From: a virus
Virus record (IMG/VR): IMGVR_UViG_3300028103_000009
Reading direction: 5' to 3' (one strand)
Length of the DNA stretch: 64,000 bases
This document shows positions 1-64,000 of the stretch, one piece after another; the first letter of the stretch is position 1, and each line of letters opens with the position of its first letter. The notes under the pieces were generated by a model. That model did no database searches and was not told the origin of the DNA. It saw only the letters and a list, made by a program, of their open reading frames with translations. Made by a program: the position numbers and the translations under genes.

Positions 1-195
1 GCCGAACTAGTTGAAGTAAAGCCAGCAAGTCAGACGTTAAGAGAAAAAGTAGGAAAGAGTGCTTATAATCAACAGCAGTATATTAAAAATCTAGCCAAAT
101 GGGAAGCTGCAAGTAAGTGGTGCAAGCAGCAGAATATAAGGTTTAGGGTCGTAAATGAGAATGAGATTTTCCATCAGGGCGGCAATCGTAGATAA
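1..195 (+). CDS. head completion nuclease (T4 gp4-like), 3' part only
   Basis: Frame 1 reads AELVEVKPASQT...NLAKWEAASKWCKQQNIRFRVVNENEIF*, matching the EVKP / N-x-AKW-x-AA pattern of gp4/TnsA-like proteins. Absent from the ORF track because it is truncated. Confidence 0.65.
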   Translation, partial: AELVEVKPASQTLREKVGKSAYNQQQYIKNLAKWEAASKWCKQQNIRFRVVNENEIFHQGGNRR

Positions 196-202
196 GTAAA
201 GT

Positions 203-676
203 ATGACCAAAAAACTTGAAGAATTATTCAACTTAGACCAGGCAAAAGAAGAAGAGCCAGCACCCGCGCCTCCTACACATCAGCAGGTACAAAGCCTTGA
301 TGACAGTTATAAAGCAGTAGCTGAGTTAACTAGAGGATTGCCGCAGATTGCCGAGTTAGATAACATTGATGATAAAGAGCTAGATGCTCTAGCTAGCAAA
401 GCAGAAAAAGCCTATGATGATCTAATGGATTTGGGCATGAATGTAGAAGTGCGTTACAGTGGGCGCATCTTTGAAGTAGCTGGTACTATGATGAAAAATG
501 CCATAGACGCCAAAACAGCTAAAATAGACAAAAAGTTAAAAGCAGTAGATCTACAGCTAAAGAAGCTTAAAATCGATCAAGATACTAAATCTCCAGAAGG
601 AGAAGTATTAAATGGTCAGGGTTACATAATCACTGACCGCAACGAGCTATTGAAAAAATTGAGCCAAAAGGGCTAA
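203..676 (+). CDS. putative terminase small subunit (gp16-like)
   Basis: Helical 157 aa with RIFEVAGTMMK and a C-terminal IITDRNELLKKL, resembling gp16-type proteins; lies upstream of terL. Confidence 0.45.
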   Translation: MTKKLEELFNLDQAKEEEPAPAPPTHQQVQSLDDSYKAVAELTRGLPQIAELDNIDDKELDALASKAEKAYDDLMDLGMNVEVRYSGRIFEVAGTMMKNAIDAKTAKIDKKLKAVDLQLKKLKIDQDTKSPEGEVLNGQGYIITDRNELLKKLSQKG

Positions 677-684
677 ATATTAAT

Positions 685-1293
685 ATGAAAACATTTAAAG
701 AATATCTGACAGAAAGCAAAAAAGTCTATAGCTTCAAGATCAAGGTAGCGGGCGAAGTTCCTGAAAAGTTTGAGGAAAACCTAAAATCCAGACTTGGACG
801 CTGTAACGTTTTGACCCTGGAAAAACTAAACACCACACCTATCCAGCAGCTTCCTATCGATTTTCCAGATCTTAAGAACTGCGAAGTTTCTATATATGAG
901 ATGGTTACAGAATATCCAACCATCACTACCGAGATTAAGAATGAGCTAATGGCAATGGAAATGTGCCCAACTCACTTCCGTGTCAAGAACTCAGCAGATC
1001 CTACAGAAGAATACAATCAGCAAGGTACAGATCTACAATCTAAAGATGCCCTACTTACTGATGACAAGTACAAAGAAGCAGGCAAAGTAAAACAAAAAGA
1101 TTACTTTGGTCCTGATTATAACAAAGGTTTTCTACAAGACTTAGCAAAAGCATCTAAGGCTCGTAAAAAAGAACTAGGACAAAAAGATATCAAATCAGAA
1201 GCATCAGCTTCGGGCCCAGACTATGGCAGCGATGGGGCTAAGAGTCCAGTTGGTTCACACCAGAACAAGATTCCAGACCCATACAAAGGATAA
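685..1293 (+). CDS. hypothetical, probable internal head protein
   Basis: N-terminus MKTFKEYLTE resembles T4 capsid-targeting sequences; TAAATA 5 nt upstream. Confidence 0.5.
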   Translation: MKTFKEYLTESKKVYSFKIKVAGEVPEKFEENLKSRLGRCNVLTLEKLNTTPIQQLPIDFPDLKNCEVSIYEMVTEYPTITTEIKNELMAMEMCPTHFRVKNSADPTEEYNQQGTDLQSKDALLTDDKYKEAGKVKQKDYFGPDYNKGFLQDLAKASKARKKELGQKDIKSEASASGPDYGSDGAKSPVGSHQNKIPDPYKG

Positions 1294-1296
1294 GAA

Positions 1297-1917
1297 ATGA
1301 ATATACATGATCTATACAAAAAGATTGTCGCCTTAGATCAGCCAGTTGCTGAAGCTAAGATTGACGAGTGCGGAGAACCAATGGGCATGGGACAAGGTCC
1401 TATGTCTAGTCCTCCTCCTGCGCCACCAAGCCTAAGTGTTAATCTAAATGCACAAGGCATGGACAACATTGAACAACTAATGCAACTGATCACAAAAGTG
1501 AACCCAGATGCAGCACCCAAGGCATTGTCCCCAATGGGTGGTAATGAGCCATCAATCGAAATCGAACCAATGGACAAGCCAGCAGGCGGTCTTCCTCCAC
1601 TAAAGATGTTACCATTGGATCTAGACAAAGAAGAACCAGAACACGATCAAGATGGCGGCGACATTGATCCTGAAGGTGAAGATGAACCAGAGGATGAAGC
1701 ATTTGCTAACACTCCAGACGGTGTAGAAGGCGAGCCATTTACTAAAGATACAGAATACATGACCAAGACTCTAGCAGGTGGTATGAACCGTGAAAAGGGT
1801 CAATATAAGCACAGCTACAAAGCAGGCGATAACCCAATGGCAATGCCAGAAAGCGATCTACGTGCTATGATCAAAGCTGAACTAGCACAACGTCTAGCAG
1901 AAGCCAAAGCTAGATAA
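1297..1917 (+). CDS. hypothetical acidic/Pro-rich protein, possible head core protein
   Basis: ORF track; low-complexity acidic stretches; followed by a terminator. Confidence 0.5.
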   Translation: MNIHDLYKKIVALDQPVAEAKIDECGEPMGMGQGPMSSPPPAPPSLSVNLNAQGMDNIEQLMQLITKVNPDAAPKALSPMGGNEPSIEIEPMDKPAGGLPPLKMLPLDLDKEEPEHDQDGGDIDPEGEDEPEDEAFANTPDGVEGEPFTKDTEYMTKTLAGGMNREKGQYKHSYKAGDNPMAMPESDLRAMIKAELAQRLAEAKAR

Positions 1918-1935
1918 GCATAACAGCAAAGTCAG

Positions 1936-1961
1936 ATAGGCTCTTCGGAGCCTATTTTTTT
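1936..1961 (+). terminator. Rho-independent terminator
   Basis: ATAGGCTC-TTCG-GAGCCTAT followed by a T run. Confidence 0.85.
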
Positions 1962-1975
1962 CTGTAAATAAATGT

Positions 1976-3565
1976 ATGGCAAAATCACTTGACGGCGTCT
2001 TAATCAAAAAAGCGCACAAACAAGATAGGTATACATTAGAAGAAGTACAGCACCTTGAGAAGTGTATGGATCCCGTTACAGGTCCATTATACTTCATGCG
2101 TAACTTTCTTAAGATCCAACATCCTGTACGTGGTGCTATTGATTTTGAACCCTACGATTATCAGGTAAGACTTATAGAAGCATATCACAATCACAAAGAT
2201 GTGATCGCTATGTTACCGCGACAGATGGGTAAAACAACCTGCGCCTGCGGATATCTTCTATGGTTTACTATGTTTGTTCCTGAAGCACAGGTTCTTATCG
2301 CTGCTCACAAATATGAGGGTGCGCAGGATATCATGAACCGCTATCGTTACGGATATGAAAACTTGCCCGACTTCATCCGAGCAGGTGTTATCAGCTACAA
2401 CAGAAATACTATTGAATACGATAACGGTGCTCGTATACAAGCAACGACAACTACAGAAAATACTGGTCGTGGTAAATCTCTTTCTTTGATTTACTGTGAC
2501 GAGTTTGCATTTGTGCAACCGCCTGAAAAAGCTAGAGAGTTCTGGACTGCTCTAAGTCCTACACTATCAACAGGTGGTCGTGCTATCATTACCTCAACAC
2601 CAAACTCAGACGAAGATCAGTTTGCGCAGATCTGGACTGAAGCTAATAAAAAGTTTGACGAGTTTGGCAATGAGCAAGAGCTGGGTGTAAACGGATTCTT
2701 CCCATATTTTGCTACCTGGGACGAGCATCCGGATCGTGATGATAAATGGGCTGCTACAGAACGTGCTAAGATCGGTGAGGAACGTTTCCGTCGTGAGTTT
2801 GACTGTGAGTTCTTGATCTTTGATGAAACACTGATCAACTCAGTTAGACTCTCTGAACTCGAAGGTGCAGATCCTAAGATGACCATGGGTCAATGCCGCT
2901 GGTACAAAGACATCAACCCCAAGGCTACTTACCTAGTAAGTCTAGATCCTAGTTTAGGTACAGGTGGCGACTATGGTGCTATACAGGTATTTGAAATGCC
3001 TGATATGATACAGGTAGCAGAGTGGCATCACAACACCACTCCGGTACAGCAACAAGTTAAAACTATGCGTGAGATACTGAAATACATCCACGATAGAGGT
3101 ATGGAAAAGGGTGGTTCTGCTCCACAGATATATTATAGTGTAGAAAACAATAATATAGGTGAGGCAGCACTTATAGTTATAAACGATATAGGTGAAGAAA
3201 ACTTCTACGGACTTTTCTTGAGCGAACCTATACGCAAAGGGCATGTGAGAAAGTTCCGTAAAGGATTTAACACTACACATAGAACTAAAATATCTACTTG
3301 TTCTATACTCAAGAACATGATAGAAACCAAGAAAATGACCATACACAGCAAACCGCTGATTTCTGAGCTGAAATCGTTTGTAGCTAGCGGGCTAGGATTT
3401 AGTGCTAAAACCGGAGAGCACGACGACTTAGTGACGTCTACACTGCTGATTTTACGTATGGCCAGCGTACTAGCTGACTGGGATCCTAAGATCTACGACA
3501 AAATGACGGAAAAAGTCTCAGAAGAGAACATGCCGTTGCCTATCTTTATTAGCACAGGGTTTTGA
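1976..3565 (+). CDS. terL: terminase large subunit (gp17-like)
   Basis: PRQMGKT Walker A, LIYCDEFAF Walker B, ITSTPN coupling motif, nuclease DPSxG and HDDLV motifs. Confidence 0.95.
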   Translation: MAKSLDGVLIKKAHKQDRYTLEEVQHLEKCMDPVTGPLYFMRNFLKIQHPVRGAIDFEPYDYQVRLIEAYHNHKDVIAMLPRQMGKTTCACGYLLWFTMFVPEAQVLIAAHKYEGAQDIMNRYRYGYENLPDFIRAGVISYNRNTIEYDNGARIQATTTTENTGRGKSLSLIYCDEFAFVQPPEKAREFWTALSPTLSTGGRAIITSTPNSDEDQFAQIWTEANKKFDEFGNEQELGVNGFFPYFATWDEHPDRDDKWAATERAKIGEERFRREFDCEFLIFDETLINSVRLSELEGADPKMTMGQCRWYKDINPKATYLVSLDPSLGTGGDYGAIQVFEMPDMIQVAEWHHNTTPVQQQVKTMREILKYIHDRGMEKGGSAPQIYYSVENNNIGEAALIVINDIGEENFYGLFLSEPIRKGHVRKFRKGFNTTHRTKISTCSILKNMIETKKMTIHSKPLISELKSFVASGLGFSAKTGEHDDLVTSTLLILRMASVLADWDPKIYDKMTEKVSEENMPLPIFISTGF

Positions 3566-3576
3566 TAAATATTACT

Positions 3577-5451
3577 ATGGATGCAAGAAACAATATAGCC
3601 ACTGATTTATTCTATAAAATTAGAAGCCGTTTTACTGGGCTAAAATTAGGTTCTGAAACAGGCCAAATAACCATTAATCCTGAAGAGGCACGCTTCTTTG
3701 ATTTTGATTACATGGAGGGTGAAAAGCCCATAGGGCATGTGAGCATTAGTTTGGCAGAGCCAAACAGCATGAAGGTTTACTTTAGCCATGGGATTACTGA
3801 ATCCATGGATGACGGACAGAAAAACAACTGGTACGGGTTTTTGAAAGAACTTAGAATGTTCGCAAAAAGACGTTTATTGAGTTTTGACACACGAGATATC
3901 GCTAAGGACAACTTGGATCGAAGAGATTATGAATTCTTGAGTCAATACAATAAGCCCAAGCCAACTACTAACGATACAGTGACCCAACCGGTCGGAGAAA
4001 GTGTTATGAACGAAAGCAGCTTATACGGTTCTCGAACTATGAGCTATCAAAAGCTCGAAGATACGAGACTCATCATTAAACATAGTCGAGCTATTACTGA
4101 CGACTTTGCACCCGGTGCAAGATCAAGAAATATTTCAGCATTGTTTGTTGAAAATGCCGACGGTGAAAGATTCAAATATCCTTTCATCCATCTAGCAGGT
4201 GCTCGAGCTATGCAACGCCACGTCGCTAATGGCGGTTTACCATATGATGAAATCGGTAAGTCTATTGTTAGCATGAGTGAAGAAATAGCCCAACTCAAGA
4301 GTTTCCAAAACTATGTGGTCCGTAACGATCTAATGAATAGCGAGACTAACTCAGTAGTAGAAAGAAGCACACAGGCTTTAGAAAGACTACGTGAACAAAT
4401 CAAAAATCTAGGCAAGCAGAGCCACTATGAAGCATATAGAGAATCATTCCAAGCACAGCAACCCTTAGAAGTACCACAAGAGGTAGTAGAAGACTTTACA
4501 GAAATGTTTACTGTAAGGAATTTTAAAGAAGATATCGCAAGCGTATTTCCTGTATTATATAGGCTAATGAAAGAAAATGGAGTAGGCTACAGCGACATAG
4601 TCGGTATGACAACAAACGAAATAGAAGAAAACGAAGACTTAGATATTATAGCCAACGAAGATCCATTTGAAAAGTTTGAATCTTGGGTAATGGCATTGGG
4701 CGAAGAGTCAGCTATTACTAGTCAAGATCCTGAAGAACAACAGGCAGCAGTGCAACAACTTCAAGAACTAGTCGGTGAACATTTCCCAGCAGGTGTTGAT
4801 GGTAGTAATGCTATCGAAAGCCTAAAAGGCATAATCGAAGATCCAGAACTATTCAAGAGAATCAAAGAACTTGCGGCCAATGACCCAGATGCATGTTGCA
4901 GAGGTTTAGTGAAAGATTGGTTAGAACTAAATGCTCCAGAAGTATTAGAGCAACTAGACTTCGGTGACTACACTGAAGAACCAGCAGCAGGTGAAGAACC
5001 AGCAGCAGCTGAGCCAGCAGCAGCTGAGCCAGCGGCGGCAGCACCAGAAGAAGTACCTGCCGAAGGAAGTGATCCTAATCATCCAGAATATGATAAGAAA
5101 GATGACTATGATCTTCCACCTTCAGCACGTGGCAAAGGCACAGGCGACTACAAGCTACCAGATTATAAGAAACACGATGACCGTCATGCTAGAGATTTCC
5201 GTAAGCGCAGCGGCAATGAATCTATTGATGTAAAAGAAATAGCAGAGTTCGTACACAGCTTTTATGATCGAAATACAGGCACATTCCCTAAAGGGCCAGA
5301 AGGTGTAGCAGTTATGGTAGGCAAGAAGTTCGGTGAACAGGCAGAACAGGTAGCTCGTAAATTTGTAGAAAGAATGGCTCCAAACCAAACAACAGAGCAG
5401 AATCCAGAACTACAAGAACTAGCAAGAATCAGAGAACTAGCAGGCATGTAA
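3577..5451 (+). CDS. large acidic hypothetical protein (virion/core candidate)
   Basis: Long ORF; start moved to ATG 3577, which follows TAAATA-N5; C-terminus ELARIRELAGM. Confidence 0.6.
   Translation: MDARNNIATDLFYKIRSRFTGLKLGSETGQITINPEEARFFDFDYMEGEKPIGHVSISLAEPNSMKVYFSHGITESMDDGQKNNWYGFLKELRMFAKRRLLSFDTRDIAKDNLDRRDYEFLSQYNKPKPTTNDTVTQPVGESVMNESSLYGSRTMSYQKLEDTRLIIKHSRAITDDFAPGARSRNISALFVENADGERFKYPFIHLAGARAMQRHVANGGLPYDEIGKSIVSMSEEIAQLKSFQNYVVRNDLMNSETNSVVERSTQALERLREQIKNLGKQSHYEAYRESFQAQQPLEVPQEVVEDFTEMFTVRNFKEDIASVFPVLYRLMKENGVGYSDIVGMTTNEIEENEDLDIIANEDPFEKFESWVMALGEESAITSQDPEEQQAAVQQLQELVGEHFPAGVDGSNAIESLKGIIEDPELFKRIKELAANDPDACCRGLVKDWLELNAPEVLEQLDFGDYTEEPAAGEEPAAAEPAAAEPAAAAPEEVPAEGSDPNHPEYDKKDDYDLPPSARGKGTGDYKLPDYKKHDDRHARDFRKRSGNESIDVKEIAEFVHSFYDRNTGTFPKGPEGVAVMVGKKFGEQAEQVARKFVERMAPNQTTEQNPELQELARIRELAGM
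4972..5050 (+). repeat. in-frame tandem repeat (EPAAA)n
   Basis: Repeated (GAG/GAA)CCAGCAGCAG units encoding EEPAAGEEPAAAEPAAAEPAAAAPEE. Confidence 0.8.
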
Positions 5452-5474
5452 AGATTGTTCGTAGCAGTTAGATC

Positions 5475-5499
5475 GGGCACTTCGGTGCCCTTTCTTTTT
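5475..5499 (+). terminator. Rho-independent terminator
   Basis: GGGCAC-TTCG-GTGCCC-TTTCTTTTT. Confidence 0.85.
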
Positions 5500-5599
5500 G
5501 GCTATCTTTATCTAAACTATCTTGTCAACTTAGAGTCATACTAGTGCGTTAAATTAATACACAGAGGAAATCTGTGATAACCTTAAAAAGGAAAATACT

Positions 5600-5773
5600 A
5601 TGAAACTAGTTGCAACTTTAATCGCATCTCTATTTGCTGTATCAGCATTTGCCGCAGATGCACCGAAGAAAGATGAAAAGAAAGCAGCCGCAGAAGCTCC
5701 AAAGGCCGCAGCATCAGCTGCTAAAGATGCTAAGGCTGCTCCAGCACCTGCCAAGCCAGCTGAAAAGAAGTAA
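5600..5773 (+). CDS. small secreted Ala/Lys-rich protein (57 aa; missing from the ORF track)
   Basis: AAGGAAA RBS; MKLVATLIASLFAVSAFA signal peptide followed by ADAPKKDEKKAAAEAPK...AEKK*; followed by a terminator. Confidence 0.75.
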   Translation: MKLVATLIASLFAVSAFAADAPKKDEKKAAAEAPKAAASAAKDAKAAPAPAKPAEKK

Positions 5774-5790
5774 TCGGCTAAATACCGAAC

Positions 5791-5818
5791 AAAGGGCTCA
5801 CCTGAGCCCTTTCTTTTT
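5791..5818 (+). terminator. Rho-independent terminator
   Basis: AAAGGGCTCA-CC-TGAGCCCTTT followed by CTTTTT. Confidence 0.75.
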
Positions 5819-5881
5819 GGTAAACTTTTTGTCTACTAAAATCACGCCTAAGGCGTTATATTAATATGAAGGAGAACAAAG

Positions 5882-6181
5882 ATGAAAAAGTTCTTATTCG
5901 CTACATTGATAACATTAACTGCTTTTAGCTCACAGGCACAAGCAGACGGTTGGAGACATCGAGGTGGTCATCACCACGGTGGCGGCTATGGATGGGTAGC
6001 ACCATTAGTTATTGGTGGTGCTGTAGGTTATGCACTTTCGCAGCCAAGATATGTAAGCCCGCCTCCGAGCGTGGTATACGTAACTCCTCCGCCTACATAT
6101 AATCCACCGTATGGTTATCATTGGGAGAGTGTTCTAGACGGCAACTGTAACTGTTACAGAAACGTTCTAGTTCCAAACTAA
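5882..6181 (+). CDS. secreted/membrane Gly-His-Pro-rich protein
   Basis: AAGGAG RBS, signal peptide, GGHHHGGG, hydrophobic segment, Pro-rich tail. Confidence 0.7.
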   Translation: MKKFLFATLITLTAFSSQAQADGWRHRGGHHHGGGYGWVAPLVIGGAVGYALSQPRYVSPPPSVVYVTPPPTYNPPYGYHWESVLDGNCNCYRNVLVPN

Positions 6182-6201
6182 TATGTTAATGAGGACACGG
6201 A

Positions 6202-6612
6202 ATGAAAGGATTGACAATCGCTCTTGCGATGATGATAGGTATTGGGACAAGCCAGGCAAGTACGACACTTACTGGGAACGTGAATCCGAATCCCGTATCT
6301 ACGTCATCACTAGCAAAGATTGCGACCAAAAAAGATCCGGTCCTTGCAAAATCGACCAGGATACCTAAACCTAAGCTGTTTAGGTCAAATCCTCACAGAG
6401 CGACCCACTTTAGTGTCGCAGAAGATCCCGATGATGATATTTTTGTGCAAGACGAAGATATATTTGTCGGTTATCGTCGAGAAGATATTAGCAAACCAAA
6501 GGCACCATCTACCCCCGATGATCCGGAAGGTATCATCACTGAAGACATCCGTTGGCGGCTGTTCTTGGCTCGTACAGCAGCCATGATCCGCTATCACCAA
6601 ATACACGGATAG
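6202..6612 (+). CDS. hypothetical exported protein
   Basis: GAGGA RBS; N-terminal signal-like segment. Confidence 0.55.
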   Translation: MKGLTIALAMMIGIGTSQASTTLTGNVNPNPVSTSSLAKIATKKDPVLAKSTRIPKPKLFRSNPHRATHFSVAEDPDDDIFVQDEDIFVGYRREDISKPKAPSTPDDPEGIITEDIRWRLFLARTAAMIRYHQIHG

Positions 6613-6638
6613 TTTGGTGAAAAAATCTAAAAAAACTA

Positions 6639-6667
6639 TTGACCTTGCTAAATAAAGTACGCATAAT
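6639..6667 (+). promoter_or_regulatory. composite sigma70-like and late promoter of gp32
   Basis: TTGACC-N17-CATAAT with TAAATA (6649-6654) inside the spacer. Confidence 0.65.
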
Positions 6668-6720
6668 ACAAATATGCGTAAGGCATACATTTTAAGGCAA
6701 AACATAGGAGGCATATTAAA

Positions 6721-7695
6721 ATGGCTACACTAGCAGAAATCCGTGCGAAACTTCAAGAAGCACAATCAAAGTCCACAGGACAATCATCAGGCGGCGACAA
6801 CGCCATTTACCCACACTGGAACATGCAAGAAGGAAAGGAAGCAGTAATCCGTTTCCTACCAGATGGCAATCCCAACAACACGTTTTTCTGGGTAGAACGT
6901 GCAATGATCAAACTACCTTTCGCTGGCGTTAAAGGCGAAACAGATTCCAAACAAGTACAGGTGCAGGTACCCTGCGTTGAAATGTACAATGACGGTTCTG
7001 TTTGCCCGATTCTCAGCGAAGTGCGTGGTTGGTTCAAAGACAAGAGCCTAGAGGAAATGGGTCGTAAGTATTGGAAGAAGCGTTCATACATCTTCCAAGG
7101 GTTTATTGTCGAAGATCCTCTTAAAGAAGAAAAGACACCAGAAAATCCAATCCGTAGATTTATCATTGGTCCTCAAATCTATCAAATCATCCGTAGTGCT
7201 TTGATGGATCCAGAGTTGGATGAGTTGCCAACTGATTATCTCAAGGGTCTAGATTTCCGTATCGCCAAGACATCAAAAGGTGGGTTCGCAGACTACTCTA
7301 CATCAAAGTGGAGCCGTCGTGAGCGTTCACTGACTGAAGTTGAAGCGGCAGCGATCGAAGCACATGGATTGTTCAATCTTTCCGACTTCCTACCTAAGAA
7401 GCCAACCGATGTTGAGCTCAAGGTAATGAAGGAAATGTTTGAAGCATCTGTCGATGGTGAGCCATATGATATGGACCGTTGGGGTCAATACTTCAAACCA
7501 GCAGGTATGGGAGCAGCCACTGGCGATCCTAACAAGCCTGCAGCCAGCGCACCTGTAGATGATGCAGATGATGAACCAGCACCAGTAGCAAAGGCAGCTC
7601 CTGCTCCAAAGGCAGAAGCACCAGCATCAAATGGTGATGGTAATAGTCGTGCCCAAGATATCTTGGCCATGATTCGCAATCGTCAAAAGCAGTAA
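6721..7695 (+). CDS. single-stranded DNA-binding protein (gp32-like)
   Basis: AVIRFLP, CPI, YWKKRSY, GLDFRIAK and ADYSTSKW motifs; low-complexity C-terminal tail. Confidence 0.9.
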   Translation: MATLAEIRAKLQEAQSKSTGQSSGGDNAIYPHWNMQEGKEAVIRFLPDGNPNNTFFWVERAMIKLPFAGVKGETDSKQVQVQVPCVEMYNDGSVCPILSEVRGWFKDKSLEEMGRKYWKKRSYIFQGFIVEDPLKEEKTPENPIRRFIIGPQIYQIIRSALMDPELDELPTDYLKGLDFRIAKTSKGGFADYSTSKWSRRERSLTEVEAAAIEAHGLFNLSDFLPKKPTDVELKVMKEMFEASVDGEPYDMDRWGQYFKPAGMGAATGDPNKPAASAPVDDADDEPAPVAKAAPAPKAEAPASNGDGNSRAQDILAMIRNRQKQ

Positions 7696-7751
7696 GACTT
7701 ATATAGAGTGTGAGGTACCTCCTCACACTCTCTTCATTACAGGGAAATAAA

Positions 7752-7943
7752 ATGGCAAAACTAGATAAACTATCAAAAGTAAATGAATCAATCACGCTCA
7801 ATCGTTATGACAACGGTTGGATGGTCGAAATCGGCGGTCGCGATAAGAAAGAAGATTGGAAGACCACTAAGACTATGTGTAACACTGAAGATGAACTAAT
7901 CTCAGTCATTAAAGAGTGGAACACTAAAGATTTGGATAACTGA
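7752..7943 (+). CDS. hypothetical protein
   Basis: AGGGA RBS before ATG 7752. Confidence 0.55.
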   Translation: MAKLDKLSKVNESITLNRYDNGWMVEIGGRDKKEDWKTTKTMCNTEDELISVIKEWNTKDLDN

Positions 7944-7945
7944 TT

Positions 7946-9025
7946 ATGGCAACTAAACCGTTCGATATAAGCAAGTTTAGAAAATCTATTACAAAGAATA
8001 TTGAAGGTCTTAGTATAGGTTTTAACGATCCTACAGATTGGGTTGGCACAGGTAACTATGCATTAAACTATCTAATCAGTGGCGATTTCCACAAAGGAGT
8101 TCCGCTAGGCAAAGTTACAGTATTTGCAGGCGAGTCTGGAGCAGGTAAATCATATATCTGTTCAGGTAACTTGATCAAAGCGGCACAAGCACAAGGCATT
8201 TATGTTATCTTGGTTGATACAGAAAATGCTCTAGACGAAGATTGGCTAAAGGCACTAGGTGTCGACACTAGCGATGAAAAGTTGTTGAAACTTAATATGG
8301 CTATGATCGACGATGTAGCAAAGACTATCACAGAGTTTGTTGCAGAATATAAAGCTATGCCTGAAGACAGTCGTCCTAAGGTACTTTTTGTGCTTGACTC
8401 ATTAGGTATGTTGTTGACTCCAACGGATGTTAACCAGTTCGAAGCAGGTGATTTGAAAGGTGATATGGGTCGTAAGCCCAAGGCATTGACAGCACTTGTG
8501 CGAAACTGTGTTAATATGTTTGGTAGTCTAAACATTGGCCTAGTAGCTACAAACCATACCTATGCAAGCCAAGATATGTTTGATCCAGACGATAAGATTA
8601 GTGGTGGCCAAGGTTTTATCTATGCATCAAGTATCGTTGTTGCTATGAAAAAACTCAAACTAAAAGAAGATGACGATGGCAATAAGATCTCAGAAGTACG
8701 TGGTATCCGTGCTGCCTGCAAGATCATGAAAACTCGTTATGCAAAGCCTTTTGAAAGTGTACAAGTAAAGATTCCTTATGAGACAGGTATGAATCCATAT
8801 AGTGGACTGGTCGACTTGTTTGAAGCTAAAGGGATGCTTAAGAAAGAAGGAAATAGTCTTGTATATGTAACTGCTGATGGTGAGATCATCAAACAGTTTC
8901 GTAAGGCATGGGAACGCAACGAAAACAATGGACTAGATAGGATGATGGAAGACATTTCAAAACATGGCGAAAAATCCGATTCAGAGATAACTACTACAGT
9001 TGAACCTGAAACGGAGGCCAGTTAA
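7946..9025 (+). CDS. uvsX: RecA-like recombinase UvsX
   Basis: GESGAGKS Walker A, VLDSLG Walker B, TNHTY and SGGQG motifs. Confidence 0.93.
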   Translation: MATKPFDISKFRKSITKNIEGLSIGFNDPTDWVGTGNYALNYLISGDFHKGVPLGKVTVFAGESGAGKSYICSGNLIKAAQAQGIYVILVDTENALDEDWLKALGVDTSDEKLLKLNMAMIDDVAKTITEFVAEYKAMPEDSRPKVLFVLDSLGMLLTPTDVNQFEAGDLKGDMGRKPKALTALVRNCVNMFGSLNIGLVATNHTYASQDMFDPDDKISGGQGFIYASSIVVAMKKLKLKEDDDGNKISEVRGIRAACKIMKTRYAKPFESVQVKIPYETGMNPYSGLVDLFEAKGMLKKEGNSLVYVTADGEIIKQFRKAWERNENNGLDRMMEDISKHGEKSDSEITTTVEPETEAS

Positions 9026-9264
9026 TGAAGGAAGACCTAATCGCCGATCTGTGGAGCGTCATTGTTGACCACATTCCCGATAAGCAGAAAAAAACCGTAG
9101 CTGAAGACTTTGTTAGTACACTAGTCGATCATGGCATTAAAGAAAGCGTTCTAGATCGGTTGATGGGTATTGACCCATACCTCGACGATGCTATCGAATA
9201 TGCCACTGACGGTGAACAATATCACGAAGAAGACGACTACGATAGATACGAAGACGAGGATTAA
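9025..9264 (+). CDS. small acidic hypothetical protein
   Basis: Coupled by TAATG overlaps between uvsX and uvsY. Confidence 0.6.
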   Translation: MKEDLIADLWSVIVDHIPDKQKKTVAEDFVSTLVDHGIKESVLDRLMGIDPYLDDAIEYATDGEQYHEEDDYDRYEDED

Positions 9265-9719
9265 TGAACTGGTACGATCGAGTTTCAAAAGATATTTCTA
9301 ATATTCCAGACGCCGTGGCATATTATGAAGCCGAGTTATTGGCAGCAAAGACTGACGCTCGCATAGCGGGAAACCTTGAACGAGCTGCTGCTAATATGCC
9401 TGGTATTGTGGAAAATCGTTTCAATCAACTACAAGAGATCGAAGCGATTTTAGAATATCTAAACATTGAACTACGTCGTTTACGCAGTCAGCATTTCCGT
9501 AAATATCTTGAAAACTATCAACGCAGCCTATCCTCTAGAGACTGTGAAAAGTTTGTAGAGGGTGAGTCTGATGTCGTTGACTTTGAAAAAATCATCAATG
9601 ATTTCGCCTTGCTAAGAAACAAATGGCTGGGCGTTATCAAAGCCTTAGATATCAAGCAGTGGCAGATATCTAACATCGTGAAGCTACGTACTGCTGGACT
9701 TGAAGATGCAACACTATGA
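9264..9719 (+). CDS. uvsY: recombination mediator UvsY-like
   Basis: Helical 151 aa; KALDIKQWQISNIVKLRTAG C-terminus is typical of UvsY; adjacent to uvsX. Confidence 0.7.
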   Translation: MNWYDRVSKDISNIPDAVAYYEAELLAAKTDARIAGNLERAAANMPGIVENRFNQLQEIEAILEYLNIELRRLRSQHFRKYLENYQRSLSSRDCEKFVEGESDVVDFEKIINDFALLRNKWLGVIKALDIKQWQISNIVKLRTAGLEDATL

Positions 9720-10399
9720 AAATAGTATTAACTGGGCATCTTGGCTTTGTTGGCGGTAATCTTAAGCCCTATTTAGAACAAAAAGGACATACTGTCATTG
9801 GCCTCGATATCAAAGAAGGCCAAGACATCCTTACTTGTGATCTTCCTGAGTGTGACGCAGTTATTCATCTAGCTGCAAAAACAGGCGTTCGGGCTAGTCT
9901 AGACTCGCCACACGAGTACTGGAAAGTAAATGTAGACGGTACTAGACGAGTTTTACTGCACTACAGCAATAAGAGGGTCTTAGTTGCAAGCTCTAGCAGC
10001 CAATATGAACCTCATTTGAATCCCTATGCTGCTACTAAGCATGTCATGGAAAAGATTCCACACGATAATGTTTGCTGGATGAGATTCCATACCGTCTACG
10101 GTGCAGACACTGGGCGAGATATGTTTTTTGATAGACTTAGAAATGGAACACTAGAGTATGTCACGGATCATGAACGTGACTTTGTACACGTTGACGATGT
10201 CTGTGAAGCTGTCAATATTTTATTAAACAATGATTTTACAGGACCAGTTGATATAGGTACTGGCATTTCCATAAAGATCTCTGATATATGTACTACACTA
10301 CCAGTTAGAACATATAATCCACACGAAAGAAAACGTACCTGTGCAGATATGCACATTATGAATAGTTTTGGTTTTAGACCGAGATTTTTTCTTTTGTGA
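9716..10399 (+). CDS. NAD-dependent epimerase/dehydratase
   Basis: TGHLGFVG Rossmann motif, HLAA, YAATK catalytic motif, RDFVHVDD. Confidence 0.9.
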   Translation: MKIVLTGHLGFVGGNLKPYLEQKGHTVIGLDIKEGQDILTCDLPECDAVIHLAAKTGVRASLDSPHEYWKVNVDGTRRVLLHYSNKRVLVASSSSQYEPHLNPYAATKHVMEKIPHDNVCWMRFHTVYGADTGRDMFFDRLRNGTLEYVTDHERDFVHVDDVCEAVNILLNNDFTGPVDIGTGISIKISDICTTLPVRTYNPHERKRTCADMHIMNSFGFRPRFFLL

Positions 10400-11048
10400 C
10401 ACCCACATGGTGCAGTAAGTATGGCTCTACCTCTGTATCGTAAAAATCTACATGAGCCTTTCCTTTAATAACTTTTCCTAAGAATAAGTTTCTGTACTGA
10501 TACTTTTTGTTTAGTATCTCTAGTATATGAGCATCACCGGGATGTTTCGATTCTAGTATCATGTCATTATACCAAGCATCTGAATATTCTCGAACAAACT
10601 GTTTGTAATCTGCATGTTTGGTATTAAAGCAAACGAATCCAGAATCAAGTCCTTCTGGTTTATAAATCGTCGATAGTAGTTCTGTTCTAGGTAAGAACTT
10701 TTCTATATCCATAGGTTGCAAGACTTCTACATCAGCGTCTAACCAAATGAGGTAGTCAGCAGTTACATTTTCCAACATGTAAGAAGTGACTCTGGACTTT
10801 AGATACCATTTGATAGGTTTTCTTTTAGTTCCATATACTTCAAAATATTTTTCTGGCTGTTTAGTATTTTTTAAACAAACATCTGTAGGATGTGTTTCAA
10901 AATCAGATAAAAAGTTTTCTATAGGTTCATCTAAGAAACAAAGTTTTTTGCCAGGAAGGTTTTTCCATGTTGGGAGATATTCGTGTGCGTATTGTTTATA
11001 GATTTTTTGGTTTATAGATGTAACCCAAATGATATTATTCTGGTGCAT
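10374..11048 (-). CDS. putative GT-A glycosyltransferase
   Basis: LIWLDAD motif, DSGF, C-terminal HHVG; paralogous to the ORFs at 14836 and 15645; start approximate. Confidence 0.6.
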   Translation of the reverse strand: MHQNNIIWVTSINQKIYKQYAHEYLPTWKNLPGKKLCFLDEPIENFLSDFETHPTDVCLKNTKQPEKYFEVYGTKRKPIKWYLKSRVTSYMLENVTADYLIWLDADVEVLQPMDIEKFLPRTELLSTIYKPEGLDSGFVCFNTKHADYKQFVREYSDAWYNDMILESKHPGDAHILEILNKKYQYRNLFLGKVIKGKAHVDFYDTEVEPYLLHHVGVTKEKISV

Positions 11049-11685
11049 AAACAGTATCGTGTTCCCACTTATCAATAATTTTATATTTCAGTTCGCTGAC
11101 TATCCATTGTTCCATTTCAACAACTGTATACCCGTGCATTTCACAATAGTCGTTGGTTTCTAACACAATCAACGGTCTATACTTGTTGATTAAGTTTACA
11201 GCACCTTTAAGAGCAAACCATTCGAATCCTTCTAGATCTAAATGTAATAAATCACAACCCTCTATATCTAAACTATCTAAAGAAATAAGTTTTATATTAC
11301 CCTTTCCAGAAACAGTGTAGCCGCCGGTATTGTTTTTCTTTTTAGTAAGAGGTTCACCCAGGCTTATCATTGACTCTTTTTCGCCTAGAGCAAGATTATT
11401 TTTAACAACGTTATCTTGTTGTATGTTTTGATCTAAACAATAAAAGTTTTCAGGGTGAGGTTCGAATGTATAGACTTTTTTAAACAAACTAGCATATTTG
11501 TTTGGATATAGTCCACAGTGCCCTCCGGCCTGTACAACTATATTGCGATTTTTTACTAGATTAGAAACATTTATAGGAAGATTATAATGATCTTCTCTAG
11601 TTAGATACCTCCATGCAACGATATCTCTTTCGGGCCAAACCCAATCTTTGTTGTCAAAGTTTCTTATGGAAGTTTTATAGTTCAT
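11035..11685 (-). CDS. FkbM-family methyltransferase
   Basis: VQAGGHCG SAM-binding loop, FEP, LHLDLEGFE; start at ATG 11685 after TAAATA-N4. Confidence 0.85.
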   Translation of the reverse strand: MNYKTSIRNFDNKDWVWPERDIVAWRYLTREDHYNLPINVSNLVKNRNIVVQAGGHCGLYPNKYASLFKKVYTFEPHPENFYCLDQNIQQDNVVKNNLALGEKESMISLGEPLTKKKNNTGGYTVSGKGNIKLISLDSLDIEGCDLLHLDLEGFEWFALKGAVNLINKYRPLIVLETNDYCEMHGYTVVEMEQWIVSELKYKIIDKWEHDTVYAPE

Positions 11686-11724
11686 ATGATATTTAGCACA
11701 TAATCTACGCACATAAATATCTGT

Positions 11725-12486
11725 ATGAAAAAGATTGTACTTATTACTGGTGGCTTCGATCCGCTCCACTCTGGCCACCTTTCATATATTAAAGAAGCCA
11801 AGAAGCTTGGAGATATTCTAGTCGTCGGTGTTAACAGCGATGACTGGTTAACACGCAAAAAGGGCCGAGCTTTTATGCCTTACATGGAACGAGCCAACGT
11901 CGTACGAAATATTGTTGGAGTAGATTTCGTCATTGATTTTGACGACAGTGATAACACAGCCAAACATGCAATACATATGGTTAGACAAAGTTATCCTAGT
12001 GATCAAATCATTTTTGCCAATGGCGGAGATAGAACTGATAAGAATATTCCAGAAATGGATTTCGCTGATGATAATCTATCATTTGTGTTTGGCACTGGCG
12101 GTTTTAACAAATCAAACTCAAGTAGCTGGATCTTAGAAGAATGGAAAGCACCTAAGACCAAACGTCCGTGGGGGTACTATAGAGTTCTTCACGATGTGCC
12201 AGGAATGAAAGTCAAAGAGTTGACTGTTGAGCCGGGGCATAGCCTTAGTATGCAAAGACATAAGCATAGATCAGAATACTGGATCGTTAGCCAAGGTGCG
12301 TGTGTAGTAAACTCAAAAATGGCAGGCGGTTATGCTCTTCCTCCTACTTTGTTAAAAGAACATCTAGAATATAAAGTACCAGCAGGTGAATGGCATCAAC
12401 TAACCAATCCTTACGAAGTTCCTTGTAAAATAGTAGAAATACAATACGGCGAAAAATGCCAAGAAGAGGACATTGAAAGACAATGA
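11725..12486 (+). CDS. cytidylyltransferase fused to a cupin (mannose-6-P isomerase type II-like)
   Basis: GGFDPLHSGH HxGH motif, NSDDWL, ANGGDR; C-terminal RPWG...SMQRHKHRSEYW cupin. Confidence 0.85.
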   Translation: MKKIVLITGGFDPLHSGHLSYIKEAKKLGDILVVGVNSDDWLTRKKGRAFMPYMERANVVRNIVGVDFVIDFDDSDNTAKHAIHMVRQSYPSDQIIFANGGDRTDKNIPEMDFADDNLSFVFGTGGFNKSNSSSWILEEWKAPKTKRPWGYYRVLHDVPGMKVKELTVEPGHSLSMQRHKHRSEYWIVSQGACVVNSKMAGGYALPPTLLKEHLEYKVPAGEWHQLTNPYEVPCKIVEIQYGEKCQEEDIERQ

Positions 12487-13175
12487 CTGATATCATCCCG
12501 GTCTTTATAGGTTATGATCCTAGAGAGGCTATTGCATATCATACCTGTGTAAACAGTATTATTAGAAACTCTAGTAAACCAGTTTCTATTATTCCTGTAG
12601 CGTTGAATCTATTCAAAGATTATACAGAAACACACACTGATGGTAGCAATACATTCATATACTCGAGATTTTTAGTACCTTATCTAATGCGTTGGCAAGG
12701 ATGGGCTATTTTTATTGACGGTGATATGATCGTAAGGGCTGATATTAACGAGTTGTGGGAACTGCGACAAATGGATAAAGATGTCATGGTTGTAAAACAT
12801 GACTATAAGACTAAATCTGATAAAAAATATCTAGGAAGCAAGAATGAAGACTATCCAAGAAAAAACTGGTCTAGTGTCATCCTATGGAACTGTTCTACTT
12901 TCCCTAATAGAAAACTTACTCCAGAGTTTGTACAGAATTCGCCAGGATCTGTCCTTCATAGATTTTCGTGGATAAATGATGAGAGGATCGGAGAGCTACC
13001 TAAAGAGTGGAACTGGTTACCGGACGAGTATGGTCCTAACCCAAACGCTAAACTCTTACACTATACATTAGGTACTCCTAGTTTTTATCAATATGCCGAT
13101 ACTCCGATGGGCAGCGATTGGCACCGAGAACGTATACTCACAGAATATTGTCAGCAATATGATCTTCCTAAGTAA
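12483..13175 (+). CDS. glycosyltransferase (GT-A, GT8-like)
   Basis: FIGYDPRE, SRFLVP, FIDGD, YPRKNWSS and HYTLG motifs. Confidence 0.75.
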   Translation: MTDIIPVFIGYDPREAIAYHTCVNSIIRNSSKPVSIIPVALNLFKDYTETHTDGSNTFIYSRFLVPYLMRWQGWAIFIDGDMIVRADINELWELRQMDKDVMVVKHDYKTKSDKKYLGSKNEDYPRKNWSSVILWNCSTFPNRKLTPEFVQNSPGSVLHRFSWINDERIGELPKEWNWLPDEYGPNPNAKLLHYTLGTPSFYQYADTPMGSDWHRERILTEYCQQYDLPK

Positions 13176-13926
13176 AGACGGCCAAGACGAATATGTCAAT
13201 ATGCTTGCACATGGATCCGGTAGTACTCCTACTGATACCGCCTCTTTTGCTTACAGTGATAGCACTGATCCTATTGTTATACGTGGAATTCTCAAGTATA
13301 AAATAATGCGTCGTTGTTGGGAAGATGGCAGAGATTTTTACTATGTTGACACAGGTTATTTCGGAAACCGTAGATGGAAAGAATGGCATAGGATAGTCAA
13401 GAACGATCTACAACACAATGATCTTATACCAAGACCCGACGATAGATTTAAAATATTCAATAAAGAAATTTCACCGTGGAAGAAGACAGGTCGAAAAATA
13501 TTAGTGGCTTTGCCTGATGAAAAACCCTGTAGGTTTTACGACACAGATTTAGATACATGGACTAAAGAGACAATCGAACAAATAAAAAAATATACAGACA
13601 GACCGATAGAGATAAGAAAAAGAGCTCCAAGGAGAGAAGACAGAGTATTATCTAATACATTGCAACAGGCATTAGATGATGATGTGTTTGCACTAGTAAC
13701 ATTTAACAGTAATGCTGCTACTGAAGCTGTCTTTTATGGAATACCTAGTTTCGTACTTGCGCCTACGCATGCCGCTAGTCCTGTCTGTTTAAAAGATCTT
13801 TCGATGATAGAAACTCCGTTGTATGCAGAAAATAGATATGAATGGGCTTGTCATTTAGCTTATGGTCAGTTTCATATCAGAGAAATGAAAGACGGAACAG
13901 CCATGAGGATGGTGACTAATGAGTAA
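13159..13926 (+). CDS. capsule-biosynthesis-like (KpsC/KpsS-like) GT-B protein
   Basis: YYVDTGY and VTFNSNAATEAVFYGIP motifs; paralog of the ORFs at 13919 and 16399. Confidence 0.55.
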   Translation: MIFLSKDGQDEYVNMLAHGSGSTPTDTASFAYSDSTDPIVIRGILKYKIMRRCWEDGRDFYYVDTGYFGNRRWKEWHRIVKNDLQHNDLIPRPDDRFKIFNKEISPWKKTGRKILVALPDEKPCRFYDTDLDTWTKETIEQIKKYTDRPIEIRKRAPRREDRVLSNTLQQALDDDVFALVTFNSNAATEAVFYGIPSFVLAPTHAASPVCLKDLSMIETPLYAENRYEWACHLAYGQFHIREMKDGTAMRMVTNE

Positions 13927-14839
13927 AACTGTAGCTGTATATTACGCAGGTATTCCTAGAAATAATACCAAATCAGAAAAAACAGAAGTATTACGTTTAT
14001 TTGCTGAAGGTGTAAGAAAAAGTAAAGATGCTGTTATAGAAGTATGGGAACCTAAACACCTAGTCACTGACCTTGGAGTCATACAAGGATGGGTGCATGA
14101 AGGAAGTCAAGGTACACCGCATCTAGCATTTAGAAAACATGTTATAGAAAAACAACAACAGCATGGTAAACATACTTTAGCTGTAGATAGTAATCTTTTT
14201 CTTTATAGAGATATTGAAAATGCTAATCAATATTTGAGATTCAGTCTCGATGGTGTTTTTCCAACTACTGGATGTTATTTTAATAAACATGTTACAGATA
14301 TACAATGGAATAAGATCAAGAGAGATTTGAAGATCGATCTAAGACCGTGGAGACAACAAGGTCAACATATATTAATATGTCTACAGAGAGACGGTGGGTG
14401 GTCAATGCGTGGGCTAAATGTCATGCAATGGTTACATCAAACTATTGATGAAATACAAAAACGCAGCAAACGTCTTATTATCGTGAGAGCGCATCCTGGA
14501 GATAGAAGAAGTAAAGATTATTTGAAGCTAAATCGCCCAGGAGTCATGATTAGCAGAAATAGTTTATTTCTAGATGACCTTCATAATGCTTGGGCGGTGA
14601 TCACATACAATAGCAGTCCTGGTGTTGCTGCCGTTATCGAAGGAGTTCCTGTATTTGTCACGGATCCCACTCCAGAAAATAGTCAAGCATTTGAAGTTGC
14701 CAACACAACATTAGAAAATATCGAAGATCCTTGGATGCCAGATAGAGAACATTGGATAAGAAAAACCAGTATGAGCCATTTCAGCTTCCGAGATCTCGAA
14801 TCTGGTGAAGCTTGGCAAGTAATAAGAGAGTACCTATGA
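13919..14839 (+). CDS. capsule-biosynthesis-like (KpsC/KpsS-like) GT-B protein
   Basis: VRAHP and ITYNSSPGVAAVIEGVP motifs. Confidence 0.55.
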   Translation: MSKTVAVYYAGIPRNNTKSEKTEVLRLFAEGVRKSKDAVIEVWEPKHLVTDLGVIQGWVHEGSQGTPHLAFRKHVIEKQQQHGKHTLAVDSNLFLYRDIENANQYLRFSLDGVFPTTGCYFNKHVTDIQWNKIKRDLKIDLRPWRQQGQHILICLQRDGGWSMRGLNVMQWLHQTIDEIQKRSKRLIIVRAHPGDRRSKDYLKLNRPGVMISRNSLFLDDLHNAWAVITYNSSPGVAAVIEGVPVFVTDPTPENSQAFEVANTTLENIEDPWMPDREHWIRKTSMSHFSFRDLESGEAWQVIREYL

Positions 14840-15648
14840 CAAAATATGCGGTAGTTACAACATTTAATGATGCTGGCCGAGCAAAGTATGGCCAACGTAT
14901 GATAGACAGCTTTGACAAAACTTGGCCAAAAGAAGTTAAGCTTCATTTATATCCAGAACTTTGTAACTGTATTGTTCATGACCATCAACAAACAACATTG
15001 AAACGTCTAGAAGAAATACCAGAGCTAATGGCATTCAAGGAAAAATGGAAAAATGTTCCAAAAGCCAACGGAGATGTCAGCAATGACCCAGTTCGTAGCA
15101 AGAGAAAAGATGCCGGCAAGGGGTTTAAATGGGATGCTGTGCGATTTGCACACAAAGTTTATGCGATTTTTCATTGTGCCAGGGAAACTGATGCAGATAT
15201 CTTAATTTGGATGGATGCTGACACATATTGTCACAGTAAAATCACCATGGAAACAATACAGCGTCTTATACCTGCCGATAAAGACCTTTGTTTTCTTGGA
15301 AGACAGAGAAAATTCAGCGAATGTGGACTGTACTCTTTGAATCTAAGGTCCCCGGCGATCAAAGTTTTTCTAGAAAAGTTTCAATGGATGTACGATTGCG
15401 CAGAATTAGGTATTTTTACCTTAGAAGAATGGCATGATAGTTTTGTTTTTGATGCTGTTCGAAGAAACGTAGTATTAAATGAGTTAGATTGGTCTAGCAA
15501 TATCGTAACTGGAGAGGGACATCCACTTATTAACACAGAATGGGGAGCATATCTTGATCATTTGAAAGGTGCAAGGAAAGATCTTGGAAGATCTCATTCA
15601 AAAGATCTATTAGTAAACAGAACAGAACCATATTGGATGAATATATGA
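14836..15648 (+). CDS. putative GT-A glycosyltransferase
   Basis: RFAHKVYA, WMDAD, SECG, EWHDS and HLKG motifs. Confidence 0.6.
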   Translation: MTKYAVVTTFNDAGRAKYGQRMIDSFDKTWPKEVKLHLYPELCNCIVHDHQQTTLKRLEEIPELMAFKEKWKNVPKANGDVSNDPVRSKRKDAGKGFKWDAVRFAHKVYAIFHCARETDADILIWMDADTYCHSKITMETIQRLIPADKDLCFLGRQRKFSECGLYSLNLRSPAIKVFLEKFQWMYDCAELGIFTLEEWHDSFVFDAVRRNVVLNELDWSSNIVTGEGHPLINTEWGAYLDHLKGARKDLGRSHSKDLLVNRTEPYWMNI

Positions 15649-16409
15649 CACATTATGCCGTTATCACTTCACTAAATCAAGAATATTTTGACCATTGTGG
15701 TCGAGCTTGCCTAGAAACATTTTCTAGATTCTGGCCCGACGACATCACACTACATGTTTTCAATGAAGACATGGTTAAGCCTCAAAAATATAAGAAAGTA
15801 AACTATATAAACTGGAAAGTTTTAGGTGCAGAATACACAGATTTTGTCTCAAGGACAGAAAACTCCAAGGTCATACAGTTTAGCAAAAAGGCTTTTCCGA
15901 TCATATGGGCATTTGACAACATCCCTTGCGATCGATTGATATGGTTAGACGCTGATGTAGCAACAAAAAGAGACATGAGTGTACAACTACTAGATTTACT
16001 CAGTAATCCAGAAACACTTAGTACACATTACGGAGTAAAACACCCATGGCCCAGCGAAGAAAATCCTGACAGGGTTAGCTTCAGCTGTGAAACAGGATTT
16101 TTTATCTTAAACAAAACACATAGAATGTTTCCAGAGTTTGCTAAAATCTATAAAAAATACTATACCAAGGATTTGGGATATAATCTTAGGAGATTTTATG
16201 ATGGCGAGGTCTATGGAGCCGTTGTGGCCGAACTAGAAGAGAAGGGAGCAGCGATGTTTGAGTTGAACCCTGGTCAAAAACATAAGACCCCTATACCAAG
16301 AAGTGTCATGGCTCCTTACATACAACACTACAAAGCAGGAGCCAAGGACGGTATTAATAACGAAACCATACTCAATAGCATAGAAGAGGAAGAATCTTAT
16401 GAAGATTAA
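15645..16409 (+). CDS. putative GT-A glycosyltransferase
   Basis: QFSKKAF, WLDAD, CETGF and HYKA motifs; paralog of the preceding gene. Confidence 0.6.
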   Translation: MTHYAVITSLNQEYFDHCGRACLETFSRFWPDDITLHVFNEDMVKPQKYKKVNYINWKVLGAEYTDFVSRTENSKVIQFSKKAFPIIWAFDNIPCDRLIWLDADVATKRDMSVQLLDLLSNPETLSTHYGVKHPWPSEENPDRVSFSCETGFFILNKTHRMFPEFAKIYKKYYTKDLGYNLRRFYDGEVYGAVVAELEEKGAAMFELNPGQKHKTPIPRSVMAPYIQHYKAGAKDGINNETILNSIEEEESYED

Positions 16410-17235
16410 GTTGTACCGCGAACACGGTGCTCTTAACAGCAAGGATATTTTTGATGCTTTTGAAGAAGGTGTTAAAAAAATCGGTCATGAAGTGGTTGAT
16501 CATAACGAGGATGTTTCTGTTATATGGTCTGTGCTTTGGAATGGACGTATGCAGGCCAATAAAACAGTCTATGAGGAGTGTCGTAGGATACAAAGACCGG
16601 TAATCATTATCGAAGTAGGTTCGTTGATACGCAACAAAACATGGAAGATCGGTCTGAATCACATCAACGCCTATGGCATCTTCGGTCATACTGAAGACCT
16701 AGATCAGGATAGACCAAAAAAACTGGGTATCGACCTTAAACCCCTTCAAAATTTCAGAAGAAACGAGATTTTAATAGCCTGTCAACATGACCGCAGCCTC
16801 CAATGGGAAACCAATCCTCCGATGAACGTGTGGGTCAATGAAACTGTAAATGAAATAAAAAGATACACTGATCGTCATGTAGTAGTAAGACCACATCCCA
16901 GGTCACAGTCTATAACACCAAACCAGAATTTTACCCTGATTCCACCAAAAAAACTGGTCGGCACATATGATGATTTTGATTTTGATTTCAACTATCATTG
17001 CATCGTCAACTTCTGTAGCGGACCCTCCATACAGGCAGTCATCAATGGTGTCCCGGTAATCTGTGACCGATCAAGTCTGGCTGCAGACATGAGTGGAAAT
17101 TTCGAAAAAATTGAGGAAATTTCACTGCCTGACCGGTCAACATGGTTTACGAAGATTTGCCATACAGAGTATCTAGTCGAAGAACTCAGAGAAGGTCTTC
17201 CATTAAAAAGGTTAGAAAAATATATTAGGTCTTGA
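16399..17235 (+). CDS. capsule-biosynthesis-like GT-B protein
   Basis: VRPHP and NFCSGPSIQAVINGVP motifs. Confidence 0.55.
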   Translation: MKIKLYREHGALNSKDIFDAFEEGVKKIGHEVVDHNEDVSVIWSVLWNGRMQANKTVYEECRRIQRPVIIIEVGSLIRNKTWKIGLNHINAYGIFGHTEDLDQDRPKKLGIDLKPLQNFRRNEILIACQHDRSLQWETNPPMNVWVNETVNEIKRYTDRHVVVRPHPRSQSITPNQNFTLIPPKKLVGTYDDFDFDFNYHCIVNFCSGPSIQAVINGVPVICDRSSLAADMSGNFEKIEEISLPDRSTWFTKICHTEYLVEELREGLPLKRLEKYIRS

Positions 17236-17260
17236 CTTTCAGATTTTATTACGCTATACT
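17232..17260 (+). promoter_or_regulatory. sigma70-like promoter, likely leaderless
   Basis: TTGACT-N17-TATACT, 6 nt before ATG 17267. Confidence 0.7.
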
Positions 17261-17266
17261 TAAAAA

Positions 17267-18469
17267 ATGCTAAAATCTGATTTCATCGAAGACGTTTTCT
17301 TAGAATTTTTCGATACCTTTTCTAGGAAGAGTGTTGCCATCGCGTCTCAGGACCAGTCGGCCTGCCACAGTTTTTATAATGCTATCTATGGCGGTAAAGG
17401 ACTGACTCAGGCCCAAGCCAACTACATCATAAAAATCCTAGAAAAACACAAAAATTTGTCGGCCAACGTGGGTTTTGATTATCGACCGATATTGACACAA
17501 CCCCACAAATGGAAAAATGCATTCCGAGTCATCGACTACTCTAAAAGAGTCTATGTTGAAAAAAATGATCAAGGTCGCATCGATGTATGCCTGAAGTTTC
17601 CGTACCAACTCAAGAAGGAATTTGAGGAAGAATTTGAAGGAAAAAATGCCGAAACTACTAGTAGCCAATGGGACCATGATGCCAAGGTAAGACGTGTTCC
17701 TTTATACGACACAAACCTTATACACATTTTTGATTTTGTTTCAAAGCATGGTTTTGAAATAGATGAAACTTTCATGATAGCCATGGGAGAAGTCGAAGAA
17801 ATATGGCAAAATCAAGACGATGTTGTTCCTTACTGTTATTGGGATGGTGGACATATTAGATTGAAAAATGTCTCTGATGACGCATCCAATCATTTTGTCA
17901 ATCTTCGAACAGATAGATTACCTTCTGATTTAATGCTGGCGAAATCTATGGGTATTCCTTATAAACCTGGCAATCGTATTGCTTCAGATAATCTTTTATA
18001 CAAGATCGCCAGCTCAGAAGAAAATCATTTTTGGATTAAAAATGTGCAGGAGTTTATAGATCTCTGCTATCATATCGACGATCGTGTCGCTATTCTTTTG
18101 GATCCTAATAGTAATGAAATAGAATGGGTCAAAGATTTTGTTAAAACGGTCAATGACATGGGGCATGACATCACCAAGGTACGTGTTTGTTTTAGGCAAG
18201 ATAAAACTATCGATGACGGATTCAATCAATGGATCAAAGATGCCAATGTAGGCGGACCCGTTGAAGGTGGAAACATTTTAATCTTCAAAGGAAAGCCGGC
18301 AAAGTGGTTGTTTAAAGAAACAAAACATGTTACACTATTAGCTAGTAATGGTTTGTATCCTTCACCTGGACCCATCACACGAGACTGGATTGATTCTCAT
18401 CCTTGTGTGATTTATGTGGGCGATATAAAACCTACTAGATCGAGGAATAAGAAAATTGTCGAACTGTAA
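17267..18469 (+). CDS. hypothetical protein
   Basis: 400-aa ORF overlapping the uvsW start. Confidence 0.7.
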   Translation: MLKSDFIEDVFLEFFDTFSRKSVAIASQDQSACHSFYNAIYGGKGLTQAQANYIIKILEKHKNLSANVGFDYRPILTQPHKWKNAFRVIDYSKRVYVEKNDQGRIDVCLKFPYQLKKEFEEEFEGKNAETTSSQWDHDAKVRRVPLYDTNLIHIFDFVSKHGFEIDETFMIAMGEVEEIWQNQDDVVPYCYWDGGHIRLKNVSDDASNHFVNLRTDRLPSDLMLAKSMGIPYKPGNRIASDNLLYKIASSEENHFWIKNVQEFIDLCYHIDDRVAILLDPNSNEIEWVKDFVKTVNDMGHDITKVRVCFRQDKTIDDGFNQWIKDANVGGPVEGGNILIFKGKPAKWLFKETKHVTLLASNGLYPSPGPITRDWIDSHPCVIYVGDIKPTRSRNKKIVEL

Positions 18470-19910
18470 ACTAATAATAAAAGACGAAGTTAATATTAAG
18501 TTTGAAGGTCTGGCTGTTGAGACACGGCGAAAGATTGTAAACAAGTTAAAGTTCGACCTACCATACGCTCGACACATGCCCGCCTATAAGTTAGGTCGCT
18601 GGGATGGAACAAAAACATTTTTTGGTATCGGTGGAAACGGATATCTAGCGCATCTTGATGTAATACTTCCTATAATCGAGGATTCGGGTTACGATATAGA
18701 AGTAGAAGACCAACGTGTATCACACGATTTTAAGTTTGATCTTATCGGTGATGATTATTGGTCAAAGCAAGGCAAAACATGGCCAGAAGGTCATCAGTTT
18801 GCCGGAGAACCTATTGTACTTCGTGATTATCAATATGACGTAGTCAATAAGTTTTTAGAGAACCCGCAATCACTACAGGAGGTAGCTACAGGTGCAGGCA
18901 AAACGATTACTACTGCGACGTTATCGCATCTTTGTGAGGTATATGGTCGTACGATGGTTATTGTTCCGAACAAATCGCTTGTTGAACAAACTGAAGCGGA
19001 CTACAAAAATCTCGGCTTAGATGTCGGTGTTTATTTCGGCGATAGGAAAGAACTCAATAGGACACACACAGTATGCACATGGCAAAGTCTCAATGTGCTA
19101 GATAAGAAAAGCTATGACGAAGAAAGCCTAACACTAGCAGAGTTCTGCGAAGGAGTCGTGGCTGTCATAGTCGACGAGGTACATCAGGCTAAGGCAGATG
19201 TGCTGACAAAACTGTTAACTCAGAACTTCCGTAACTGCGGAATACGTTGGGGGTTAACAGGAACCATTCCTAAAGAAAAGTGGGAGTTTCAAAGTGTTTT
19301 GGCCAGTATAGGTCCAGTAATCAATCAAGTCACAGCACACGATCTCCAGCAAAAAGATGTTCTAGCAAAACTAGATATACAAATATTACAGACATCTGAT
19401 GTGCAGGTATTTAGGAACTATCAAGAAGAATATACTTGGTTAGTAACTGACAGCAAAAGATTAGACTGGATCGCCGACAAAATAAAAAGTTTTAGGTCTA
19501 CTGGAAATACTCTTGTATTAGTGAATCGCATTGATACAGGAGAAAAACTCATTGATAGGATTCCTGATGCTGTCTTTATCAGCGGTGCTGTTAAACTAGA
19601 CGAACGCAAGGAAGAATATGATGAAGTTAAAACAAGTGATGACAAGGTTATTGTGGCGACTTACGGTGTGGCCGCTGTTGGCATTAATATTCCAAGGATT
19701 TTTAATCTGGTTCTTATTGAGCCCGGAAAGAGCTTTGTCCGCGTTATACAAAGCATTGGGCGAGGCATTAGAAAAGCAGAAGACAAAGACTTCGTACAGA
19801 TCTGGGACATCACCAGCACCTGTAAGTATGCCAAGCGACATCTCACCGAACGCAAAAAATATTATAAGGAAGCAAAGTATCCGTTCACGGTTACAAAGGT
19901 AAACACATGA
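18456..19910 (+). CDS. uvsW: SF2 DNA helicase UvsW-like
   Basis: LRDYQ, ATGAGKT, DEVH, GLTGT and QSIGRGIR motifs. Confidence 0.92.
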   Translation: MSNCKLIIKDEVNIKFEGLAVETRRKIVNKLKFDLPYARHMPAYKLGRWDGTKTFFGIGGNGYLAHLDVILPIIEDSGYDIEVEDQRVSHDFKFDLIGDDYWSKQGKTWPEGHQFAGEPIVLRDYQYDVVNKFLENPQSLQEVATGAGKTITTATLSHLCEVYGRTMVIVPNKSLVEQTEADYKNLGLDVGVYFGDRKELNRTHTVCTWQSLNVLDKKSYDEESLTLAEFCEGVVAVIVDEVHQAKADVLTKLLTQNFRNCGIRWGLTGTIPKEKWEFQSVLASIGPVINQVTAHDLQQKDVLAKLDIQILQTSDVQVFRNYQEEYTWLVTDSKRLDWIADKIKSFRSTGNTLVLVNRIDTGEKLIDRIPDAVFISGAVKLDERKEEYDEVKTSDDKVIVATYGVAAVGINIPRIFNLVLIEPGKSFVRVIQSIGRGIRKAEDKDFVQIWDITSTCKYAKRHLTERKKYYKEAKYPFTVTKVNT

Positions 19911-20413
19911 GAATATTAACATTAAACAACACATCATTCGATTTGAATGAACTACCAGACGAAGTAGATGAAGATACTAGATTCAGTGTGCTAGATAACA
20001 GTAATCCCAACGAACCGGATTTCTTTTTTATGCCGCTGATTTTTCTTGAATCTTTTAATAGTCCTGCTATATTACTAAACATAGGCGGATATGAAGTACA
20101 GATGCCTTTAGATTGGTGCATGGTAGTTGGTGACAAGGAATGCGGCTTAGATCCAGAAGTCCTTCCACTAACTAGCATCAACGAAAGAGGGTTTGATGCA
20201 TTGATCTTCAATCCTATAAAAGGTTTTAAGGCAGAGTTTTATCCGATTGAGATAGTAAATATTTTTCAAGATGTTAAATGGTATTTTCCAAAGATGAAAA
20301 ACGGACAACTGCTAACAGTACCATTGCATGATGGAGAAAATCCTCCATGTGCATATTTTGTCAAAGAAGTTAGCAGACAGAGTGAAGTATTGCAGTTGGA
20401 AAAAATACTATGA
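19907..20413 (+). CDS. hypothetical protein
   Basis: ATGA-coupled to uvsW. Confidence 0.65.
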   Translation: MRILTLNNTSFDLNELPDEVDEDTRFSVLDNSNPNEPDFFFMPLIFLESFNSPAILLNIGGYEVQMPLDWCMVVGDKECGLDPEVLPLTSINERGFDALIFNPIKGFKAEFYPIEIVNIFQDVKWYFPKMKNGQLLTVPLHDGENPPCAYFVKEVSRQSEVLQLEKIL

Positions 20414-20657
20414 TACCAGGCACAGATACAAGTAGGAGATATTGGGGTGAAAACTACGATGGGTTCGAACGTACTGCTGCATGGAAAAAAGAGTTTTGTT
20501 GGCTTCCAAAGAAATGTCATATCACGAAAAAAATTCTATGGTTCGTGCCTGCATACCATGGCGTGGCCCTATACCCAGGACCGACTGAAGCGGTAGTAGA
20601 GTTTCGTTGCTATTCCAAGGAAACTTTTATGACCAAAGCTCTTAAAGGAGAACTGAG

Positions 20658-20942
20658 ATGGGATCGTTAAAACCGGGCGCAACTTATATCTACGAAAGAC
20701 AAGGTGGTACGGTCTATGCCAGAGAGATGGGGTCTGATCCTAGCAGTCGCATCGTGATAGGTTATGACTGGCAACTTGAAGATAATCCTGCAAGAGTTCG
20801 AGGTACCGCGAGAGAAACTGTATTAGAAAATCAACTGTGGCACGAGATACGATTGGCGGCAAAAACCAACAAAAACTTGCAAGACGCATTAGATCGTGCT
20901 AAAATAATATATGAGCTGAGTAAGAAAGATGGGCAAGAATAA
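20658..20942 (+). CDS. hypothetical protein
   Basis: AAGGAG RBS; YIYER..G.VYAR pattern common in T4-like phages. Confidence 0.6.
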   Translation: MGSLKPGATYIYERQGGTVYAREMGSDPSSRIVIGYDWQLEDNPARVRGTARETVLENQLWHEIRLAAKTNKNLQDALDRAKIIYELSKKDGQE

Positions 20943-21408
20943 ACACGTAGACCTATTCAAAGATATGATACCTGCTGTTGATATGGGTATCAAAGAGCTT
21001 TGGGATGCCGCCACTGATGAAGGTCGCAAAGAAATCAAAGGCGACCTCTTCAATCTTAATAGATATATCAGCAGTGTTAAAACCAGCAACTCTGAACTAC
21101 AAGAGCATTATCTCCTAACAGTTAATGAATACTACAACAAGAACTGGAATGAGATCAGCGCACACCCAAAGCTACAATGGCTTACTCTAGTGGCATGTAG
21201 TCATGAATCTAAGAAAGCACATTTTCACGAATGGATTCCTTTAAAGAAAGTTAAGAATCGCAAAGAAGAAGTTTTATCGGAACTGTTTCCCAATATGAAA
21301 CTTGATGATATTTCTGCATTGGCCGCTATCACTACAGATAAAGAGATAAAGGAATACTGTGAGACACTTGGTTGGGATAAAAAAGAAATCAATGGACTTA
21401 AACTATAA
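20929..21408 (+). CDS. putative clamp-loader small subunit (gp62-like)
   Basis: LNRYIS, HPKLQW and HEWI segments and size resemble gp62 homologs. Confidence 0.45.
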   Translation: MGKNKHVDLFKDMIPAVDMGIKELWDAATDEGRKEIKGDLFNLNRYISSVKTSNSELQEHYLLTVNEYYNKNWNEISAHPKLQWLTLVACSHESKKAHFHEWIPLKKVKNRKEEVLSELFPNMKLDDISALAAITTDKEIKEYCETLGWDKKEINGLKL

Positions 21409-22075
21409 GTGTGAACACTGCGGTAAGTTATTCGCTAAAGAAAAAACTTTAGTAGTTCACCTTTGTGAGCAGAAGCGTAGATACATCAGCCGTAATGAAC
21501 GGCATGTACAAGCAGGTCTTCTCACGTTTCAAAAGTTCTATGAAGTCGCACAAAAGAATAAAACTCCTAAGACATTTGATGAGTTTGAAGCCAGTCCTTA
21601 TTACACGGCATTCGTTAAGTTTGGCAGCTTTCTGATCAATACCTCGCCTATATATCCTGAACAGTTTATTGATTTTGTTGTAAAGAGTGGAGTGAAACTA
21701 GATCACTGGTGTCGAGACGAACTCTATGAACAATACCTTAGCGAACTAGTAAAAAAAGAGCCTGCAGACGGTGCTATACAGCGATCTATTAAAACTATGA
21801 TGGATTGGGGTGATGCTAACAATGCACCGTGGGAGCATTATTTTCAATACGTCAATCTAAACAGAGCCACACACGATATCCGAGAAGGATTGGTAAGTCC
21901 TTGGTTAGTGTTAAATACCAAATCGGGGAAAGAGATGTTGTCTAGGATGAACGATGAGCAGTTAGAAATAATAGGCCCGATTATAGATCCACAGTTCTGG
22001 ATTCGAAGGTTTAAAGCACTGCCTGCTGATATCGAACTCATCAAAGACGTTGTTAAAGAAGCGAAAATTTTATAA
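21392..22075 (+). CDS. zinc-finger-containing hypothetical protein
   Basis: YKCEHCGK...LVVHLC at the N-terminus. Confidence 0.6.
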   Translation: MDLNYKCEHCGKLFAKEKTLVVHLCEQKRRYISRNERHVQAGLLTFQKFYEVAQKNKTPKTFDEFEASPYYTAFVKFGSFLINTSPIYPEQFIDFVVKSGVKLDHWCRDELYEQYLSELVKKEPADGAIQRSIKTMMDWGDANNAPWEHYFQYVNLNRATHDIREGLVSPWLVLNTKSGKEMLSRMNDEQLEIIGPIIDPQFWIRRFKALPADIELIKDVVKEAKIL

Positions 22076-22471
22076 TGCCTAAAAGACCTAAAGAAGAAGT
22101 AGTAGAAGAAGAACTGGCTGATAACGAAGAGTTTATTTCCAGAGACGATCTAGACATCGAAGTAGTCGTTGGCAATGAATCACCTGATGTATATGTTAAG
22201 TTTAGTGGCTTCGAAGACGAAGAAGATGCTGAAGAGTATGCACAGTTTTTAGCTGACACGTTACCTCTACTATTATTCGAAACGACGAGATTGCAGTAAT
22301 GAAAACCAGAAAGTTACAAGATGGTTCTGAAGTTCAAGAACTTGAGGAACCAAAAATCCTTACCGTTAAAACGAAATGTCCAGAAAAATGGTTATTGGTT
22401 GACTTAGAGACTGGAGAGCGTTATACTGGATACATTACTGATGGAAATCAAAGTTGGAAAAAAGTTAATAC

Positions 22472-23050
22472 ATGCCGGACATTGACATAGATTTCGTTGA
22501 TAGAGACCAAGCACTAAAGTTGTTCAAACATATACGTGCTAGTCGAATCGAAGATGGTTCTCTTGTAAAACATAATACAGGAGTATACTTTCACGAAGTA
22601 CCTATGAATGCAGAAAACGGTATGTGTGCAGTACCGTATGAAGAAGCAGAGGAACGTGGTTATTTTAAAATAGATTTTTTAAATGTAAGTATCTACAAAG
22701 GCATCCGAGATGAAGAGCATCTCAAGAAACTGATGGAGACTGAACCACTATGGGATCTACTGGAACAAGAAGAATTCACGGACTTACTGTTTCACGTAAA
22801 TGGGCACAGTTCATTGATGAAACAGATGAAACCCCGAAGTATCGAAGAGTTGGCAATGTGCTTGTCTTTGATACGCCCGGGCAAACGGCACCTACAAGGG
22901 AAGACCTGGAGCGAGATTGGTGCGGAGATATGGAAGAAGCCGACGAACGGTGACTACTATTTCAAGAAGAGCCACGCTGTAGCGTATGCCACTGCTGTAG
23001 CAGTACAGATGAATCTAATCTGCGAGCAGATCAGTTATGGATATAGTTAA
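22472..23050 (+). CDS. miniature DNA polymerase III alpha (DnaE)-like catalytic core
   Basis: MPDIDIDF, KHNTGV, GYFKIDFL, IRPG and FKKSHAVAY are collinear with DnaE PDFDVDF, KHAGGV, KFDFL, RPGP and FNKSH. Confidence 0.8.
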   Translation: MPDIDIDFVDRDQALKLFKHIRASRIEDGSLVKHNTGVYFHEVPMNAENGMCAVPYEEAEERGYFKIDFLNVSIYKGIRDEEHLKKLMETEPLWDLLEQEEFTDLLFHVNGHSSLMKQMKPRSIEELAMCLSLIRPGKRHLQGKTWSEIGAEIWKKPTNGDYYFKKSHAVAYATAVAVQMNLICEQISYGYS

Positions 23051-23418
23051 GGTGCTTTTCGCACCAAAGTAATCGATTTACGTTTAATACGTTTAACGAT
23101 TATATCATTAAGGCTAGTACATGGCCCTAGTACTACCTTTACATCTTTGGTAGCAAAGTTCCTAATAACGTACCTAAACTGTATTATTTCTTTGTTTAGG
23201 AAAATATTGATAGGTATTTGTCTATTAGACTCCCACCACCAAGCTTCTCCTAGCTCTAAGAACTTGGCTTTTTCAGCTTCTGTGCGAATAGATGAATAAT
23301 CGTAGATGCTGGTAACTTGAGCATCCTGATTGATTATTATCCCCACGTATTCCTGATTTACGTGGGTTAGGATACTTATGAATGGAAAGTTTTCTTGTAA
23401 GTTTTCTGTTATTCTCAT
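23047..23418 (-). CDS. hypothetical protein
   Basis: ORF track; WWWESNRQIPINIF. Confidence 0.6.
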   Translation of the reverse strand: MRITENLQENFPFISILTHVNQEYVGIIINQDAQVTSIYDYSSIRTEAEKAKFLELGEAWWWESNRQIPINIFLNKEIIQFRYVIRNFATKDVKVVLGPCTSLNDIIVKRIKRKSITLVRKAP

Positions 23419-23447
23419 CGATAAATACTATAAAGGTCCGCTAATGT

Positions 23448-24557
23448 ATGCAACTTAACCCAGTTTATTTATATCCAAATAAAATAGATGTTTTTACCAA
23501 TGCGTTAGCTTCCTGGAAAACAGAGAGGTATCGTAGAGTGTACAACCGCAACCTAAAAGTATATCGAGGTGTCGACAATCGCATCGATCTGCAGGTCCGT
23601 AACAGCGACGAAAAAGCCGCCGATATTACTGGATCTGTTTTGGTATTTAACATCGTAGGAAGAGAGACCAGAGATTTAGTGGTCCAGAAAGACTGCATGA
23701 CTGTAGCAAACAGTTCAGGCAAGGTATATGTCACCTTAGGTGAAAGCGATCTAGCCACACTAGACCCAGGAATGTACAACTACAGTGTCATTCAAGAAAT
23801 AAGACAAGTAGAAGGCGACGGCTACAGAGTTAGCAGTAGAACACCATTGTACACTGATGCACAGTATGGTGCCAGCGGAACTTTAGAAATATCAAATGAT
23901 GTTGCTGGTGAAATACATGACAGTCTCGAGATAACAAAGTTTAACTATATCAATCCATGGGTCACTGGATATGATAATCCTGCATATAGTGTCAGCAGTA
24001 TAATCGACACACGACATTATCTAGAGACTCCGCAGAGTCTACATACCCTAGCAATCTACTCAACAAACTACAGCGGTAAAGTATTGATACAAGGAAGCCT
24101 AGACGAGAGTGCAGTTCCGGGAGAATCATCATGGGTTAATATTCCAGATAGTTCTATTAGCCCTGGCGGCAATAACTTTGAAATACTAAACACACCACTA
24201 GTTTATAAAAATGTTACAGGAAAGTGGGTTTGGTTAAGATTATATTTTGGATCAAACAAAGGTTTCTATGCATCATTTACCGTGCAACAAACAACTCTTG
24301 GAAACTATATCGTAGACATCGATAACGGAGGCCAAGGTTATTCTACTGGAGATCAAATCGTTATTAACGGTCGTTCTTTAGGCGGCACATCTCCTACCAA
24401 TGATCTTTTCTTAACGGTAACATCGACCACCGGTATTGGCGGAATCGCTCAAGTAAATTGGACTGGCGTTTCTCCGATTGGATATCGAACTTACTTTGTA
24501 ACACCAGCAATGTTACCAACTACAGGCGGACGTATTGACAAACTATTATACAGATAA
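23448..24557 (+). CDS. probable virion structural protein
   Basis: TAAATA at 23422; beta-rich, G/S/T-rich, GGQGYSTGD motif. Confidence 0.5.
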   Translation: MQLNPVYLYPNKIDVFTNALASWKTERYRRVYNRNLKVYRGVDNRIDLQVRNSDEKAADITGSVLVFNIVGRETRDLVVQKDCMTVANSSGKVYVTLGESDLATLDPGMYNYSVIQEIRQVEGDGYRVSSRTPLYTDAQYGASGTLEISNDVAGEIHDSLEITKFNYINPWVTGYDNPAYSVSSIIDTRHYLETPQSLHTLAIYSTNYSGKVLIQGSLDESAVPGESSWVNIPDSSISPGGNNFEILNTPLVYKNVTGKWVWLRLYFGSNKGFYASFTVQQTTLGNYIVDIDNGGQGYSTGDQIVINGRSLGGTSPTNDLFLTVTSTTGIGGIAQVNWTGVSPIGYRTYFVTPAMLPTTGGRIDKLLYR

Positions 24558-24563
24558 TACAAT
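24535..24563 (+). promoter_or_regulatory. sigma70-like promoter of primase, likely leaderless
   Basis: TTGACA-N17-TACAAT, 5 nt before ATG 24569. Confidence 0.75.
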
Positions 24564-24568
24564 AAAGT

Positions 24569-25573
24569 ATGACTCTGGTAATAGATACATTCCGTAAACT
24601 ACTCCCACCCCGTGCTAAGGCAACTCCCTCTGGGTGGACTAGTTTCAATGCCCCATGTTGCGGTCATCGTGGCCATAGTCCAGATACTCGAAAACGTGGT
24701 GGAGTAAGGTTTGACCAAGGAATAGTATTCAACTGTTTCAACTGCAAGTTTAGTGCAAGTTGGCAACCGGGTCGCCCAATATCAGAAAAACTAAAAGCTC
24801 TATGTCGTTGGCTCGGTGCCACTGAAGATGATATCAAGACGTTAGTCTTTGAAGCATTAAAAACAGAAGCGCCAGACTATGTACACGAAGTCAAAGAAGC
24901 AGTTAGCTTCACTCCTAAAAAACTACCCGAAGGAAGTGCTCCACTAACAGAGTGGGCTGAACATCCTTGTTTGCCTGAAGAGTACGGCATTAAGATAGCA
25001 GAAGTTGTAGAATATCTAACTAATAGAGGACTAGATCCAACTGATCCTTTGTATCATTGGAGTCCTGAAGCAGGGTATGAGAATCGTGTGATCATTCCAT
25101 TCTTTTATAATGGTGTCGTTGTTGGTAACACAGCACGTAAGGTCACTGAAGGAAAACCAAAGTATCTTTCTGATCAACATCCACATTTTGTCTTTAATAT
25201 CGATTCTCAAGAAGAGGATCAAAAATATCTCTTTGTATGTGAAGGCCCGTTTGATGCTATATCAGTAGGAGGTGTAGCTTTGCTAACCAATGATATAGCA
25301 GATCAGCAGGCACGTATCATAAACAGCCTGGGTGCAGAAGTTATCGTTATTCCGGATCAAGATGAAGCAGGGCTAAATCTAATAAAGAAAGCCATAGATT
25401 ATGATTGGTCTGTGGCGTTTCCTAACTGGGATATTGATGTCAAAGATCCTGCAGATGCTGTGCTTAAATATGGAAAACTATTTGTCATAGTTGACGCTAT
25501 CAAAACAGCTCAAAAAGGCAAGATAAAAATAACGATGGCTATGAATAAATTTAAAAACAATCTAGAGAAATAA
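24569..25573 (+). CDS. DNA primase (gp61-like)
   Basis: Zn-binding PCC..FNCFNC, IIPF, PKYL, TOPRIM EGPFDA, PDQD, KDPAD. Confidence 0.9.
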   Translation: MTLVIDTFRKLLPPRAKATPSGWTSFNAPCCGHRGHSPDTRKRGGVRFDQGIVFNCFNCKFSASWQPGRPISEKLKALCRWLGATEDDIKTLVFEALKTEAPDYVHEVKEAVSFTPKKLPEGSAPLTEWAEHPCLPEEYGIKIAEVVEYLTNRGLDPTDPLYHWSPEAGYENRVIIPFFYNGVVVGNTARKVTEGKPKYLSDQHPHFVFNIDSQEEDQKYLFVCEGPFDAISVGGVALLTNDIADQQARIINSLGAEVIVIPDQDEAGLNLIKKAIDYDWSVAFPNWDIDVKDPADAVLKYGKLFVIVDAIKTAQKGKIKITMAMNKFKNNLEK

Positions 25574-25678
25574 ATGATTAAAAAATGGTTAAAGTGGTTT
25601 CGTGAATGGAGAGAACTGAGAGCTTTTAGAAAGAAAGTAGCCAGACTAAAAGATAAGGATCCGTTCATTTACAAATGA
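25574..25678 (+). CDS. 34-aa basic peptide coupled to the carbamoyltransferase (missing from the ORF track)
   Basis: MIKKWLKWFREWRELRAFRKKVARLKDKDPFIYK*; starts right after the primase stop and has an ATGA overlap with the next gene. Confidence 0.6.
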   Translation: MIKKWLKWFREWRELRAFRKKVARLKDKDPFIYK

Positions 25679-27138
25679 TTACTTGGGGTATTTCAGCAAA
25701 CAGTCATGATGCTGCTCTAGCAGTATTCTGTGACGAGAAACTAGCATTCGCTAGCCAAAGCGAAAGATTTAGTGGTGTCAAGAATGATCCGCATCTGGAT
25801 TATTCTATGATCGCATACGCAGAACAACGATGGGGTAAACCAGGACGCATCTATTGGTATGAGAACCCGCTAAAGAAAAGTATACGACAGCTATTTGCAG
25901 GACAGATTGAAAATATAAAAGAAAATAATATCAAGAGGTACCTTAGTACATATAATATCAATGCACCTATTCGTTACACTGATCATCATCGTAGTCACGC
26001 CGCTGCTGGTTATTTTACTAGTCCATTTGATCGCGCTTGTGTTCTCGTGATTGATGCTATCGGTGAGTTTGAAACACTAACGATATGGAAAGCTGACGGA
26101 TTAGAACTTAAGAAGGTATACAGCCAAAGATATCCTAACTCTATAGGCCTATGGTACAGTGCTATGACGCAACGTGTGGGACTAAAGCCCAATGAAGAAG
26201 AATATATCCTAATGGGCATGTCAGCGTATGGCGATGATAGCCTGACTAACAAAGTATACGATGACTTTATTAGGAATGCTGATCGTTTTGAGTTTAAAGA
26301 TAATCTGCATAGAGGCTGTAAGACTTGGGCTCCTGAACTCTTAGAAGACGCTAACTTTGATATAGCTTCTGCCACGCAGAAAGTATATGAAACATTATTC
26401 ATGACTGCGCTAAAGAAAGCAAGAGAGTTAGTAGATTGTGAAAATCTCGTTCTCATGGGCGGCTGTGCCTTAAACTGTGTGGCCAATAGATTAGTATATC
26501 GATATTTTGATAAACTATGGATCTATCCTAGTCCTGGCGACAGTGGATCAGCTATCGGCGCAGTATTGGCACATCATCCTGTTTGGCGGTTTGGTACCTA
26601 TTGGGATGAACCATTCTTGGGCTACGATATGGGATATCACACTACTGAAGAACATATCGTCGATTATCTTATAGAACATAAGATTTGTGGACTAGCTAGG
26701 GGTCGTGCAGAGTTTGGACCTAGAGCACTAGGCAATAGAAGTCTTATTGCAGATCCCAGAGGTAATGATATAAAGGAAAGAGTAAATGATATTAAACGAA
26801 GACAAAAATTTAGACCCTTTGCCCCTGCAGTTTTGGCTGAGTTATCTAATGATTATTTTGATATCCCTGGTGGCCGCAGTCCTTATATGCAAATGGTCGC
26901 TAAGTGCAGGAATCCTGAGCTTTATCCTGCTATCGTTCACGTTGACGGGACTTCTCGTGTACAGACAGTTGAAAAAGACGGATCTCCATTTAGACGACTC
27001 TTAGAGATATGGTATGCACGTACAGGCTGTCCAATGCTGTTAAACACCAGTCTTAATATCAAGGGAGAGCCTATGGTAAACGACATAGAAGATTCTGAGC
27101 GTTGGAGTCAAAAATATGGTTTACCTGTGTTTAACTAG
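25675..27138 (+). CDS. carbamoyltransferase (NodU/CmcH/TobZ family)
   Basis: HDAA, HHRSHAA, DAIGE, GGCALNC, EFGPRALGNRS, RPFAP and LNTSLN motifs. Confidence 0.93.
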   Translation: MITWGISANSHDAALAVFCDEKLAFASQSERFSGVKNDPHLDYSMIAYAEQRWGKPGRIYWYENPLKKSIRQLFAGQIENIKENNIKRYLSTYNINAPIRYTDHHRSHAAAGYFTSPFDRACVLVIDAIGEFETLTIWKADGLELKKVYSQRYPNSIGLWYSAMTQRVGLKPNEEEYILMGMSAYGDDSLTNKVYDDFIRNADRFEFKDNLHRGCKTWAPELLEDANFDIASATQKVYETLFMTALKKARELVDCENLVLMGGCALNCVANRLVYRYFDKLWIYPSPGDSGSAIGAVLAHHPVWRFGTYWDEPFLGYDMGYHTTEEHIVDYLIEHKICGLARGRAEFGPRALGNRSLIADPRGNDIKERVNDIKRRQKFRPFAPAVLAELSNDYFDIPGGRSPYMQMVAKCRNPELYPAIVHVDGTSRVQTVEKDGSPFRRLLEIWYARTGCPMLLNTSLNIKGEPMVNDIEDSERWSQKYGLPVFN

Positions 27139-27155
27139 AGTATATAATAATAACT

Positions 27156-28571
27156 ATGATTAAAGATTACGGATACGAAGTACAAAAACTATACCTAGAA
27201 CTGATGCTAGCAGATGCAGAGGTTTTCGTCAGATGCCAAGGCATCTTTGACCACACATTGTTTGATCGGAAACTACAAGATGCCGCAGAGTTTGTCAACG
27301 AATATGCCAAGCAATATAGTGTGTTGCCAGACTATGCAATGGTCAATGCTACCTGCAATGTTTCATTAGAAAAACCCGAAGACGTCAAAGATGGCCACAT
27401 GGATTGGCTCATGGATGAGTTCGAGCAGTTCACTAGGCACAAGGCACTTGAACGTGCGATCATTAACTCTGCAGACCTATTAGAAAAACATGACTATGGT
27501 CAGGTAGAAGTCATGATCAAAGAGGCAGTACAGATAGGTCTAGCCAAGGACATGGGCACAGACTATTTTGCTGATCCTAGAAGTCGACTCATGCGTATCA
27601 AGGATAAGAATGGTCAGATATCTACAGGTTGGCCGACGTTAGATAAGAGATTGTTTGGTGGTATGAACCGTGGAGAGTTGAATATCTTTGCGGGTGGATC
27701 TGGTGCAGGTAAGAGCTTATTCTTAGCGAACCTAGGTGTGAACTGGGCACTACAGGGTTTAAATGTAGTGTACCTGACACTAGAACTTTCAGAAGAACTT
27801 GTTAGTATGCGTATCGATGCCATGCTCACAGGCATACCAACTAAAGAGATTTTCCGTGATCTAGATGACGTAGAAATGAAAGTCAAGATCATCGGCAAGA
27901 AGTCTGGCGCTATGCAGATCAAGTATATGCCCAGTGGAAAGACTGCTAATGATCTAAGAGCATATCTCAAAGAGTTTGAAATCAAAACAGGACGTAAAGT
28001 AGATGTACTGCTAGTAGACTATCTAGACTTATTGATGCCTGTTAGCAAGAAGATTAGCCCAGCAGACCTGTTTATCAAAGACAAGTACGTTTCAGAAGAA
28101 CTTAGAAATTTGGCTGTAGAAAAGAACTGCATACTAGTAACTGCCGCACAGTTAAATCGTGGTGCTGTAGAAGAAGTAGAGTTTGATCATAGTCATATTT
28201 CGGGCGGTCTGTCAAAGATCCAGACAGCAGATAATGTGTTTGGTATCTTTACAAGTCGTGCTATGCGTGAGCGTGGACGCTATCAGATACAGTTGATGAA
28301 AACACGTAGCAGTAGTGGTGTAGGTATGAAAGTAGATCTAGAGTTTAATCTAGAGAGCTTGAAGATTTCAGATCTGCCAGAAGAAGAACAAGAACACTCA
28401 GGCGCCACAAGCAGAGGCGCAAGCAGCATCATTGATTCCATTAAACGTAAGACGGAAGTACAACCTAGAGAAGAACCCGATCAGGGTTCTAGTCTAGGCA
28501 AAGTTCGTGCCAATGTAGAATCCACGAAGCTGCGTGAGATTCTAAGTAGCATGAACTCAGATGAAGAATAA
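27156..28571 (+). CDS. replicative DnaB-like helicase (gp41-like)
   Basis: GGSGAGKS, LELSE, VDYLDL, AAQLNR and KTRSS motifs. Confidence 0.92.
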   Translation: MIKDYGYEVQKLYLELMLADAEVFVRCQGIFDHTLFDRKLQDAAEFVNEYAKQYSVLPDYAMVNATCNVSLEKPEDVKDGHMDWLMDEFEQFTRHKALERAIINSADLLEKHDYGQVEVMIKEAVQIGLAKDMGTDYFADPRSRLMRIKDKNGQISTGWPTLDKRLFGGMNRGELNIFAGGSGAGKSLFLANLGVNWALQGLNVVYLTLELSEELVSMRIDAMLTGIPTKEIFRDLDDVEMKVKIIGKKSGAMQIKYMPSGKTANDLRAYLKEFEIKTGRKVDVLLVDYLDLLMPVSKKISPADLFIKDKYVSEELRNLAVEKNCILVTAAQLNRGAVEEVEFDHSHISGGLSKIQTADNVFGIFTSRAMRERGRYQIQLMKTRSSSGVGMKVDLEFNLESLKISDLPEEEQEHSGATSRGASSIIDSIKRKTEVQPREEPDQGSSLGKVRANVESTKLREILSSMNSDEE

Positions 28572-28801
28572 GAGAATCAATCTTTATAACTGGGAAAACA
28601 GGGTAACAGATCTAATAGACATACCCTGGCCTAAAGTACACGCAGAAATAGGCACTGATCAGGTAAACTGGCTTCTAAAACAGCCCCCAGAACGCTGCCA
28701 GCTAGTAGTAGATAAACTCAACGAAAGACTCACGCTAGTAGCTGAGTTTTATCGTGATGATGCCCTTACAGACTATTATTTGCGATGGGCTAAATAGTAA
28801 T

Positions 28802-29188
28802 ATGAGAATCAAAGACGTTATCAGCGAAGGAAAAGTCACGGGCGATGTACCCAAAGATCTCGTTGACAAAGGACACGGCGGCGTTCAGCTAACTCGTGAC
28901 GTGGGTGGGTATGACCGTGTTTATCACTTAAATCGTATGATGATGGCTATGGCTATGGCTGACGGTAAAAGTAAAAAACCTGTTGACATGGATGCAGCTA
29001 GCTGGTACGAAAAATACAATATCGCATTCCCATACAGCGACTTAGAAGCGATGATGGTTAACCAAGCGATCGCTACGATTCCAACAGATCATAAAGGTCT
29101 TATTGCTCGCGGCAAAAGCGAAGAGAACAAAGGCACTAATAAGACCAGTCCTGTGGCCAAGCCAAAACGTAACAAATACGGAGTTTAA
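28802..29188 (+). CDS. hypothetical late protein
   Basis: Start moved to ATG 28802 after TAAATA-N5; N-terminus MRIKDVISE. Confidence 0.6.
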   Translation: MRIKDVISEGKVTGDVPKDLVDKGHGGVQLTRDVGGYDRVYHLNRMMMAMAMADGKSKKPVDMDAASWYEKYNIAFPYSDLEAMMVNQAIATIPTDHKGLIARGKSEENKGTNKTSPVAKPKRNKYGV

Positions 29189-29893
29189 ATGAGGCTTTCT
29201 GAGTTCAAGGCTGGACATTTTGTAACTGTCAACTCTAAACTAAATCCCAAGATTTGGTCGGGCAGTGATCTACTTCCTGAAGTATCACACAAGTTGATCA
29301 AGATAGCAGAAAAGTTCGAAGAGTTTATCGGTGTAGATCTACCCGTAGTTGACTATACTGTAACTGGATCAAACGCTAACTATTCGTGGACCAAGTTTAG
29401 CGATCTAGATCTACACTTGATCGTCCGCGGTGATGTCAGTGAAGCTATGCGTGAGTTATTTTCTGCAAAGAAGGCACTGTGGGGAGAACATCACAATATC
29501 AGCATACGTGGTATTCCCGTAGAATGTTATGTGCAGGGCGAAAATGAAGCACATCACAGCACCGGAGTCTATAGCGTAGCACATGGTCAGTGGATCAAAG
29601 AACCCAGCAAGACACAGCCACCAACTGATGACAGTGCTGTAGAGCGTAAACTAGAATCTATAGTACATGATGTAGATGCTGCTATAAGTTCTGGCAGTTT
29701 GGACAAGATCGAGTCCATGAAAGAACGTATAACCAATATGCGCAAGGCAGGATTGGAACGTGCCGGTGAATGGAGCACAGAAAATCTAGTGTTCAAGAAA
29801 CTGCGCAATCTGGGAGTCATCGACAAGCTCACAGACAAGATACGTGAGTTGGAAGACCAAGAACTGAGCCTAGAAAGCAAAAATTTGACATAG
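29189..29893 (+). CDS. nucleotidyltransferase (Pol-beta superfamily)
   Basis: hGSxANY...SDLDLH signature, VECYVQ. Confidence 0.75.
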   Translation: MRLSEFKAGHFVTVNSKLNPKIWSGSDLLPEVSHKLIKIAEKFEEFIGVDLPVVDYTVTGSNANYSWTKFSDLDLHLIVRGDVSEAMRELFSAKKALWGEHHNISIRGIPVECYVQGENEAHHSTGVYSVAHGQWIKEPSKTQPPTDDSAVERKLESIVHDVDAAISSGSLDKIESMKERITNMRKAGLERAGEWSTENLVFKKLRNLGVIDKLTDKIRELEDQELSLESKNLT

Positions 29894-29934
29894 TCAATAA
29901 ATACCTATATAATAATTATATATGGGGCACGACT

Positions 29935-30369
29935 ATGTTACACATCATCACTGATCTACAAGACAATCTATTAAGTTTAATCAAAGACGATCCGGTAAGA
30001 CCGGAGATTCCTGCTGAGCAGCGAGTCAACGAAAACAGCCGTATCTTTGTATTAAAAGATGATGATGGTCACCCGCTAGCAGTGACCTGTGTCAAGTTCT
30101 TAGCTGATATTCCTGCGACTGTAGAAGATCTAGCTGACAAAGTGGTCAATACCAATACCGCAGTGTTCTATACTATTTGGTCATATGCTGCAGGTGCTGG
30201 ACGCCAGTTGATCGAAGAAGCGCAGGCTAAAATCAAGCAAGAACAGCCCGAAGTAAAAACCTACGTGACACTAAGTCCTAAGACTGAAATGGCACGTAAG
30301 TTTCATCACAAGAACGGCGCTAAGACCTATCGCGAAAACACCGATACGGTCAACTATCTCTACGAGTAA
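29935..30369 (+). CDS. GNAT / malonyl-CoA-decarboxylase-like small protein
   Basis: AVFYTIWS...GAGRQLI...VTLSP; promoter TTGACA-N17-TATAAT at 29885-29913. Confidence 0.45.
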   Translation: MLHIITDLQDNLLSLIKDDPVRPEIPAEQRVNENSRIFVLKDDDGHPLAVTCVKFLADIPATVEDLADKVVNTNTAVFYTIWSYAAGAGRQLIEEAQAKIKQEQPEVKTYVTLSPKTEMARKFHHKNGAKTYRENTDTVNYLYE

Positions 30370-30568
30370 GACCCCAGCGTATCTTTAACCAGATACGCTC
30401 GTGTATGTAGTAGTCTATGCTGAGCAGGATGTGCAGTGCTGTGGCAAATCCTGTGGCTGAGCCAATATCTCCAGTAAACAACCAAGTCCAAAAGATCGTA
30501 AATAACCAAGCGGTTATCCTATAAGTAACCATCCTTGTGATGGTACGTTGGCGTGTTTCTTCTATCAT
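30350..30568 (-). CDS. DUF2061-like small membrane protein
   Basis: ETRQRTITR..TYR ... YYIHERIW. Confidence 0.65.
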   Translation of the reverse strand: MIEETRQRTITRMVTYRITAWLFTIFWTWLFTGDIGSATGFATALHILLSIDYYIHERIWLKIRWGLTRRDS

Positions 30569-30569
30569 G

Positions 30570-30926
30570 TTATTTTACCAAATGTTGTGCTAGTACCATG
30601 CAGCTGAGCCAGGCCCACATGGTGTTAAAACTAACCAACGTGGGCAACAGTTTCTTGTTTGAAGCCCAGATCAATGTTAGGCTAGTAAACAGAGTAAGGA
30701 AATACAACCACCAAATCTGTATGCCGAAAATCAAACCTGGAATGATGATTATGGCCTTGCAGAACCAACTGGCAAACTCTACTTTGTTGTAGAGAGGTTG
30801 CCAATATTCACGAGTTAAAAACATGCTAAAGCAGTCACGGATTTCTCGGAAGCCAGTGAGCCTATATGTGATCACAGTTAATGCTAGCCAAACGGTCGTG
30901 GCCCAAACTATCTGTTCTAGAGTCAT
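30570..30926 (-). CDS. membrane hypothetical protein
   Basis: Several hydrophobic segments. Confidence 0.6.
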   Translation of the reverse strand: MTLEQIVWATTVWLALTVITYRLTGFREIRDCFSMFLTREYWQPLYNKVEFASWFCKAIIIIPGLIFGIQIWWLYFLTLFTSLTLIWASNKKLLPTLVSFNTMWAWLSCMVLAQHLVK

Positions 30927-31231
30927 AATATTCCCTTGTTAAAGTTGTATATAGATACTTAGCTTAATCTGATCAGTTAATGGCTCAGAGCTGGCTGAGC
31001 TAAATACTAGACAACGGAGCAGAACATGGAATATGCGATCTTGGCCTACAGCCTCAAAGAAAACCAACTACAGCGAGAACTCAATCTGGAAAAAAATCCT
31101 CCAGTCACAGATCCTGCATATGCACAAAAGATCGCTGATGCTTTCGCATATCGTCTAAATCTCAACAAGTTCCTAAACACACAGGACTGGGTGGGACGCA
31201 TCGAGCTGATCAACAACCCCGTGGTATAAAC

Positions 31232-31558
31232 GTGATTAGGTTCACAGAACGAGCCCGAACTAAAATACAAGAACTACTCAAACAGCGTGGCCGTGGTGTG
31301 GGCATACGCATAGGCACCAACACACGTGGCTGCTCAGGACTGAGCTATGTGTTAGAATACGTAGACACCTACACAGCAGAAGAGGGAGTGACCAACTTCG
31401 CACAGCCCGAGTTCGTGGTCTTGGTGTCATTCCGAGATCAGGTTTATCTCTCAGGGCTAGAAGTAGATTGGGTCAAGAAGGGTCTAAACGAAGGCTTCGA
31501 ATTTACCAACCCAAACGAAACCGCACGTTGTGGCTGCGGTGAAAGCTTCAAGGTCTGA
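31232..31558 (+). CDS. iscA: Fe-S cluster assembly A-type carrier (IscA/HesB)
   Basis: RGCSGLSY and NPNETARCGCGESF motifs. Confidence 0.93.
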   Translation: MIRFTERARTKIQELLKQRGRGVGIRIGTNTRGCSGLSYVLEYVDTYTAEEGVTNFAQPEFVVLVSFRDQVYLSGLEVDWVKKGLNEGFEFTNPNETARCGCGESFKV

Positions 31559-32602
31559 GATAGTCCGCTAGCCAAAAGGCCGCAAACATTAGTCCAATAG
31601 TCAAGGCAGTGATCACACTGATCCAACGCACATCCTGTTCATCGGGCAGCTTGTACCAAAACTCATAGGCCGCATCATAGACCCAGCCTTCAGGCGGATC
31701 TAGGGGATCATATAAGTGTGGGTGGCTAGCGGGCGTGGGCTGGACACTGTATCTCCGACGATAGGCTTCACGATGCTCTTCAGCGGTCATAGGGGGTAGC
31801 AGTTCCTGTGCGAGGTCTGCGTTTAACTTATCAAGTGCTGTTTTCGGGTCCATGTCGTCCTCCTGCCCATCTCATAGCTAGTAGTAGCTGATCTGATCTA
31901 GAGCCGCCACGCACTTCTATGGGTTCTGTGCCCCAGACATGTGTGTTACGGCTGATCCAAAAGTTTCCAGGATGCGATTGGCACCACTGTATAAACTCAT
32001 GCCGTTCTAGACTGTTAGCAGGCCAACAGTAGCAGAGCCAACGATGCTCACCCAGATCCTTTACTCGTATTTTCATAGTCTTAGTATACACGATGCTGAC
32101 TTGTTTGTCAAGGCGCAGCCGCGCGATTTTTTTTTCGGCGAAGCAGCGCAAAAATTTAGCGCGAAGCGCACAGCGGTAAGATTTTTTAGCTTCTAGTAAG
32201 ACCAAAGTATTCCATAGCTAGCCAGCATACAACACAGACCGCCCCAATCTTGGCCATGAACATGGCGAATGCATTTAGATCGTTGTCCAGCTTATCGGGC
32301 ATGGGATACCAAGTATCTTCCTCCCTACTGTAGTAGTACTTACGACCTCTTATTTCCTCTATATCCATAATATTCTTCTCGTTCAATGACGGCTACTGCT
32401 CCCTCGCACTCTAGCAAAAACTGTGTTTCTAAGGTGTTGCGCGGCACTAGTATGCGTGTCCTATTTAGATGCACTTCGTAGTGTAGACCATACCTCTCTG
32501 CGAAGCGTAGAGCACGCTCTAGACTGGGATCCGAAGTGTAGACAGCATATTCTCTATAGGGCATGATTGTATATAGCTTAAATAACCTAATGGAGGCAAA
32601 AA

Positions 32603-32782
32603 ATGACAGAAACACACAAGAGAACCATAGCTAGAGCTGTGATATGGAGAGTGATAGCTACCTGTGTAACAGCCATATGGGCAGGATGGTCAGGAGCGAT
32701 CTGGGCCAACATAGTGCTGACAGCGTTACATTATGTGCATGAAAGACTATGGCTAAGAGTCAGCTGGGGAAGGCAGATCTAG
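32603..32782 (+). CDS. second DUF2061-like membrane protein (missing from the ORF track)
   Basis: GGAGG RBS; MTETHKRTIARAVIWR...HYVHERLWLRVSWGRQI*. Confidence 0.65.
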   Translation: MTETHKRTIARAVIWRVIATCVTAIWAGWSGAIWANIVLTALHYVHERLWLRVSWGRQI

Positions 32783-32923
32783 AGATCACTGCAGGATCAT
32801 GACCGCGATGATGACTAGGAACACTAGCAGCCACAGTGTATAAGATATTAGGAAATGGATGTCTATGCGCATCTGTTACTTATCGAGTTGACAACCTAGA
32901 CCATAAGATAGTATCATATAACT

Positions 32924-33310
32924 ATGCGACAACAAACTAAAACTTGTGCGATGTGTCTAGTGGAAAAGCCAGAATCGGCTTTTGGCAGAGACGGCGGTCG
33001 ACATGGGTATCTACGCTATGAATGCAGAGAATGCGCTAGACAGCAGAGTCGAACTCTAAGAGCTATTAAAAGGTCAGCAAAGCCGCCCGAGAAAGATCAT
33101 CGCTGTGCTATCTGTCTAAGAAACTATGATGAAATGCAGGGTCACAGTCTGCGTAGAAAAAACTGGGTCTGCGATCATGATCACGAAACAGGCCTATTTA
33201 GAGGTTGGCTATGCCATAAATGCAACATGGGCTTGGGAAATCTAGCAGACGATGTAGAACGGTTACAGCGAGCTATCAAGTATATAGAACAGAGTAGAAA
33301 AGGGTCCTAG
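32924..33310 (+). CDS. endonuclease VII-like protein
   Basis: CAIC, DHDHETGLFRGWLCHKCN. Confidence 0.85.
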   Translation: MRQQTKTCAMCLVEKPESAFGRDGGRHGYLRYECRECARQQSRTLRAIKRSAKPPEKDHRCAICLRNYDEMQGHSLRRKNWVCDHDHETGLFRGWLCHKCNMGLGNLADDVERLQRAIKYIEQSRKGS

Positions 33311-34195
33311 CGGGATAAAATTTTGGCCGCGCAAAAAATTTGGGTGGAGTACTTTTCTTTTCAGGGTGGTGATTTGCTACCCCTGTTGCAAAAATACAAC
33401 ACTGTACGCACTATAGCCCCCCACCCCCATCGGCCGAACCTTCACCGACCGAGACCTCAACACCGATCCGTCATGCCGGGTCTCTTCTGGTCGTCTCTGA
33501 GGTGCCCTGAACAGATCCTTTCTGCTGCGCCCGACCAAGCAGGGATCTGATCCGTCAACTGATAAGGCGGTCTCGGGTCCCAGGGCGCATCTCTACGATC
33601 CCTAACAGCGCAGCCCGCAGCACAGCTAGCGGCTAGCGTTACGGATAGCAGTCTTAGCAGCATCTGCATATGTGTCTAGCCCCTGTTCTTGTTCTGTGCA
33701 TTCCCACGCAGCGATCTGCAGCAGGCTACGGCCATCGCAGCCGTCCTTATAGGGCAGTGCTGCCAGCACAGCTTCAGCTTGTCCTAGGCTTTGGCAGTTC
33801 CATAGTATGTCTATGATCTCGCGCTGCCTATGTGTGAGTCCTGTGATCTGTATCATAGTCTTAGTATAGCTCCAATAGCATAGATAGTCAATAGTCCCGC
33901 GTTCACAGCTACCAAGTTCCAATCGCGTACGGTTAGACTCCAGTATAGGTACAGGACGCTGCCTAGGTTCAGCAGCAGGATGTTCAAGGGATCCTGTCCC
34001 AGTGCAGTTGCCGCAGCACCCGCTAGGGTACATATGAGCGCCAAGTGTTTGGCCGCAGCAGCGATCATAGCAAGAGTGTGGCTGCGAATACCACGGGGGG
34101 CGCAAAGATCATCGCAACGGCTAAGAGTGTCTGCATGAGTAGTCCTTGTTGTCATGTCCATATTATATGCTCGTAGACCCAAACTGTCAACCACG

Positions 34196-34369
34196 TTATG
34201 CTGCCGCGAACAGAGCGCGGAACTGGCTCATCACGTTGTGGAAACTACGCAGCTCTGAGATGGTGAACTCTTCAGTGTTGTTCTCGATGTAGATCAGGGT
34301 TTCCAGCACGGGCAGCTGACCCAAGCGTTCCTGTATGCCTGCTATGACTTTGAGATCTTGATTGATCAT
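34196..34369 (-). CDS. early hypothetical protein (missing from the ORF track)
   Basis: Own promoter and AGGAGCGA RBS; MINQDLKVIAGIQERLGQL...RALFAAA*. Confidence 0.6.
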   Translation of the reverse strand: MINQDLKVIAGIQERLGQLPVLETLIYIENNTEEFTISELRSFHNVMSQFRALFAAA

Positions 34370-34678
34370 CATTCGCTCCTTTGTTAATATGTGTGTAGTA
34401 TACTACCGTTCGCCCAAACTGTCAACCAGTCGGGCTGTTGCAGAATTGCCACATCTTGAACTGATCCCCGCGCAGCCCCATCAAGATTCCTTCGTAGTCC
34501 CTGTAAGAGCAGCAGGCCCAAATCTCGCGAGGTTCGTAGCGGTATGTGCCGTAGCCTTGACCCCAATCGTATTCACGTGGAGTGTTGTGCTGTGTGACTA
34601 TCCTACGGGCCGTGCTGGCTCGCTTGTAGTACTTTTCCATACGGCCCGAGCGGACCTCGTAGACGATCCAACCTGACA

Positions 34679-34951
34679 TCAGTCCTCGACCCTAGACAGC
34701 ATGTTTGCGGGAACCCTGTAGCGACCAAAGGCTGTGTTAACGATACAGTTCTTGATCGCGACCTTTTCCACGGTGCCCACCATCAAACGTCCGGTGCGGC
34801 TGCTGGTGAATGAGATCTTGTCCCCGGCCATGAGGTTGATGGTAGCCATCTTTGACAGCTTGGTGCGCCGCTGTTTGATCAGATCGATCATTTCAGAGGT
34901 ATCCTCGAGTGTGGCGTCCCTGAGGATGAAATCACGGATGTCTGTGCGCAT
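34679..34951 (-). CDS. early hypothetical protein (SH3/KOW-like C-terminal half)
   Basis: AGGAGCA RBS; GDKISF...GTVEKV...YRVPANML. Confidence 0.6.
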   Translation of the reverse strand: MRTDIRDFILRDATLEDTSEMIDLIKQRRTKLSKMATINLMAGDKISFTSSRTGRLMVGTVEKVAIKNCIVNTAFGRYRVPANMLSRVED

Positions 34952-35430
34952 AGTTGCTCCTTTGTGTGTCAGTATGTGTATTGTACTGCCAAACTGCGAA
35001 AAGGTCAACCGATTTAGGTGTTGTTTTTTTGCAACAGTAGATCGCCACCCTCGGCCCGATCAACGATGAATTTAACCGTGTCCTTGAAGCGGCTGCGGAT
35101 CTCTCGCTGTAGTCCCTCAGCTGTAGAGCTCTGTCCTACGAACTGCTCTGTGTCCTTGCGATAGGCATAGAGCTGGCCTTGATGCTGCTCGATACGGATC
35201 TGGATCAGCTCGGGTTCGGCACTCTCATCGCTGTCCTCGGTGATCTCCCGCTCTAATTTCTCGCGTAATTTACGAAGGTCTGCGGGCTTGATGCCTAGAT
35301 CCTTGAGCACTTCGCCGAGGATCATACGGAAGAACACACGCTCTACGAAGCGGCCCAGAAGGAATCCCAGGATGAATACCGTGAATAGAATTAAGATCAG
35401 TTCCATGAATTATTTACTCCTAAGAGAGAT

Positions 35431-35465
35431 AAAAAAAGGGCGGATGCATCGAGTACACCCGCCCT
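35431..35465 (-). terminator. Rho-independent terminator
   Basis: Minus strand GGGCGGGTGTA-CTCGA-TGCATCCGCCC-TTTTTTT. Confidence 0.75.
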
Positions 35466-35491
35466 GTGCCTATTACCGGGAGCGAATCGGA

Positions 35492-35797
35492 TTAGGCAGT
35501 AACAGCTTCACGTGTCTCGACCTTAGCTGCAGGCGCAGCAAGGGTGACGCCGTTCTTCTTGGCTACGTAAGCGATGGCAGCTTCCACTGCAGGCTTACCT
35601 GTGCCATAACCTGTAGAGTACAGGTGCTGAGCGATCTCAGCCTTGGTCATCTCGTTAGGAAGGTTGATCAAGTCAACGTCCTTGTGACCATTCTTTGCGA
35701 GGATCTTGATTCGCATCGAGTCATTTGCGAAACGGATCTTAGTCTTACCATTCAGCGTCGAAACGCCAGCTACGGAGAACTTCTTTTCAGTTGCCAT
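35492..35797 (-). CDS. early hypothetical protein
   Basis: Promoter at about 35880; KIRFAND motif; followed by a conserved hairpin and terminator. Confidence 0.7.
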   Translation of the reverse strand: MATEKKFSVAGVSTLNGKTKIRFANDSMRIKILAKNGHKDVDLINLPNEMTKAEIAQHLYSTGYGTGKPAVEAAIAYVAKKNGVTLAAPAAKVETREAVTA

Positions 35798-36369
35798 TTT
35801 AATGTGCCTTTCTGTGTGTGTTTAAAAGTATACCAACCCTATTTGGTATGCTACTAATATAGCATAGCCAATCCATACTGTCAACCATTCGGTTTACCAA
35901 AATCTCCTAGTTTGGTGACCCGAATAGTCACAGCTTCCTTCTCATCTAGAGCAGCGATGAACTCGTCGTCATAGATAAGATCCTGCATGGCCAGATCGAT
36001 CATCTGCTCGACCCTAGCCTCGTCCGCTGTGCCCTCTCCGGCACAAAGGACTTCAAACTTGAACTCAAAGGTTCGCTTCATTTTCCCAAAACTCCTTGCG
36101 TAGCATGAACATCGTGTATGCTTCTTTGTTTAGGTATATACTCGACTTTTCTGCATCCCAAGCCCAAACCGGCTGTGTGCCGTCGAAGTATTCTGGGCGA
36201 GCGCAGAACAGTTCTCCGCTGGCGCCAAACTGTTGCCAAAGCCAGTTGCGGGCGCGGACCCATTGCTTGACACGGATCACACGCCCTTGCCCTGTGTAGC
36301 CAGTGAACTCGACCCTGTGACTAAAGCGTTCATGCCCGTCATAGCGTCGGTCCAACTTGACCACATTCA

Positions 36370-36993
36370 TCACAGCGGCTGCTCCTTGGCTTCGGCACCC
36401 TCACGGATCCACTGTGTGAGCTCTTCCTCATTCTCACGCTCATACTCTTCCATGCACTCGCTGATGCCAAAGCACTCATCCAAGTCCTCAGGAATCTCAT
36501 CGCGGACCTGTTTGCTGGACATCTCGCTCAGGTCATAGTTGTCTTCACAGCCATCTTCAAAGACGCCAGCGAAGCACATGCCGGGCTCATAATACATGGC
36601 TCGCACTTCATAGCCCTGCTCGGTCAGTTCTTGGTAAACGCCCACTGGAGGAGCCCAAGCACTGTCAAAGCCCACGCTCATGCTAGTGCCATCCTCGCTG
36701 ACGTCTGCAGGGTTGCAGTCATCGCCACCCACATCCCACTTGGTGCCCCAACGGCTGGTCTGGAAACTATACCAATCAGCATGTCCATACTTCTCAAGGT
36801 TGGACTTCTGCTGTGCTTCGTGGGCCTCACGCTTGTCCTCGCCCATGAAGCCTGACACTGTGTCAGTGAGCTCTTTAGGAGTAGGAATCACATGCTGGCA
36901 AAACTCTCCACGATTGAATGCGTCTGCGAGAGCACGGATTTTCTCAGGGTCCTTGTGGCTGATTTCCACATAGTTGTTGCACCAGTTTGGCAT
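36370..36993 (-). CDS. DUF1281/YubB ferredoxin-like domain protein
   Basis: MPNWCNN, WGTKWD, FDSAWAPP and YYEPG motifs. Confidence 0.75.
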   Translation of the reverse strand: MPNWCNNYVEISHKDPEKIRALADAFNRGEFCQHVIPTPKELTDTVSGFMGEDKREAHEAQQKSNLEKYGHADWYSFQTSRWGTKWDVGGDDCNPADVSEDGTSMSVGFDSAWAPPVGVYQELTEQGYEVRAMYYEPGMCFAGVFEDGCEDNYDLSEMSSKQVRDEIPEDLDECFGISECMEEYERENEEELTQWIREGAEAKEQPL

Positions 36994-37716
36994 AGGTTCG
37001 CTCCTTAAGTTAAGTTAGTATTATACATCCAAAATCAGTCAAAGTCAACTGAACTCACTTCAACACCGTCTTCGATCTCTGTGTATAGATCGTAGATCTT
37101 ACTCTGGATGATCTTCTTCTGGCCGGCTCTGATCGGGAGGGCCATGGCCAGTTCCTCGATCTGATCCAAGAGTCCATCAATCGCTTGTAGATCATGACCA
37201 ACTGCATTAAAATCTCTCATATCGCTCTCCTAAGTGTATGTGTATTATACACTCAGCGTTTCAAAATGTCAACCAAATGTTGATTGGCCAAGTTCTGGTC
37301 TACCCGATCCACGAACCTCTGCTCGATCTCACGTGAGGCTCGATCGGCGATCTGGCTCACGGTCCTTAGGATCTTAGCCTGGGCCATCGCGGTCGTTTCC
37401 GGGGCACTCAGGGCATCCAGAGCGCGGCGTAGATAGTCCAGTTCCTCGGGCTTGATCACTTGTAGGCCTCTGCATTCTGGATCATCATCGCGCCACAGCC
37501 CATGATCATCAATCCCACGGTAGAAACCAAGGCACCCAGCAAAAGACCGGAGTTGTCCAAGCTCTGCTCAATGCCGCCCACACCGAAGATCGTTACGAGC
37601 AGTCCTACGATAAAGCAGAACATTCCGGATTTTTCCATTGATGACTGTGTCATTGATTCGCTCCTAAGTTGTTTAGTATGTGTATTATACGACCAAAATA
37701 CCAATCTGTCAACCGA

Positions 37717-37974
37717 TCAGCGCCAATCTTTTTTGTCGCCGTAGCGTTCGTTGTAGTCGTAGCCAGCCATGTATTCGGCCACGCTCTCAGGATCCGTAAC
37801 CTCAACGCGGGGACCTGACTCGCCGCCAACTCCACCGTAGTGCGGCCGACGAGCCCGGCCGTAGTAAGAGTCTGCTGAGCCACGATCGTAGAGGCAACCG
37901 TGTTCTGAGCGCAGGAACTGCCAGCCCTTGAGGGCACGGACCACACGCTCTTGTTCTGAAATCTCTGGATACAT
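37717..37974 (-). CDS. early hypothetical protein
   Basis: Own promoter and RBS; HGCLYDRGSADSYYGR. Confidence 0.65.
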   Translation of the reverse strand: MYPEISEQERVVRALKGWQFLRSEHGCLYDRGSADSYYGRARRPHYGGVGGESGPRVEVTDPESVAEYMAGYDYNERYGDKKDWR

Positions 37975-39503
37975 TCTTCGCTCCTTTTATCTAACTATGA
38001 TGCTAGTATAGCACCAAACGTCCAAACTGTCAACCAAAATCCTTTAGCAGTCAGGGTCAAAATCGTGCCACTCCTGCATCTCGTCGGGTTGACCGTCGTA
38101 ATCCGCATCAGAATCGCTGCTTAGGATTCGTTGGACTTCTTCTGGGGATACACCTAGCGTTTCGCTGATGGTTAGGATCGTGCCTTCGTCCTGGCCAAAA
38201 TCATCACCCATATCGTGGGCCATGCTCATCACTTCCAGTTCCAGATTTGCAAAGTATCCCATAACTCGCTCTCCTTAGTATGCCTACAGTATAGCACCAA
38301 AAATCCAAACTGTCAACCAAAATCTGCAGAAAAGAAAAAGGTGTGGCTTTTATGCCACACCCGCCAGTTCCATAGCGTAGCGTTCCCAGTAATCGTCGCT
38401 GTCCTCAAACTCTTCTACGAGATCGTCGTATTCATCGATGATCTGCACGTATTCACCGCGCAGCTGGTAACGATACACATGATCGCCGTTTACGACCACG
38501 TCCCCTGATCTACGGCCCCCTACGAACTCGATCTGCTCACCATCGATGCTGTAGATCGTGCTGTTGTCGGTATACTTGAGATGGATATACATGGGCTTGC
38601 TCCTTTGTTTACCCGTGTAATGTAGCAGCTATAGCCCGAGCTGTCAACCAATCTTTTTGCAGGGCTGGTATGCTGTACACGCATAGCTAGCCCCGGTCAA
38701 TTCGCTGCAGAATTACCTTCGGGGTTTAAGAAGAGCCTGGCTCTCCTTGCGCAGCCTGCCCGCTTCCTTGTACATACGGTCAGCATCCTCAGCTAGGGCC
38801 TTAGATCGTTCCTGTGATAGTTTGCTGCCCCCAAACTCACGATCCACGTAGTACTGGATTAACCTATGCTTGATCATAGTAGGCAGGTCCATACCATAAT
38901 CTTCCGGACAAACGAAACGGACAGGGCAACGGCCCCATCCGCCATATTCTAGGAACTCTGCGTAGTAGCGCCTATGATCTTTATTGTAAGCGTCGAAGGC
39001 CACTAAGGGCCTTGCGTAGAACTCTAGTTTACTCATTAACTGTTTACAGTTGAGTAAGGACTCAACTCATCCTCTATTAGGTCAGGACCACAGCCGTCCT
39101 CATCATCGAGGCTGTTGCTAGCGAGCCAGTCATGGACCATGCTCACAGGCACTCCAAGGGTCTCACTGATCATCCTAGGGCTAAGGCCTTCGATAAACAG
39201 TTGCTCGATCTCGTAAGCGATCTGATCTAGTCTGCTCATCGTGCCATCTCCTGGGAAGTTGTCTTAACCTTATCAACACCATGATCTAGCATACGAGCTA
39301 CGCCAGAGAATCCGACTTGCCCGAACACTATACCAGCTACAAAAACCACGACATATTTCAACATCTTGGTGCTCCTTTCTGTGTGTCAGTATCTATATTA
39401 TACGATCAATCTATCAATCTGTCAAGACCACTTACACGCATACGTGTAGCAGCGGGGCCTAGGGTACTGTGGCATTTTAGCCACAGCCCCTGGCACTCCC
39501 AAA

Positions 39504-40706
39504 TCAGGCTACCTCTTTCTCGTAGATCACAGTCTGGCCAAAGGGTGACTCAGCCTGTGTGTTTCCTTTAACGATAAAGATAGTATCGCAGTAGTCTTCC
39601 TCACCCCAACTACCGCAGGGGTAACCGTCCGTAAACATGATAAACTTCTTGGGCTGGATGTTCTGCTCACGCATGAACTCCCAGTTGGCTTCGAACATAG
39701 TTCCACCACCGCCCTGAGGCTCGTAGTCTACCAAGTCTTCGACGTTGTCGTGAGTGATAGTCTTGTGGTTATAGATCTCTGTGTCAAAGCACCACAGGTT
39801 GATGCTGAAGTCCTCATACTGATCCATGATACCCTTGATCTCGCTCAAGAATACAGTTGCATCCTCGTGCCCAATACTGCCTGACATATCCATAGAGATA
39901 GCGATGTCGATAGTAGTGGCTTCCTTCATGCCTGGAAGCACCGCACCTGAGTGCATACTCTTGCGGTTAGGGCGGGTGAAGGAGTAGTCGTTGCGGATGA
40001 TGCTTTGGATCTCTTGACGCACCAACTCACGCCAGCTGATCTTAGGCTCAGTCATGTCCTTGATCATACGCATGATACCTGCAGGAGTCTTACCTGCACC
40101 AGCGGCCGCGGCACTCTGGATCATGGCCTCTTTGATCTCGTCTTTGATGCGTTGTGCATCCTCTTTGGAGATGCTAGGGCGACCATCCTTTTGATCTTCC
40201 TTGCCGTCCTTGCCGCCGCCATCGCCTTCCTTGATGTGCTCGTCGAGAAGGTCACCAAGTTGCTTCAAGAGCTGGTCCATAGGAATCTTCTCTGCCTTGG
40301 CATACAGATCATCGTAGATCTCTTCCCAGGCCATACCACGATACTTTGGATCGTAGCAGATCTTAACCTCAGTGATCTTCTCGCCGATACGCTCGTCGAT
40401 AAGGATCTGATTAACAGCGAAGTCCTGTGCGATGTTAGACAGTTGACGATCGCGGCTACCAACACGACCAAAGTGGTCAAAGATGCAGTGGCAGATCTCA
40501 TGTGCAAACAGGAACTCTAGTTTCTTGATAGAAAGTTTCTCGATGAACTTCTTGTTATACATGAAGTCACGACCGTTAGTTGCCGCAGTCGGGCACCAGT
40601 CGCTGGCATCGAGCAGACGCATACGAGTAGCCATGTTGCCGAAGAACGGCTCCTTGAGTAGCAGTCCTACTCGGGCAGTTGTCAGTTTCTCTACGATCGG
40701 GTCCAT
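39504..40706 (-). CDS. metallopeptidase-like (HExxH) plus VWA domain protein (DUF2201-like)
   Basis: TAATNG, AHEICH, DMSGS MIDAS, GGGGT and FTDG motifs. Confidence 0.85.
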   Translation of the reverse strand: MDPIVEKLTTARVGLLLKEPFFGNMATRMRLLDASDWCPTAATNGRDFMYNKKFIEKLSIKKLEFLFAHEICHCIFDHFGRVGSRDRQLSNIAQDFAVNQILIDERIGEKITEVKICYDPKYRGMAWEEIYDDLYAKAEKIPMDQLLKQLGDLLDEHIKEGDGGGKDGKEDQKDGRPSISKEDAQRIKDEIKEAMIQSAAAAGAGKTPAGIMRMIKDMTEPKISWRELVRQEIQSIIRNDYSFTRPNRKSMHSGAVLPGMKEATTIDIAISMDMSGSIGHEDATVFLSEIKGIMDQYEDFSINLWCFDTEIYNHKTITHDNVEDLVDYEPQGGGGTMFEANWEFMREQNIQPKKFIMFTDGYPCGSWGEEDYCDTIFIVKGNTQAESPFGQTVIYEKEVA

Positions 40707-40818
40707 AACACGCTCCTTCTTAGTATGCTTCTATTATATGCTCTGTTTATTTATTTGTCAACCGAAAAAGGTGGGCGGGCGACCCTGAGAAGTCCCCGCC
40801 CTTTGGCGCTGGAGAGGT

Positions 40819-41901
40819 CTAGTTCTCCATGGCGCTCAAAACATACTTGCCAAAACGCTTATGGAACTCATCGAAGCTCTTCATCTTCGAAGCATCCAAA
40901 GGCAAGTCATAGTTGGTGAGCGCGGTCTTAGCACCCATAACTACCAGCTCAGTAGGGAAGTTATCCATCATGTAGCGGAAGAAGTTATCGGCACCCTCGT
41001 CCCAGTTCTTGACCTTCTTGTCTGCACGATCCTTGAGCTCGTAGCAGAGGCTAACGGTCAAAGAATACATCGCTGACACTTCCTTGATCTGGAGGTCCTT
41101 GACCTTGCCGTCGAGGATGTCACCAGCCTTAGGCATCTTGCCTGCGATCTTACGGTGAGCCATAAACTTCATGCTAAGGCCGTCACCAATAGCACCTGCG
41201 ACCAGAGTGTGCAGGGTATCTTGATCAGTGTCATCGTCCTTGAGCAGATCGCTCACGAACACCCAAGAACGCGGAGTTGCGAAGCTCTTGCTAGGGCTCT
41301 TAGGATCGAAGTCGTAGAGGTCCTGCTTGGCAAAGCCCACATAACCTACCACATCAGGGTGGACTTTGTTGAGCGTAGCCCAGTCTTGGAAGTCATCGAA
41401 GTCTACCTTCATCTCCAAGTGGACGAAGCGGTTAGCCAACGGAGCAGGCATACGGTAGGTAACACCACGGTCACCTTCACGGTTACCAGCGGCGACTACG
41501 TCAACGCCTTTGGGCAGGACATAGGTGCCAACACGGCGATTAAGGATCAACTGATAGGCCGCGGCCTGAACAGCAGGAGGAGCGGAGTTAAGCTCGTCCA
41601 AGAAGATCACAGCAGTGGACTCAGGATCCACAGGCAGTTCTGCGGGCGGTGCCCACACCATCTTGCCTACATCTGCATTGTAATAGGGGATACCCTTGAT
41701 GTCAGTGGGCTCCCAAAGAGCTAGGCGGACGTCGATGACCTCACGGTTGAGCTCATCAGCGATCTGCTTAACGACATCGGACTTACCAATGCCTGGAGGG
41801 CCCCACAGGAACACAGGGCGACGCACAGTCAGCGACTTGCGGATTGCCTTCTTGGCACCCTTAGGGCCAACTTGGCGAATAGAGATATCTTGCTTTGACA
41901 T
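40819..41901 (-). CDS. MoxR-like AAA+ ATPase
   Basis: GPPGIGKS, FLDELN, AAGN, PLANRF and TPRSW motifs. Confidence 0.88.
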   Translation of the reverse strand: MSKQDISIRQVGPKGAKKAIRKSLTVRRPVFLWGPPGIGKSDVVKQIADELNREVIDVRLALWEPTDIKGIPYYNADVGKMVWAPPAELPVDPESTAVIFLDELNSAPPAVQAAAYQLILNRRVGTYVLPKGVDVVAAGNREGDRGVTYRMPAPLANRFVHLEMKVDFDDFQDWATLNKVHPDVVGYVGFAKQDLYDFDPKSPSKSFATPRSWVFVSDLLKDDDTDQDTLHTLVAGAIGDGLSMKFMAHRKIAGKMPKAGDILDGKVKDLQIKEVSAMYSLTVSLCYELKDRADKKVKNWDEGADNFFRYMMDNFPTELVVMGAKTALTNYDLPLDASKMKSFDEFHKRFGKYVLSAMEN

Positions 41902-41973
41902 ACTAGACCTTTCTTTCTCAGGGTTAAAAACGCTCTCTCAGTATCATTATTGTAGCACCAAGTGAGCTCTTTG

Positions 41974-42609
41974 TCAACCAACTATTTTGACGTAGTTCAG
42001 TTGTGTTGTATTATCGCCACGGAGTGCCTTGACCTTGGCCTTGACCCGCACACTGCCCTCAAGGGCTTTGCCGAACCAGAAGTCCACGAAGCTCTCACCC
42101 ATACGGGCGTTGACGCGATACTTGTCGAAGTTAGGGTTATACCTTGCGCTGACCACAGTGATCTCCCCGACGATGGTATCACCTACAGCAGCCTTGAGCT
42201 GCTCAGAGGCATAGATCTCTCGCTTGAGTTCCGTACGGGCCTGATCGCGCACAGCCACGCTGGGTAGGCAGCTGATAACAGCGAACTCGTACATGTTTTT
42301 ACCTGTGAACTCTTCCATAGCAGCGATCTTCATAGCCGTGGTTTGGAAATCGTTCATCTTACCTGTGAGCGCCAACAGTGTGTAGGATTTGAAGTGATCC
42401 CGGGCGCTGCGGCCAGCAGCATAATCGGCCTCAGTGATCTGGCTGAAATCGCCCTCGCGGAGCCATTGCTTGACCATAGCTTTGTTGGCTCGTTTATCAA
42501 CTACGTAGCCTTCGTCAGTGTAACGGCCTTTGTCCTCTTTGAGGTACTCACCGTTGATGCGTTGGGCAGCGGCTGCGGCACCCCAAACTTGATCTGCTGT
42601 AAACTGCAT
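41974..42609 (-). CDS. early hypothetical protein
   Basis: Own promoter and AGGAGCGA RBS; possible OB-like C-terminus. Confidence 0.65.
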   Translation of the reverse strand: MQFTADQVWGAAAAAQRINGEYLKEDKGRYTDEGYVVDKRANKAMVKQWLREGDFSQITEADYAAGRSARDHFKSYTLLALTGKMNDFQTTAMKIAAMEEFTGKNMYEFAVISCLPSVAVRDQARTELKREIYASEQLKAAVGDTIVGEITVVSARYNPNFDKYRVNARMGESFVDFWFGKALEGSVRVKAKVKALRGDNTTQLNYVKIVG

Positions 42610-42740
42610 AGCTCGCTCCTATGTCCTAACTATGCCTCTATTATACGGTATTTACTCAGGGCTGTCAACCAAAAAAACTGTTGTATTTTTGCAACAGGCG
42701 GGAGTGCCGGCGAGGTGTGGCTTTTATGCAACACAGGGCC

Positions 42741-42768
42741 AAAAAGAAAGGGCCCCTAAAGGACCCTT
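42741..42768 (-). terminator. Rho-independent terminator
   Basis: Minus strand AAGGGTCC-TTTAG-GGGCCCTT-TCTTTTT. Confidence 0.7.
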
Positions 42769-42820
42769 CCCAAAACCCGCCCCGGGAGCGAATCGGCTTG
42801 GATTTTGAACCGATAAGCTC

Positions 42821-43093
42821 TTAGAGCGTAATGCCTAGAGCCTTAGCCTTGTAGCCAAGAGCAACGATCTCACGGCTTGGCTTGCCCATGACGTATTCGG
42901 TAACAGTCACGCCATTACCAGCTGTACGGCTGTTAGCGTAAACAGCATAACCATGCTGACGAATACGGCTTGCTTCTGCAGCCAGGTTACCCACGCCAAA
43001 ACGCTTCTCAGCTTGGCTTTGGGTTAGAGCAGCACCATTGTAGAGTGCATTGAAAACCTTGTAGGTCTTCGTATCTTTGTTGATGAACTTCAT
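42821..43093 (-). CDS. small putative winged-HTH DNA-binding protein
   Basis: LTQSQAEKRFGVGNLAAEASRIRQHGYAVY pattern. Confidence 0.5.
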   Translation of the reverse strand: MKFINKDTKTYKVFNALYNGAALTQSQAEKRFGVGNLAAEASRIRQHGYAVYANSRTAGNGVTVTEYVMGKPSREIVALGYKAKALGITL

Positions 43094-43358
43094 AGTTTGC
43101 CTTTTCCTTTAAAGTTAATATAGCTGTAGTTCAACAGCGTACCTTTATATTACAACAACCTTACCGCAAAGGTCAATGGCTTATTTTGCCGTTTTAACAC
43201 GCACCTGGGGCACTGCCATCAAAATAGCAGCGGCCAACCACGTCCAAAAGGTGAACGGGATCTCATGCGTAGCACCAAACAGCGTGTTCCACGCCCAAAT
43301 AACGGCCAGTGGACCAATCGCGATAAAGAATATAATCAGAGCTAGAAGCCCTACGAGT

Positions 43359-43598
43359 TTAAACAGAGTGTTCATGATCTTCATCCTTACACATTATTTT
43401 AGCCAGCTCAGCTTCGAGCTCCTTCTTGTTCTGGCGCTTGCGACGCAGAGCTGTACCACCCATGTAGACCCTTGAGTAGTGCTCTGCGCAGTAGCTCTTG
43501 CCTGGCATCACGGCACTCAGGCAAGTGAACAGATCTGTGTCACGGACTGGGTCCTTGTCGGGCCCAATCCATTGACATGTTTTGGGTGTCCATTCCAT
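43359..43598 (-). CDS. small Cys/His protein resembling the GcrA C-terminal domain
   Basis: TCQWIG...FTC...GKSYCAEH..RVY compared with GcrA TCRWPIG...FC...PYCxxH..AY. Confidence 0.45.
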   Translation of the reverse strand: MEWTPKTCQWIGPDKDPVRDTDLFTCLSAVMPGKSYCAEHYSRVYMGGTALRRKRQNKKELEAELAKIMCKDEDHEHSV

Positions 43599-43599
43599 G

Positions 43600-44670
43600 T
43601 TAACCTCGCTTCATGACAGTGACTTCAGCCATGCTCTGCCAGTTAGTAGGAAAGCTCTTGCGCAGGTCTGCGACTTTGAGCACCGTACGCAGGCTCAGCT
43701 CACGCATCTTGCCGCGATTCTCGATGATGTAGTCTACGACTTCATCGCGTTGTACATCCTCGAACTCATAGGTATCCAACATGCCGTCAGTGACGATCTG
43801 CTTGATACGAAGCACCTTTTCACGATCTGTATCCATTTGGAGATCGATGTAGTGACAGCGTGACTCCAAAGCCGCCAAGTGATCCTGCAGTTTCTTAGAA
43901 CGCACATTCTCAAACTTGATGTTAGTGATAAAGATAGCACCTGCCTTGAACTCAAACTTGTCCGGCACTCCCTCAGAGCGCAGGATACGGCTGTCAGTGT
44001 TCCACGAGATAGTACGCTTCTTAGAGCTATCCAGAGCAGCCTTCAAGATGTTAAGGCTAAGATCATCTAACAGCACAGAGTCGCAGTCATCGAACACGAT
44101 AACGTTGCCTTTTTCGCTGTAGTGATAGAGCTTGCTGTACAGACCCACGGCACTCATAGCACCCTTGACGATCTCGTATTTGGGCTTGCGATTGCCCAGG
44201 GTATCAAAGAGATCGTCTCGCGACAGTACTTCTTCGACACCAAAGCTCTTGCCCACACCTGGAGGGCCAGTGACGATCATAGCTCGCACGGTGCCCTCTT
44301 TGACTGCTTTGGTCATGTCCTTGAGTACTTGGAAGCGGCCACGCAGTCGCTCTACGATCTGCTCATCAGTCTCGTGTGCGACTACTTCATCCGAAACCTT
44401 GATCTGCTCTAGGCTCTTGTCACCTGCGGGCGTAGCAGGCACTGCCCCAGAGACTACCACGTAGCTTTGTGCTGATGCACAACGGATGCGGATTGAACGA
44501 TCTGGAATACCAGCATTCTTTGGGTATACTGAGCCACCCGCAACAGTAACATAACCGCCATTGGCGCCTTCTTTGTATTGTTCCACGAGCTCGAAACGGT
44601 TACCCGCCATGGACACTTCAGCGCCACGGATCTTATAGGTACCTTCGCGCATCTCGATGATTGCTGGCAT
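43600..44670 (-). CDS. P-loop AAA ATPase
   Basis: GPPGVGKS, VFDDCD, FITN and ALESRC motifs. Confidence 0.8.
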   Translation of the reverse strand: MPAIIEMREGTYKIRGAEVSMAGNRFELVEQYKEGANGGYVTVAGGSVYPKNAGIPDRSIRIRCASAQSYVVVSGAVPATPAGDKSLEQIKVSDEVVAHETDEQIVERLRGRFQVLKDMTKAVKEGTVRAMIVTGPPGVGKSFGVEEVLSRDDLFDTLGNRKPKYEIVKGAMSAVGLYSKLYHYSEKGNVIVFDDCDSVLLDDLSLNILKAALDSSKKRTISWNTDSRILRSEGVPDKFEFKAGAIFITNIKFENVRSKKLQDHLAALESRCHYIDLQMDTDREKVLRIKQIVTDGMLDTYEFEDVQRDEVVDYIIENRGKMRELSLRTVLKVADLRKSFPTNWQSMAEVTVMKRG

Positions 44671-45183
44671 AAGTCTTCGCTCCTATGTTGTTTAAAATCG
44701 TATTATAACAGGGCCCGAAGGCCCTGTCAACCTATTTGTTAAATACCCTGGAAAGCATCAAGGGCTTTCTGTGCGTCTGCGTCTAGCATAGCACGATCTT
44801 CGGCACTCTGACGCTCGCGCTCTACAGTCTTGCGGTAGTCTTCCAGCTCTGCCTTTTTGGCTTCCATAGCAGGCCACACTACATCGCTGGGGTTAAGGTA
44901 AGGACCCGTGTAGTCCACCTTGTCTTCTTTAAGGGTAATCTCTCCGGAACGGATGCCTTCAAAGACCATGCCCCACGTGGGTTGCTGAGGACGGCCTGTG
45001 GGCCCAAACAGTTCTACTGCTTTAGCCTGCACCTTTTCACGTGCGATCTCGTTGAGACGACGTACGAAATACTCGCGTTGCGTTGCTTCCATTTTGCGCT
45101 CCTGTGTGTGTTAAACAAGTCTGTATTATACAGGGTTTTGGGTACCCTGTCAACCCCAGAAAAAACCCTTAGAGTCCAAAGGG

Positions 45184-45621
45184 TTATGCTGCTTGCCTAT
45201 CCTCGCAGTACTCGTAGAAGCGACCAATGGGCCCATCGAACAACGCAGCATTGGTCTCGCTCATGGTGAGCCCAAACATGTTGCAGCCACGATCGCGGAC
45301 CTGTACGTGTATGATGTTATCGCGCTCGTAGACGTGATACTCATAGTCCTGGCCGCAGTCTGCAGCAGTCACGGGGTAGAGATAGAACTGCCCGGGGCCA
45401 TCTTTGAAGTGTGCGACCAGTTGCGCAGCCAAACAGCCCATACCGTTGAACACCACACGATCTTCACCACGTAGGCCGTTGACTAGTGTACCCTGTGTGA
45501 GGAAACGTGCTAGCTCAGCACCGTGCCCGCTGGGGTAGCCGTCGTACTGGCGATAGAGATTGATGATGGCACCCTCAGTAATGTCGCCATCGTAGACAAA
45601 AGTAAGACAACGTGTACCCAT
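45184..45621 (-). CDS. conserved phage early hypothetical protein
   Basis: MGTR...YRQYDGYPSGHG; own promoter and RBS. Confidence 0.7.
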   Translation of the reverse strand: MGTRCLTFVYDGDITEGAIINLYRQYDGYPSGHGAELARFLTQGTLVNGLRGEDRVVFNGMGCLAAQLVAHFKDGPGQFYLYPVTAADCGQDYEYHVYERDNIIHVQVRDRGCNMFGLTMSETNAALFDGPIGRFYEYCEDRQAA

Positions 45622-46060
45622 AGTTCGCTCCTGTGTGTTAAGTGTGTATTATAGCAGAGGAGCTGCACCTTGTCAACCCCTCTGCTGCTGTTAGCTTATT
45701 CCATGCTAGCAAGCTCGTCTTCTTGCATGCCTTGCTCTGTAAAACGCACTTCGTAGCCTAGTGCTGTGCTAATAGCATCTTCAAACGCTGTGTCTGTGTA
45801 AATGTCCCACGTGCTGTTGTGTGTAACATAAATGCTCTTATAGTCATCTTCTTCTGTTACACTAATCGCAGTCACACGCACTTGTCTGCCTGCTTCACAG
45901 CCCCACAAGCCGTCACCAGCTGTAGTAACTGTAAAGTCGCAGTCGTATTCACGTGTTAACATGCCGTCTTCGTTGTGCTGTGCTGTAAGTGTTAGCATAT
46001 CGCGCTCCTTGTTAAACATGTGTGTATTATACACTCTCTAGCCAAAATGTCAACCGTTTT

Positions 46061-46381
46061 TTAGTCGCCGCGCACATCTGTGTTGAGCGTGGGCTTAATT
46101 TCGCGCCGGATGCGTACCTCTTCTTTATGTGCCGCAGCTTTGCCTCGGATCACAGCATGTACTATGATAGTGATGTCATCCTTGCTCGCGACATCTCGCA
46201 GAGCGCAGCACAGGGCCCAATCTTTGTTCTCTGAATGGGCACGATAGAAGTGCTTGGCAGCGCGAGCACGTACACTCTTATTAATAGTAGTCTCAGTCTT
46301 AGCTGTAACGCCGATGTAGTTGCCCGCAGGTACCTGCAGCTCGTATACGATGTGATTCCGGTCTGTACGTTTGGCCCGCAT
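46061..46381 (-). CDS. GIY-YIG-like small protein
   Basis: IVYEL...YIGVT...R...H, E...PTLN. Confidence 0.55.
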   Translation of the reverse strand: MRAKRTDRNHIVYELQVPAGNYIGVTAKTETTINKSVRARAAKHFYRAHSENKDWALCCALRDVASKDDITIIVHAVIRGKAAAHKEEVRIRREIKPTLNTDVRGD

Positions 46382-46462
46382 TGCTCGCTCCTTCATTATG
46401 CATATAGTATAGCACCCCTAGCCCAATCTGTCAACCAAAATCGCCAACTCGTTTAAAAAAAG

Positions 46463-46483
46463 TTATCCACAGGGTTATCCACA
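46463..46483 (+). promoter_or_regulatory. two tandem DnaA boxes
   Basis: TTATCCACA at 46463-46471 and 46475-46483. Confidence 0.65.
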
Positions 46484-46747
46484 GTCTAGGAGATTCCCCG
46501 GAGCTAGCTCACGTGCTGCGCATACCTCGACCCATGACCCCGGTCAATTCGCAGCACATGCAGCCTCGGGGTCAAGGTCCTCGCAGGGCCCAGGCAACTA
46601 GTACAGCGAGCGCAGCTAGAACTCCCACGATGACCGCACACTGCTGCACGGGCCACAACTCCGCGAACCAACGTTTGACATCGTCTAGGGGGTCCATGGG
46701 ATTAGGAGATCTCTTCATAGTTGCTGCTGTAGCTGCTGTTGTTGTGA

Positions 46748-46824
46748 TGGTGGGCCCACTTGGATTCGAACCAAGGACCAATGGATTATGAGTCCACTGC
46801 TCTAACCGTCTGAGCTATAGGCCC
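46748..46824 (-). tRNA. tRNA with CAT anticodon, most likely tRNA-Ile2 (lysidine type)
   Basis: GGGCCTA/TGGGCCC acceptor stem, TAGCTCAG..GGTTAGAGC D-arm, CTCATAA anticodon loop, GGTTCGAATCC T-arm and encoded CCA; overall similar to ileX-type tRNAs. Confidence 0.9.
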
Positions 46825-46854
46825 CCCGGAAAACTCTGCTGCTGTAGCTGCTGT

Positions 46855-47154
46855 TTATATAAGTCCCGTGTTCCGGGCTTCGCGTAGATCTTCTTCTACT
46901 TCTTCAGTCATGCGATCCCTCATGTCATGCTGCTTGACCATCTTGTAGAGAGGATCTAGCTGCTTAGTAAAGATCTCAGGACTTGCCTGTGCTGCACGAT
47001 CTAGATCATACGTTGAGGGATAATGACGTAGTACACTGCGAGCCTGGGCACGTATAGTCTTGGGCACTCTAGGAGTCTTACGTGGATCCAGCAAATCCTG
47101 CATGAATCGTTCGGCCATCCTGACCGCACGGTATCGTTCATCTGGAAGTGTCAT
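46855..47154 (-). CDS. conserved phage hypothetical protein
   Basis: MTLPDERYRA...LRHYP motif; GAGGAG RBS. Confidence 0.65.
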   Translation of the reverse strand: MTLPDERYRAVRMAERFMQDLLDPRKTPRVPKTIRAQARSVLRHYPSTYDLDRAAQASPEIFTKQLDPLYKMVKQHDMRDRMTEEVEEDLREARNTGLI

Positions 47155-49005
47155 GGGTTCTCCTCTACTTTGGCTAAGCAAACGTTTCTTGCGCATGTGT
47201 ATATTATATGTGATCACACAAGGTCTGTCAAGTCCAAAATATAGTATCCTTAGCAGCGGGGCCTAGCTATCTAGAGTAGTAGCGACGAGGCCTGCGACTA
47301 ATCATGAACAGTGTACGAGCCGTGTGCCCACGACTGCACATCTCAAAGAAGCCACGTGCTAGTGTATAGTTAGAGGTCTGTATGACAGTGAGATTCCAAG
47401 AATCGCGTACAGTATATACAGGACGGCCGTCTTGATATTCAGTGATGAGTCTAACTTTCTGCATACTAGTATTTACAGTGTGTGTATCCTTAGCAGCGGG
47501 GCCTATGACTGCACCATGGGACGGCCATCAAGAGTGGTCAGATCGTGGTAGAATAATGGTGGAATCACGCCGTTTGAGCAAGGTAGAGATCCTGCCTAAA
47601 AGGTAAAAGATTTTTTGGCTTCGGTGGTCAGAGAGGCTATGCTAAATGGTCACACTTTTTCACACAAATCCACACTTTTCTGCACTCTCTTGCACCCTAG
47701 ACCCCCTGTAGCGATGTCTATACGCAGACCTCCGATCAGTAAATCACACTTTTCTGCATTTACTGACCCGTATGCGCATACGCACATGACCCAGTGTTGT
47801 TGTGCGCAAGCACACAACATCTTGCAGCGGGGCCTGCTAGTCTGCAGCTTCTATGAAGTCTATGGTATCTACGGTATCTTCTACTATACAGTAAGTTGCT
47901 TCTACTATAGTTCCGTCCTGTAGTCTACACTGTTCCATTTCCCAGTTGCCTATGTCTACTCGTTCTACACGATCTTTAAAGCCCAAGTGCGAGTTACGAG
48001 CACGTTGGGCTATTCGGGCTCCTGCCCGATTCTTATAGTAGCGCAGTCTACGACCCGTGTCCTTGTGTACTAGATAGTAGACTGACATCATCGTGCTAGT
48101 ATCCAAATCCAGCCTATGAGTAAACCCAAGTTAAAGCTGATCACACTCAATAATAAGAGTGCTAACACGTACCAAACATCATCTTCTACTACAGTACGAA
48201 CTAGTTTATTCATATGCATATTTAAGCCTCTAGCGGCCCGCAAGCCCTGATTCTACGTTAAATAGCAGTATGTACACTCTAGACTATGATCTTGGCCAGC
48301 TGGAACGTCTACACGACTTCATAGACTCAGGCCAGCCCATACGCATCATACACACGCTCATACGCGATGAAGTCAATCCAGATCAACTGGACTTTTTTGG
48401 TGATCGCTACATAGTGCTCATAGAATGCTCTGAGGTCATGTACACATTCCTATTACTCTTATAACGTGATACATCGCAGATCGCTTGTGTGTCTAAGACT
48501 TACTAGTACGGTTGCCTATGATCAAGAAGCCATATGGGCTCGCGTACAACCCTTAGGCGGTCATCTAGAGTTTCGCGGGGACTGCATAGACTTTTTCGTT
48601 CCAGAGAGATATCTAGCTTGGATACACTTACAGTATCCTGAGTTAACTCGTCAACAGCATTTGGATTTCTGCTAGAAACCCTTCGCGACCGCTGCCGCTT
48701 CGCGGCTATAAAAATTGCGCTAGGGCTTCGCCTAGTCAAAGTCTCTGCTCTGCATTTTTGGATTCTTGTGAACTAGGGTTAAATATGTATATGAGAATCA
48801 TATATCAACTCACTGATCCTGACTCTGAGCGACTAGCGTCTGTTAGAGCATTCGTCGCGGATCCCAACAACTCTATGATGCTCATGACTGAGCGTGTGGG
48901 CTCTAAAGATTTCTACAGTTTGGTAGCCATGCACAATGCTGATCATATGCAGGCAGTCATAGACACAGAGTTTCCCGGTTGGGGCACTTGGGTGGAGAGA
49001 GAATA

Positions 49006-49461
49006 ATGGCCATCACTACACGAAGCGATCTAGTCACTGCTGCTGCACAGGGATTCACACGACAAAGCGCAGTAGACGGTACCAGCGTTACTACCCTGCG
49101 ATTGAACCCTGTGAGCTATGGTATAGCCACTGCTGATGTTGCTGCCGCTGCTGCCACTGCCACCGTCACTGTACAGGTCGCTGCGGGCAGCACAGCTACC
49201 ACTGACACAGTCACAGGCATAGTCACTATCGCTGGACCACAAGGTCCACAGGGAGCCCCGGGCGAACAGGGTCCACGTGGCCTACCTGGACAGGATGCTG
49301 TGGGCAATACTATACCCGATGTCACATCAACGACACCACAGGTGCTTTATCACGATGAACGTGGCTACATACAGTGGTATGATGTGGGCGCAGACTTCAA
49401 AACACTAAAGAAACAGCTGACCCGTGACATATTAGTCGCGGGCATCATCTACGGAGCGTAA
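49006..49461 (+). CDS. collagen-repeat-containing protein (fibre-like)
   Basis: GPQGPQGAPGEQGPRGLPGQD. Confidence 0.65.
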   Translation: MAITTRSDLVTAAAQGFTRQSAVDGTSVTTLRLNPVSYGIATADVAAAAATATVTVQVAAGSTATTDTVTGIVTIAGPQGPQGAPGEQGPRGLPGQDAVGNTIPDVTSTTPQVLYHDERGYIQWYDVGADFKTLKKQLTRDILVAGIIYGA

Positions 49462-49469
49462 ATACACAT

Positions 49470-49880
49470 ATGATTGACCAACAACTATATCGCCAGCTAA
49501 GAGATCAGGGCCAGAACATCCAGCTTGATGCGCCCCCAGAACCCGACCATTCTAAGCCCATGGATCGCCGCACGATAGTAGAACAAGTGGGTCCTGTACA
49601 GGTCAATGGACAGTGGCATCTACAGTGGCAGACTAGAACTATCACTGCACAAGAACGAGTAAGTAGGCTCGCAGAAGACACCCTGGCCACACGCAGTCAA
49701 CGTGACAAGTTCCTTAGAGAAAGTGACGTCTATGTACTACCAGATCGCTGGGCACAGATGACCACACAGCAACAGCACTCTTGGACTGCATTCCGTCAGG
49801 CCCTGAGAGATCTACCTTCGCAGCCAGGATGGCCCTATGACATCACATGGCCCACACACCCTCGAGGCACCTACGCATGA
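49470..49880 (+). CDS. tail fibre assembly chaperone-like protein
   Basis: RDKFLRESD...WTAFRQALRDLPSQPGWP. Confidence 0.7.
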   Translation: MIDQQLYRQLRDQGQNIQLDAPPEPDHSKPMDRRTIVEQVGPVQVNGQWHLQWQTRTITAQERVSRLAEDTLATRSQRDKFLRESDVYVLPDRWAQMTTQQQHSWTAFRQALRDLPSQPGWPYDITWPTHPRGTYA

Positions 49881-50119
49881 AAATCAACGAAATCATCAGA
49901 GAATCACTAGTAGACGAAGAACCCGCGAGCAGAGACCTTTGCCTAAGCGGTAAGCCAGACTCGGCCCTAGGTGCTAGCCAACTGGCTTCATGCAAGAGCC
50001 AGGGCTATCGTAGCCGTGATGGGGGCAAGAGCCACAAGGTAGGCTCAGAGCGCATCAAGGTCCGAGGAAAACGTATCAAGGGCAAGAAATACGGCGGCCC
50101 CTTACCAGACTGGAGTTGA
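49877..50119 (+). CDS. small basic late protein
   Basis: MKINEIIRES N-terminus; ATGA overlap with the preceding gene. Confidence 0.55.
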   Translation: MKINEIIRESLVDEEPASRDLCLSGKPDSALGASQLASCKSQGYRSRDGGKSHKVGSERIKVRGKRIKGKKYGGPLPDWS

Positions 50120-50125
50120 CAGATC

Positions 50126-50683
50126 ATGCATCTAGAACTAGGTGATCTACTCATAGCACCCCCAAAGATGCCCGACCTACGTTTTAAAAAGTCAGTGATC
50201 ATGCTGACACAGCAACACCAAGGGGGCTGGGCGGGCTTGACCATCAATAAACCCACACCTCATACACTGCTAGATCTAGCACGTGAAGTGGATCTTAATC
50301 TGCCCGAACGCATGAACTTTCCTCTGTACTGGGGTGGCCCTGTGAACACCACTACAGTTTGGATGCTGCACAGTTCAGAGTGGTCCATGATGGAGACCAT
50401 AGAGATCAACGAGCATTGGTCTATGACCAGCGATGAAAAGATGTTTGCCTGTGTGGCAGATGGTGACTACCCTCGACACTTTCGTTTTATGTTTGGGCTC
50501 TGTGCTTGGGCTCCAGAACAGTTGGAAGCAGAGCTACGTGGTAGCCCACCCTGGCATCACAGCTCTAGCTGGCTCATAGCTCGTGGTCCCAGCCCTGATT
50601 GGCTCTTTGAGCAGGATCCTGCGGATCTATGGTCTAACAGCACTGAGCTCTGTGGGCATCAGGCTGTGAATGCTTGGCTTTAG
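50126..50683 (+). CDS. YqgE/AlgH family protein
   Basis: LLIAPP.M.D.RF.KSVI, GLTINKP, WGGPV and GLCAWAPEQLEAE motifs. Confidence 0.88.
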   Translation: MHLELGDLLIAPPKMPDLRFKKSVIMLTQQHQGGWAGLTINKPTPHTLLDLAREVDLNLPERMNFPLYWGGPVNTTTVWMLHSSEWSMMETIEINEHWSMTSDEKMFACVADGDYPRHFRFMFGLCAWAPEQLEAELRGSPPWHHSSSWLIARGPSPDWLFEQDPADLWSNSTELCGHQAVNAWL

Positions 50684-51180
50684 TGATCGCTGTTCTTGAT
50701 AGTATCGAATAAGCGTTCGCGTTGTTCGCGATAACGATGCCAGCTTTCCATCAAGGGCTCTACCAAGAACCACTTGAAAATCCAAAATAAGAATATGGCC
50801 ATGGCGCCCAAGTTGCAGTAGAGTCTGACGGGATCTTCAGTGAGCCAGCTGGTGATCAGCAGGCCCCAACCCACAAAGAAAGTCCACTGCCAAAACTTAA
50901 GGCCCTGTATGAGATGCAGGACCCATCCTAGAAATAACTTCATTTTACGCCTTTCAATCCATCCATGACCATCTTTTTGGCACGACGGTCCAGTTCAGCT
51001 TCTTCAGCACGTAGCATTTCAAAGCCCACCATGTTCATGAACTCCGCCAGCGCAGCCTTGCCTTCTTCAGTCCAATGACTATAGCCCGAGCCCACTGAGC
51101 TGTGATAGTAGTAGGTACGGTTTTTAAGCAGTTCTTGTATGCCACCGTAGGTTAGGTCTTTGATAGCCTGTCGATCCATT

Positions 51181-52518
51181 TTAGATTTTTTCACCTTTCG
51201 CAAAACCGCGGAATCGAAGGAATCTGGGGAACCGTAGCGAGTATAGGTCTTCACTATCTTGGCTCCTAGTCGCCGCATCCGCTCGGACTTCAATGACCTG
51301 ACCCACGATGCTATCGGCTCGAAGCGTGTAGGCTTCCCAAAACTCTTTACGCTGGCTGTCACTGAATCCACTGCCCACGTTAACTGCGATACTCTTTCCA
51401 TCATCTACACCTTCACATACTAGGGCACCCAAACGTCCTTGATTACGGCCAGTGCCCTCTTCCACAGCCGTGACCGTCAATGTTACTTCGATATAGGGCT
51501 TTTGCTTGAGCCAGCTGGTGCTACGTTTGCACTCGTATTTGGCTTCAGGATCCTTGATCATGATGCCCTCGTAGCCCTCAGCGATCATCTGTTTGTTAAA
51601 GTCCTGGAACTCGATCTTGCCTACGAACTGATCTAGATCCACTTCGATCTGTGGAACGATAGTGATACAGCCTGCGTCAGCAAAGATGTTTTCAAAGCCC
51701 TTGAGGAAGTTAACACGGCGTCGCTGACCCATGGAGCTCTGACCCTGCTTGAACTCTACCAAAGGCACGATGTCAAAGAGATGTAGCACAGCATCACCGC
51801 TCTGCACATTGTCCTTGCGATGCACTTGCTTCATCAAATCCTGGAATGTTTCGCTCATGACTTCACCGTCAAAGACAAAACTACGTCCAAAGTTGTCTAG
51901 GTTATCTTCAAAGGCCTTAACGATATGCGGAAAGTTAGCCAACTCTTTACCGTTGCGTGTGTACATGGTAACAGTACGGCTTTCAAAGTCTACTACAGTA
52001 AGACAGCGCACACCATCTAGTTTGCGTTGCAGGATCTTCTTGCCTGTGATCTTGCTTTCGTGATTGGCTCCGTCGTGTGCCAACATGCACTCAAACACAG
52101 GCACACGGTATTGAGTCAACCCCGTGTCCTTGGCCACGGAGTTTACCGTCTTTTCTGAAACACCACAGCGCAGGTCTTTGATAAGGATACGTCGATACCA
52201 ATCGTTCCATTGCTCTTTGGTAGCTACTGACATAGCCAGATTAACAGCATCCCTAGCGGCATGCCCAGTAAGCCTACGGCGATATAGACTGTCCGCAAGC
52301 TCAATAAAGTTAGTCCAAGATAGTCCCTGTCCATCGTCTTCCTCTTTTACGGGCACCTGCTTGATGCCAAATGTATGTAGTTTGTCCAAGCACATACGCA
52401 GACCTTCGAAGAACTCATCGAGTCCTTCTTGCATGGCCTTGGCTAGGATAGCTTCTTTGGCCAGTCGTGAGTTGTCTGCTTCTAGTTGCTGGATGATAGT
52501 CTGTGGTTGTGTTCTCAT
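51181..52518 (-). CDS. ATP-dependent DNA ligase
   Basis: KLDGVR adenylation motif, FDGE, EGIMIK, WLKQK and LRFPRF. Confidence 0.93.
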   Translation of the reverse strand: MRTQPQTIIQQLEADNSRLAKEAILAKAMQEGLDEFFEGLRMCLDKLHTFGIKQVPVKEEDDGQGLSWTNFIELADSLYRRRLTGHAARDAVNLAMSVATKEQWNDWYRRILIKDLRCGVSEKTVNSVAKDTGLTQYRVPVFECMLAHDGANHESKITGKKILQRKLDGVRCLTVVDFESRTVTMYTRNGKELANFPHIVKAFEDNLDNFGRSFVFDGEVMSETFQDLMKQVHRKDNVQSGDAVLHLFDIVPLVEFKQGQSSMGQRRRVNFLKGFENIFADAGCITIVPQIEVDLDQFVGKIEFQDFNKQMIAEGYEGIMIKDPEAKYECKRSTSWLKQKPYIEVTLTVTAVEEGTGRNQGRLGALVCEGVDDGKSIAVNVGSGFSDSQRKEFWEAYTLRADSIVGQVIEVRADAATRSQDSEDLYSLRFPRFLRFRGFAKGEKI

Positions 52519-52929
52519 ACGATCACGTCTTTCGTAGTTTTACGGTTGCTAAAAACTTGATAAGAATAGTTTTCACGGACCCAATCTGCGAATCCTTGCG
52601 GGTCGCTGTCAGTCCAAATCTTTATTTCATTTAGACCGATATCTGCGGTGCTGGTAAACACATAGATCTCGTAGTGGCGATGACTATTCATCTGAGCCCG
52701 CATCACTAAGTGGCTGAGATTAAAACTTAGAGGCGCTTCGATTTTTTTAGAATACTTGATAGAATCAAACAGATGCTTCTTAGCCCAGTTGTCTGGGTGG
52801 CTGTCTGTGATTTCCTCGAGAAACTCAACACCGAGGTTGTCCCAGCTGACTAACCAATAGCGGGTATCTTTCAAGGTTGCTCCTAAAGTGTTAACTATGA
52901 CAATAGTATAGCACCTTAGAAGCAGTTTG

Positions 52930-53448
52930 TCAACCCTCTATGCCCAACCAATCTCGCCAACTTGGATGAGCGATATGGTAACCCATTTTCTTACGTTTTT
53001 CTGCAAGTTCCCAGTAATCTGGCTTGTAGGGTTTGATTTTGGGCTTCATTTTGGTATGCGCAGCCTTTTCGTAGTTACAGCGTTTGCAGGCCGTAGTACT
53101 GTTATCCCAAGTGGTCTTACCACCCAGGCTGATTGGATGCACATGGTCCAAAGTGGCGTTTTCGCTTTGGCATTGTGTACCGCAGTATTGACAGATATAA
53201 CGGTCACGCAGGAACACATTACGTTTACTCAAACGCACATAGTTTTTAGTCTTCTGATACTCTTTGAGCATCATGACCGCAGGGACGCGGGTCTCCCAAC
53301 GAGCAGAACGAACGATCCAATCGTCGTACCAACTCATCACACGGACCTTGTCCAGGACTAGATATCTGATCGCTTCTTGCCAATCTACAGTGCTAAGTGG
53401 TAGCAGGCTGACTGGCTGAGCGTCGGCATTTAATAGAAGTGTTGTCAT
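52930..53448 (-). CDS. HNH endonuclease
   Basis: RDRYICQYCG, TLDHVHP, N..TACKRCN. Confidence 0.9.
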   Translation of the reverse strand: MTTLLLNADAQPVSLLPLSTVDWQEAIRYLVLDKVRVMSWYDDWIVRSARWETRVPAVMMLKEYQKTKNYVRLSKRNVFLRDRYICQYCGTQCQSENATLDHVHPISLGGKTTWDNSTTACKRCNYEKAAHTKMKPKIKPYKPDYWELAEKRKKMGYHIAHPSWRDWLGIEG

Positions 53449-53593
53449 GATTTGCTACTTTTGAGTATTTAACTACAAGATTCATTATATACTCATATAT
53501 TGCTGAAAACAAGAGCCTTTTGAGATAAAATATAGTTGACGTGTCCAAGTTGCCACATTATACTAATACAACTTACAACAAAAAGGAAAGACT

Positions 53594-54184
53594 ATGAGTT
53601 TGATTCCAATGGTTATCGAAACTACCAGCAAGGGTGAGCGTGCCTACGATATCTACAGTCGCTTGCTCAAAGAACGGATCATCATGTTGAATGGTCCTGT
53701 AGAAGATAACATGGCTAATACTATCGTAGCACAGTTGCTATTCTTAGAAAGTGAAAATCCTGATCAAGACATCAGTTTGTTTATTAACAGTCCTGGCGGT
53801 GTTATCACAGCAGGTATGGCTATCTATGATACCATGCAGTTTATTAAGCCAGACGTAGCAACCTATGTAATGGGTCAAGCCTGCTCAATGGGCAGTTTCC
53901 TTGCACAGGCAGGAGCCAAAGGTAAAAGGTTTATGTTGCCCTATGCACGTCATATGATCCACCAACCATCGGGAGGTGCTCGTGGTATGCAGAGCGATAT
54001 CGAAATCCAATACAAAGAGATCACTAAGATGAAAACTATCTTAACTGAGCTCTATGTCAAGCACAATACTGCGGGCAAGACCTATCAAGACTTTGAACGT
54101 GACATGGATCGTGATACGTTTATGTCAGCAGAAGAAGCCAAGGCCTATGGTCTAGTAGATCAAATCATCGATCGGAGACCATAA
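53594..54184 (+). CDS. clpP: Clp protease proteolytic subunit
   Basis: [30 protein letters not shown] and DRD motifs. Confidence 0.96.
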
Positions 54185-54576
54185 TGGATCTAGGAAGAAT
54201 AGAAAGAGGTTGGGGATTTGAAATCCTTTGGTGCAACAATGAAAAGTATAGCGGCAAGCTCTTAGTCTTTGAACGTGCAGGCGCTAAGACTAGCATGGTC
54301 TATCACAGCGAACGTAGAAAGAGCTGGTTCATTAATGAAGGCACATTTAAACTAAACTTTGTTGATACCAAGACTGGCGAACATAGAGAGATAGAACTTC
54401 AGACAGGCAGTGCCTTTGAAGTAGCGCCTTTGAGTCCACATCAACTAACTTGCCTTAGCGATAGCGGCATTATCTTTGAAGTGGGAACCACTGAAAACGG
54501 AGAGGATCGTTATCGTATTAGTCCCGGTGACTCTCAAACACGGCAACCAGCGCAGTTACCAGATCCTCAATCATAG
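54184..54576 (+). CDS. cupin-domain protein
   Basis: [24 protein letters not shown]. Confidence 0.7.
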
Positions 54577-55723
54577 AATCATTATGGAATGGTGTAGGTG
54601 CAAAGCGTAAACGCTCTGTGCCTACGTCCACAGTAGGATAGTTGATTGGCTGCACATAGATATTGTGTTCTGCTAACAGCATATCACTCATTGACTTACA
54701 CTTCTTAGCATCACCTACAAGCACAGGAACGATGTGAGTAGTAGAGCATTCCATAACAGGAATACCTGCTACCTTTAGTCTGTGTTTGAGTTTACGAGCA
54801 CGTTCTTGATGTTTCTCTCGTATCTCATTATGATCCTTGAGATACTTCACAGCAGCTAGGGCACCTGCACAGGCCACAGGACTCATGCTGGTAGTAAAGA
54901 TGAATCCAGCTGCCACTGAACGTATGGCATCGATGACGTCACTATCGGCAGCAATATAGCCGCCTTGGACTCCATAGGCTTTGCCTAGTGTACCATTGAT
55001 TATATCAATCCTAGACTCCAATCCTAGTTCTTCTACTTTACCGCCACCGTGGGCGCCATAGAGTCCTACCGCGTGTACTTCATCAATATAGGTCATGGCA
55101 TGATACTTGTCTGCGAGATCGCAGATCTCTTTGATCTTGCCTACATCACCATCCATAGAATAAACTGACTCAAATACGATACAAGGAACATGACCAGTTA
55201 ACTGGGCGTTGACTAGTTTATCTTCTAGGTCAGCCATGTCATTGTGCTTGAATACCTGTTTAGATGCCTTGCTGTGACTGATACCAACGATGATCGAGTT
55301 GTGATTATTCTCATCGCTGATGTATTGTATGTTAGGAATGATCTTAGCTAGTGCGATAAGAGTCCATTCGTTGGCCACATATGCACTGCTGAACAACAGT
55401 GCTCGCGCCTTATTGTGTAGTAGTGCTAGCTCGTGTTCTAGAGCTACGTGATAGTGGCTGGTACCGCCGATGTTGCGTGTACCGCCCGAACCTGATCCTG
55501 TATGATCTAAGGCTGTGTGCATAGCGTCTAAGACAACTTTGTGCTGACCCATGCCAAGGTAATCGTTGGAGCACCAGTTTACGATGTTCTTGATATTGTA
55601 AGGACCATACCATAATGCTGTGGGAAACTTGCCTCGCTCACGCACGATGTCGTTAAAAACACGATATTTTCCGTTTTCTTTTAGTCCTGCAAGCAGTTCT
55701 GTAAAGGGTTTTTTATCTATCAT
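54518..55723 (-). CDS. hemA: 5-aminolevulinate synthase
   Basis: [47 protein letters not shown] (PLP lysine), FIFTTS and INYPTV motifs. Confidence 0.93.
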
Positions 55724-55974
55724 CCTGCACCTTTCTACGCTAAATATTGTACTATGGATATTATTAAAATCGATGTACCTTTATTTATTCGCTTGTTAGA
55801 ACTGGCTCGCGAAGATATCAAAGACGACCGCGACATACACGATGTTGCTGAAATCGTTATCAAGCTATCGCAGCACAGTCCAGTGACTATGGAAGATTAT
55901 CCTGCGATCTTAAAGTTCATGAACAGCATCGATCAAGCTGATGAAGTTAGTGATATTAAAAAGTTGAGTGGACT

Positions 55975-56292
55975 ATGAGAGCAACAGAAATAATCAGAGA
56001 TCTATTAGATCTTATAGACAACATTGATGCAGGCGTGGAAGTTGAAAAACCACAAGCCATTTCTGCGGATGTAGCTATCGCAGGTCAGCCTGCAGACATC
56101 AACCATTTCAAACAGATCATCGATCTTGTTCAAGAACCAGAAGTAGATCCTACATTTGCCAACGAACCTAATGAACAGTATGCTTCAATAGATGCGGTGA
56201 CAACAAACGCAGGCGGAGGAGTCAATGGTCCTAAACAGGCAGCTGATCTCCGTGGCAACAGTTTTAGAATATATCCCGGGGAGAGAAACTGA
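55975..56292 (+). CDS. hypothetical late protein
   Basis: MRATEIIRD N-terminus; FANEP...GGGVNGPK. Confidence 0.6.
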   Translation: MRATEIIRDLLDLIDNIDAGVEVEKPQAISADVAIAGQPADINHFKQIIDLVQEPEVDPTFANEPNEQYASIDAVTTNAGGGVNGPKQAADLRGNSFRIYPGERN

Positions 56293-56984
56293 TGTCAGCA
56301 AATGGTATTTCAACCCTATCAACAAAAGAACTACGCCAAAAGGCCAAACTTGATCTAGCAGCATCAGATCGAGCAGCAGATGGCAATCTTAGATCTGAAT
56401 ATGATATTTCTCAGTTACCTACAAGATATGTCAACAATGACATTTTGAATAATGAAAATCCAGGAGGACTTGTACAAGGTCGTCCTTGGATTACAGGATC
56501 AGGAAAGTTATACTACGACGGTTTGTGGCATGACAAGTATGCAGGATACTTTAATGACGATCCTAATTTTTTTATAATGAACTCACCGAGTGTATTTGGT
56601 TATCCAAGTGCCATATCTATCGCAGATTCAAATATTCCAGTTTCTACTAGTGTAGAATGGAGAGGATTCTTCGTACCGCCAAAGACTGATACCTATACAT
56701 TTTATACAAATAGCGATGACGCCAGTTATCTATGGATCGGCGATACAGCAGTATCTGGTTTCACTACTGCTAATGCTCTAGTTAACAACGGTGGCCTACA
56801 TGGTAATCAAGATGCATCTGGGTCGATACAGTTAACAGAAGGTGCTTATTATCCAATAAGAATACAATGCGGAAACAATCAGGTAACTGGATCGTGTTTT
56901 GTGTCTTGGTCTAACTCTACACAGGAAAGAACAGGAACCTTCACTGGACTGGTGTTCTACAAAACAATCGTAAACGGATTCTGA
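56292..56984 (+). CDS. PA14-domain protein
   Basis: VEWRGFF.PP..DTYTFYTNSDDASYLWI, NNGGLHG, YYPIRI. Confidence 0.8.
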   Translation: MSANGISTLSTKELRQKAKLDLAASDRAADGNLRSEYDISQLPTRYVNNDILNNENPGGLVQGRPWITGSGKLYYDGLWHDKYAGYFNDDPNFFIMNSPSVFGYPSAISIADSNIPVSTSVEWRGFFVPPKTDTYTFYTNSDDASYLWIGDTAVSGFTTANALVNNGGLHGNQDASGSIQLTEGAYYPIRIQCGNNQVTGSCFVSWSNSTQERTGTFTGLVFYKTIVNGF

Positions 56985-56987
56985 TAG

Positions 56988-58325
56988 ATGTCTCAAGACC
57001 AGCCAGAGAATACCACAGGGTATAATCATCCTAGAGAACCTAATCTAAATGACCTGCATAAGGCCATGGAGTATAATGCTCTAGGTCAGCCTGTTCTAAG
57101 AACTACACTCAAGGTAGGACAGTCAGACGCATTTGGTCGCATACGTATGAGTAGTCCCTTTACTCTAGGTGACTACAAACACTTGTACGGATTAGATCCT
57201 AACTTTATCGACAAAGTATTCAACGGTGGTTCAGTGGCGTTCCAATCAAACAAAGCCTGCGCTAGATTGACAACTACTAACAACTCCGCTAGTCGTGTTG
57301 TTCATCAGACTAAGTTCTATCATCACTATATGCCAGGTAAGAGCCAGCAGATACTTTCAAGTTTTGTATTCTATTCCGCAACAGCCAATGTAACCAAACG
57401 CACAGGATACTTTGATGACAACAACGGTATCTTCTTTGAACAAGCAGGCGACGGAACACTCAGTTGGGTTATAAGAACTTATACATCTGGTACTCCTGTA
57501 GAAAATCGTGTAACACAGGCCAACTGGAATATTGATCGGTGCAACGGCCAGGGTGGCAGTCTATTCAGCATAGATATTACTAAAACACAACTAATCTTTA
57601 TTGAGTTTCAATGGTTAGGAGTAGGGGCTGTCACAGTAGGTTTTGTACATGAAGGTGCCTACATACCTTGCCATATATTCTTTCACTCAAACAACTTGAC
57701 CACAGTATATATGAGCTCACCAAACTTGCCTGTACGCTGTGAGATCTTAAACACAGGTACCACAGCAGGTGCATACTTTGATCAGATATGTTCTACTGTG
57801 GTATCAGAAGGAGGCTATGTTGAAGCAGGACAAGATTGGGCTGTAAACAGTCCTGCGTCAAGAGCACTGGCCGCAGGCGCAACATTGCCAGTGTTGGCTA
57901 TTAGATTAAAGACAGCATTCAATACCTATGCTAATCGTATGATCGTGCGTATGGGTAGTGTCAATGTGTTTGGCACACAGGAAAACATGGAATGGAAGTT
58001 GATCAAACTTACAGGGATAAGCCAACTAACTACCGGTACCAGTTGGGTTCCAGTTAACGATGGTAGTGGTGTAGAATACAACGCAGGTGCTACGGCATTT
58101 ACTGGTGGTGAGATGATCGATGGTGGATATCTAGCAGCTACCACACAAGGTAGTCAAAAGTCAGCAGGTGCTCCGCCCAGTGATCTACCGAGCTCAGCTA
58201 AAAAGAACTACATCGTTCAAAACTATGACAGCACAGACAGTGAAATATACGTAGTAGCAGTAACAAATATAGGTGACACTGCTGGCACTGTTCGAGTCAG
58301 CACACAGTGGCGGGAGATCTACTAA
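56988..58325 (+). CDS. probable virion structural protein
   Basis: DAFGRIRMS, YMPGKSQ, WLGVG and PNLPVR; beta-rich composition. Confidence 0.55.
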   Translation: MSQDQPENTTGYNHPREPNLNDLHKAMEYNALGQPVLRTTLKVGQSDAFGRIRMSSPFTLGDYKHLYGLDPNFIDKVFNGGSVAFQSNKACARLTTTNNSASRVVHQTKFYHHYMPGKSQQILSSFVFYSATANVTKRTGYFDDNNGIFFEQAGDGTLSWVIRTYTSGTPVENRVTQANWNIDRCNGQGGSLFSIDITKTQLIFIEFQWLGVGAVTVGFVHEGAYIPCHIFFHSNNLTTVYMSSPNLPVRCEILNTGTTAGAYFDQICSTVVSEGGYVEAGQDWAVNSPASRALAAGATLPVLAIRLKTAFNTYANRMIVRMGSVNVFGTQENMEWKLIKLTGISQLTTGTSWVPVNDGSGVEYNAGATAFTGGEMIDGGYLAATTQGSQKSAGAPPSDLPSSAKKNYIVQNYDSTDSEIYVVAVTNIGDTAGTVRVSTQWREIY

Positions 58326-58726
58326 TGTATCGTAAGTATATCAACATTGTAGAAGCTGCCAACAAGGGCTGTCCTATCGCTACCTACGACCTAGAAGTTA
58401 ATGTTAAGAATAGACAAACTGCTATAGACAAACATCACTACGGTCCTGCCAATCCAGACGAACCGGGCGGATACTGGAAAGATGCAGCCAAGCAATGGGA
58501 CATAGATGAAAAGACTGCTAAGACTATGACCTGCGGTAACTGTGCGGCATTTAACATTACAAATGCTATGTACAAGTGCATACATGATGGCATGGGTAAA
58601 GAAGCCTACGAAGCAGAAAAGACTCGTGAAGCAGCAGATTTGGGCTACTGTAATCTGCTACATTTCAAATGCGCAGGGTCACGTAGCTGCGAACTTTGGA
58701 TCACTGGCGGGCCAATAGTCAAGTAA
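58325..58726 (+). CDS. Cys-rich hypothetical protein
   Basis: CP, CGNC, GYC and FKCAGSRSC. Confidence 0.6.
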   Translation: MYRKYINIVEAANKGCPIATYDLEVNVKNRQTAIDKHHYGPANPDEPGGYWKDAAKQWDIDEKTAKTMTCGNCAAFNITNAMYKCIHDGMGKEAYEAEKTREAADLGYCNLLHFKCAGSRSCELWITGGPIVK

Positions 58727-58736
58727 GGAGCGAATC

Positions 58737-59372
58737 ATGATCAAGTTGACAAAAAATCAACTAGATCCCAACGGTTACTGGGATAAACCCATAGGTAAGA
58801 TGTTATACATACCCTTGCCTGAAGACCTTGCGCTATTTGATCAGAACGGATACGACCTAACTATCCTGGAACAGCATTTTGCCAACACCAATGACGCTAT
58901 CACACAACAGCATCGTAAACATCGTACAGCACTAAAACAAAACTGGTACACACAGGAAACAAAAAAGGAAGGTGCTGTCCTTAATCACAGCCTATTGTTT
59001 GAGCGTAAAGGATACACAGGAGCTGCCTTGGAGCAGCTTAAATTTTGGGCCAAGACTCTGCCGTTGATATACAAGATAATAGCCATGCGTCCTAAATGGG
59101 GTTTAGACTTTAGCATGGACTATGTTGATCGTGAAGGAAATGCTTTTGAAATACTCCATTGGGAGTACGATGGGTTTAGCTACGAAGAAATATGCGCAGT
59201 TAAAGATAAAATCGAGCCCGTGATTAACAGCATAGATTTTGAGCAAGCAGGACGCGATCTGCTTAAATACAAAGACAAATGGCATCATTTAGATTTTTTC
59301 GCACAGAGTGATTGGAAGTGTGATTTTTTTGGCATTCCCAAAGAACGATTTAAGATGGTGATCTGGGAATGA
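58737..59372 (+). CDS. hypothetical protein
   Basis: AAGGAGCGAA RBS; 211-aa ORF. Confidence 0.65.
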   Translation: MIKLTKNQLDPNGYWDKPIGKMLYIPLPEDLALFDQNGYDLTILEQHFANTNDAITQQHRKHRTALKQNWYTQETKKEGAVLNHSLLFERKGYTGAALEQLKFWAKTLPLIYKIIAMRPKWGLDFSMDYVDREGNAFEILHWEYDGFSYEEICAVKDKIEPVINSIDFEQAGRDLLKYKDKWHHLDFFAQSDWKCDFFGIPKERFKMVIWE

Positions 59373-59385
59373 TAAAGGATGATAA

Positions 59386-60213
59386 ATGAATAAACTCTTA
59401 GGTATTTTTATTTTAACCATGGCAGGTCTAGGTACCTGTTCAGTGTCTCATGCATGGGATCAACGAGCACCACTTCCAGTAGATGCCTGCAAAGTACATA
59501 GCCCATGGGGATGGGCACAATCAAGCAGACCGGCACAGCCTATCTGCAGAGAAGCATATCTAGTAGCATATGATGCTCCTGTAAAGATACCTGCTTACGT
59601 GGCCTACACACTACTTCCACAAAATGCCTTAGGATGCTTTCCACGTACGAACGCATTCGTTGCGGACCAGTCAGTTCCAGGAGGACCAACTCCTAATGAC
59701 TACGCAGGCACAGGCTACGACAAAGGACATGCCGCTCCCGATGGTGACTTAAGTTGGTCACAGATCGTGGAGTATGAGAGTTTTTTGATGACCAATATGT
59801 ATCCACAGCACGGAAGTTTAAATCGTGGAATTTGGAAACTACTGGAAACATCAGTCCGTGGGTGGGCGGTACAGCAGAATCGTCCTTTTACCATATACGT
59901 GGGGGCATTCTATGGCGCTGGTGATCCATTTATCGGAAATGGAGTCATCGTTCCGCATGGATATTATAAGATCGTTATCGATCAACAAACAGGTGCCATA
60001 GCAGGCTGGGCATTCCCACACAATAAACCTTATGGCAATCTAGGCAATGACTTGACCAAGTTCCGTATGCCCGTAGCTGATATACAAAAACAAGCAGGAA
60101 TAACATTTAAATATCCTGCCAATGCTAAAGAGCTACAACCAGGTCAAGAATGGCCAGTAGATTTTGGAGCATTAACAAATGCTAAACGTGCCAAGTGCGG
60201 GAAAGCCGATTAA
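59386..60213 (+). CDS. DNA/RNA non-specific endonuclease (NucA-like) with signal peptide
   Basis: GYDKGHAAP, TNMYPQ...NRGIW and VPHGYYKIV; hydrophobic N-terminus. Confidence 0.9.
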   Translation: MNKLLGIFILTMAGLGTCSVSHAWDQRAPLPVDACKVHSPWGWAQSSRPAQPICREAYLVAYDAPVKIPAYVAYTLLPQNALGCFPRTNAFVADQSVPGGPTPNDYAGTGYDKGHAAPDGDLSWSQIVEYESFLMTNMYPQHGSLNRGIWKLLETSVRGWAVQQNRPFTIYVGAFYGAGDPFIGNGVIVPHGYYKIVIDQQTGAIAGWAFPHNKPYGNLGNDLTKFRMPVADIQKQAGITFKYPANAKELQPGQEWPVDFGALTNAKRAKCGKAD

Positions 60214-61025
60214 TGAAAACCTTTCGTGATTATCTGCTCGAAGCGGACAAAAAGAAAAAACAAGATCTCAAAGATAAGGATATTGATTGGTCCGGTTTTG
60301 ACGATCTCTTCTCTCCCAAAGCAGATAATCTACCTTCGGCTCCTGAACCAGAGCGTAGAGATGAACCCCGTGATGAACCCCGAGGTGATGCTCCGCAACA
60401 GCGCAGAGCCAGTCAGTCTGATACACATAGAGCTACAAGAAACATAGAACCTAATCAACGTATGCGAGACCTGCTTGGTCGTATGCGAGACATAGATGCA
60501 GATCCAGATGATCCAGGATATCCTGAACCTGATCAACAAAACTTACCAGCGGTTGATGTTAACACTCGTAACTTGCCTGCAGTCGCTGGAACCAATCTAG
60601 CAGCAGCAGGTATACAAAATCCCGAGTTCCATCAAGTGGCTAATCTTCCAGGCAATATGCAACGTGCTATCCGTACACTAGGCAGACATCTGTTTAGATC
60701 GTTTACTCGCACAGAAACAAATGATATTTGGATGATTGGTAATCTTAACGGACAAGGACCTAATACTAGACAAGAAGTAAATGCTGTAGGAAACTGGGCT
60801 CGCGAAAATGGCGAAGATGTAGGTACAGGCGATATAGATTTTGATACAACTATCCCAGGATATCAAGCACAGATACATCAGTACTCTGCAGGCGGAATAC
60901 GCTGGCTATTAGTACGAGATGAGTTTGGTGATTATATCTATAGCTGGCCTGAACAGGATAGTGTACACCCAGTAGAAAACCCCAGAGCTCTAGGACATGA
61001 TCGTCCTAGACTACCTAACCGATAA
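60213..61025 (+). CDS. hypothetical, probable internal head protein
   Basis: MKTFRDYLLEA N-terminus (capsid-targeting-like). Confidence 0.55.
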   Translation: MKTFRDYLLEADKKKKQDLKDKDIDWSGFDDLFSPKADNLPSAPEPERRDEPRDEPRGDAPQQRRASQSDTHRATRNIEPNQRMRDLLGRMRDIDADPDDPGYPEPDQQNLPAVDVNTRNLPAVAGTNLAAAGIQNPEFHQVANLPGNMQRAIRTLGRHLFRSFTRTETNDIWMIGNLNGQGPNTRQEVNAVGNWARENGEDVGTGDIDFDTTIPGYQAQIHQYSAGGIRWLLVRDEFGDYIYSWPEQDSVHPVENPRALGHDRPRLPNR

Positions 61026-61032
61026 ATACAAG

Positions 61033-61911
61033 ATGAGATTAGAAAGCTGTCAACTATTTGCTCGACTATGTGAATCTACTCTAGTAGAAGCTAGTAGCAC
61101 ATTAGACATGGTCAAAGGGCATCCAGGCGCACAACAGACTGTGCAGTATCTTCACACCAAGATGGGTCTATCACACGACCAACAATATCAACCAATACCT
61201 AAGATCCTTTGGAATGATCTTAAATCTAACTACAAAGGCACATGGGTATTGATCAAAGGAGCCACAGGCACGGGTGCTATCAAGTATGATGGTCGTTCAT
61301 ATACAGCAGTAGCTAGTGCAGGCGGCGAACCAGCAACAAAAACAGATGATCGTGGCGGAAACATATTAGATTTCCTAAAAGGACAGATCGGTAATCCTAA
61401 GAGTTATAAGTTCTTTACAGGTAAAGAGCAAGGCAAAGTCAAAGACGTACAACGCAAACGTCAAGAGCTACGTGGCACAAGCTCGCCTACAGAAATGAAT
61501 CAAGAAAAACTTTTGACAAAGTTTCGACCACTATGGGTTAAAGCAATGAACGCCGCCATAGCCGATGTCAAAGGACACGTAGCCAATCAAATCAAGAATG
61601 ATGCTTTTGAAAAAGCCAAACATAAACTAGAACACATACAACGATTACAGAATGGAATCGATGCTCTAGAAGTCGGAGGAGATACTCCTGGATTCTTAAA
61701 CACTGCCATAAACTCAGCAGTACTAATGGCCGCATCACATTACTATCCAGATGAAACTGGCGAAATCACACGCAGCAGATACGGCAGTGGTAGTTACAGT
61801 TCACAGTTTCCAGAAGGACCACAGAAACTATTAAAAGATATTTCATCTGGTGATACTAGCAAGATAGGAACGATATTGGCATTCTTTAAGAGGAGTTTGA
61901 TTTCAGGATGA
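61033..61911 (+). CDS. hypothetical late protein
   Basis: TAAATA-N4-ATG. Confidence 0.6.
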   Translation: MRLESCQLFARLCESTLVEASSTLDMVKGHPGAQQTVQYLHTKMGLSHDQQYQPIPKILWNDLKSNYKGTWVLIKGATGTGAIKYDGRSYTAVASAGGEPATKTDDRGGNILDFLKGQIGNPKSYKFFTGKEQGKVKDVQRKRQELRGTSSPTEMNQEKLLTKFRPLWVKAMNAAIADVKGHVANQIKNDAFEKAKHKLEHIQRLQNGIDALEVGGDTPGFLNTAINSAVLMAASHYYPDETGEITRSRYGSGSYSSQFPEGPQKLLKDISSGDTSKIGTILAFFKRSLISG

Positions 61912-63020
61912 AACTAAAACAAATATTCGAAGCCAATGTTGCTGCCAAGATCAAAGATCCCAAGATGATCAAGATGATCGGTATCGCTATGCGACACGAT
62001 CACACTATTCCAAAACATCTAATAGGCAAGCTAGGACCTAAGCCTACAGACGAACAGATCGTAAAGCTATGGAGCGATCTATTAGACCAGAGCCTAAGAG
62101 CCACAGACTACGGCGATGTTTCTGCCGACGGCAAGTTTGATGAATGGTTAACTCGTTTATATGTAAACGGACAACTAGATTATGAAGACGTCAACGGTGA
62201 AGGTGGAGATGCACTAGGTGCATGGAAAGCTCTAAGTATACGCGGTAGACTAAAAGAAAAAGATCAAGATTTTAACAGATTCAAAAGCCTAAGACAGATA
62301 CAGAACATCGTTCGTGATCGCGATTATCAAAACGAACTACGTAGAATCAAAGACGCAGAAGTCATTGAAAAACACAAGCGCGAAAAGAAAGAAATCACAC
62401 TGATCGACGATGATCGTTTCCTAGTAACTGTTCCTATGAACTATGGTTCATGTTATACATTCAACAACGAACACGGATACCAAGCAAGTTTCTGTACAGG
62501 ATCTAGCTCGGGACTTCAATGGTTTAATCGTTACGCCGATGACGGCCCTATCGTTAGTATCTTTGACAAACAAAACGCAGACGATGTCAACGGTAAGTGG
62601 CAGATGCATGCCCCAACTAACCAGTTGAACAACGGTAACCAGACTGTGCGCAGTGATGAAAGATTCTCTGAACTATTTCCTGGGTTGATGAAACGCATCG
62701 TTGCAGCTATTGAACAGAAAGGCGAAGAAATCAAATCTAACAGCACAGGTATAGTATCAGGTGGGTATGATATTGCACAGAGTGTTGCTGATATTAAACG
62801 CAGATTCCCATTATCATACGCCAGCGAAGCTCCTAAAGCCGACAAAGAAGAAGGCGACTCTAACGATGGTGAAGGTACCTGGTTAGTCACACATACTCAA
62901 ACAGGACGTACAGCACGTATCCCTGCAGAAAGCAGAGATGATGCACAACAAAAACTTCTAGCAAGACATCCAAATATTAACTTAGACGACTTCACGTTTG
63001 AACTACAACGAGAAGAGTAA
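61908..63020 (+). CDS. hypothetical protein
   Basis: MKLKQIFEA N-terminus; FCT...F.RY...P and KWQMH. Confidence 0.65.
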   Translation: MKLKQIFEANVAAKIKDPKMIKMIGIAMRHDHTIPKHLIGKLGPKPTDEQIVKLWSDLLDQSLRATDYGDVSADGKFDEWLTRLYVNGQLDYEDVNGEGGDALGAWKALSIRGRLKEKDQDFNRFKSLRQIQNIVRDRDYQNELRRIKDAEVIEKHKREKKEITLIDDDRFLVTVPMNYGSCYTFNNEHGYQASFCTGSSSGLQWFNRYADDGPIVSIFDKQNADDVNGKWQMHAPTNQLNNGNQTVRSDERFSELFPGLMKRIVAAIEQKGEEIKSNSTGIVSGGYDIAQSVADIKRRFPLSYASEAPKADKEEGDSNDGEGTWLVTHTQTGRTARIPAESRDDAQQKLLARHPNINLDDFTFELQREE

Positions 63021-63023
63021 GAA

Positions 63024-63120
63024 CACCCTACCTTAGGACGTTATGCGTTACAGGGTGGCCCGGCTGCTGGGCTGGAACGGAGTAGGAGTCGTGCCCGAGG
63101 ACCGTTCCTAAAGTGAGCAT
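63024..63120 (+). ncRNA. candidate structured RNA
   Basis: Three consecutive stems in a GC-rich intergenic island (see findings). Confidence 0.4.
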
Positions 63121-63168
63121 CATTCTCTTGTGCAGAGCCATAAATACTAGGCTTTTAAGGAGATATGA

Positions 63169-64000
63169 ATGAAGAAGCGTAACTACACACAAGACACAGT
63201 CCGTAAACTACAAGGCTCTGTGCAAATAGAGCATACACTAGCTAAACGTGGTGCCACAAAACTACGTGAGCTATTAGCGACAGAACCCTATGTCGCAACG
63301 CTAGGAGCATACAGCGGCCAACAGGCTGTTCAACATGCCAAAGCAGGACTAAAAGCGATTTATCTATCAGGTTGGCAAGTGGCTGCTGCTGCTAATACAG
63401 CTAATCAAGTATACCCAGACCAAAGTCTATACCCAGTAAATTCAGTACCAACGATTGTTAAACAGATTAACAATGCATTCCGTCGTGCTGATCAGATTGA
63501 ATATTCAGAAGGTAAAGTAGAAACAGATTACTTTCTACCAATCGTAGCAGATGCTGAAGCGGGATTCGGCGGAGCACTAAACGCATACGAACTAATGTCA
63601 GCGATGATCGAAGCAGGCGCAGCCGCAGTACATTTTGAAGATCAACTATCTAGCGAAAAGAAATGTGGGCACTTAGGCGGCAAGGTTCTAATCCCAACTA
63701 GCCAAGCTATTCGTAACTTACAGGCTGCAAGGTTAGCCGCAGATGTGGCAGGAGTTGACACAGTTATTCTAGCACGTACAGATGCAGAATCGGCAACACT
63801 TATCACTAGCAATCACGATCCATTGGACAAGGATTTTATTATCGATGAACGCACTGAAGAAGGTTTTTACAAGTTTAAAAATGGGCTTGATGCATGTATT
63901 AGGAGAGGTCTTGCTTATGCCCCTTACGCTGATCTCTTATGGTTCGAAACTAGTACACCTGATATTGCACAGGCTAAGAAATTCGCCGATGCTATACATG
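63169..64000 (+). CDS. aceA: isocitrate lyase, 5' part (runs off the window)
   Basis: [46 protein letters not shown] active site, ARTDA and YADLLWFET; AAGGAG RBS. Confidence 0.95.

What the first reader, a model, noticed from the sequence alone, without database searches (positions are those of the whole stretch)
22472..23050. 192-aa stand-alone miniature C-family (DnaE) polymerase core
Seen: the ORF starts at PDIDIDF and keeps KHNTGV, KIDFL, IRPG and FKKSHAVAY in DnaE order, so all three catalytic Asp positions are present. There is no PHP, clamp-binding or OB domain, and the motif spacers are heavily shortened. It is intact, overlaps the upstream gene, and sits among replication genes. Established: cellular DnaE is over 1000 aa and T4-like phages replicate with B-family polymerases. 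Inference: either one subunit of a split polymerase, or a repurposed minimal nucleotidyltransferase or primer-handling enzyme.
Basis: partly seen in the sequence, partly recalled or inferred. Interest (0 to 1): 0.75.

Follow-up and report, generated by a model that had tools for sequence, protein, structure and literature searches.

The report
C-terminal half of split mini-DnaE
This 192-aa phage gene is real and well conserved, but it is only the catalytic-aspartate half of a two-piece, stripped-down DnaE-type polymerase that was described computationally in large T4-like phages in 2021, so it is a normal member of a known but biochemically untested family.

Summary
The ORF (22472-23050, +) exists exactly as described. 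The DnaE motifs are genuine: D3/D5/D68 correspond to E. coli DnaE D401/D403/D555 and are near-invariant across 89 diverse homologues. The AlphaFold model (pLDDT 96.6) matches only C-family polymerases (Z 9.6; Taq DnaE 461-841, E. coli 401-781). The gene is under strong purifying selection (median dN/dS 0.12).

It is not a stand-alone polymerase core. It lacks the NTP-binding first half of the palm (E. coli 271-398). In related phages a separate ~160-aa protein (phrog_11127, Pfam PF07733) supplies that half from a gene 11-180 kb away. One natural 375-aa fusion of both pieces folds into a contiguous DnaE palm plus partial fingers (Z 21.7).

This is the "minimal, split DNA polymerase III alpha" that Iyer et al. 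2021 (PMC7824862) reported for group 2.2 jumbo phages, alongside a family B polymerase. PHROGs (phrog_11778) and several GenBank records already name it. The window's 147-kb record is about 38% complete and holds neither the partner nor a PolB; complete relatives hold both.

Verdict: observation confirmed. The "subunit of a split polymerase" reading is supported and the "stand-alone" reading is rejected. The family is already known, and its biochemistry and role remain untested.

The parts
22472..23050 (+). Gene for the C-terminal unit of the split minimal Pol III alpha (192 aa): second half of the palm with the catalytic Asp triad, plus a reduced fingers segment
   Evidence: ORF. phrog_11778 4e-71 over its full length. 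AF2 pLDDT 96.6. VIA Z 9.6 to Taq DnaE 461-841 and E. coli 401-781.
22475..22495 (+). PDIDIDF (res 2-8): metal-binding DxDxD strand, equivalent to E. coli DnaE PDFDVDF (D401, D403, D405)
   Evidence: phmmer alignments to 2hnh and 3e0d. D3 87/89, D5 87/89, D7 85/89. 76/76 in close relatives.
22667..22681 (+). KIDFL (res 66-70): K66 and third catalytic Asp D68, equivalent to E. coli K553/D555 in KFDFLGL
   Evidence: Profile alignment to E. coli 538-641. K66 and D68 invariant in 89/89.
22871..22885 (+). IRPGK (res 134-138): fingers motif, equivalent to E. coli (F)RPG at ~638-641
   Evidence: R135 88/89, P136 89/89, K138 79/89.
22961..22987 (+). FKKSHAVAY (res 164-172): fingers motif, equivalent to E. 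coli FNKSHSAAY at ~756-764
   Evidence: K165 81/89 (+6 R), H168 86/89.
21359..22075 (+). Context: 238-aa protein with an N-terminal C2H2-like Zn finger (phrog_11058); a conserved upstream neighbour of the C-unit
   Evidence: Homologues sit just upstream of the C-unit in RaK2, PA5oct, Atu_ph07, Phosso and the IMG/VR relatives. A functional link was not tested.
23047..23418 (-). Context: conserved convergent 123-aa ORF (phrog_11637, function unknown) overlapping the C-unit stop codon
   Evidence: Conserved at the same place in all jumbo relatives.
18456..19910 (+). Context: UvsW-type SF2 helicase
   Evidence: Pfam ResIII/Helicase_C and phrog_16. 45-70% identical to the RaK2, PA5oct and Atu_ph07 counterparts.
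24569..25573 (+). Context: gp61-type DNA primase (Toprim)
   Evidence: Pfam Toprim_2 and phrog_47. Syntenic in all relatives.

Best explanation
The gene encodes the C-terminal unit of a two-piece, minimal C-family (Pol III alpha / DnaE-type) nucleotidyltransferase of large T4-like phages. This unit carries the three metal-binding aspartates (D3, D5, D68), the neighbouring lysine (K66) and a cut-down fingers segment (RPGK, KKSH). It has no PHP, thumb, (HhH)2, clamp-binding or OB parts. It also lacks the first half of the Pol-beta-type palm, which holds the GRGS NTP-binding motif. That half is a separate ~160-aa protein (phrog_11127, Pfam PF07733) encoded far away in the genome. The N-unit ends at ...EFLR and the C-unit begins two residues before the DxD motif, so the two chains should dock end to end and rebuild one active site. 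Shown here: homology, fold, residue conservation, purifying selection, co-occurrence of the two units, and one natural fusion. Inferred: that the two proteins form a heterodimer; that the enzyme extends a primer on a template; and that it acts as an auxiliary, low-processivity polymerase beside the phage's family B replicase, for example in primer extension, gap filling or recombination-dependent synthesis. I put about 0.9 on the identity and about 0.5 on the templated DNA polymerase role.
For: phrog_11778 match at 4e-71 over the full length, and phrog_405 (DnaE) matches in DnaE order. Model pLDDT 96.6. Foldseek's top 15 are all Pol III alpha/PolC. VIA Z 6.1-9.6 with 161-190 of 192 residues aligned, against Z 3.1 for the next unrelated chain. 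Catalytic residues near-invariant in 89 representatives that are <=50% identical. Omega median 0.12 over 221 pairs. N-unit: Atu_ph07 gp316 = phrog_11127, matching DnaE profile positions 361-435, directly before the C-unit's 442-454. Both units occur in the same phage genera with matching counts. Both units plus an unsplit ~900-aa PolB are present in the 100%-complete 364-kb relative G001. Both units are present in the 141.6-kb phage Slickus01. The natural fusion P0195 carries phrog_11127 at 8-180 and phrog_11778 at 190-374. Its model aligns to M. tuberculosis DnaE1 299-800, Taq 292-830 and E. coli 271-773 at Z 15-22. The combined profile aligns without a break across the split on E. coli DnaE at 9.3e-13. 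Iyer et al. 2021 reached the same reading independently.
Against: The window's own 147-kb record contains no N-unit and no PolB. It is only about 38% complete, so this is uninformative rather than contrary. Two of five long relatives (56% and 79% complete) also lack a detectable N-unit. No biochemical data exist for any family member. The fusion is known from a single 2.4-kb metagenome contig. About 97 residues of DnaE fingers between RPG and NKSH (E. coli 642-738) are reduced to about 25, so dNTP and template handling may differ from DnaE. I recall this stretch including R709/R710, but that is from memory and was not checked. Heterodimer formation could not be modelled with the tools available.
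Confidence: 0.8

Rival explanations
1. The two-piece enzyme is a Pol-beta-fold nucleotidyltransferase with a job other than templated DNA synthesis. Examples are untemplated 3'-end addition, synthesis of a nucleotide signal or primer-like oligomer, or a step tied to DNA modification.
For: Loss of the thumb, most of the fingers and all processivity and proofreading modules. The next structural neighbours after DnaE are small NTases such as MenT, Cid1 and PAP, though only at Z <=3.6. MazG-like pyrophosphohydrolase sits beside the N-unit and a carbamoyltransferase sits next to the primase, so nucleotide or DNA chemistry occurs nearby.
Against: The residues kept outside the palm are the DnaE-specific fingers motifs (RPG, KSH), and they are 97-100% conserved. 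Synteny with UvsW, primase and helicase is conserved from RaK2 to this window. The similarity to DnaE (Z 21.7) far exceeds that to any other NTase.
Confidence: 0.15
2. A self-sufficient, stand-alone miniature polymerase: the 192-aa chain alone is the enzyme.
For: All three catalytic Asp residues and K66 are on this chain. The chain folds confidently on its own.
Against: It starts two residues before the DxD motif and lacks the whole N-terminal palm half with the GRGS NTP-binding motif (E. coli 271-398). That half exists as a co-occurring separate protein and, in one case, as a fusion.
Confidence: 0.04
3. A decaying fragment or pseudogene of a full-length dnaE, or a catalytically dead structural relic.
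For: It is one sixth the length of DnaE, and Pfam gives only a sub-threshold fingers hit (20.4 against 22 bits).
Against: Omega median 0.12 and 76/76 conservation of 11 key residues. Length is constant at 183-219 aa across 88 divergent cluster representatives, with 437 hits at E<=1e-3. No longer relatives were found. The model is very confident.
Confidence: 0.01

Closest known systems
Split minimal DNA polymerase III alpha of group 2.2 jumbo phages (Iyer, Anantharaman, Krishnan, Burroughs, Aravind 2021, Viruses 13:63, PMC7824862); C-terminal unit = PHROGs phrog_11778, e.g. Phosso XYS97594.1, Atu_ph07 gp074, PA5oct EST35_0220, RaK2 ORF124
   Same: Same family (4e-71, full length), same size, same start at the DxD motif, and the same neighbours (Zn-finger protein, reverse 120-aa ORF, structural protein, primase). 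Relatives carry the same partner N-unit and a PolB.
   Different: Only 36-55% identical to any cultured phage's copy. The closest relatives (64-78%) are uncultivated metagenomic phages. The partner gene was not seen in this incomplete record.
Bacterial DnaE / PolC (C-family replicases; PDB 2hnh, 2hpi, 3e0d, 5lew, 3f2b)
   Same: Catalytic triad D401/D403/D555 and K553, the RPG and NKSH fingers motifs, and the Pol-beta-type palm fold. The C-unit model aligns to E. coli 401-781 and the fusion model to 271-773.
   Different: No PHP domain, thumb (E. coli ~433-510 by my recollection of Lamers et al. 2006, not checked here), distal fingers, (HhH)2, beta-clamp motif, OB or tau-binding domain. The palm is divided between two polypeptides. 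About 350 residues in total, against 1160.
Full-length host-like DnaE of group 3.2 jumbo phages (phage G and others; phrog_405)
   Same: Phage-encoded C-family polymerase. The phrog_405 profile detects both units.
   Different: Those are ~1200-aa, PHP-bearing, single-chain primary replicases. This one is minimal, split and accompanies a PolB.

Membership tests
C-family DNA polymerase catalytic subunit (Pol III alpha, DnaE/PolC) | Three catalytic acidic residues on the palm (E. coli D401, D403, D555) | tested here: met
   D3, D5 and D68 align to them. Conserved in 87/89, 87/89 and 89/89.
C-family DNA polymerase catalytic subunit (Pol III alpha, DnaE/PolC) | Pol-beta-type palm plus fingers fold superposable on solved DnaE/PolC | tested here: met
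   VIA Z 9.6 (188 aligned, 3.8 A) to 3e0d. All top 14 are Pol III alpha/PolC and the next chain is at Z 3.1. Foldseek top hit 4.3e-4, TMq 0.61.
C-family DNA polymerase catalytic subunit (Pol III alpha, DnaE/PolC) | N-terminal palm half with the GRGS NTP-binding motif (Pfam PF07733 core) on the same chain | tested here: not met
   The protein begins at E. coli residue ~399. PF07733 finds nothing in the record. The motif lies on a separate protein in relatives.
C-family DNA polymerase catalytic subunit (Pol III alpha, DnaE/PolC) | PHP domain, thumb, (HhH)2, clamp-binding motif, OB fold | tested here: not met
   192 aa in total. The model covers only DnaE 401-781, with the thumb and the 642-738 segment deleted.
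C-family DNA polymerase catalytic subunit (Pol III alpha, DnaE/PolC) | Pfam domain hit above the gathering score | tested here: not met
   DNA_pol3_finger scores 20.4 bits against a cut-off of 22.
Split minimal Pol III alpha of T4-like large phages, C-terminal unit (phrog_11778; Iyer et al. 2021) | Full-length match to the family profile, ~190 aa, N-terminus at the DxD motif | tested here: met
   4.3e-71, residues 3-186 on profile positions 8-194 of 197. 76 of 80 relatives start at the same ATG.
Split minimal Pol III alpha of T4-like large phages, C-terminal unit (phrog_11778; Iyer et al. 2021) | Separate N-terminal unit (phrog_11127) encoded elsewhere in the same genome | tested here: inconclusive
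   Not found in the 147-kb, ~38%-complete record. Found in relatives G001 (100% complete), G003, G004, Atu_ph07, Phosso, PA5oct, RaK2 and Slickus01.
Split minimal Pol III alpha of T4-like large phages, C-terminal unit (phrog_11778; Iyer et al. 2021) | Co-exists with a family B DNA polymerase | tested here: inconclusive
   No PolB in the fragment. Four of five long relatives have an ~890-900-aa PolB.
Split minimal Pol III alpha of T4-like large phages, C-terminal unit (phrog_11778; Iyer et al. 2021) | Group 2 (T4-like) replication gene context | tested here: met
   UvsW helicase and gp61-type primase flank it, in a gene order shared with RaK2, PA5oct, Atu_ph07 and Phosso.
Split minimal Pol III alpha of T4-like large phages, C-terminal unit (phrog_11778; Iyer et al. 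2021) | Polymerase activity of the reconstituted pair | not testable with these tools
   No biochemical report found.

The most novel reading that the evidence does not exclude
The heterodimeric mini-DnaE is a dedicated primer-extension polymerase of the phage lagging-strand machinery. It would take over RNA primers from the adjacent gp61-type primase and hand them to the family B replicase. This would be a phage analogue of the DnaE-to-PolC or Pol alpha-to-Pol delta division of labour, and the smallest natural C-family polymerase. The conserved linkage of the C-unit to primase and helicase genes fits this reading but does not test it.
Probability: 0.15. Interest if true: 0.7.

Novelty: already known. 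Interest (0 to 1): 0.3.

Why it matters
A ~350-residue, two-chain C-family polymerase would be the minimal natural form of the bacterial replicase fold. It could serve as a model for how the enzyme arose, which is the argument of Iyer et al. 2021, and as a compact scaffold for enzymology. Its coexistence with a family B replicase raises a testable question about division of labour in phage replisomes. None of this is new with this window.

Tried and rejected
1. I searched the window's own record for the partner N-unit, PF07733, PolB (PF00136, phrog_262) and the Atu_ph07 gp316/gp277 proteins. Nothing was found. I rejected this as evidence because the record is a ~38%-complete fragment and these genes lie 150-180 kb from the C-unit in complete relatives.
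2. Megablast of 10 kb around the gene against GenBank phages gave no match.
3. A word-based search for longer or fused relatives found none. The exhaustive phmmer search found one, P0195.
4. The first combined alignment for the fusion (A2) and a second one (A3) misplaced the N-units on the C-half, because GRGSSVASY and HKID resemble KKSHAVAY and FKID. I discarded both and found a verified alignment (A4) by local MAFFT trials.
5. Single-sequence phmmer against PDB was only marginal (E 0.047). Profiles were needed.
6. Two bacterial polymerase surveys (PMC3919608, PMC12926913) do not mention this phage form. I could not reach a PA5oct expression dataset covering the gene.
7. Co-folding with the neighbouring Zn-finger protein or with the N-unit was not possible, because the tool takes single chains only.
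8. DnaE subdomain boundaries (thumb 433-510 and the finger subdivisions) could not be verified in an accessible paper and are quoted from memory.

Full report
OBSERVATION. The ORF at 22472-23050 (+) is present as described. It starts at ATG, encodes 192 aa, and overlaps the preceding 63-aa ORF (22299-22490) by 19 nt. The motifs MPDIDIDF, KHNTGV, KIDFL, IRPG and FKKSHAVAY occur in that order. A UvsW-type helicase lies 2.5 kb upstream (18456-19910) and a Toprim primase lies 1.5 kb downstream (24569-25573).

IS THE DnaE RESEMBLANCE REAL? Yes.
- Pfam gives only a sub-threshold DNA_pol3_finger hit, 20.4 bits against a cut-off of 22.
- PHROGs places the whole protein in phrog_11778 ("DNA polymerase", 197 positions) at 4e-71.
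- The full-length phage DnaE profile phrog_405 matches in three collinear pieces: positions 442-454, 577-679 and 778-809 of 1190.
- A profile of 89 family members hits E. coli DnaE at E 7.6e-6, covering residues 538-641 and 739-768.
- An AlphaFold2 model built on that alignment is very confident, with pLDDT 96.6 and pTM 0.89.
- Foldseek's 15 best PDB matches are all Pol III alpha or PolC (best 4.3e-4, TMq 0.61).
- With VIA-align the top 14 chains are all C-family polymerases, at Z 6.1-9.6 with 161-190 of 192 residues aligned. The next unrelated chain scores Z 3.1.
- Model residues 1-190 span Taq DnaE 461-841, E. coli DnaE 401-781 and PolC 971-1299. About 380 residues of DnaE are therefore condensed into 190.
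- Two stretches are missing. One is the region between the DxD strand and the KxD strand, which is the thumb by my recollection of Lamers et al. 2006 (not verified here). The other is E. coli 642-738 in the fingers.

CONSERVATION AND SELECTION. An exhaustive phmmer search of 1.84 billion cluster representatives gave 437 hits at E<=1e-3. Of the 150 listed, 88 are 183-219 aa and one is 375 aa; the shorter ones match only part of the query. I aligned the window protein with the 88 full-length representatives, which are <=50% identical to one another. The counts are:
- D3 87/89, D5 87/89, D7 85/89
- H34 86/89, G37 87/89
- K66 89/89, D68 89/89
- R135 88/89, P136 89/89
- K165 81/89 (plus 6 R), H168 86/89

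D3, D5 and D68 align to E. coli D401, D403 and D555, and K66 aligns to K553. In 76 genes taken from IMG/VR relatives (64-73% identical), all 11 of these residues are identical. Nei-Gojobori omega over the 221 unsaturated pairs has a median of 0.12 and a range of 0.05-0.28.

IT IS HALF AN ENZYME. The protein begins two residues before the DxD motif. It therefore lacks the first half of the Pol-beta-type palm (E. coli 271-398), which holds the GRGS NTP-binding motif.
- The Atu_ph07 paper calls gp316 a "Pol III alpha subunit". This 177-aa protein belongs to phrog_11127 and matches phrog_405 at positions 361-435, directly before the C-unit's 442-454.
- Homologues of this N-unit are as abundant as the C-unit, run 155-172 aa, and carry Pfam PF07733 above threshold.
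- In GenBank phages the two units occur in the same genera with matching counts: Escherichia 34/34, Pseudomonas 11/11, Erwinia 8/8, Salmonella 8/8, Klebsiella 11/10.
- Five long IMG/VR relatives were searched. The 100%-complete 364-kb record G001 has the C-unit near 12 kb, a 161-aa N-unit at 191.9-192.4 kb, and an unsplit ~900-aa PolB at 166-169 kb. G003 and G004 also have both units.
- Phage Slickus01 (141.6 kb, complete) has both units 11 kb apart, so the arrangement is not restricted to jumbo genomes.

A NATURAL FUSION. One representative, P0195 (375 aa), carries phrog_11127 at residues 8-180 and phrog_11778 at 190-374. Its phrog_405 and PF07733 matches run unbroken across the junction. It is a continuous ORF, but it is known from one 2.4-kb metagenome contig only.

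After discarding two misaligned MSAs, I built a verified alignment (A4). In it every N-unit ends at P0195 residue 180 (...EFLR on ...EFIK), and the C-units begin at DFDIDT after a 10-residue linker. The model has pLDDT 79.5 and pTM 0.74, and residues 1-78 are unreliable. It aligns about 290 residues at 3.1 A:
- M. tuberculosis DnaE1 299-800, Z 21.7
- Taq DnaE 292-830, Z 21.6
- PolC 817-1288, Z 20.6
- E. coli DnaE 271-773, Z 15-16

Below Z 13.3 the rows are mostly other Pol-beta-fold nucleotidyltransferases (MenT, Cid1, PAP, Pol beta), at Z <=3.6. The A4 profile aligns to E. coli DnaE at 9.3e-13 with no break at the split point. The N-unit's ...GvGRGSsvaSy...FLk lies on E. coli 320-393 (...GPGRGSGAGSLVAY...FERFLN), followed by PDFDVDF. 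Together the two units equal the DnaE palm plus a reduced fingers segment, and the break lies in the loop just before the catalytic strand.

THE WINDOW'S OWN GENOME. The record is a 147,329-bp linear IMG/VR fragment estimated at 38% complete. It contains no N-unit, no PF07733 match and no PolB. In complete relatives those genes lie 150-180 kb from the C-unit, so this absence carries no weight. The identical protein is on record on 32 contigs, the longest 280.6 kb. I could not search those contigs.

CONTEXT. The following gene order is conserved in RaK2, PA5oct, Atu_ph07, Phosso and the metagenomic relatives:
1. UvsW helicase
2. 168-aa ORF
3. (159-aa ORF)
4. Zn-finger protein (phrog_11058)
5. 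variable small ORFs
6. C-unit
7. convergent 123-aa ORF (phrog_11637)
8. structural protein
9. primase

The 63-aa ORF that overlaps the start of the C-unit is not conserved. The N-unit sits beside a gp31/GroES-like gene and a MazG-like pyrophosphohydrolase, and in Atu_ph07 it lies a few genes from the clamp loader. This places both units in replication-related regions but does not define a role.

WHAT IS KNOWN. Iyer et al. [quoted passage not shown] That is this protein. PHROGs and several GenBank records already label it, for example "DnaE-like DNA polymerase III alpha" in phage Phosso. I found no biochemical study, and two bacterial polymerase surveys do not cover it.

MECHANISM. Shown: fold, catalytic residues, selection, a co-occurring partner, and one fusion. 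Inferred: the N-unit's C-terminus docks against residue 1 of the C-unit, bringing the GRGS loop over D3/D5/D68 to form one two-metal active site. With no thumb, clamp-binding motif or proofreading domain, the enzyme would be distributive. It most likely acts as an auxiliary polymerase beside the PolB replicase, in primer extension, gap filling or recombination-dependent synthesis. The main rival (about 0.15) is a non-templated or otherwise different nucleotidyl-transfer activity, which the drastic trimming of the fingers leaves open.

VERDICT. The "subunit of a split polymerase" alternative is supported, and the "stand-alone core" reading is rejected. The family is already described, so novelty is low. 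The biology remains interesting because it is untested.

Noticed in passing
window 25675-27138 (+): A 487-aa carbamoyltransferase (Pfam Carbam_trans_N and Carbam_trans_C, 1e-39 and 3e-49) lies directly downstream of the primase. This is an unusual neighbour for replication genes and might relate to nucleotide or DNA modification.
   Followed up: partly
window 22299-22490 (+): The 63-aa ORF that overlaps the C-unit start matches only the last 54 positions of the 559-position PHROG phrog_4098 (7e-12). Among the relatives compared it is present only in G002, so it is a variable insert and not part of the conserved block.
   Followed up: partly
L014 (IMG/VR relative G002) 4551-5910: Two extra ORFs (200 and 262 aa) are inserted between the C-unit and the conserved reverse 123-aa ORF. 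In the window and in all other relatives these two genes abut. Possibly a mobile insertion.
   Followed up: no
L093 1066-2193 (ENA contig, P0195): A natural single-chain fusion of the N- and C-units (375 aa), sitting at the C-unit's usual position with a reverse ORF overlapping its end. It is known from one 2.4-kb contig only. It is either a secondary fusion or an unsplit ancestral state.
   Followed up: partly
L092 / L094 (Alishewanella phage Slickus01, OQ508957.1, 68.3-68.9 kb and 79.8-80.3 kb): A complete 141.6-kb phage, below the 200-kb jumbo threshold, carries both units of the split mini-Pol III alpha. The published description ties the enzyme to group 2.2 jumbo phages.
   Followed up: partly
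window 21359-22075 (+) and 23047-23418 (-): The Zn-finger protein (phrog_11058) and the convergent 123-aa ORF (phrog_11637) flank the C-unit in every jumbo relative examined, from RaK2 to Phosso. Both have unknown function and are candidates for accessory factors.
   Followed up: partly

Follow-up and report, generated by a model that had tools for sequence, protein, structure and literature searches.

What is a mirrored pair of GCGAAGC-type mini-hairpin clusters doing in the genome of a jumbo phage? The question is raised by a 64,000-nt stretch of DNA (hereafter, the window), part of the genome of an uncultured river jumbo phage of the T4 superfamily, in which two such clusters lie on opposite strands on either side of a block of early genes. 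A sequence-only reading had suggested strand-specific priming or origin signals, DNA-transfer or packaging signals, or the ends of an invertible segment. Here, we weigh these and other readings using the window, its parent record (147,329 bp, only about 40% of one genome) and related viral sequences, the material analysed for both replication and RNA data being assembled contigs.

Anatomy and setting of the two elements

Element A (32137..32189, plus strand) has two tandem units: the mini-hairpin GC-GAA-GC (32138-32144), followed by AGCGC and an A5T3 tract, and the hairpin GCGC-GAA-GCGC (32159-32169), followed by AGCGG (32172-32176) and a T6 run (32182-32187). Element B (48671..48735, minus strand) is also built of two units, with GGC-GAA-GCC (48732-48724) preceding AGCGC and an A/T tract, and GCCGC-GAA-GCGGC (48706-48694) preceding AGCGG (48693-48689) and a degenerate tail. 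The strings originally quoted for 32137-32176 and for the reverse complement of 48689-48732 were exact on re-reading; the similarity runs slightly further than the ends first given, to about 32189 in A and over about 48735-48671 in B. The elements are about 45-55 nt each, with 16.6 kb between them, have in common only about 20-30 degenerate bases, and are placed as mirror images, the 3′ end of the hairpin strand being directed into the early block from either side. Across relatives, an array comprises one to four units repeated in tandem about every 25-28 nt, a unit consisting of a mini-hairpin with a covarying 2-5-bp stem, next the word AGCG(C/G) and last an A/T tract. The hairpin core always has a C:G closing pair and a GNA loop, mostly GAA, and the word lies 0-4 nt 3′ of nearly every hairpin. 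A and B are best explained as two copies of one cis-acting DNA element.

The heptamer GCGAAGC by itself is not enriched in the window (9 occurrences versus 6.35 expected). The composite half-unit GCGAAGC-N0-5-AGCG[C/G] occurs four times against an expectation of 0.04, a count reached in none of 100 shuffles, and a search of the whole 147,329-bp record returned those four matches alone, two in tandem per site.

The early block (32083..47231, minus strand) contains about 20 consensus or near-consensus sigma-70 promoters, every one on the minus strand and the strong ones all within 32111-47231, together with small genes, canonical terminators and many promoter-plus-stem-loop repeats of the PeSL kind. 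Its G+C content is about 50%, versus 40-43% in the flanks, and RNA-contig depth is greater across 33.4-47.1 kb, which is weak evidence. That the pair encloses the entire early region, as proposed, is approximately true: one sigma-70 promoter (32083..32111, minus strand) lies directly outside A and reads outward into the gene at 32066-31831, while about 1.4 kb of late-type genes, with TAAATA-N5-ATG starts at 47462, 48211 and 48259, separate the last early promoter from B. Directly outside B, a further late-type start of the same form and its first gene (48780..49006, plus strand) face outward, with fibre-like and fibre-assembly genes downstream. The elements had also been placed near strand-switch zones, which is true only in a loose sense, each sitting within a short co-directional gene run.

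Two further conserved features lie inside the pair. The partial copy GCGCAAAAAATTT reported near 33329 is real but forms part of a separate conserved non-coding element of about 85 nt (33300..33385, plus strand), located 1.15 kb inside A here and at a similar distance (0.9-1.35 kb) in the six relatives searched, which is conserved in sequence and not in structure in all relatives examined. About 0.9 kb inside B, a conserved gene-free stretch (47640..47790, plus strand) carries three to four CACAC(A/T)3T direct repeats with 10-11-bp spacing, as well as a hairpin whose arms covary between clades, making it a candidate iteron or regulatory region; comparable repeats are not present near A. Rfam covariance models matched only a tRNA-Met in the window, with no match around A or B at E<=5.

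Conservation, hairpin formation and strandedness

Six other viral records, including two of a distant clade (33-68% protein identity), carry an inverted pair of such arrays at both syntenic sites, 14-19 kb apart, so that all seven records with both flanks possess it. Because the pair keeps its sites and orientation in every relative examinable at both sites, it represents a real DNA signal. Random matches elsewhere are lacking: in records of 68-280 kb, half-units are absent outside the two sites, and islands of nucleotide identity in the intergenic regions are found only at the elements. Loss of the motif from syntenic positions in relatives, or comparable random matches across the genome, had been named as what would refute the observation, and neither applies. 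One element or the other is present in about 25 distinct contigs with a constant polarity relative to the early block; A has a syntenic counterpart in about 20 distinct contigs, and B, on the strand opposite A and often reduced to one unit, in G001, G004, G005, G006, G007, G009 and about nine more. Flanking genes vary in orientation by clade (L010, L160 and L192 are unlike the G000 clade), yet the array polarity is fixed. A mirrored mini-hairpin pair of this kind has apparently not been described before.

One motif pointing inward at both ends is the geometry of terminal inverted repeats, and the pair might be recombinase sites or the ends of an invertible or transposable segment. We consider this extremely unlikely, since the enclosed block has a single orientation relative to its flanks in the 7 records and about 25 contigs, B is frequently a single unit, the outer edges are without target-site duplication, and the sequence shared by A and B is so short and degenerate. 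Neither the larger genes of the block that were checked (HNH, ATPase, phrog_1250) nor the other genes scanned included a recombinase or transposase.

Recombination could be involved in another manner, with the arrays serving as polar Chi-like or exonuclease-stopping sites that confine degradation arriving from one side, or concentrate recombination at the edges of the early module and so promote its transfer as a cassette. Mini-hairpin DNA is highly exonuclease-resistant, and Chi sites that protect linear DNA are polar signals set as an inverted pair. In keeping with such a role, the units include GAAGCGG and AGCGG, which we take to be the words serving as Chi in S. aureus and B. subtilis; immediately outside both elements lies a hot spot of variable genes, 2OG-Fe(II) oxygenase paralogues among them; and in L180 and L011, where the left flank is a different module, the element still accompanies the early block. 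A Chi word should nevertheless be fixed, and the words that follow the loop vary (GCGG, GCAG, GCGC, GCC), nor would Chi account for covarying stems, which makes this explanation improbable. Chi and REP/BIME sequences resemble the arrays as short, polar, GC-rich intergenic motifs, REPs also forming stem-loops and inverted pairs, but they are host elements with hundreds of copies, no GNA-triloop rule and no fixed flanking pair.

The stems do covary. In 70 distinct units, 78.9% of cells were paired versus 63.9% in shuffles, and the covariation score was 0.373 versus 0.135, with none of 500 shuffles scoring as high; the units were chosen with a complementary second pair, which inflates that single column. 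The third stem pair is CG in 32, UA in 16, GC in 8 and AU in 2 units, while the closing C:G, the loop G and the loop A are invariant across all 70. Across 36 regions, 88 GNA hairpins fall on one strand and none on the other. Stems are mostly 2-4 bp, many having only two or three pairs, and nearest-neighbour folding finds nothing unusual at the elements (z from -0.85 to +0.87); the case for hairpins therefore rests on the covariation and on published mini-hairpin chemistry, according to which d(GCGAAGC) melts at 76.5 C and is stable, r(GCGAAAGC) melts at 39 C and is not, and TTC-loop hairpins have ordinary stability (PMC13037366). Counts of outer-stem G.T and A.C mismatches are equal and thus do not identify the active strand. 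By sequence comparison, the element is conserved at both sites, forms hairpins on one strand exclusively, and is oriented according to the genome map, irrespective of local transcription. Conserved one-strand GNA arrays of this type point to a DNA-level, strand-specific signal.

A rather unlikely alternative is that the arrays are read as duplex DNA, with a phage regulator or nucleoid-type protein binding the AGCGCA-A/T words to mark or loop the early domain; perhaps the same factor would bind the box at 33329, and early genes might, for example, be shut off or insulated. AGCG(C/G) and the A/T tract do recur about every 26-28 nt, that is, every 2.5 helical turns, A4T4-type tracts bend DNA, and the related GCGCAAAAAATTT of the separate element inside A is on the same strand. 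The arms, however, vary within one array (GGC, GCGC, GCCGC, CTAC, CCC) around a fixed, asymmetric GAA centre, which is the reverse of the conservation expected of dimer half-sites, and the conserved small neighbouring proteins showed no DNA-binding domain on checking.

Relation to transcription and packaging

Because each element is preceded by the end of a gene and followed by the next promoter of a co-directional run (gene 32186-32386, A and then P32111 on the minus strand; gene 48466-48675, B and then the late start at 48780 on the plus strand), the arrays could be weak tandem or bidirectional terminators, roadblocks or 3′-end stabilisers that set the early block apart from the adjacent late units. 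On the hairpin strand, the hairpins have T runs after them, a terminator scan flags one hairpin per element and, as weak evidence, an RNA contig in one run stops at 32118, just past A. Moreover, an outward promoter adjoins the outer edge of the array in about two thirds of lineages (in most relatives a late TAAATA promoter occupies the position of the sigma-70 promoter at 32083-32111), which could equally suggest a transcriptional role. Several observations render such a boundary unlikely, though. The 2-5-bp stems, with T runs beginning 9-11 nt past the stem, differ from the phage's canonical terminators; there are only two sites per 150-280 kb, versus dozens of operon ends; the orientation to local transcription is flipped in the L010/L160/L192 clade; in L157 the element is flanked by divergent promoters, a position that requires no terminator; GNA triloops have little stability in RNA; and RNA contigs of run X1 span both elements. 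An intrinsic, rho-independent terminator is likewise not supported, as a stable GC-rich stem with an immediate U run is lacking and the folding z is near 0. The PeSL cassettes of T4-type phages are also conserved intergenic motifs in plastic early regions, but they are numerous in each genome, combine an early promoter with a terminator and are aligned with transcription (PMC2839356, PMC4122927), while the GNA arrays occupy two sites only, are promoterless and align with genome polarity.

A promoter function of the N4 type, with single-strand hairpins driving the outward genes beside each element, had been evoked by analogy. The N4 virion RNA polymerase indeed recognizes a template-strand hairpin of 5-7 bp whose triloop is GGA or GAA, on one strand and in single-stranded form, and the genes at the outer edges of both elements run outward, in the expected direction of firing. 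The analogy is weak, and we regard such promoters as very improbable: those genes have their own sigma-70 or TAAATA promoters at a variable distance of 0-60 nt from the element, so that spacing to the gene starts is not fixed as in N4, the early genes use consensus sigma-70 promoters, and many stems are too short. All three giant proteins of the record belong to the fibre or virion and have no T7/N4-like RNA polymerase domain, and a single-subunit RNA polymerase was not found among them, which, in a record covering about 40% of the genome, does not prove its absence.

The suggested DNA-transfer or packaging role was not borne out either. A symmetric mirror pair is ill-suited to a motor that works in one direction, and the gene for the terminase lies 30 kb away.

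A proposed replication-linked single-strand signal

The reading that fits best, which we favour tentatively and with clearly less than even confidence, is that A and B may be replication-linked single-strand signals comparable to RSF1010 ssiA/ssiB or the G4 origin, as in the priming or origin function first proposed. It is favoured because the hairpins covary around an invariant GNA loop, because their one-strand polarity is strict and set by the genome, not by the transcription around them, because the half-units are non-random and the pair is conserved at syntenic sites, and because short GNA stems are stable as DNA and not as RNA. Features of the surroundings point the same way: genes for a Toprim primase (24569-25573) and a DnaB-type helicase (27156-28571) are located some 4-8 kb from A, and iteron-like conserved repeats occur 0.9 kb inside B.

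Resemblance in anatomy is a further reason. In RSF1010, ssiA and ssiB are two inverted repeats of about 40 nt, one per strand and each present once (PMC8567376, PMC13037366); their hairpins hold a CCGAAGG mini-hairpin, and priming begins about 5 nt beyond its 3′ side (PMC8567376). The phage units share the C:G-closed GAA mini-hairpin with a conserved word a few nucleotides 3′, that word being only a candidate start site. Unlike the phage copies, which are 14-19 kb apart, have much shorter stems and form tandem arrays of one to four units, ssiA and ssiB lie side by side in oriV beside iterons. Known ssi pairs are within about 100-200 bp of an origin, which we count against this reading, and the RSF1010 primase is of the RepB′ type, whereas that of the phage is of the Toprim/DnaG type. 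The origins of G4, St-1 and alpha3 are one-strand hairpin clusters with a GCGAAAGC or GCGTTAGC mini-hairpin, proposed to keep SSB out and admit a DnaG-type primase (PMC13037366). They belong to single-stranded phages, occur once per genome and have 8-bp stems, whereas the jumbo phage has a double-stranded genome with mirrored copies of repeated units. Tus-Ter is alike in arrangement only, with two opposed sets of polar sites around a chromosome region; Ter sites bind their protein as duplex DNA and have no hairpins, and no Tus-like gene is known in the phage.

If A and B are ssi-like signals, the hairpin strand would become active once single-stranded, perhaps through a passing fork or supercoil-driven extrusion. 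The mini-hairpin would then exclude single-strand-binding protein, and the adjacent conserved word might be where the phage's DnaG-type primase and DnaB-type helicase enter or start; alternatively, the array could act as a programmed pause. Given the mirror symmetry, forks that move symmetrically about the block would encounter the same signal on equivalent templates, namely the leading-strand template when they leave the block and the lagging-strand template when they enter it.

It is possible, though less likely than not, that with the mirrored arrays double-stranded jumbo phages have a polar replication signal of a new class: sites fixed in place for priming, helicase loading or fork pausing, which would define the early block as a replication domain of its own, possibly with the CACAC region inside B as its origin. 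If so, ssi-type signals, known from small plasmids and single-stranded phages, would also have a part in how large double-stranded DNA viruses organise their chromosomes.

Paired mini-hairpin arrays and their conservation

Two arrays of mini-hairpin motifs, A (~32137-32189, plus strand) and B (~48671-48735, minus strand), stand on either side of the early block, a minus-strand stretch of small genes with ~20 consensus or near-consensus sigma-70 promoters (32111 to 47231). The sequence-only reading had described them as an inverted pair of GCGAAGC elements: the sequences that it quoted at A (plus strand) and at B (reverse complement) are both exact, and the opposite orientation was confirmed, as was the spacing, at 16.6 kb. 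GCGAAGC by itself is not enriched; the half-unit GCGAAGC-N0-5-AGCG[C/G], however, occurs four times against 0.04 expected, a count reached in none of 100 shuffles. Throughout the linear virus record (147,329 bp, of which the window is bases 79066-143065), these four half-units are the only ones, forming a tandem pair at A and another at B. An Rfam search matched tRNA-Met alone (CAT; 46748-46824, minus strand, near the upstream end of the early block).

The large terminase (TerL) shares no more than 53% identity with its counterparts in cultured phages (PA5oct group, Sinorhizobium Phosso, Atu_ph07), the value for PA5oct being 53%, so that cultured relatives are distant, and the related records are partial (68-280 kb, completeness estimate 19-79%); the window is thus a fragment of an uncultured T4-superfamily jumbo phage, found in many riverine metagenomes and metatranscriptomes. 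To the left of A, plus-strand modules encode UvsX, helicases, a Toprim primase (24569-25573, plus strand) and a DnaB-type helicase (27156-28571, plus strand). Late-type starts (TAAATA-N3-7-ATG) are enriched in the window (15 versus 4.06 expected). The early block has a G+C content of ~50%, compared with 40-43% elsewhere; between 30000 and 53000, G+C climbs from ~0.40-0.43 to ~0.50 over 31-52 kb and stays high for ~3 kb past B, so that the step in composition matches the positions of A and B only approximately. GC skew tracks gene orientation and is not readable as replication direction.

Loose pattern scans of IMG/VR for the composite motif gave mostly chance matches in high-GC coding repeats; filtering these by G+C content and context left ~25 distinct contigs, all of which map to two syntenic positions by ORF comparison. 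Site A is flanked by the homologue of 29935-30369, which closes the primase/helicase module, and by the 3′ end of the early block, and site B by the homologues of 47837-48675 and 49847-50119. The opposite-strand pair is present in every record holding both flanks (seven records), with A-B spacings of 16.6 kb in the window's own record (G000), 18.0 kb in G001, 16.2 kb in G004, 16.9 kb in G005 and 18.9 kb in G006, and of 13.9 and 14.7 kb in G007 and G009, which belong to a distant clade. The composite was absent outside the A and B sites in the other six of these records. Within 500 nt around A and B, nucleotide matches to relatives are limited to the element cores, bar one isolated 17-nt match, probably due to chance. 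Two contigs (L180 and L011) have another module on the left, one containing a giant virion protein gene, and the element still adjoins the early block.

The early block is inverted in none of the contigs, which speaks against the earlier proposal that the elements are the ends of an invertible segment. Transposon ends were likewise rejected, as neither A nor B shows a duplication at its outer edge. A blastn search with the A region and a consensus-like element found no match among cultured-phage records, and a scan of bacterial genomes returned almost exclusively coding chance matches. Directly after a gene end, two alphaproteobacterial MAGs (L240, 5700-5800; L248, 2420-2480) carry tandem copies of a similar motif, TAGCG(CG)AAGCG(CG)GTAGCGCA, which may be a cellular counterpart or a coincidence.

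Array anatomy and the case for a DNA-level signal

Each site is an array of one to four units (two to four at A, one or two at B) with a loop-to-loop period of mostly 25-28 nt, each unit consisting of a mini-hairpin, 0-4 nt, the word AGCG(C/G) (often CAGCGCA) and an A/T tract often ending in a T run. In 70 distinct units the closing C:G pair never varies, nor do the G and A of the loop; the loop is GAA in 65 of these 70 aligned units and GGA in the remaining five, and a wider count (88 hairpins in array regions) also includes GCA (10) and GTA (3) loops. The stems covary, with types including GGC/GCC, GCGC/GCGC, GCCGC/GCGGC, GCTGC/GCAGC, CTAC/GTAG, TTAC/GTAA and CCC/GGG. In these units, whose selection required a complementary second pair, stem cells are paired in 78.9% of cases versus 63.9% in shuffles, and the covariation score is 0.373 versus 0.135 in shuffles (none of 500 as high; slid controls 0.05-0.14). 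In 36 regions, C-GNA-G hairpins number 88 on one strand and none on the other. In a rival reading, the arrays would be sites bound by protein as duplex. A test of wobble asymmetry, meant to identify the active strand, came out balanced.

When both strands of A and B were folded with nearest-neighbour energies, the z-scores were near 0. The method is uninformative for mini-hairpins, and such unremarkable energies are expected, since standard parameters miss the stability of d(GCGAAGC). This oligonucleotide has a Tm of 76.5 °C, compared with 39 °C for its RNA analogue r(GCGAAAGC) (PMC13037366).

Four features indicate a signal at the DNA level. Stems of only two or three pairs are frequent, and these are stable only as DNA. 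The C:G-closed GNA triloop is the rule for DNA mini-hairpins. Relative to the early block the polarity is constant, with the 3′ end of the hairpin-bearing strand facing into it from A and from B alike. Relative to the neighbouring genes, the orientation varies: in the G000 clade, local transcription reads each element in the complementary (TTC-loop) sense, the element lying between a gene end and the next promoter; local transcription runs in the opposite sense in three further contigs (L010, L160 and L192), and L157 has the element between divergent late promoters.

The first of these arrangements invites a reading as a transcription boundary. A canonical terminator is unlikely, considering the short stem, the T run beginning 9-11 nt after it, the ordinary strong terminators elsewhere in the phage and the presence of only two such sites per genome. 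In four riverine metatranscriptomes, A and B are bridged in one run and contigs stop near A in another, these being assembled contigs that carry no usable ends, strands or coverage.

Conserved stretches and variable genes beside the arrays

A non-coding element of ~85 nt (33300-33385, plus strand) with highly conserved blocks GCCGCGCAAAAAATT, AGTACTT and GGTGGTGATTT was sought in six relatives, the distant-clade G007 among them, and in all six lies 0.9-1.35 kb inside A. In one relative the apparent frame is broken by a stop codon, so that the element does not code for protein, and neither strand gave a consensus fold; the element could be an activator-box promoter directed antisense into the early block. 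Another gene-free stretch (47640-47790, plus strand), 0.9 kb inside B and kept in seven of seven records, contains three to four iteron-like CACAC(A/T)3T direct repeats at 10-11-bp spacing, a CTATACGCA block, and a hairpin whose arms change from TCAGTAAA/TTTACTGA to GATCTAGA/TCTAGATC between clades; it matched no Rfam family and yielded no consensus RNA fold. Four copies of the 11-mer GCAGCGGGGCC are present (39449, 47253, 47493 and 47824), all on the plus strand, which places them on the minus strand just upstream of early or late promoters. The 11-mer shares CAGCGG with the arrays and may be linked to them.

One gene inside the minus-strand block runs the opposite way (32888-33310, plus strand): it encodes an endonuclease VII/HNH-like protein of 128 aa and has a near-consensus sigma-70 promoter of its own. 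Blastp found no counterpart for it in the related loci that were compared, and it probably represents the insertion of a free-standing mobile endonuclease. A 177-nt stretch inside a 400-aa gene (phrog_1314, 'HNH endonuclease') is skipped, in frame, by contigs from each of the four river metatranscriptomes, which connect 40133 directly with 40311; an intervening sequence or variation between strains could explain this. For the small conserved genes beside A and B, Pfam and PHROGs scans gave nothing useful.

Just outside both arrays in relatives, 2OG-Fe(II) oxygenase paralogues (PF13759) and other variable small genes are recurrently inserted (G001, 31836-32390 and 12287-12946; L086, 7740-8893; L165, 353-949; and others). 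They mostly read outward, and gene gain appears to concentrate at the outer edges of both arrays.

Possible role in replication and significance

A mirror-symmetric polar pair would suit a process symmetric about the early block, such as forks leaving or entering it. The same geometry is unsuited to one-way packaging or injection, and the packaging or DNA-transfer signal suggested from the sequence is not supported. The closest known anatomy is that of RSF1010 ssiA/ssiB, two inverted repeats of ~40 nt on complementary strands, each forming a hairpin with a CCGAAGG mini-hairpin and having its primer start ~5 nt to the 3′ side of that hairpin (PMC8567376). G4-type origins come near as well, the mini-hairpin there being thought to exclude SSB and admit primase. 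We class A and B as a putative mini-hairpin-based single-strand DNA signal. On the strength of these likenesses we tentatively favour an ssi-like (single-strand initiation), replication-linked role in priming, helicase loading or pausing, as a possibility rather than a probability. The separation of A from B by 14-19 kb is a main objection. Chi-like or nuclease-stop signals and N4-type promoters are competing readings of the same arrays. The conserved CACAC repeats 0.9 kb inside B are a candidate origin, which we regard as a lead only.

Our literature search found the element undescribed, with matches only to a general mini-hairpin review and to papers on PeSLs, the promoter and stem-loop cassettes of T4-type phages. 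For environmental jumbo phages, hardly any replication origins or other cis-acting DNA signals are known. The natural roles of the d(GCGAAGC) mini-hairpin are still debated (PMC13037366), and an element built from it therefore offers a clean natural test case for such hairpins in double-stranded genomes. A and B are small enough for direct testing, the phage's primase and helicase genes lie within the same window, and in metagenomic phage contigs the pair gives a practical landmark from which the early module can be delimited. A short, defined signal has here kept its position, strand and mirror arrangement throughout a deep phage lineage, while its surroundings diverged.

Follow-up and report, generated by a model that had tools for sequence, protein, structure and literature searches.

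Gene layout around two identical 15-mers

The window analyzed here is a 64,000-nt stretch of the virus record IMGVR_UViG_3300028103_000009, which is 147,329 bp in full and comes from an uncultured river phage with jumbo-phage relatives. On the minus strand of the window, an earlier note made from the sequence alone had reported an identical 15-mer at 42782-42796 (copy A) and 35476-35490 (copy B). Both copies were found there with zero mismatches, and they were the only two exact copies in the whole record (chance expectation 0.04). The note had placed each of them between the stop codon and the terminator of a gene, and this layout was seen for both. Copy A begins 24 nt past the stop codon of carrier gene A (42821-43093, minus strand), which encodes a 90-aa winged-helix protein (HTH_39, phrog_4973), and copy B begins 1 nt past the stop codon of carrier gene B (35492-35797, minus strand), which encodes a 101-aa protein. 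A strong intrinsic terminator follows 3' of each copy and abuts its hairpin (terminator A, 42741-42769, z -4.2 in folding; terminator B, 35431-35464, z -4.9; both minus strand). The arrangement is like that of a 3'UTR-derived small RNA and is the same in relatives.

Both carriers have host-type early promoters on the minus strand. That of carrier A (43122-43176) consists of TTGACC, an 18-nt spacer, and TAATAT, with a 5'-proximal hairpin after it for which relatives show covariation; that of carrier B (35827-35884) consists of TTGACA, a 17-nt spacer, and TATATT, and is also followed by a 5'-proximal hairpin. The ribosome site AAAGGCA, ascribed earlier to both carriers, was seen before each ATG. 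The 101-aa protein belongs to a large family and matched neither a known domain nor a known fold. Its structural model was confident (pLDDT 84.5), and searches with the model gave no match at E 0.001 or better in Foldseek and none at Z 3 or higher in VIA-align (best 2.8). The region 35000-43500 had no megablast match in cultured phage records. Judged by its ATPase, the nearest cultured relative was the Pseudomonas jumbo phage PA5oct, at 50% identity and with a different gene layout.

A ribosome-site tag on the early genes

The earlier note had counted at least 10 early genes with an extended ribosome site, and we found the tag GGAGCG(A) at 11 early start sites within the window. Eleven of its 13 minus-strand GGAGCG sites lie 6-9 nt upstream of an early start codon. 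The plus-strand CGCTCC positions given previously were all confirmed, one of them at 46386 rather than 46387. On the minus strand, GGAGCGA stands at 46385-46391 before the gene 46061-46381, at 45625-45631 before 45184-45621, at 44677-44683 before 43600-44670 (an AAA_16 protein), at 42613-42619 before 41974-42609 (211 aa), at 37978-37984 before 37717-37974, and at 36998-37004 before 36370-36993. Two further tags on this strand are those at 37658-37664 (start of 37456-37653), which complements the full 9-nt loop described below, and at 34373-34379 (start of 34196-34372), which gave the best predicted duplex with that loop (-14.3 kcal/mol). Weaker forms, also on the minus strand, are GGAGCGT at 40710-40716, before the DUF2201/VWA protein gene 39504-40706, and GGAGCGC at 45096-45102 and 46002-46008, before 44739-45092 and 45696-45998 respectively.

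The tag belongs to a recurring unit of about 45 nt, which comprises a sigma70-type -10 box, an A/C-rich leader, the tag, and the start codon. The distance of the tag to the start codon is fixed (6-7 nt) and that to the -10 box varies (15-22 nt). Since the spacing is fixed to the start codon rather than to the -10 box, the tag fits a signal acting at the RNA level. Among the relatives, GGAGCG was present in 385 of 791 distinct GGAG leaders, and the next base was A in 77% of those. The tag was conserved gene by gene; for the 211-aa gene, about 40 of 47 distinct orthologous leaders kept it.

A constant loop on covarying stems

The 15-mer of copy A (42782-42796, minus strand) forms an apical hairpin, conserved in relatives, with a 3-bp stem and the 9-nt loop AUUCGCUCC. 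Below it, a 3x3 internal loop and a lower stem of 8-10 bp complete the whole hairpin (42770-42809, minus strand), which is supported by covariation. Copy B carries the identical apical hairpin (35476-35490, minus strand) within a whole hairpin at 35467-35498 on the same strand, supported by folding, by relatives, and by the flank test, and its 5' arm contains the stop codon. In class B elements, a ribosome terminating at that stop codon would cover the loop.

According to the earlier note, both copies fold with the loop on display. This was so for copy B, but the minimum-energy fold of copy A in this window differs, in that the 15-mer pairs with an upstream near-complement. In folds of copy A from relatives, the core was unpaired in about 50 of 67 distinct instances, and these folds, together with the covarying stems, support loop display for copy A as well.

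More than 100 related phage contigs from rivers and lakes retain the element with diverged flanks, and the expectation of a loop conserved in relatives was borne out, with stems that covary around it. It lies downstream of three different carrier genes (winged-helix, 101-aa, and AAA_16), frequently in tandem, with two to three copies per genome, and is either 0-3 nt ahead of an intrinsic terminator or itself the terminator tip. In the class A lower stem, compensatory changes were found in 10 of 10 pairs, with 95 double-change cells compared to 34 in shuffled alignments, none of 500 shuffles scoring as high; slid controls scored far lower. Class B stems, the internal loops of which vary in length, were assessed by covariance-model alignment and a flank-swap test. 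In that test, native flanks paired better than swapped ones in both class A (p=3e-6) and class B (p=0.004). The loop 9-mer was examined in 205 distinct contexts, in which the apical stem occurred as CCG/CGG, CUG/CAG, GUG/CAC, UUG/CAA, AGG/CCU, UGG/CCA, and UCG/CGA, so that the three apical pairs took at least seven compensating forms among copies while the 9-nt loop stayed constant. The sole substitutions seen in the 7-nt loop core were two C-to-U changes, which would still permit G-U pairing with the tag. In one relative (L284) the core is unpaired and lies upstream of a different hairpin.

Loop and tag are complementary and occur together

The 9-nt loop is the exact complement of the tag GGAGCGA(AU), and the complement of the loop core is one of the three commonest 7-mers in the 26 early leaders of the window. 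When loop duplexes were predicted for 1150 candidate starts across the 147-kb record, the 11 best represented 9 distinct genes, all of them early-block genes save one gene at 58737. The earlier note had proposed comparing the 3'UTRs with all start regions, and in this comparison tagged starts proved to be the best predicted partners of the loop genome-wide (-12.8 to -14.3 kcal/mol for tagged genes, -3.1 for the carriers). The predicted duplex comprises 7-9 bp, with about twice the stability that these sites reach when paired to the 16S rRNA tail, and should therefore be able to compete with the ribosome. As a seed, 7-9 bp is short. The alternative fold of copy A in this window would take about 3 kcal/mol to open.

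Every locus with the loop also uses the tag. The carriers themselves were without it in all relatives, as 0 of 42 distinct winged-helix leaders and 0 of 19 distinct leaders of the 101-aa gene bore the tag. Neither hairpin nor tag was present in L067, L075, L283, and 53 sister-clade loci, and L067 retains the same promoter-leader cassettes with GGAGCAA in place of the tag. The earlier note had looked to compensatory change between loop and ribosome site; no lineage was found in which both had shifted to a new matching pair, and the link between loop and tag thus rests on their co-occurrence, which reflects perhaps three evolutionary events and in which the branches putting L067 and L075 inside the clade have a support of only 84-86. 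A search of L067 for a compensatory loop to its GGAGCAA turned up one matching heptamer, right past a stop codon (position 7008). It is partly paired, and as the count of this heptamer in the 58.7-kb contig is at chance level, it was not counted as evidence.

Pairing of the entire 15-mer with a leader of 15 nt was considered as well. The reverse complement of the 15-mer was found in five contigs (L183, L185, L186, L205, and L206), where some genes have it between their ATG and a late-type TAAATA box. All five are fragmentary and lack early regions, and one of them (L206) has a gene in common with the present record. The complete 364-kb relative G004 had no leader copy of this reverse complement.

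Proposed regulation by RNA-RNA pairing

We propose that the element is a structured RNA ending an abundant early transcript, in which the lower stem varies, the apical stem is short, the 9-nt loop is constant, and the terminator hairpin comes immediately after. The partner of the loop would be GGAGCGA(AU), the stretch that supplies 8 to 13 early genes of this phage with their Shine-Dalgarno sequence and spacer. With the duplex formed, ribosomes would face competition for these sites, and the tagged genes would be translated less. Untagged genes, namely the two carriers and some other early genes, would escape. In the cell, the form that pairs and represses may be either the tail of the mRNA or a 3' fragment processed from it. 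Judged from sequence and its conservation, base pairing of loop and tag is the best reading of the element, and we consider it somewhat better than an even bet. By this reading, RNA-RNA pairing is the probable means by which the phage adjusts the synthesis of its early proteins. The earlier idea of a regulon of ribosome sites read by pairing was thus strengthened by conservation, the exposed loop, the exempt carriers, and co-occurrence, but not by compensatory change.

With host-type early promoters on both carriers, the hairpin RNA would be made alongside its proposed targets and not afterwards, and a simple early-to-late shut-off does not follow. In river metatranscriptomes, contig depth peaked over both carriers, and adapter-joined contig ends, oriented as minus-strand RNA would have them, lay at 42782 and 35828. 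Because assembled contigs cannot give transcript ends or levels, these observations were taken as weak hints only.

Alternative explanations

The hairpin could instead be a site for a phage or host protein that acts in 3'-end termination or read-through in the manner of a nut or put site, in processing, or in stability, the complementarity to the tag being incidental. The constant position at the terminator and the two to three copies per genome suit such a site, and a protein reading the loop would likewise give a fixed loop on variable stems. This explanation leaves the exact complementarity of the loop to a conserved private tag unaccounted for, along with the tagless carriers and the joint loss of tag and hairpin. 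The gene past terminator B is without a host-type promoter of its own in this window, which would suit read-through; however, it has a TAAATA box like that of T4-type late promoters, and read-through is not needed given that most downstream genes have their own promoter. In L284 the core lies outside the usual hairpin altogether, and by-eye inspection revealed no boxA-like word beside either copy, as a nut-like site would have it; nor was an arginine-rich N-like protein noticed. We regard a protein site as unlikely, although it is the most credible of the alternatives. The 15-mer was also compared with a tRNA T-arm, which has a 5-bp stem and a 7-nt T-loop with G53, A58, and C61. Read by eye against the T-arms of the phages themselves, it departs from them at three positions, among which are the equivalents of G53 and A58, and since these invariant positions are not kept, T-arm mimicry was rejected; ARAGORN and the Rfam tRNA model found nothing at the 15-mer.

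The start-site word and the hairpin word are one duplex in opposite orientations, so the 7-bp word could be a DNA site, used in either orientation by a phage protein such as the winged-helix product of carrier A, which would sit just past early promoters and block transcription. The winged-helix gene, the hairpins, and the tag do co-occur, and L067 is without all three. Yet covarying stems and loop exposure are sensible only for a single strand, the word is placed relative to the start codon and not to the promoter, and class C phage contigs bear the hairpins behind a different gene, all of which makes a DNA site quite improbable. We give still less credence to pairing in cis only, in which the loop would meet the tagged start of the next gene on a read-through RNA, and that gene would be translated only from its own promoter. 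A tagged 211-aa gene does lie about 170 nt or less past copy A in most relatives. The gene past copy B is untagged in this window, however, the next genes vary among relatives, non-coding stretches lie downstream of class C copies, and a strong terminator and a promoter separate the hairpin from the start site.

Significance and comparison with known systems

To our knowledge, shut-off of early genes in large lytic phages has been described chiefly for proteins of T4, namely RegB, which cleaves GGAG sites, and the translational repressor RegA. An RNA reading a private extension of the ribosome site would, if true, be a solution unlike RegB and RegA, and would constitute a phage-internal RNA regulon without a protein repressor. 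In its broadest form, our proposal is that these jumbo-phage-related river and lake phages use a private translational code, in which a 3-base extension of the Shine-Dalgarno sequence marks early genes and modular anti-tag hairpins, copied to the 3'UTRs of several highly expressed early genes, titrate the marked mRNAs from ribosomes, with no protein repressor. We advance this tentatively, its chances being in our estimate slightly short of even. The element itself is a new, strongly covarying RNA motif, with its presence in more than 100 environmental contigs it could be made into an RNA family and used to recognize phages of this group, and the tag and anti-tag pair might find use as an orthogonal translational switch.

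No Rfam family or paper was found that covers the element. With all Rfam families at the gathering threshold, the single match in the window was a tRNA at 46751-46824, and relaxed scans of both 3'UTRs gave best rows of at most 24.8 bits against cut-offs of at least 41, with no family, including C4, recognized. The literature search returned phage small RNAs (in PAK_P3, and LPR1 and PreS in lambda), none aimed at a shared early ribosome-site tag.

The hairpin of about 15 nt resembles the nut sites of lambda, which consist of boxA and the boxB hairpin, in being present in two copies per genome, after an early regulator-like gene and before a terminator. It has a 9-nt loop rather than a GNRA-like pentaloop, abuts the terminator, and complements early ribosome sites with its loop. 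The c4 antisense RNA of phages P1 and P7 (immI operon) blocks translation through exposed loops that pair with a ribosome-binding region. The present element is likewise a phage RNA with an exposed loop complementary to such a region; c4, to which it has no match in sequence or structure, acts on a single site in its own operon, whereas a class of genes would be addressed here. In Staphylococcus aureus, the icaR mRNA reportedly has an anti-Shine-Dalgarno motif that pairs with the ribosome site of the same molecule. The motif is located in the 3'UTR there as it is here, but the carrier mRNAs are untagged, so the pairing proposed for the phage must join different mRNAs.

C-rich loops that bind Shine-Dalgarno sequences are known from RNAIII and RsaE of S. 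aureus and from the alphaproteobacterial 'cuckoo' type (mmgR/CcsR). They share with the element CUCC-type loop motifs directed against the GGAG-type ribosome sites of many targets, and mmgR was one of the highest Rfam rows below threshold, although its 15.1 and 12.6 bits fell far short of the gathering score (41). Their loops are generic, whereas three extra bases (UCG) here specify a tag that 16S rRNA does not read. CpxQ, SroC, DapZ, and MicL are base-pairing small RNAs of enterobacteria derived from 3'UTRs. As in these RNAs, the sequence in question lies between a stop codon and the intrinsic terminator of the mRNA itself, several mRNAs have conserved sites to which its conserved seed is complementary, and a short seed is predicted to hit several mRNAs in trans. 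The phage seed differs from theirs in being held in a hairpin loop instead of a single-stranded 5' stretch, and in being phage-encoded and predicted to reach early genes of the same phage by way of a private ribosome-site tag common to them.

Results

Two identical hairpins follow early genes

The element is a 15-mer, read on the minus strand as an apical hairpin whose loop is the exact complement of the tag GGAGCG(A) found at early-gene ribosome sites. The identical pair reported in the earlier note was recovered (two copies in the window versus 0.04 expected), and there was no third copy elsewhere in the 147,329-bp record. Each copy lies behind a stop codon: copy A (42782-42796, minus) 24 nt past that of a winged-helix gene encoding 90 aa, and copy B (35476-35490, minus) starting 1 base past that of a gene encoding 101 aa. 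Each is followed by a strong intrinsic terminator. Copy B folded as the earlier note had described, but copy A in the window favoured an alternative fold in which it pairs with a near-complement lying upstream and which would cost about 3 kcal/mol to open.

The window covers bases 79066-143065 of this IMG/VR virus record (CheckV completeness 38%), and contigs related to the record reach 364 kb. By ATPase comparison the closest cultured phage was the jumbo phage PA5oct (50% identity). The early block (~30000-52000) is transcribed from the minus strand, packed with small genes, and has a G+C content of 50% versus 40-43% outside it; a tRNA-Met gene (46748-46824) lies inside it.

The loop is conserved on changing stems

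Relatives comprised 80 loci collected via the neighbouring ATPase and 69 more via a second query (L067), and a pattern scan for the element gave more than 100 further stretches among the matches listed, a lower bound. Almost every member of one clade kept the 15-mer at the two syntenic positions while the flanks diverged. The core was unpaired in the folds of about 50 of 67 distinct instances, with an apical stem of 3-4 bp on a lower stem of 6-10 bp. In a covariance-model alignment of 53 sequences of class A (hairpins behind the winged-helix gene), all 10 lower-stem pairs had compensatory changes; double-change cells numbered 95 versus 34 in shuffles, none of 500 shuffles scored as high, and the signal collapsed once partner columns were slid. 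Pairing was also better with native than with swapped flanks, both in class A and in class B, behind the 101-aa gene. A third class carried the same loop behind an AAA_16 gene of other relatives, where it capped either the terminator itself or tandem hairpins, with the apical stem swapped for other complementary triplets. Among the matches listed, there were at least seven stem types overall, across which the nine loop bases were unchanged. In one relative (L284) the 7-nt core stood unpaired ahead of a different hairpin, and only two core substitutions were observed, both C-to-U. As judged from these comparisons, the fixed loop on changing stems, the third class, L284 and the few core substitutions argue that the constrained part is the loop sequence, displayed single-stranded, and that the element travels as a module between 3'UTRs.

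In two near-identical relatives (L005 and L010), hairpin A is missing, wholly or in its 5' half, and the end of the winged-helix gene with it; the deletions reflect either natural variation or faulty assembly.

The tag belongs to a promoter-leader cassette

About 18 early-block genes each have their own repeated unit from promoter to start codon, consisting of a sigma70-type extended -10 box, an A/C-rich leader of ~20 nt, AGGAGCGA(A), 3-5 nt and ATG, and the "extended RBS" noticed earlier proved to be part of this cassette. The tag stayed at a fixed distance from the start codon, whereas its distance from the promoter varied. At loop-bearing loci, CG followed GGAG in 385 of 791 distinct GGAG leaders, 77% of which had A after GGAGCG. 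Orthologues of one 211-aa gene (41974-42609, minus) had leaders that diverged widely apart from the tag word. A different 211-aa gene (58727-59372, plus) lies outside the early block, where it is the sole strong predicted target; its tag is extended by three more bases that complement the loop (GGAGCGAAUC).

Across 26 early leaders of the window, a 7-mer ranking among the three commonest is the reverse complement of the loop core. With 1150 candidate starts of the record ranked by their predicted duplex with the loop, the top 11 represented nine distinct genes, all in the early block except the tagged gene at 58737. Predicted loop duplexes ranged from -12.8 to -14.3 kcal/mol for tagged genes versus -3.1 for the carriers (the genes holding the hairpins); on tagged sites the 16S rRNA tail reached about -6.5 to -8.4 kcal/mol.

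In the ATPase tree, the tag was used by the hairpin clade (62 rows); the sister clade (53 rows) had neither hairpin nor tag. Both were also missing from L067 and L075, two long branches that the tree puts within the hairpin clade with a support of only 84-86. L067 kept the promoter-leader cassettes but with GGAGCAA in place of the tag; it had no winged-helix gene, and its 101-aa homologue ended without hairpin or terminator. Among distant 101-aa family members, L282 had hairpin and tag; L283 had neither. Loop and tag were absent together; no lineage among the relatives compared had changed both to a new matching pair.

Carrier genes and their transcripts

The claim that carriers lack the tag held throughout: it was in none of the distinct leaders of either the winged-helix gene (42821-43093; 42 leaders) or the 101-aa gene (19 leaders). 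Both carriers have a canonical host-type promoter and, at the predicted transcript start, a short hairpin (43122-43137 and 35830-35849, minus) whose stem covaries in relatives; tagged genes had no such 5'-end hairpin, which could be a 5'-end stabiliser or an operator. The 101-aa protein (35492-35797, minus) is one of a very large family of environmental sequences, with 1134 cluster representatives matching at E 0.001 or better, and had no Pfam domain and no fold match, although its model was confident.

Six river metatranscriptomes contain the stretch, as assembled contigs only. In the four examined, contig depth peaked over the winged-helix gene, with one run peaking over the 101-aa gene too. 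One contig was joined to sequencing adapter at 42782, the last 15-mer base on the RNA strand, and another at 35828, the foot of the 101-aa gene's 5' hairpin, both oriented as minus-strand RNA would be. These depths and joins are hints only.

Neighbouring signals

The word CCGGCACTC(C/T) (42700-42708, minus) precedes by 5-15 nt the -35 box of the promoter after the copy-A terminator; it was present there in 44 of 57 distinct relatives and inverted in L059-L062. On its transcribed strand the early block has 10 copies of GAGTGCC, the complement of the CCGGCACTC word, nine of them within genes; the opposite strand has three in the entire 147 kb. The word may be a DNA-level site. The gene directly after terminator B (35014-35406, minus) has no host-type promoter and has AGGAGTAAATA five bases ahead of its ATG, consistent with a late-type TAAATA signal. 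In other AT-rich phage contigs (L183, L185, L186, L197, L205 and L206, the last with one gene in common with the end of the record), a late-type TAAATA box and the ATG flank a perfect reverse complement of the 15-mer, an arrangement that would place the ribosome site itself in a hairpin loop; the genes behind encode secreted or membrane proteins. The complete 364-kb relative G004 had no copy in this setting.

Discussion

We lean towards base pairing of the loop with the tag as the explanation of the element, because it accounts at once for six observations: a loop that stays fixed, its display on stems that change, the conserved non-ribosomal RBS extension, the carrier exemption, the shared absence of loop and tag, and substitutions compatible with wobble pairing. 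A hairpin that binds a protein or controls termination would account for the position beside terminators but for none of the links to the tag, and we regard it as unlikely. We consider it quite improbable that the winged-helix protein reads the element as duplex DNA, a reading consistent with their co-occurrence and inconsistent with the covarying stems. Least probable, by a small margin, is pairing in cis with the next gene, which fails for copy B.

Within the loop-tag pairing we favour, the shut-off proposed in the earlier note was not established, because the carriers are themselves early genes. It is equally possible that the element limits dosage, or that two unusually stable transcripts build up slowly and so cause a delay. 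The element matched none of the Rfam models, and we found no paper describing it. In working mode, it comes closest to 3'UTR-derived seed RNAs and to RNAs that display an anti-Shine-Dalgarno sequence in a loop (P1 c4, RNAIII and cuckoo RNAs).
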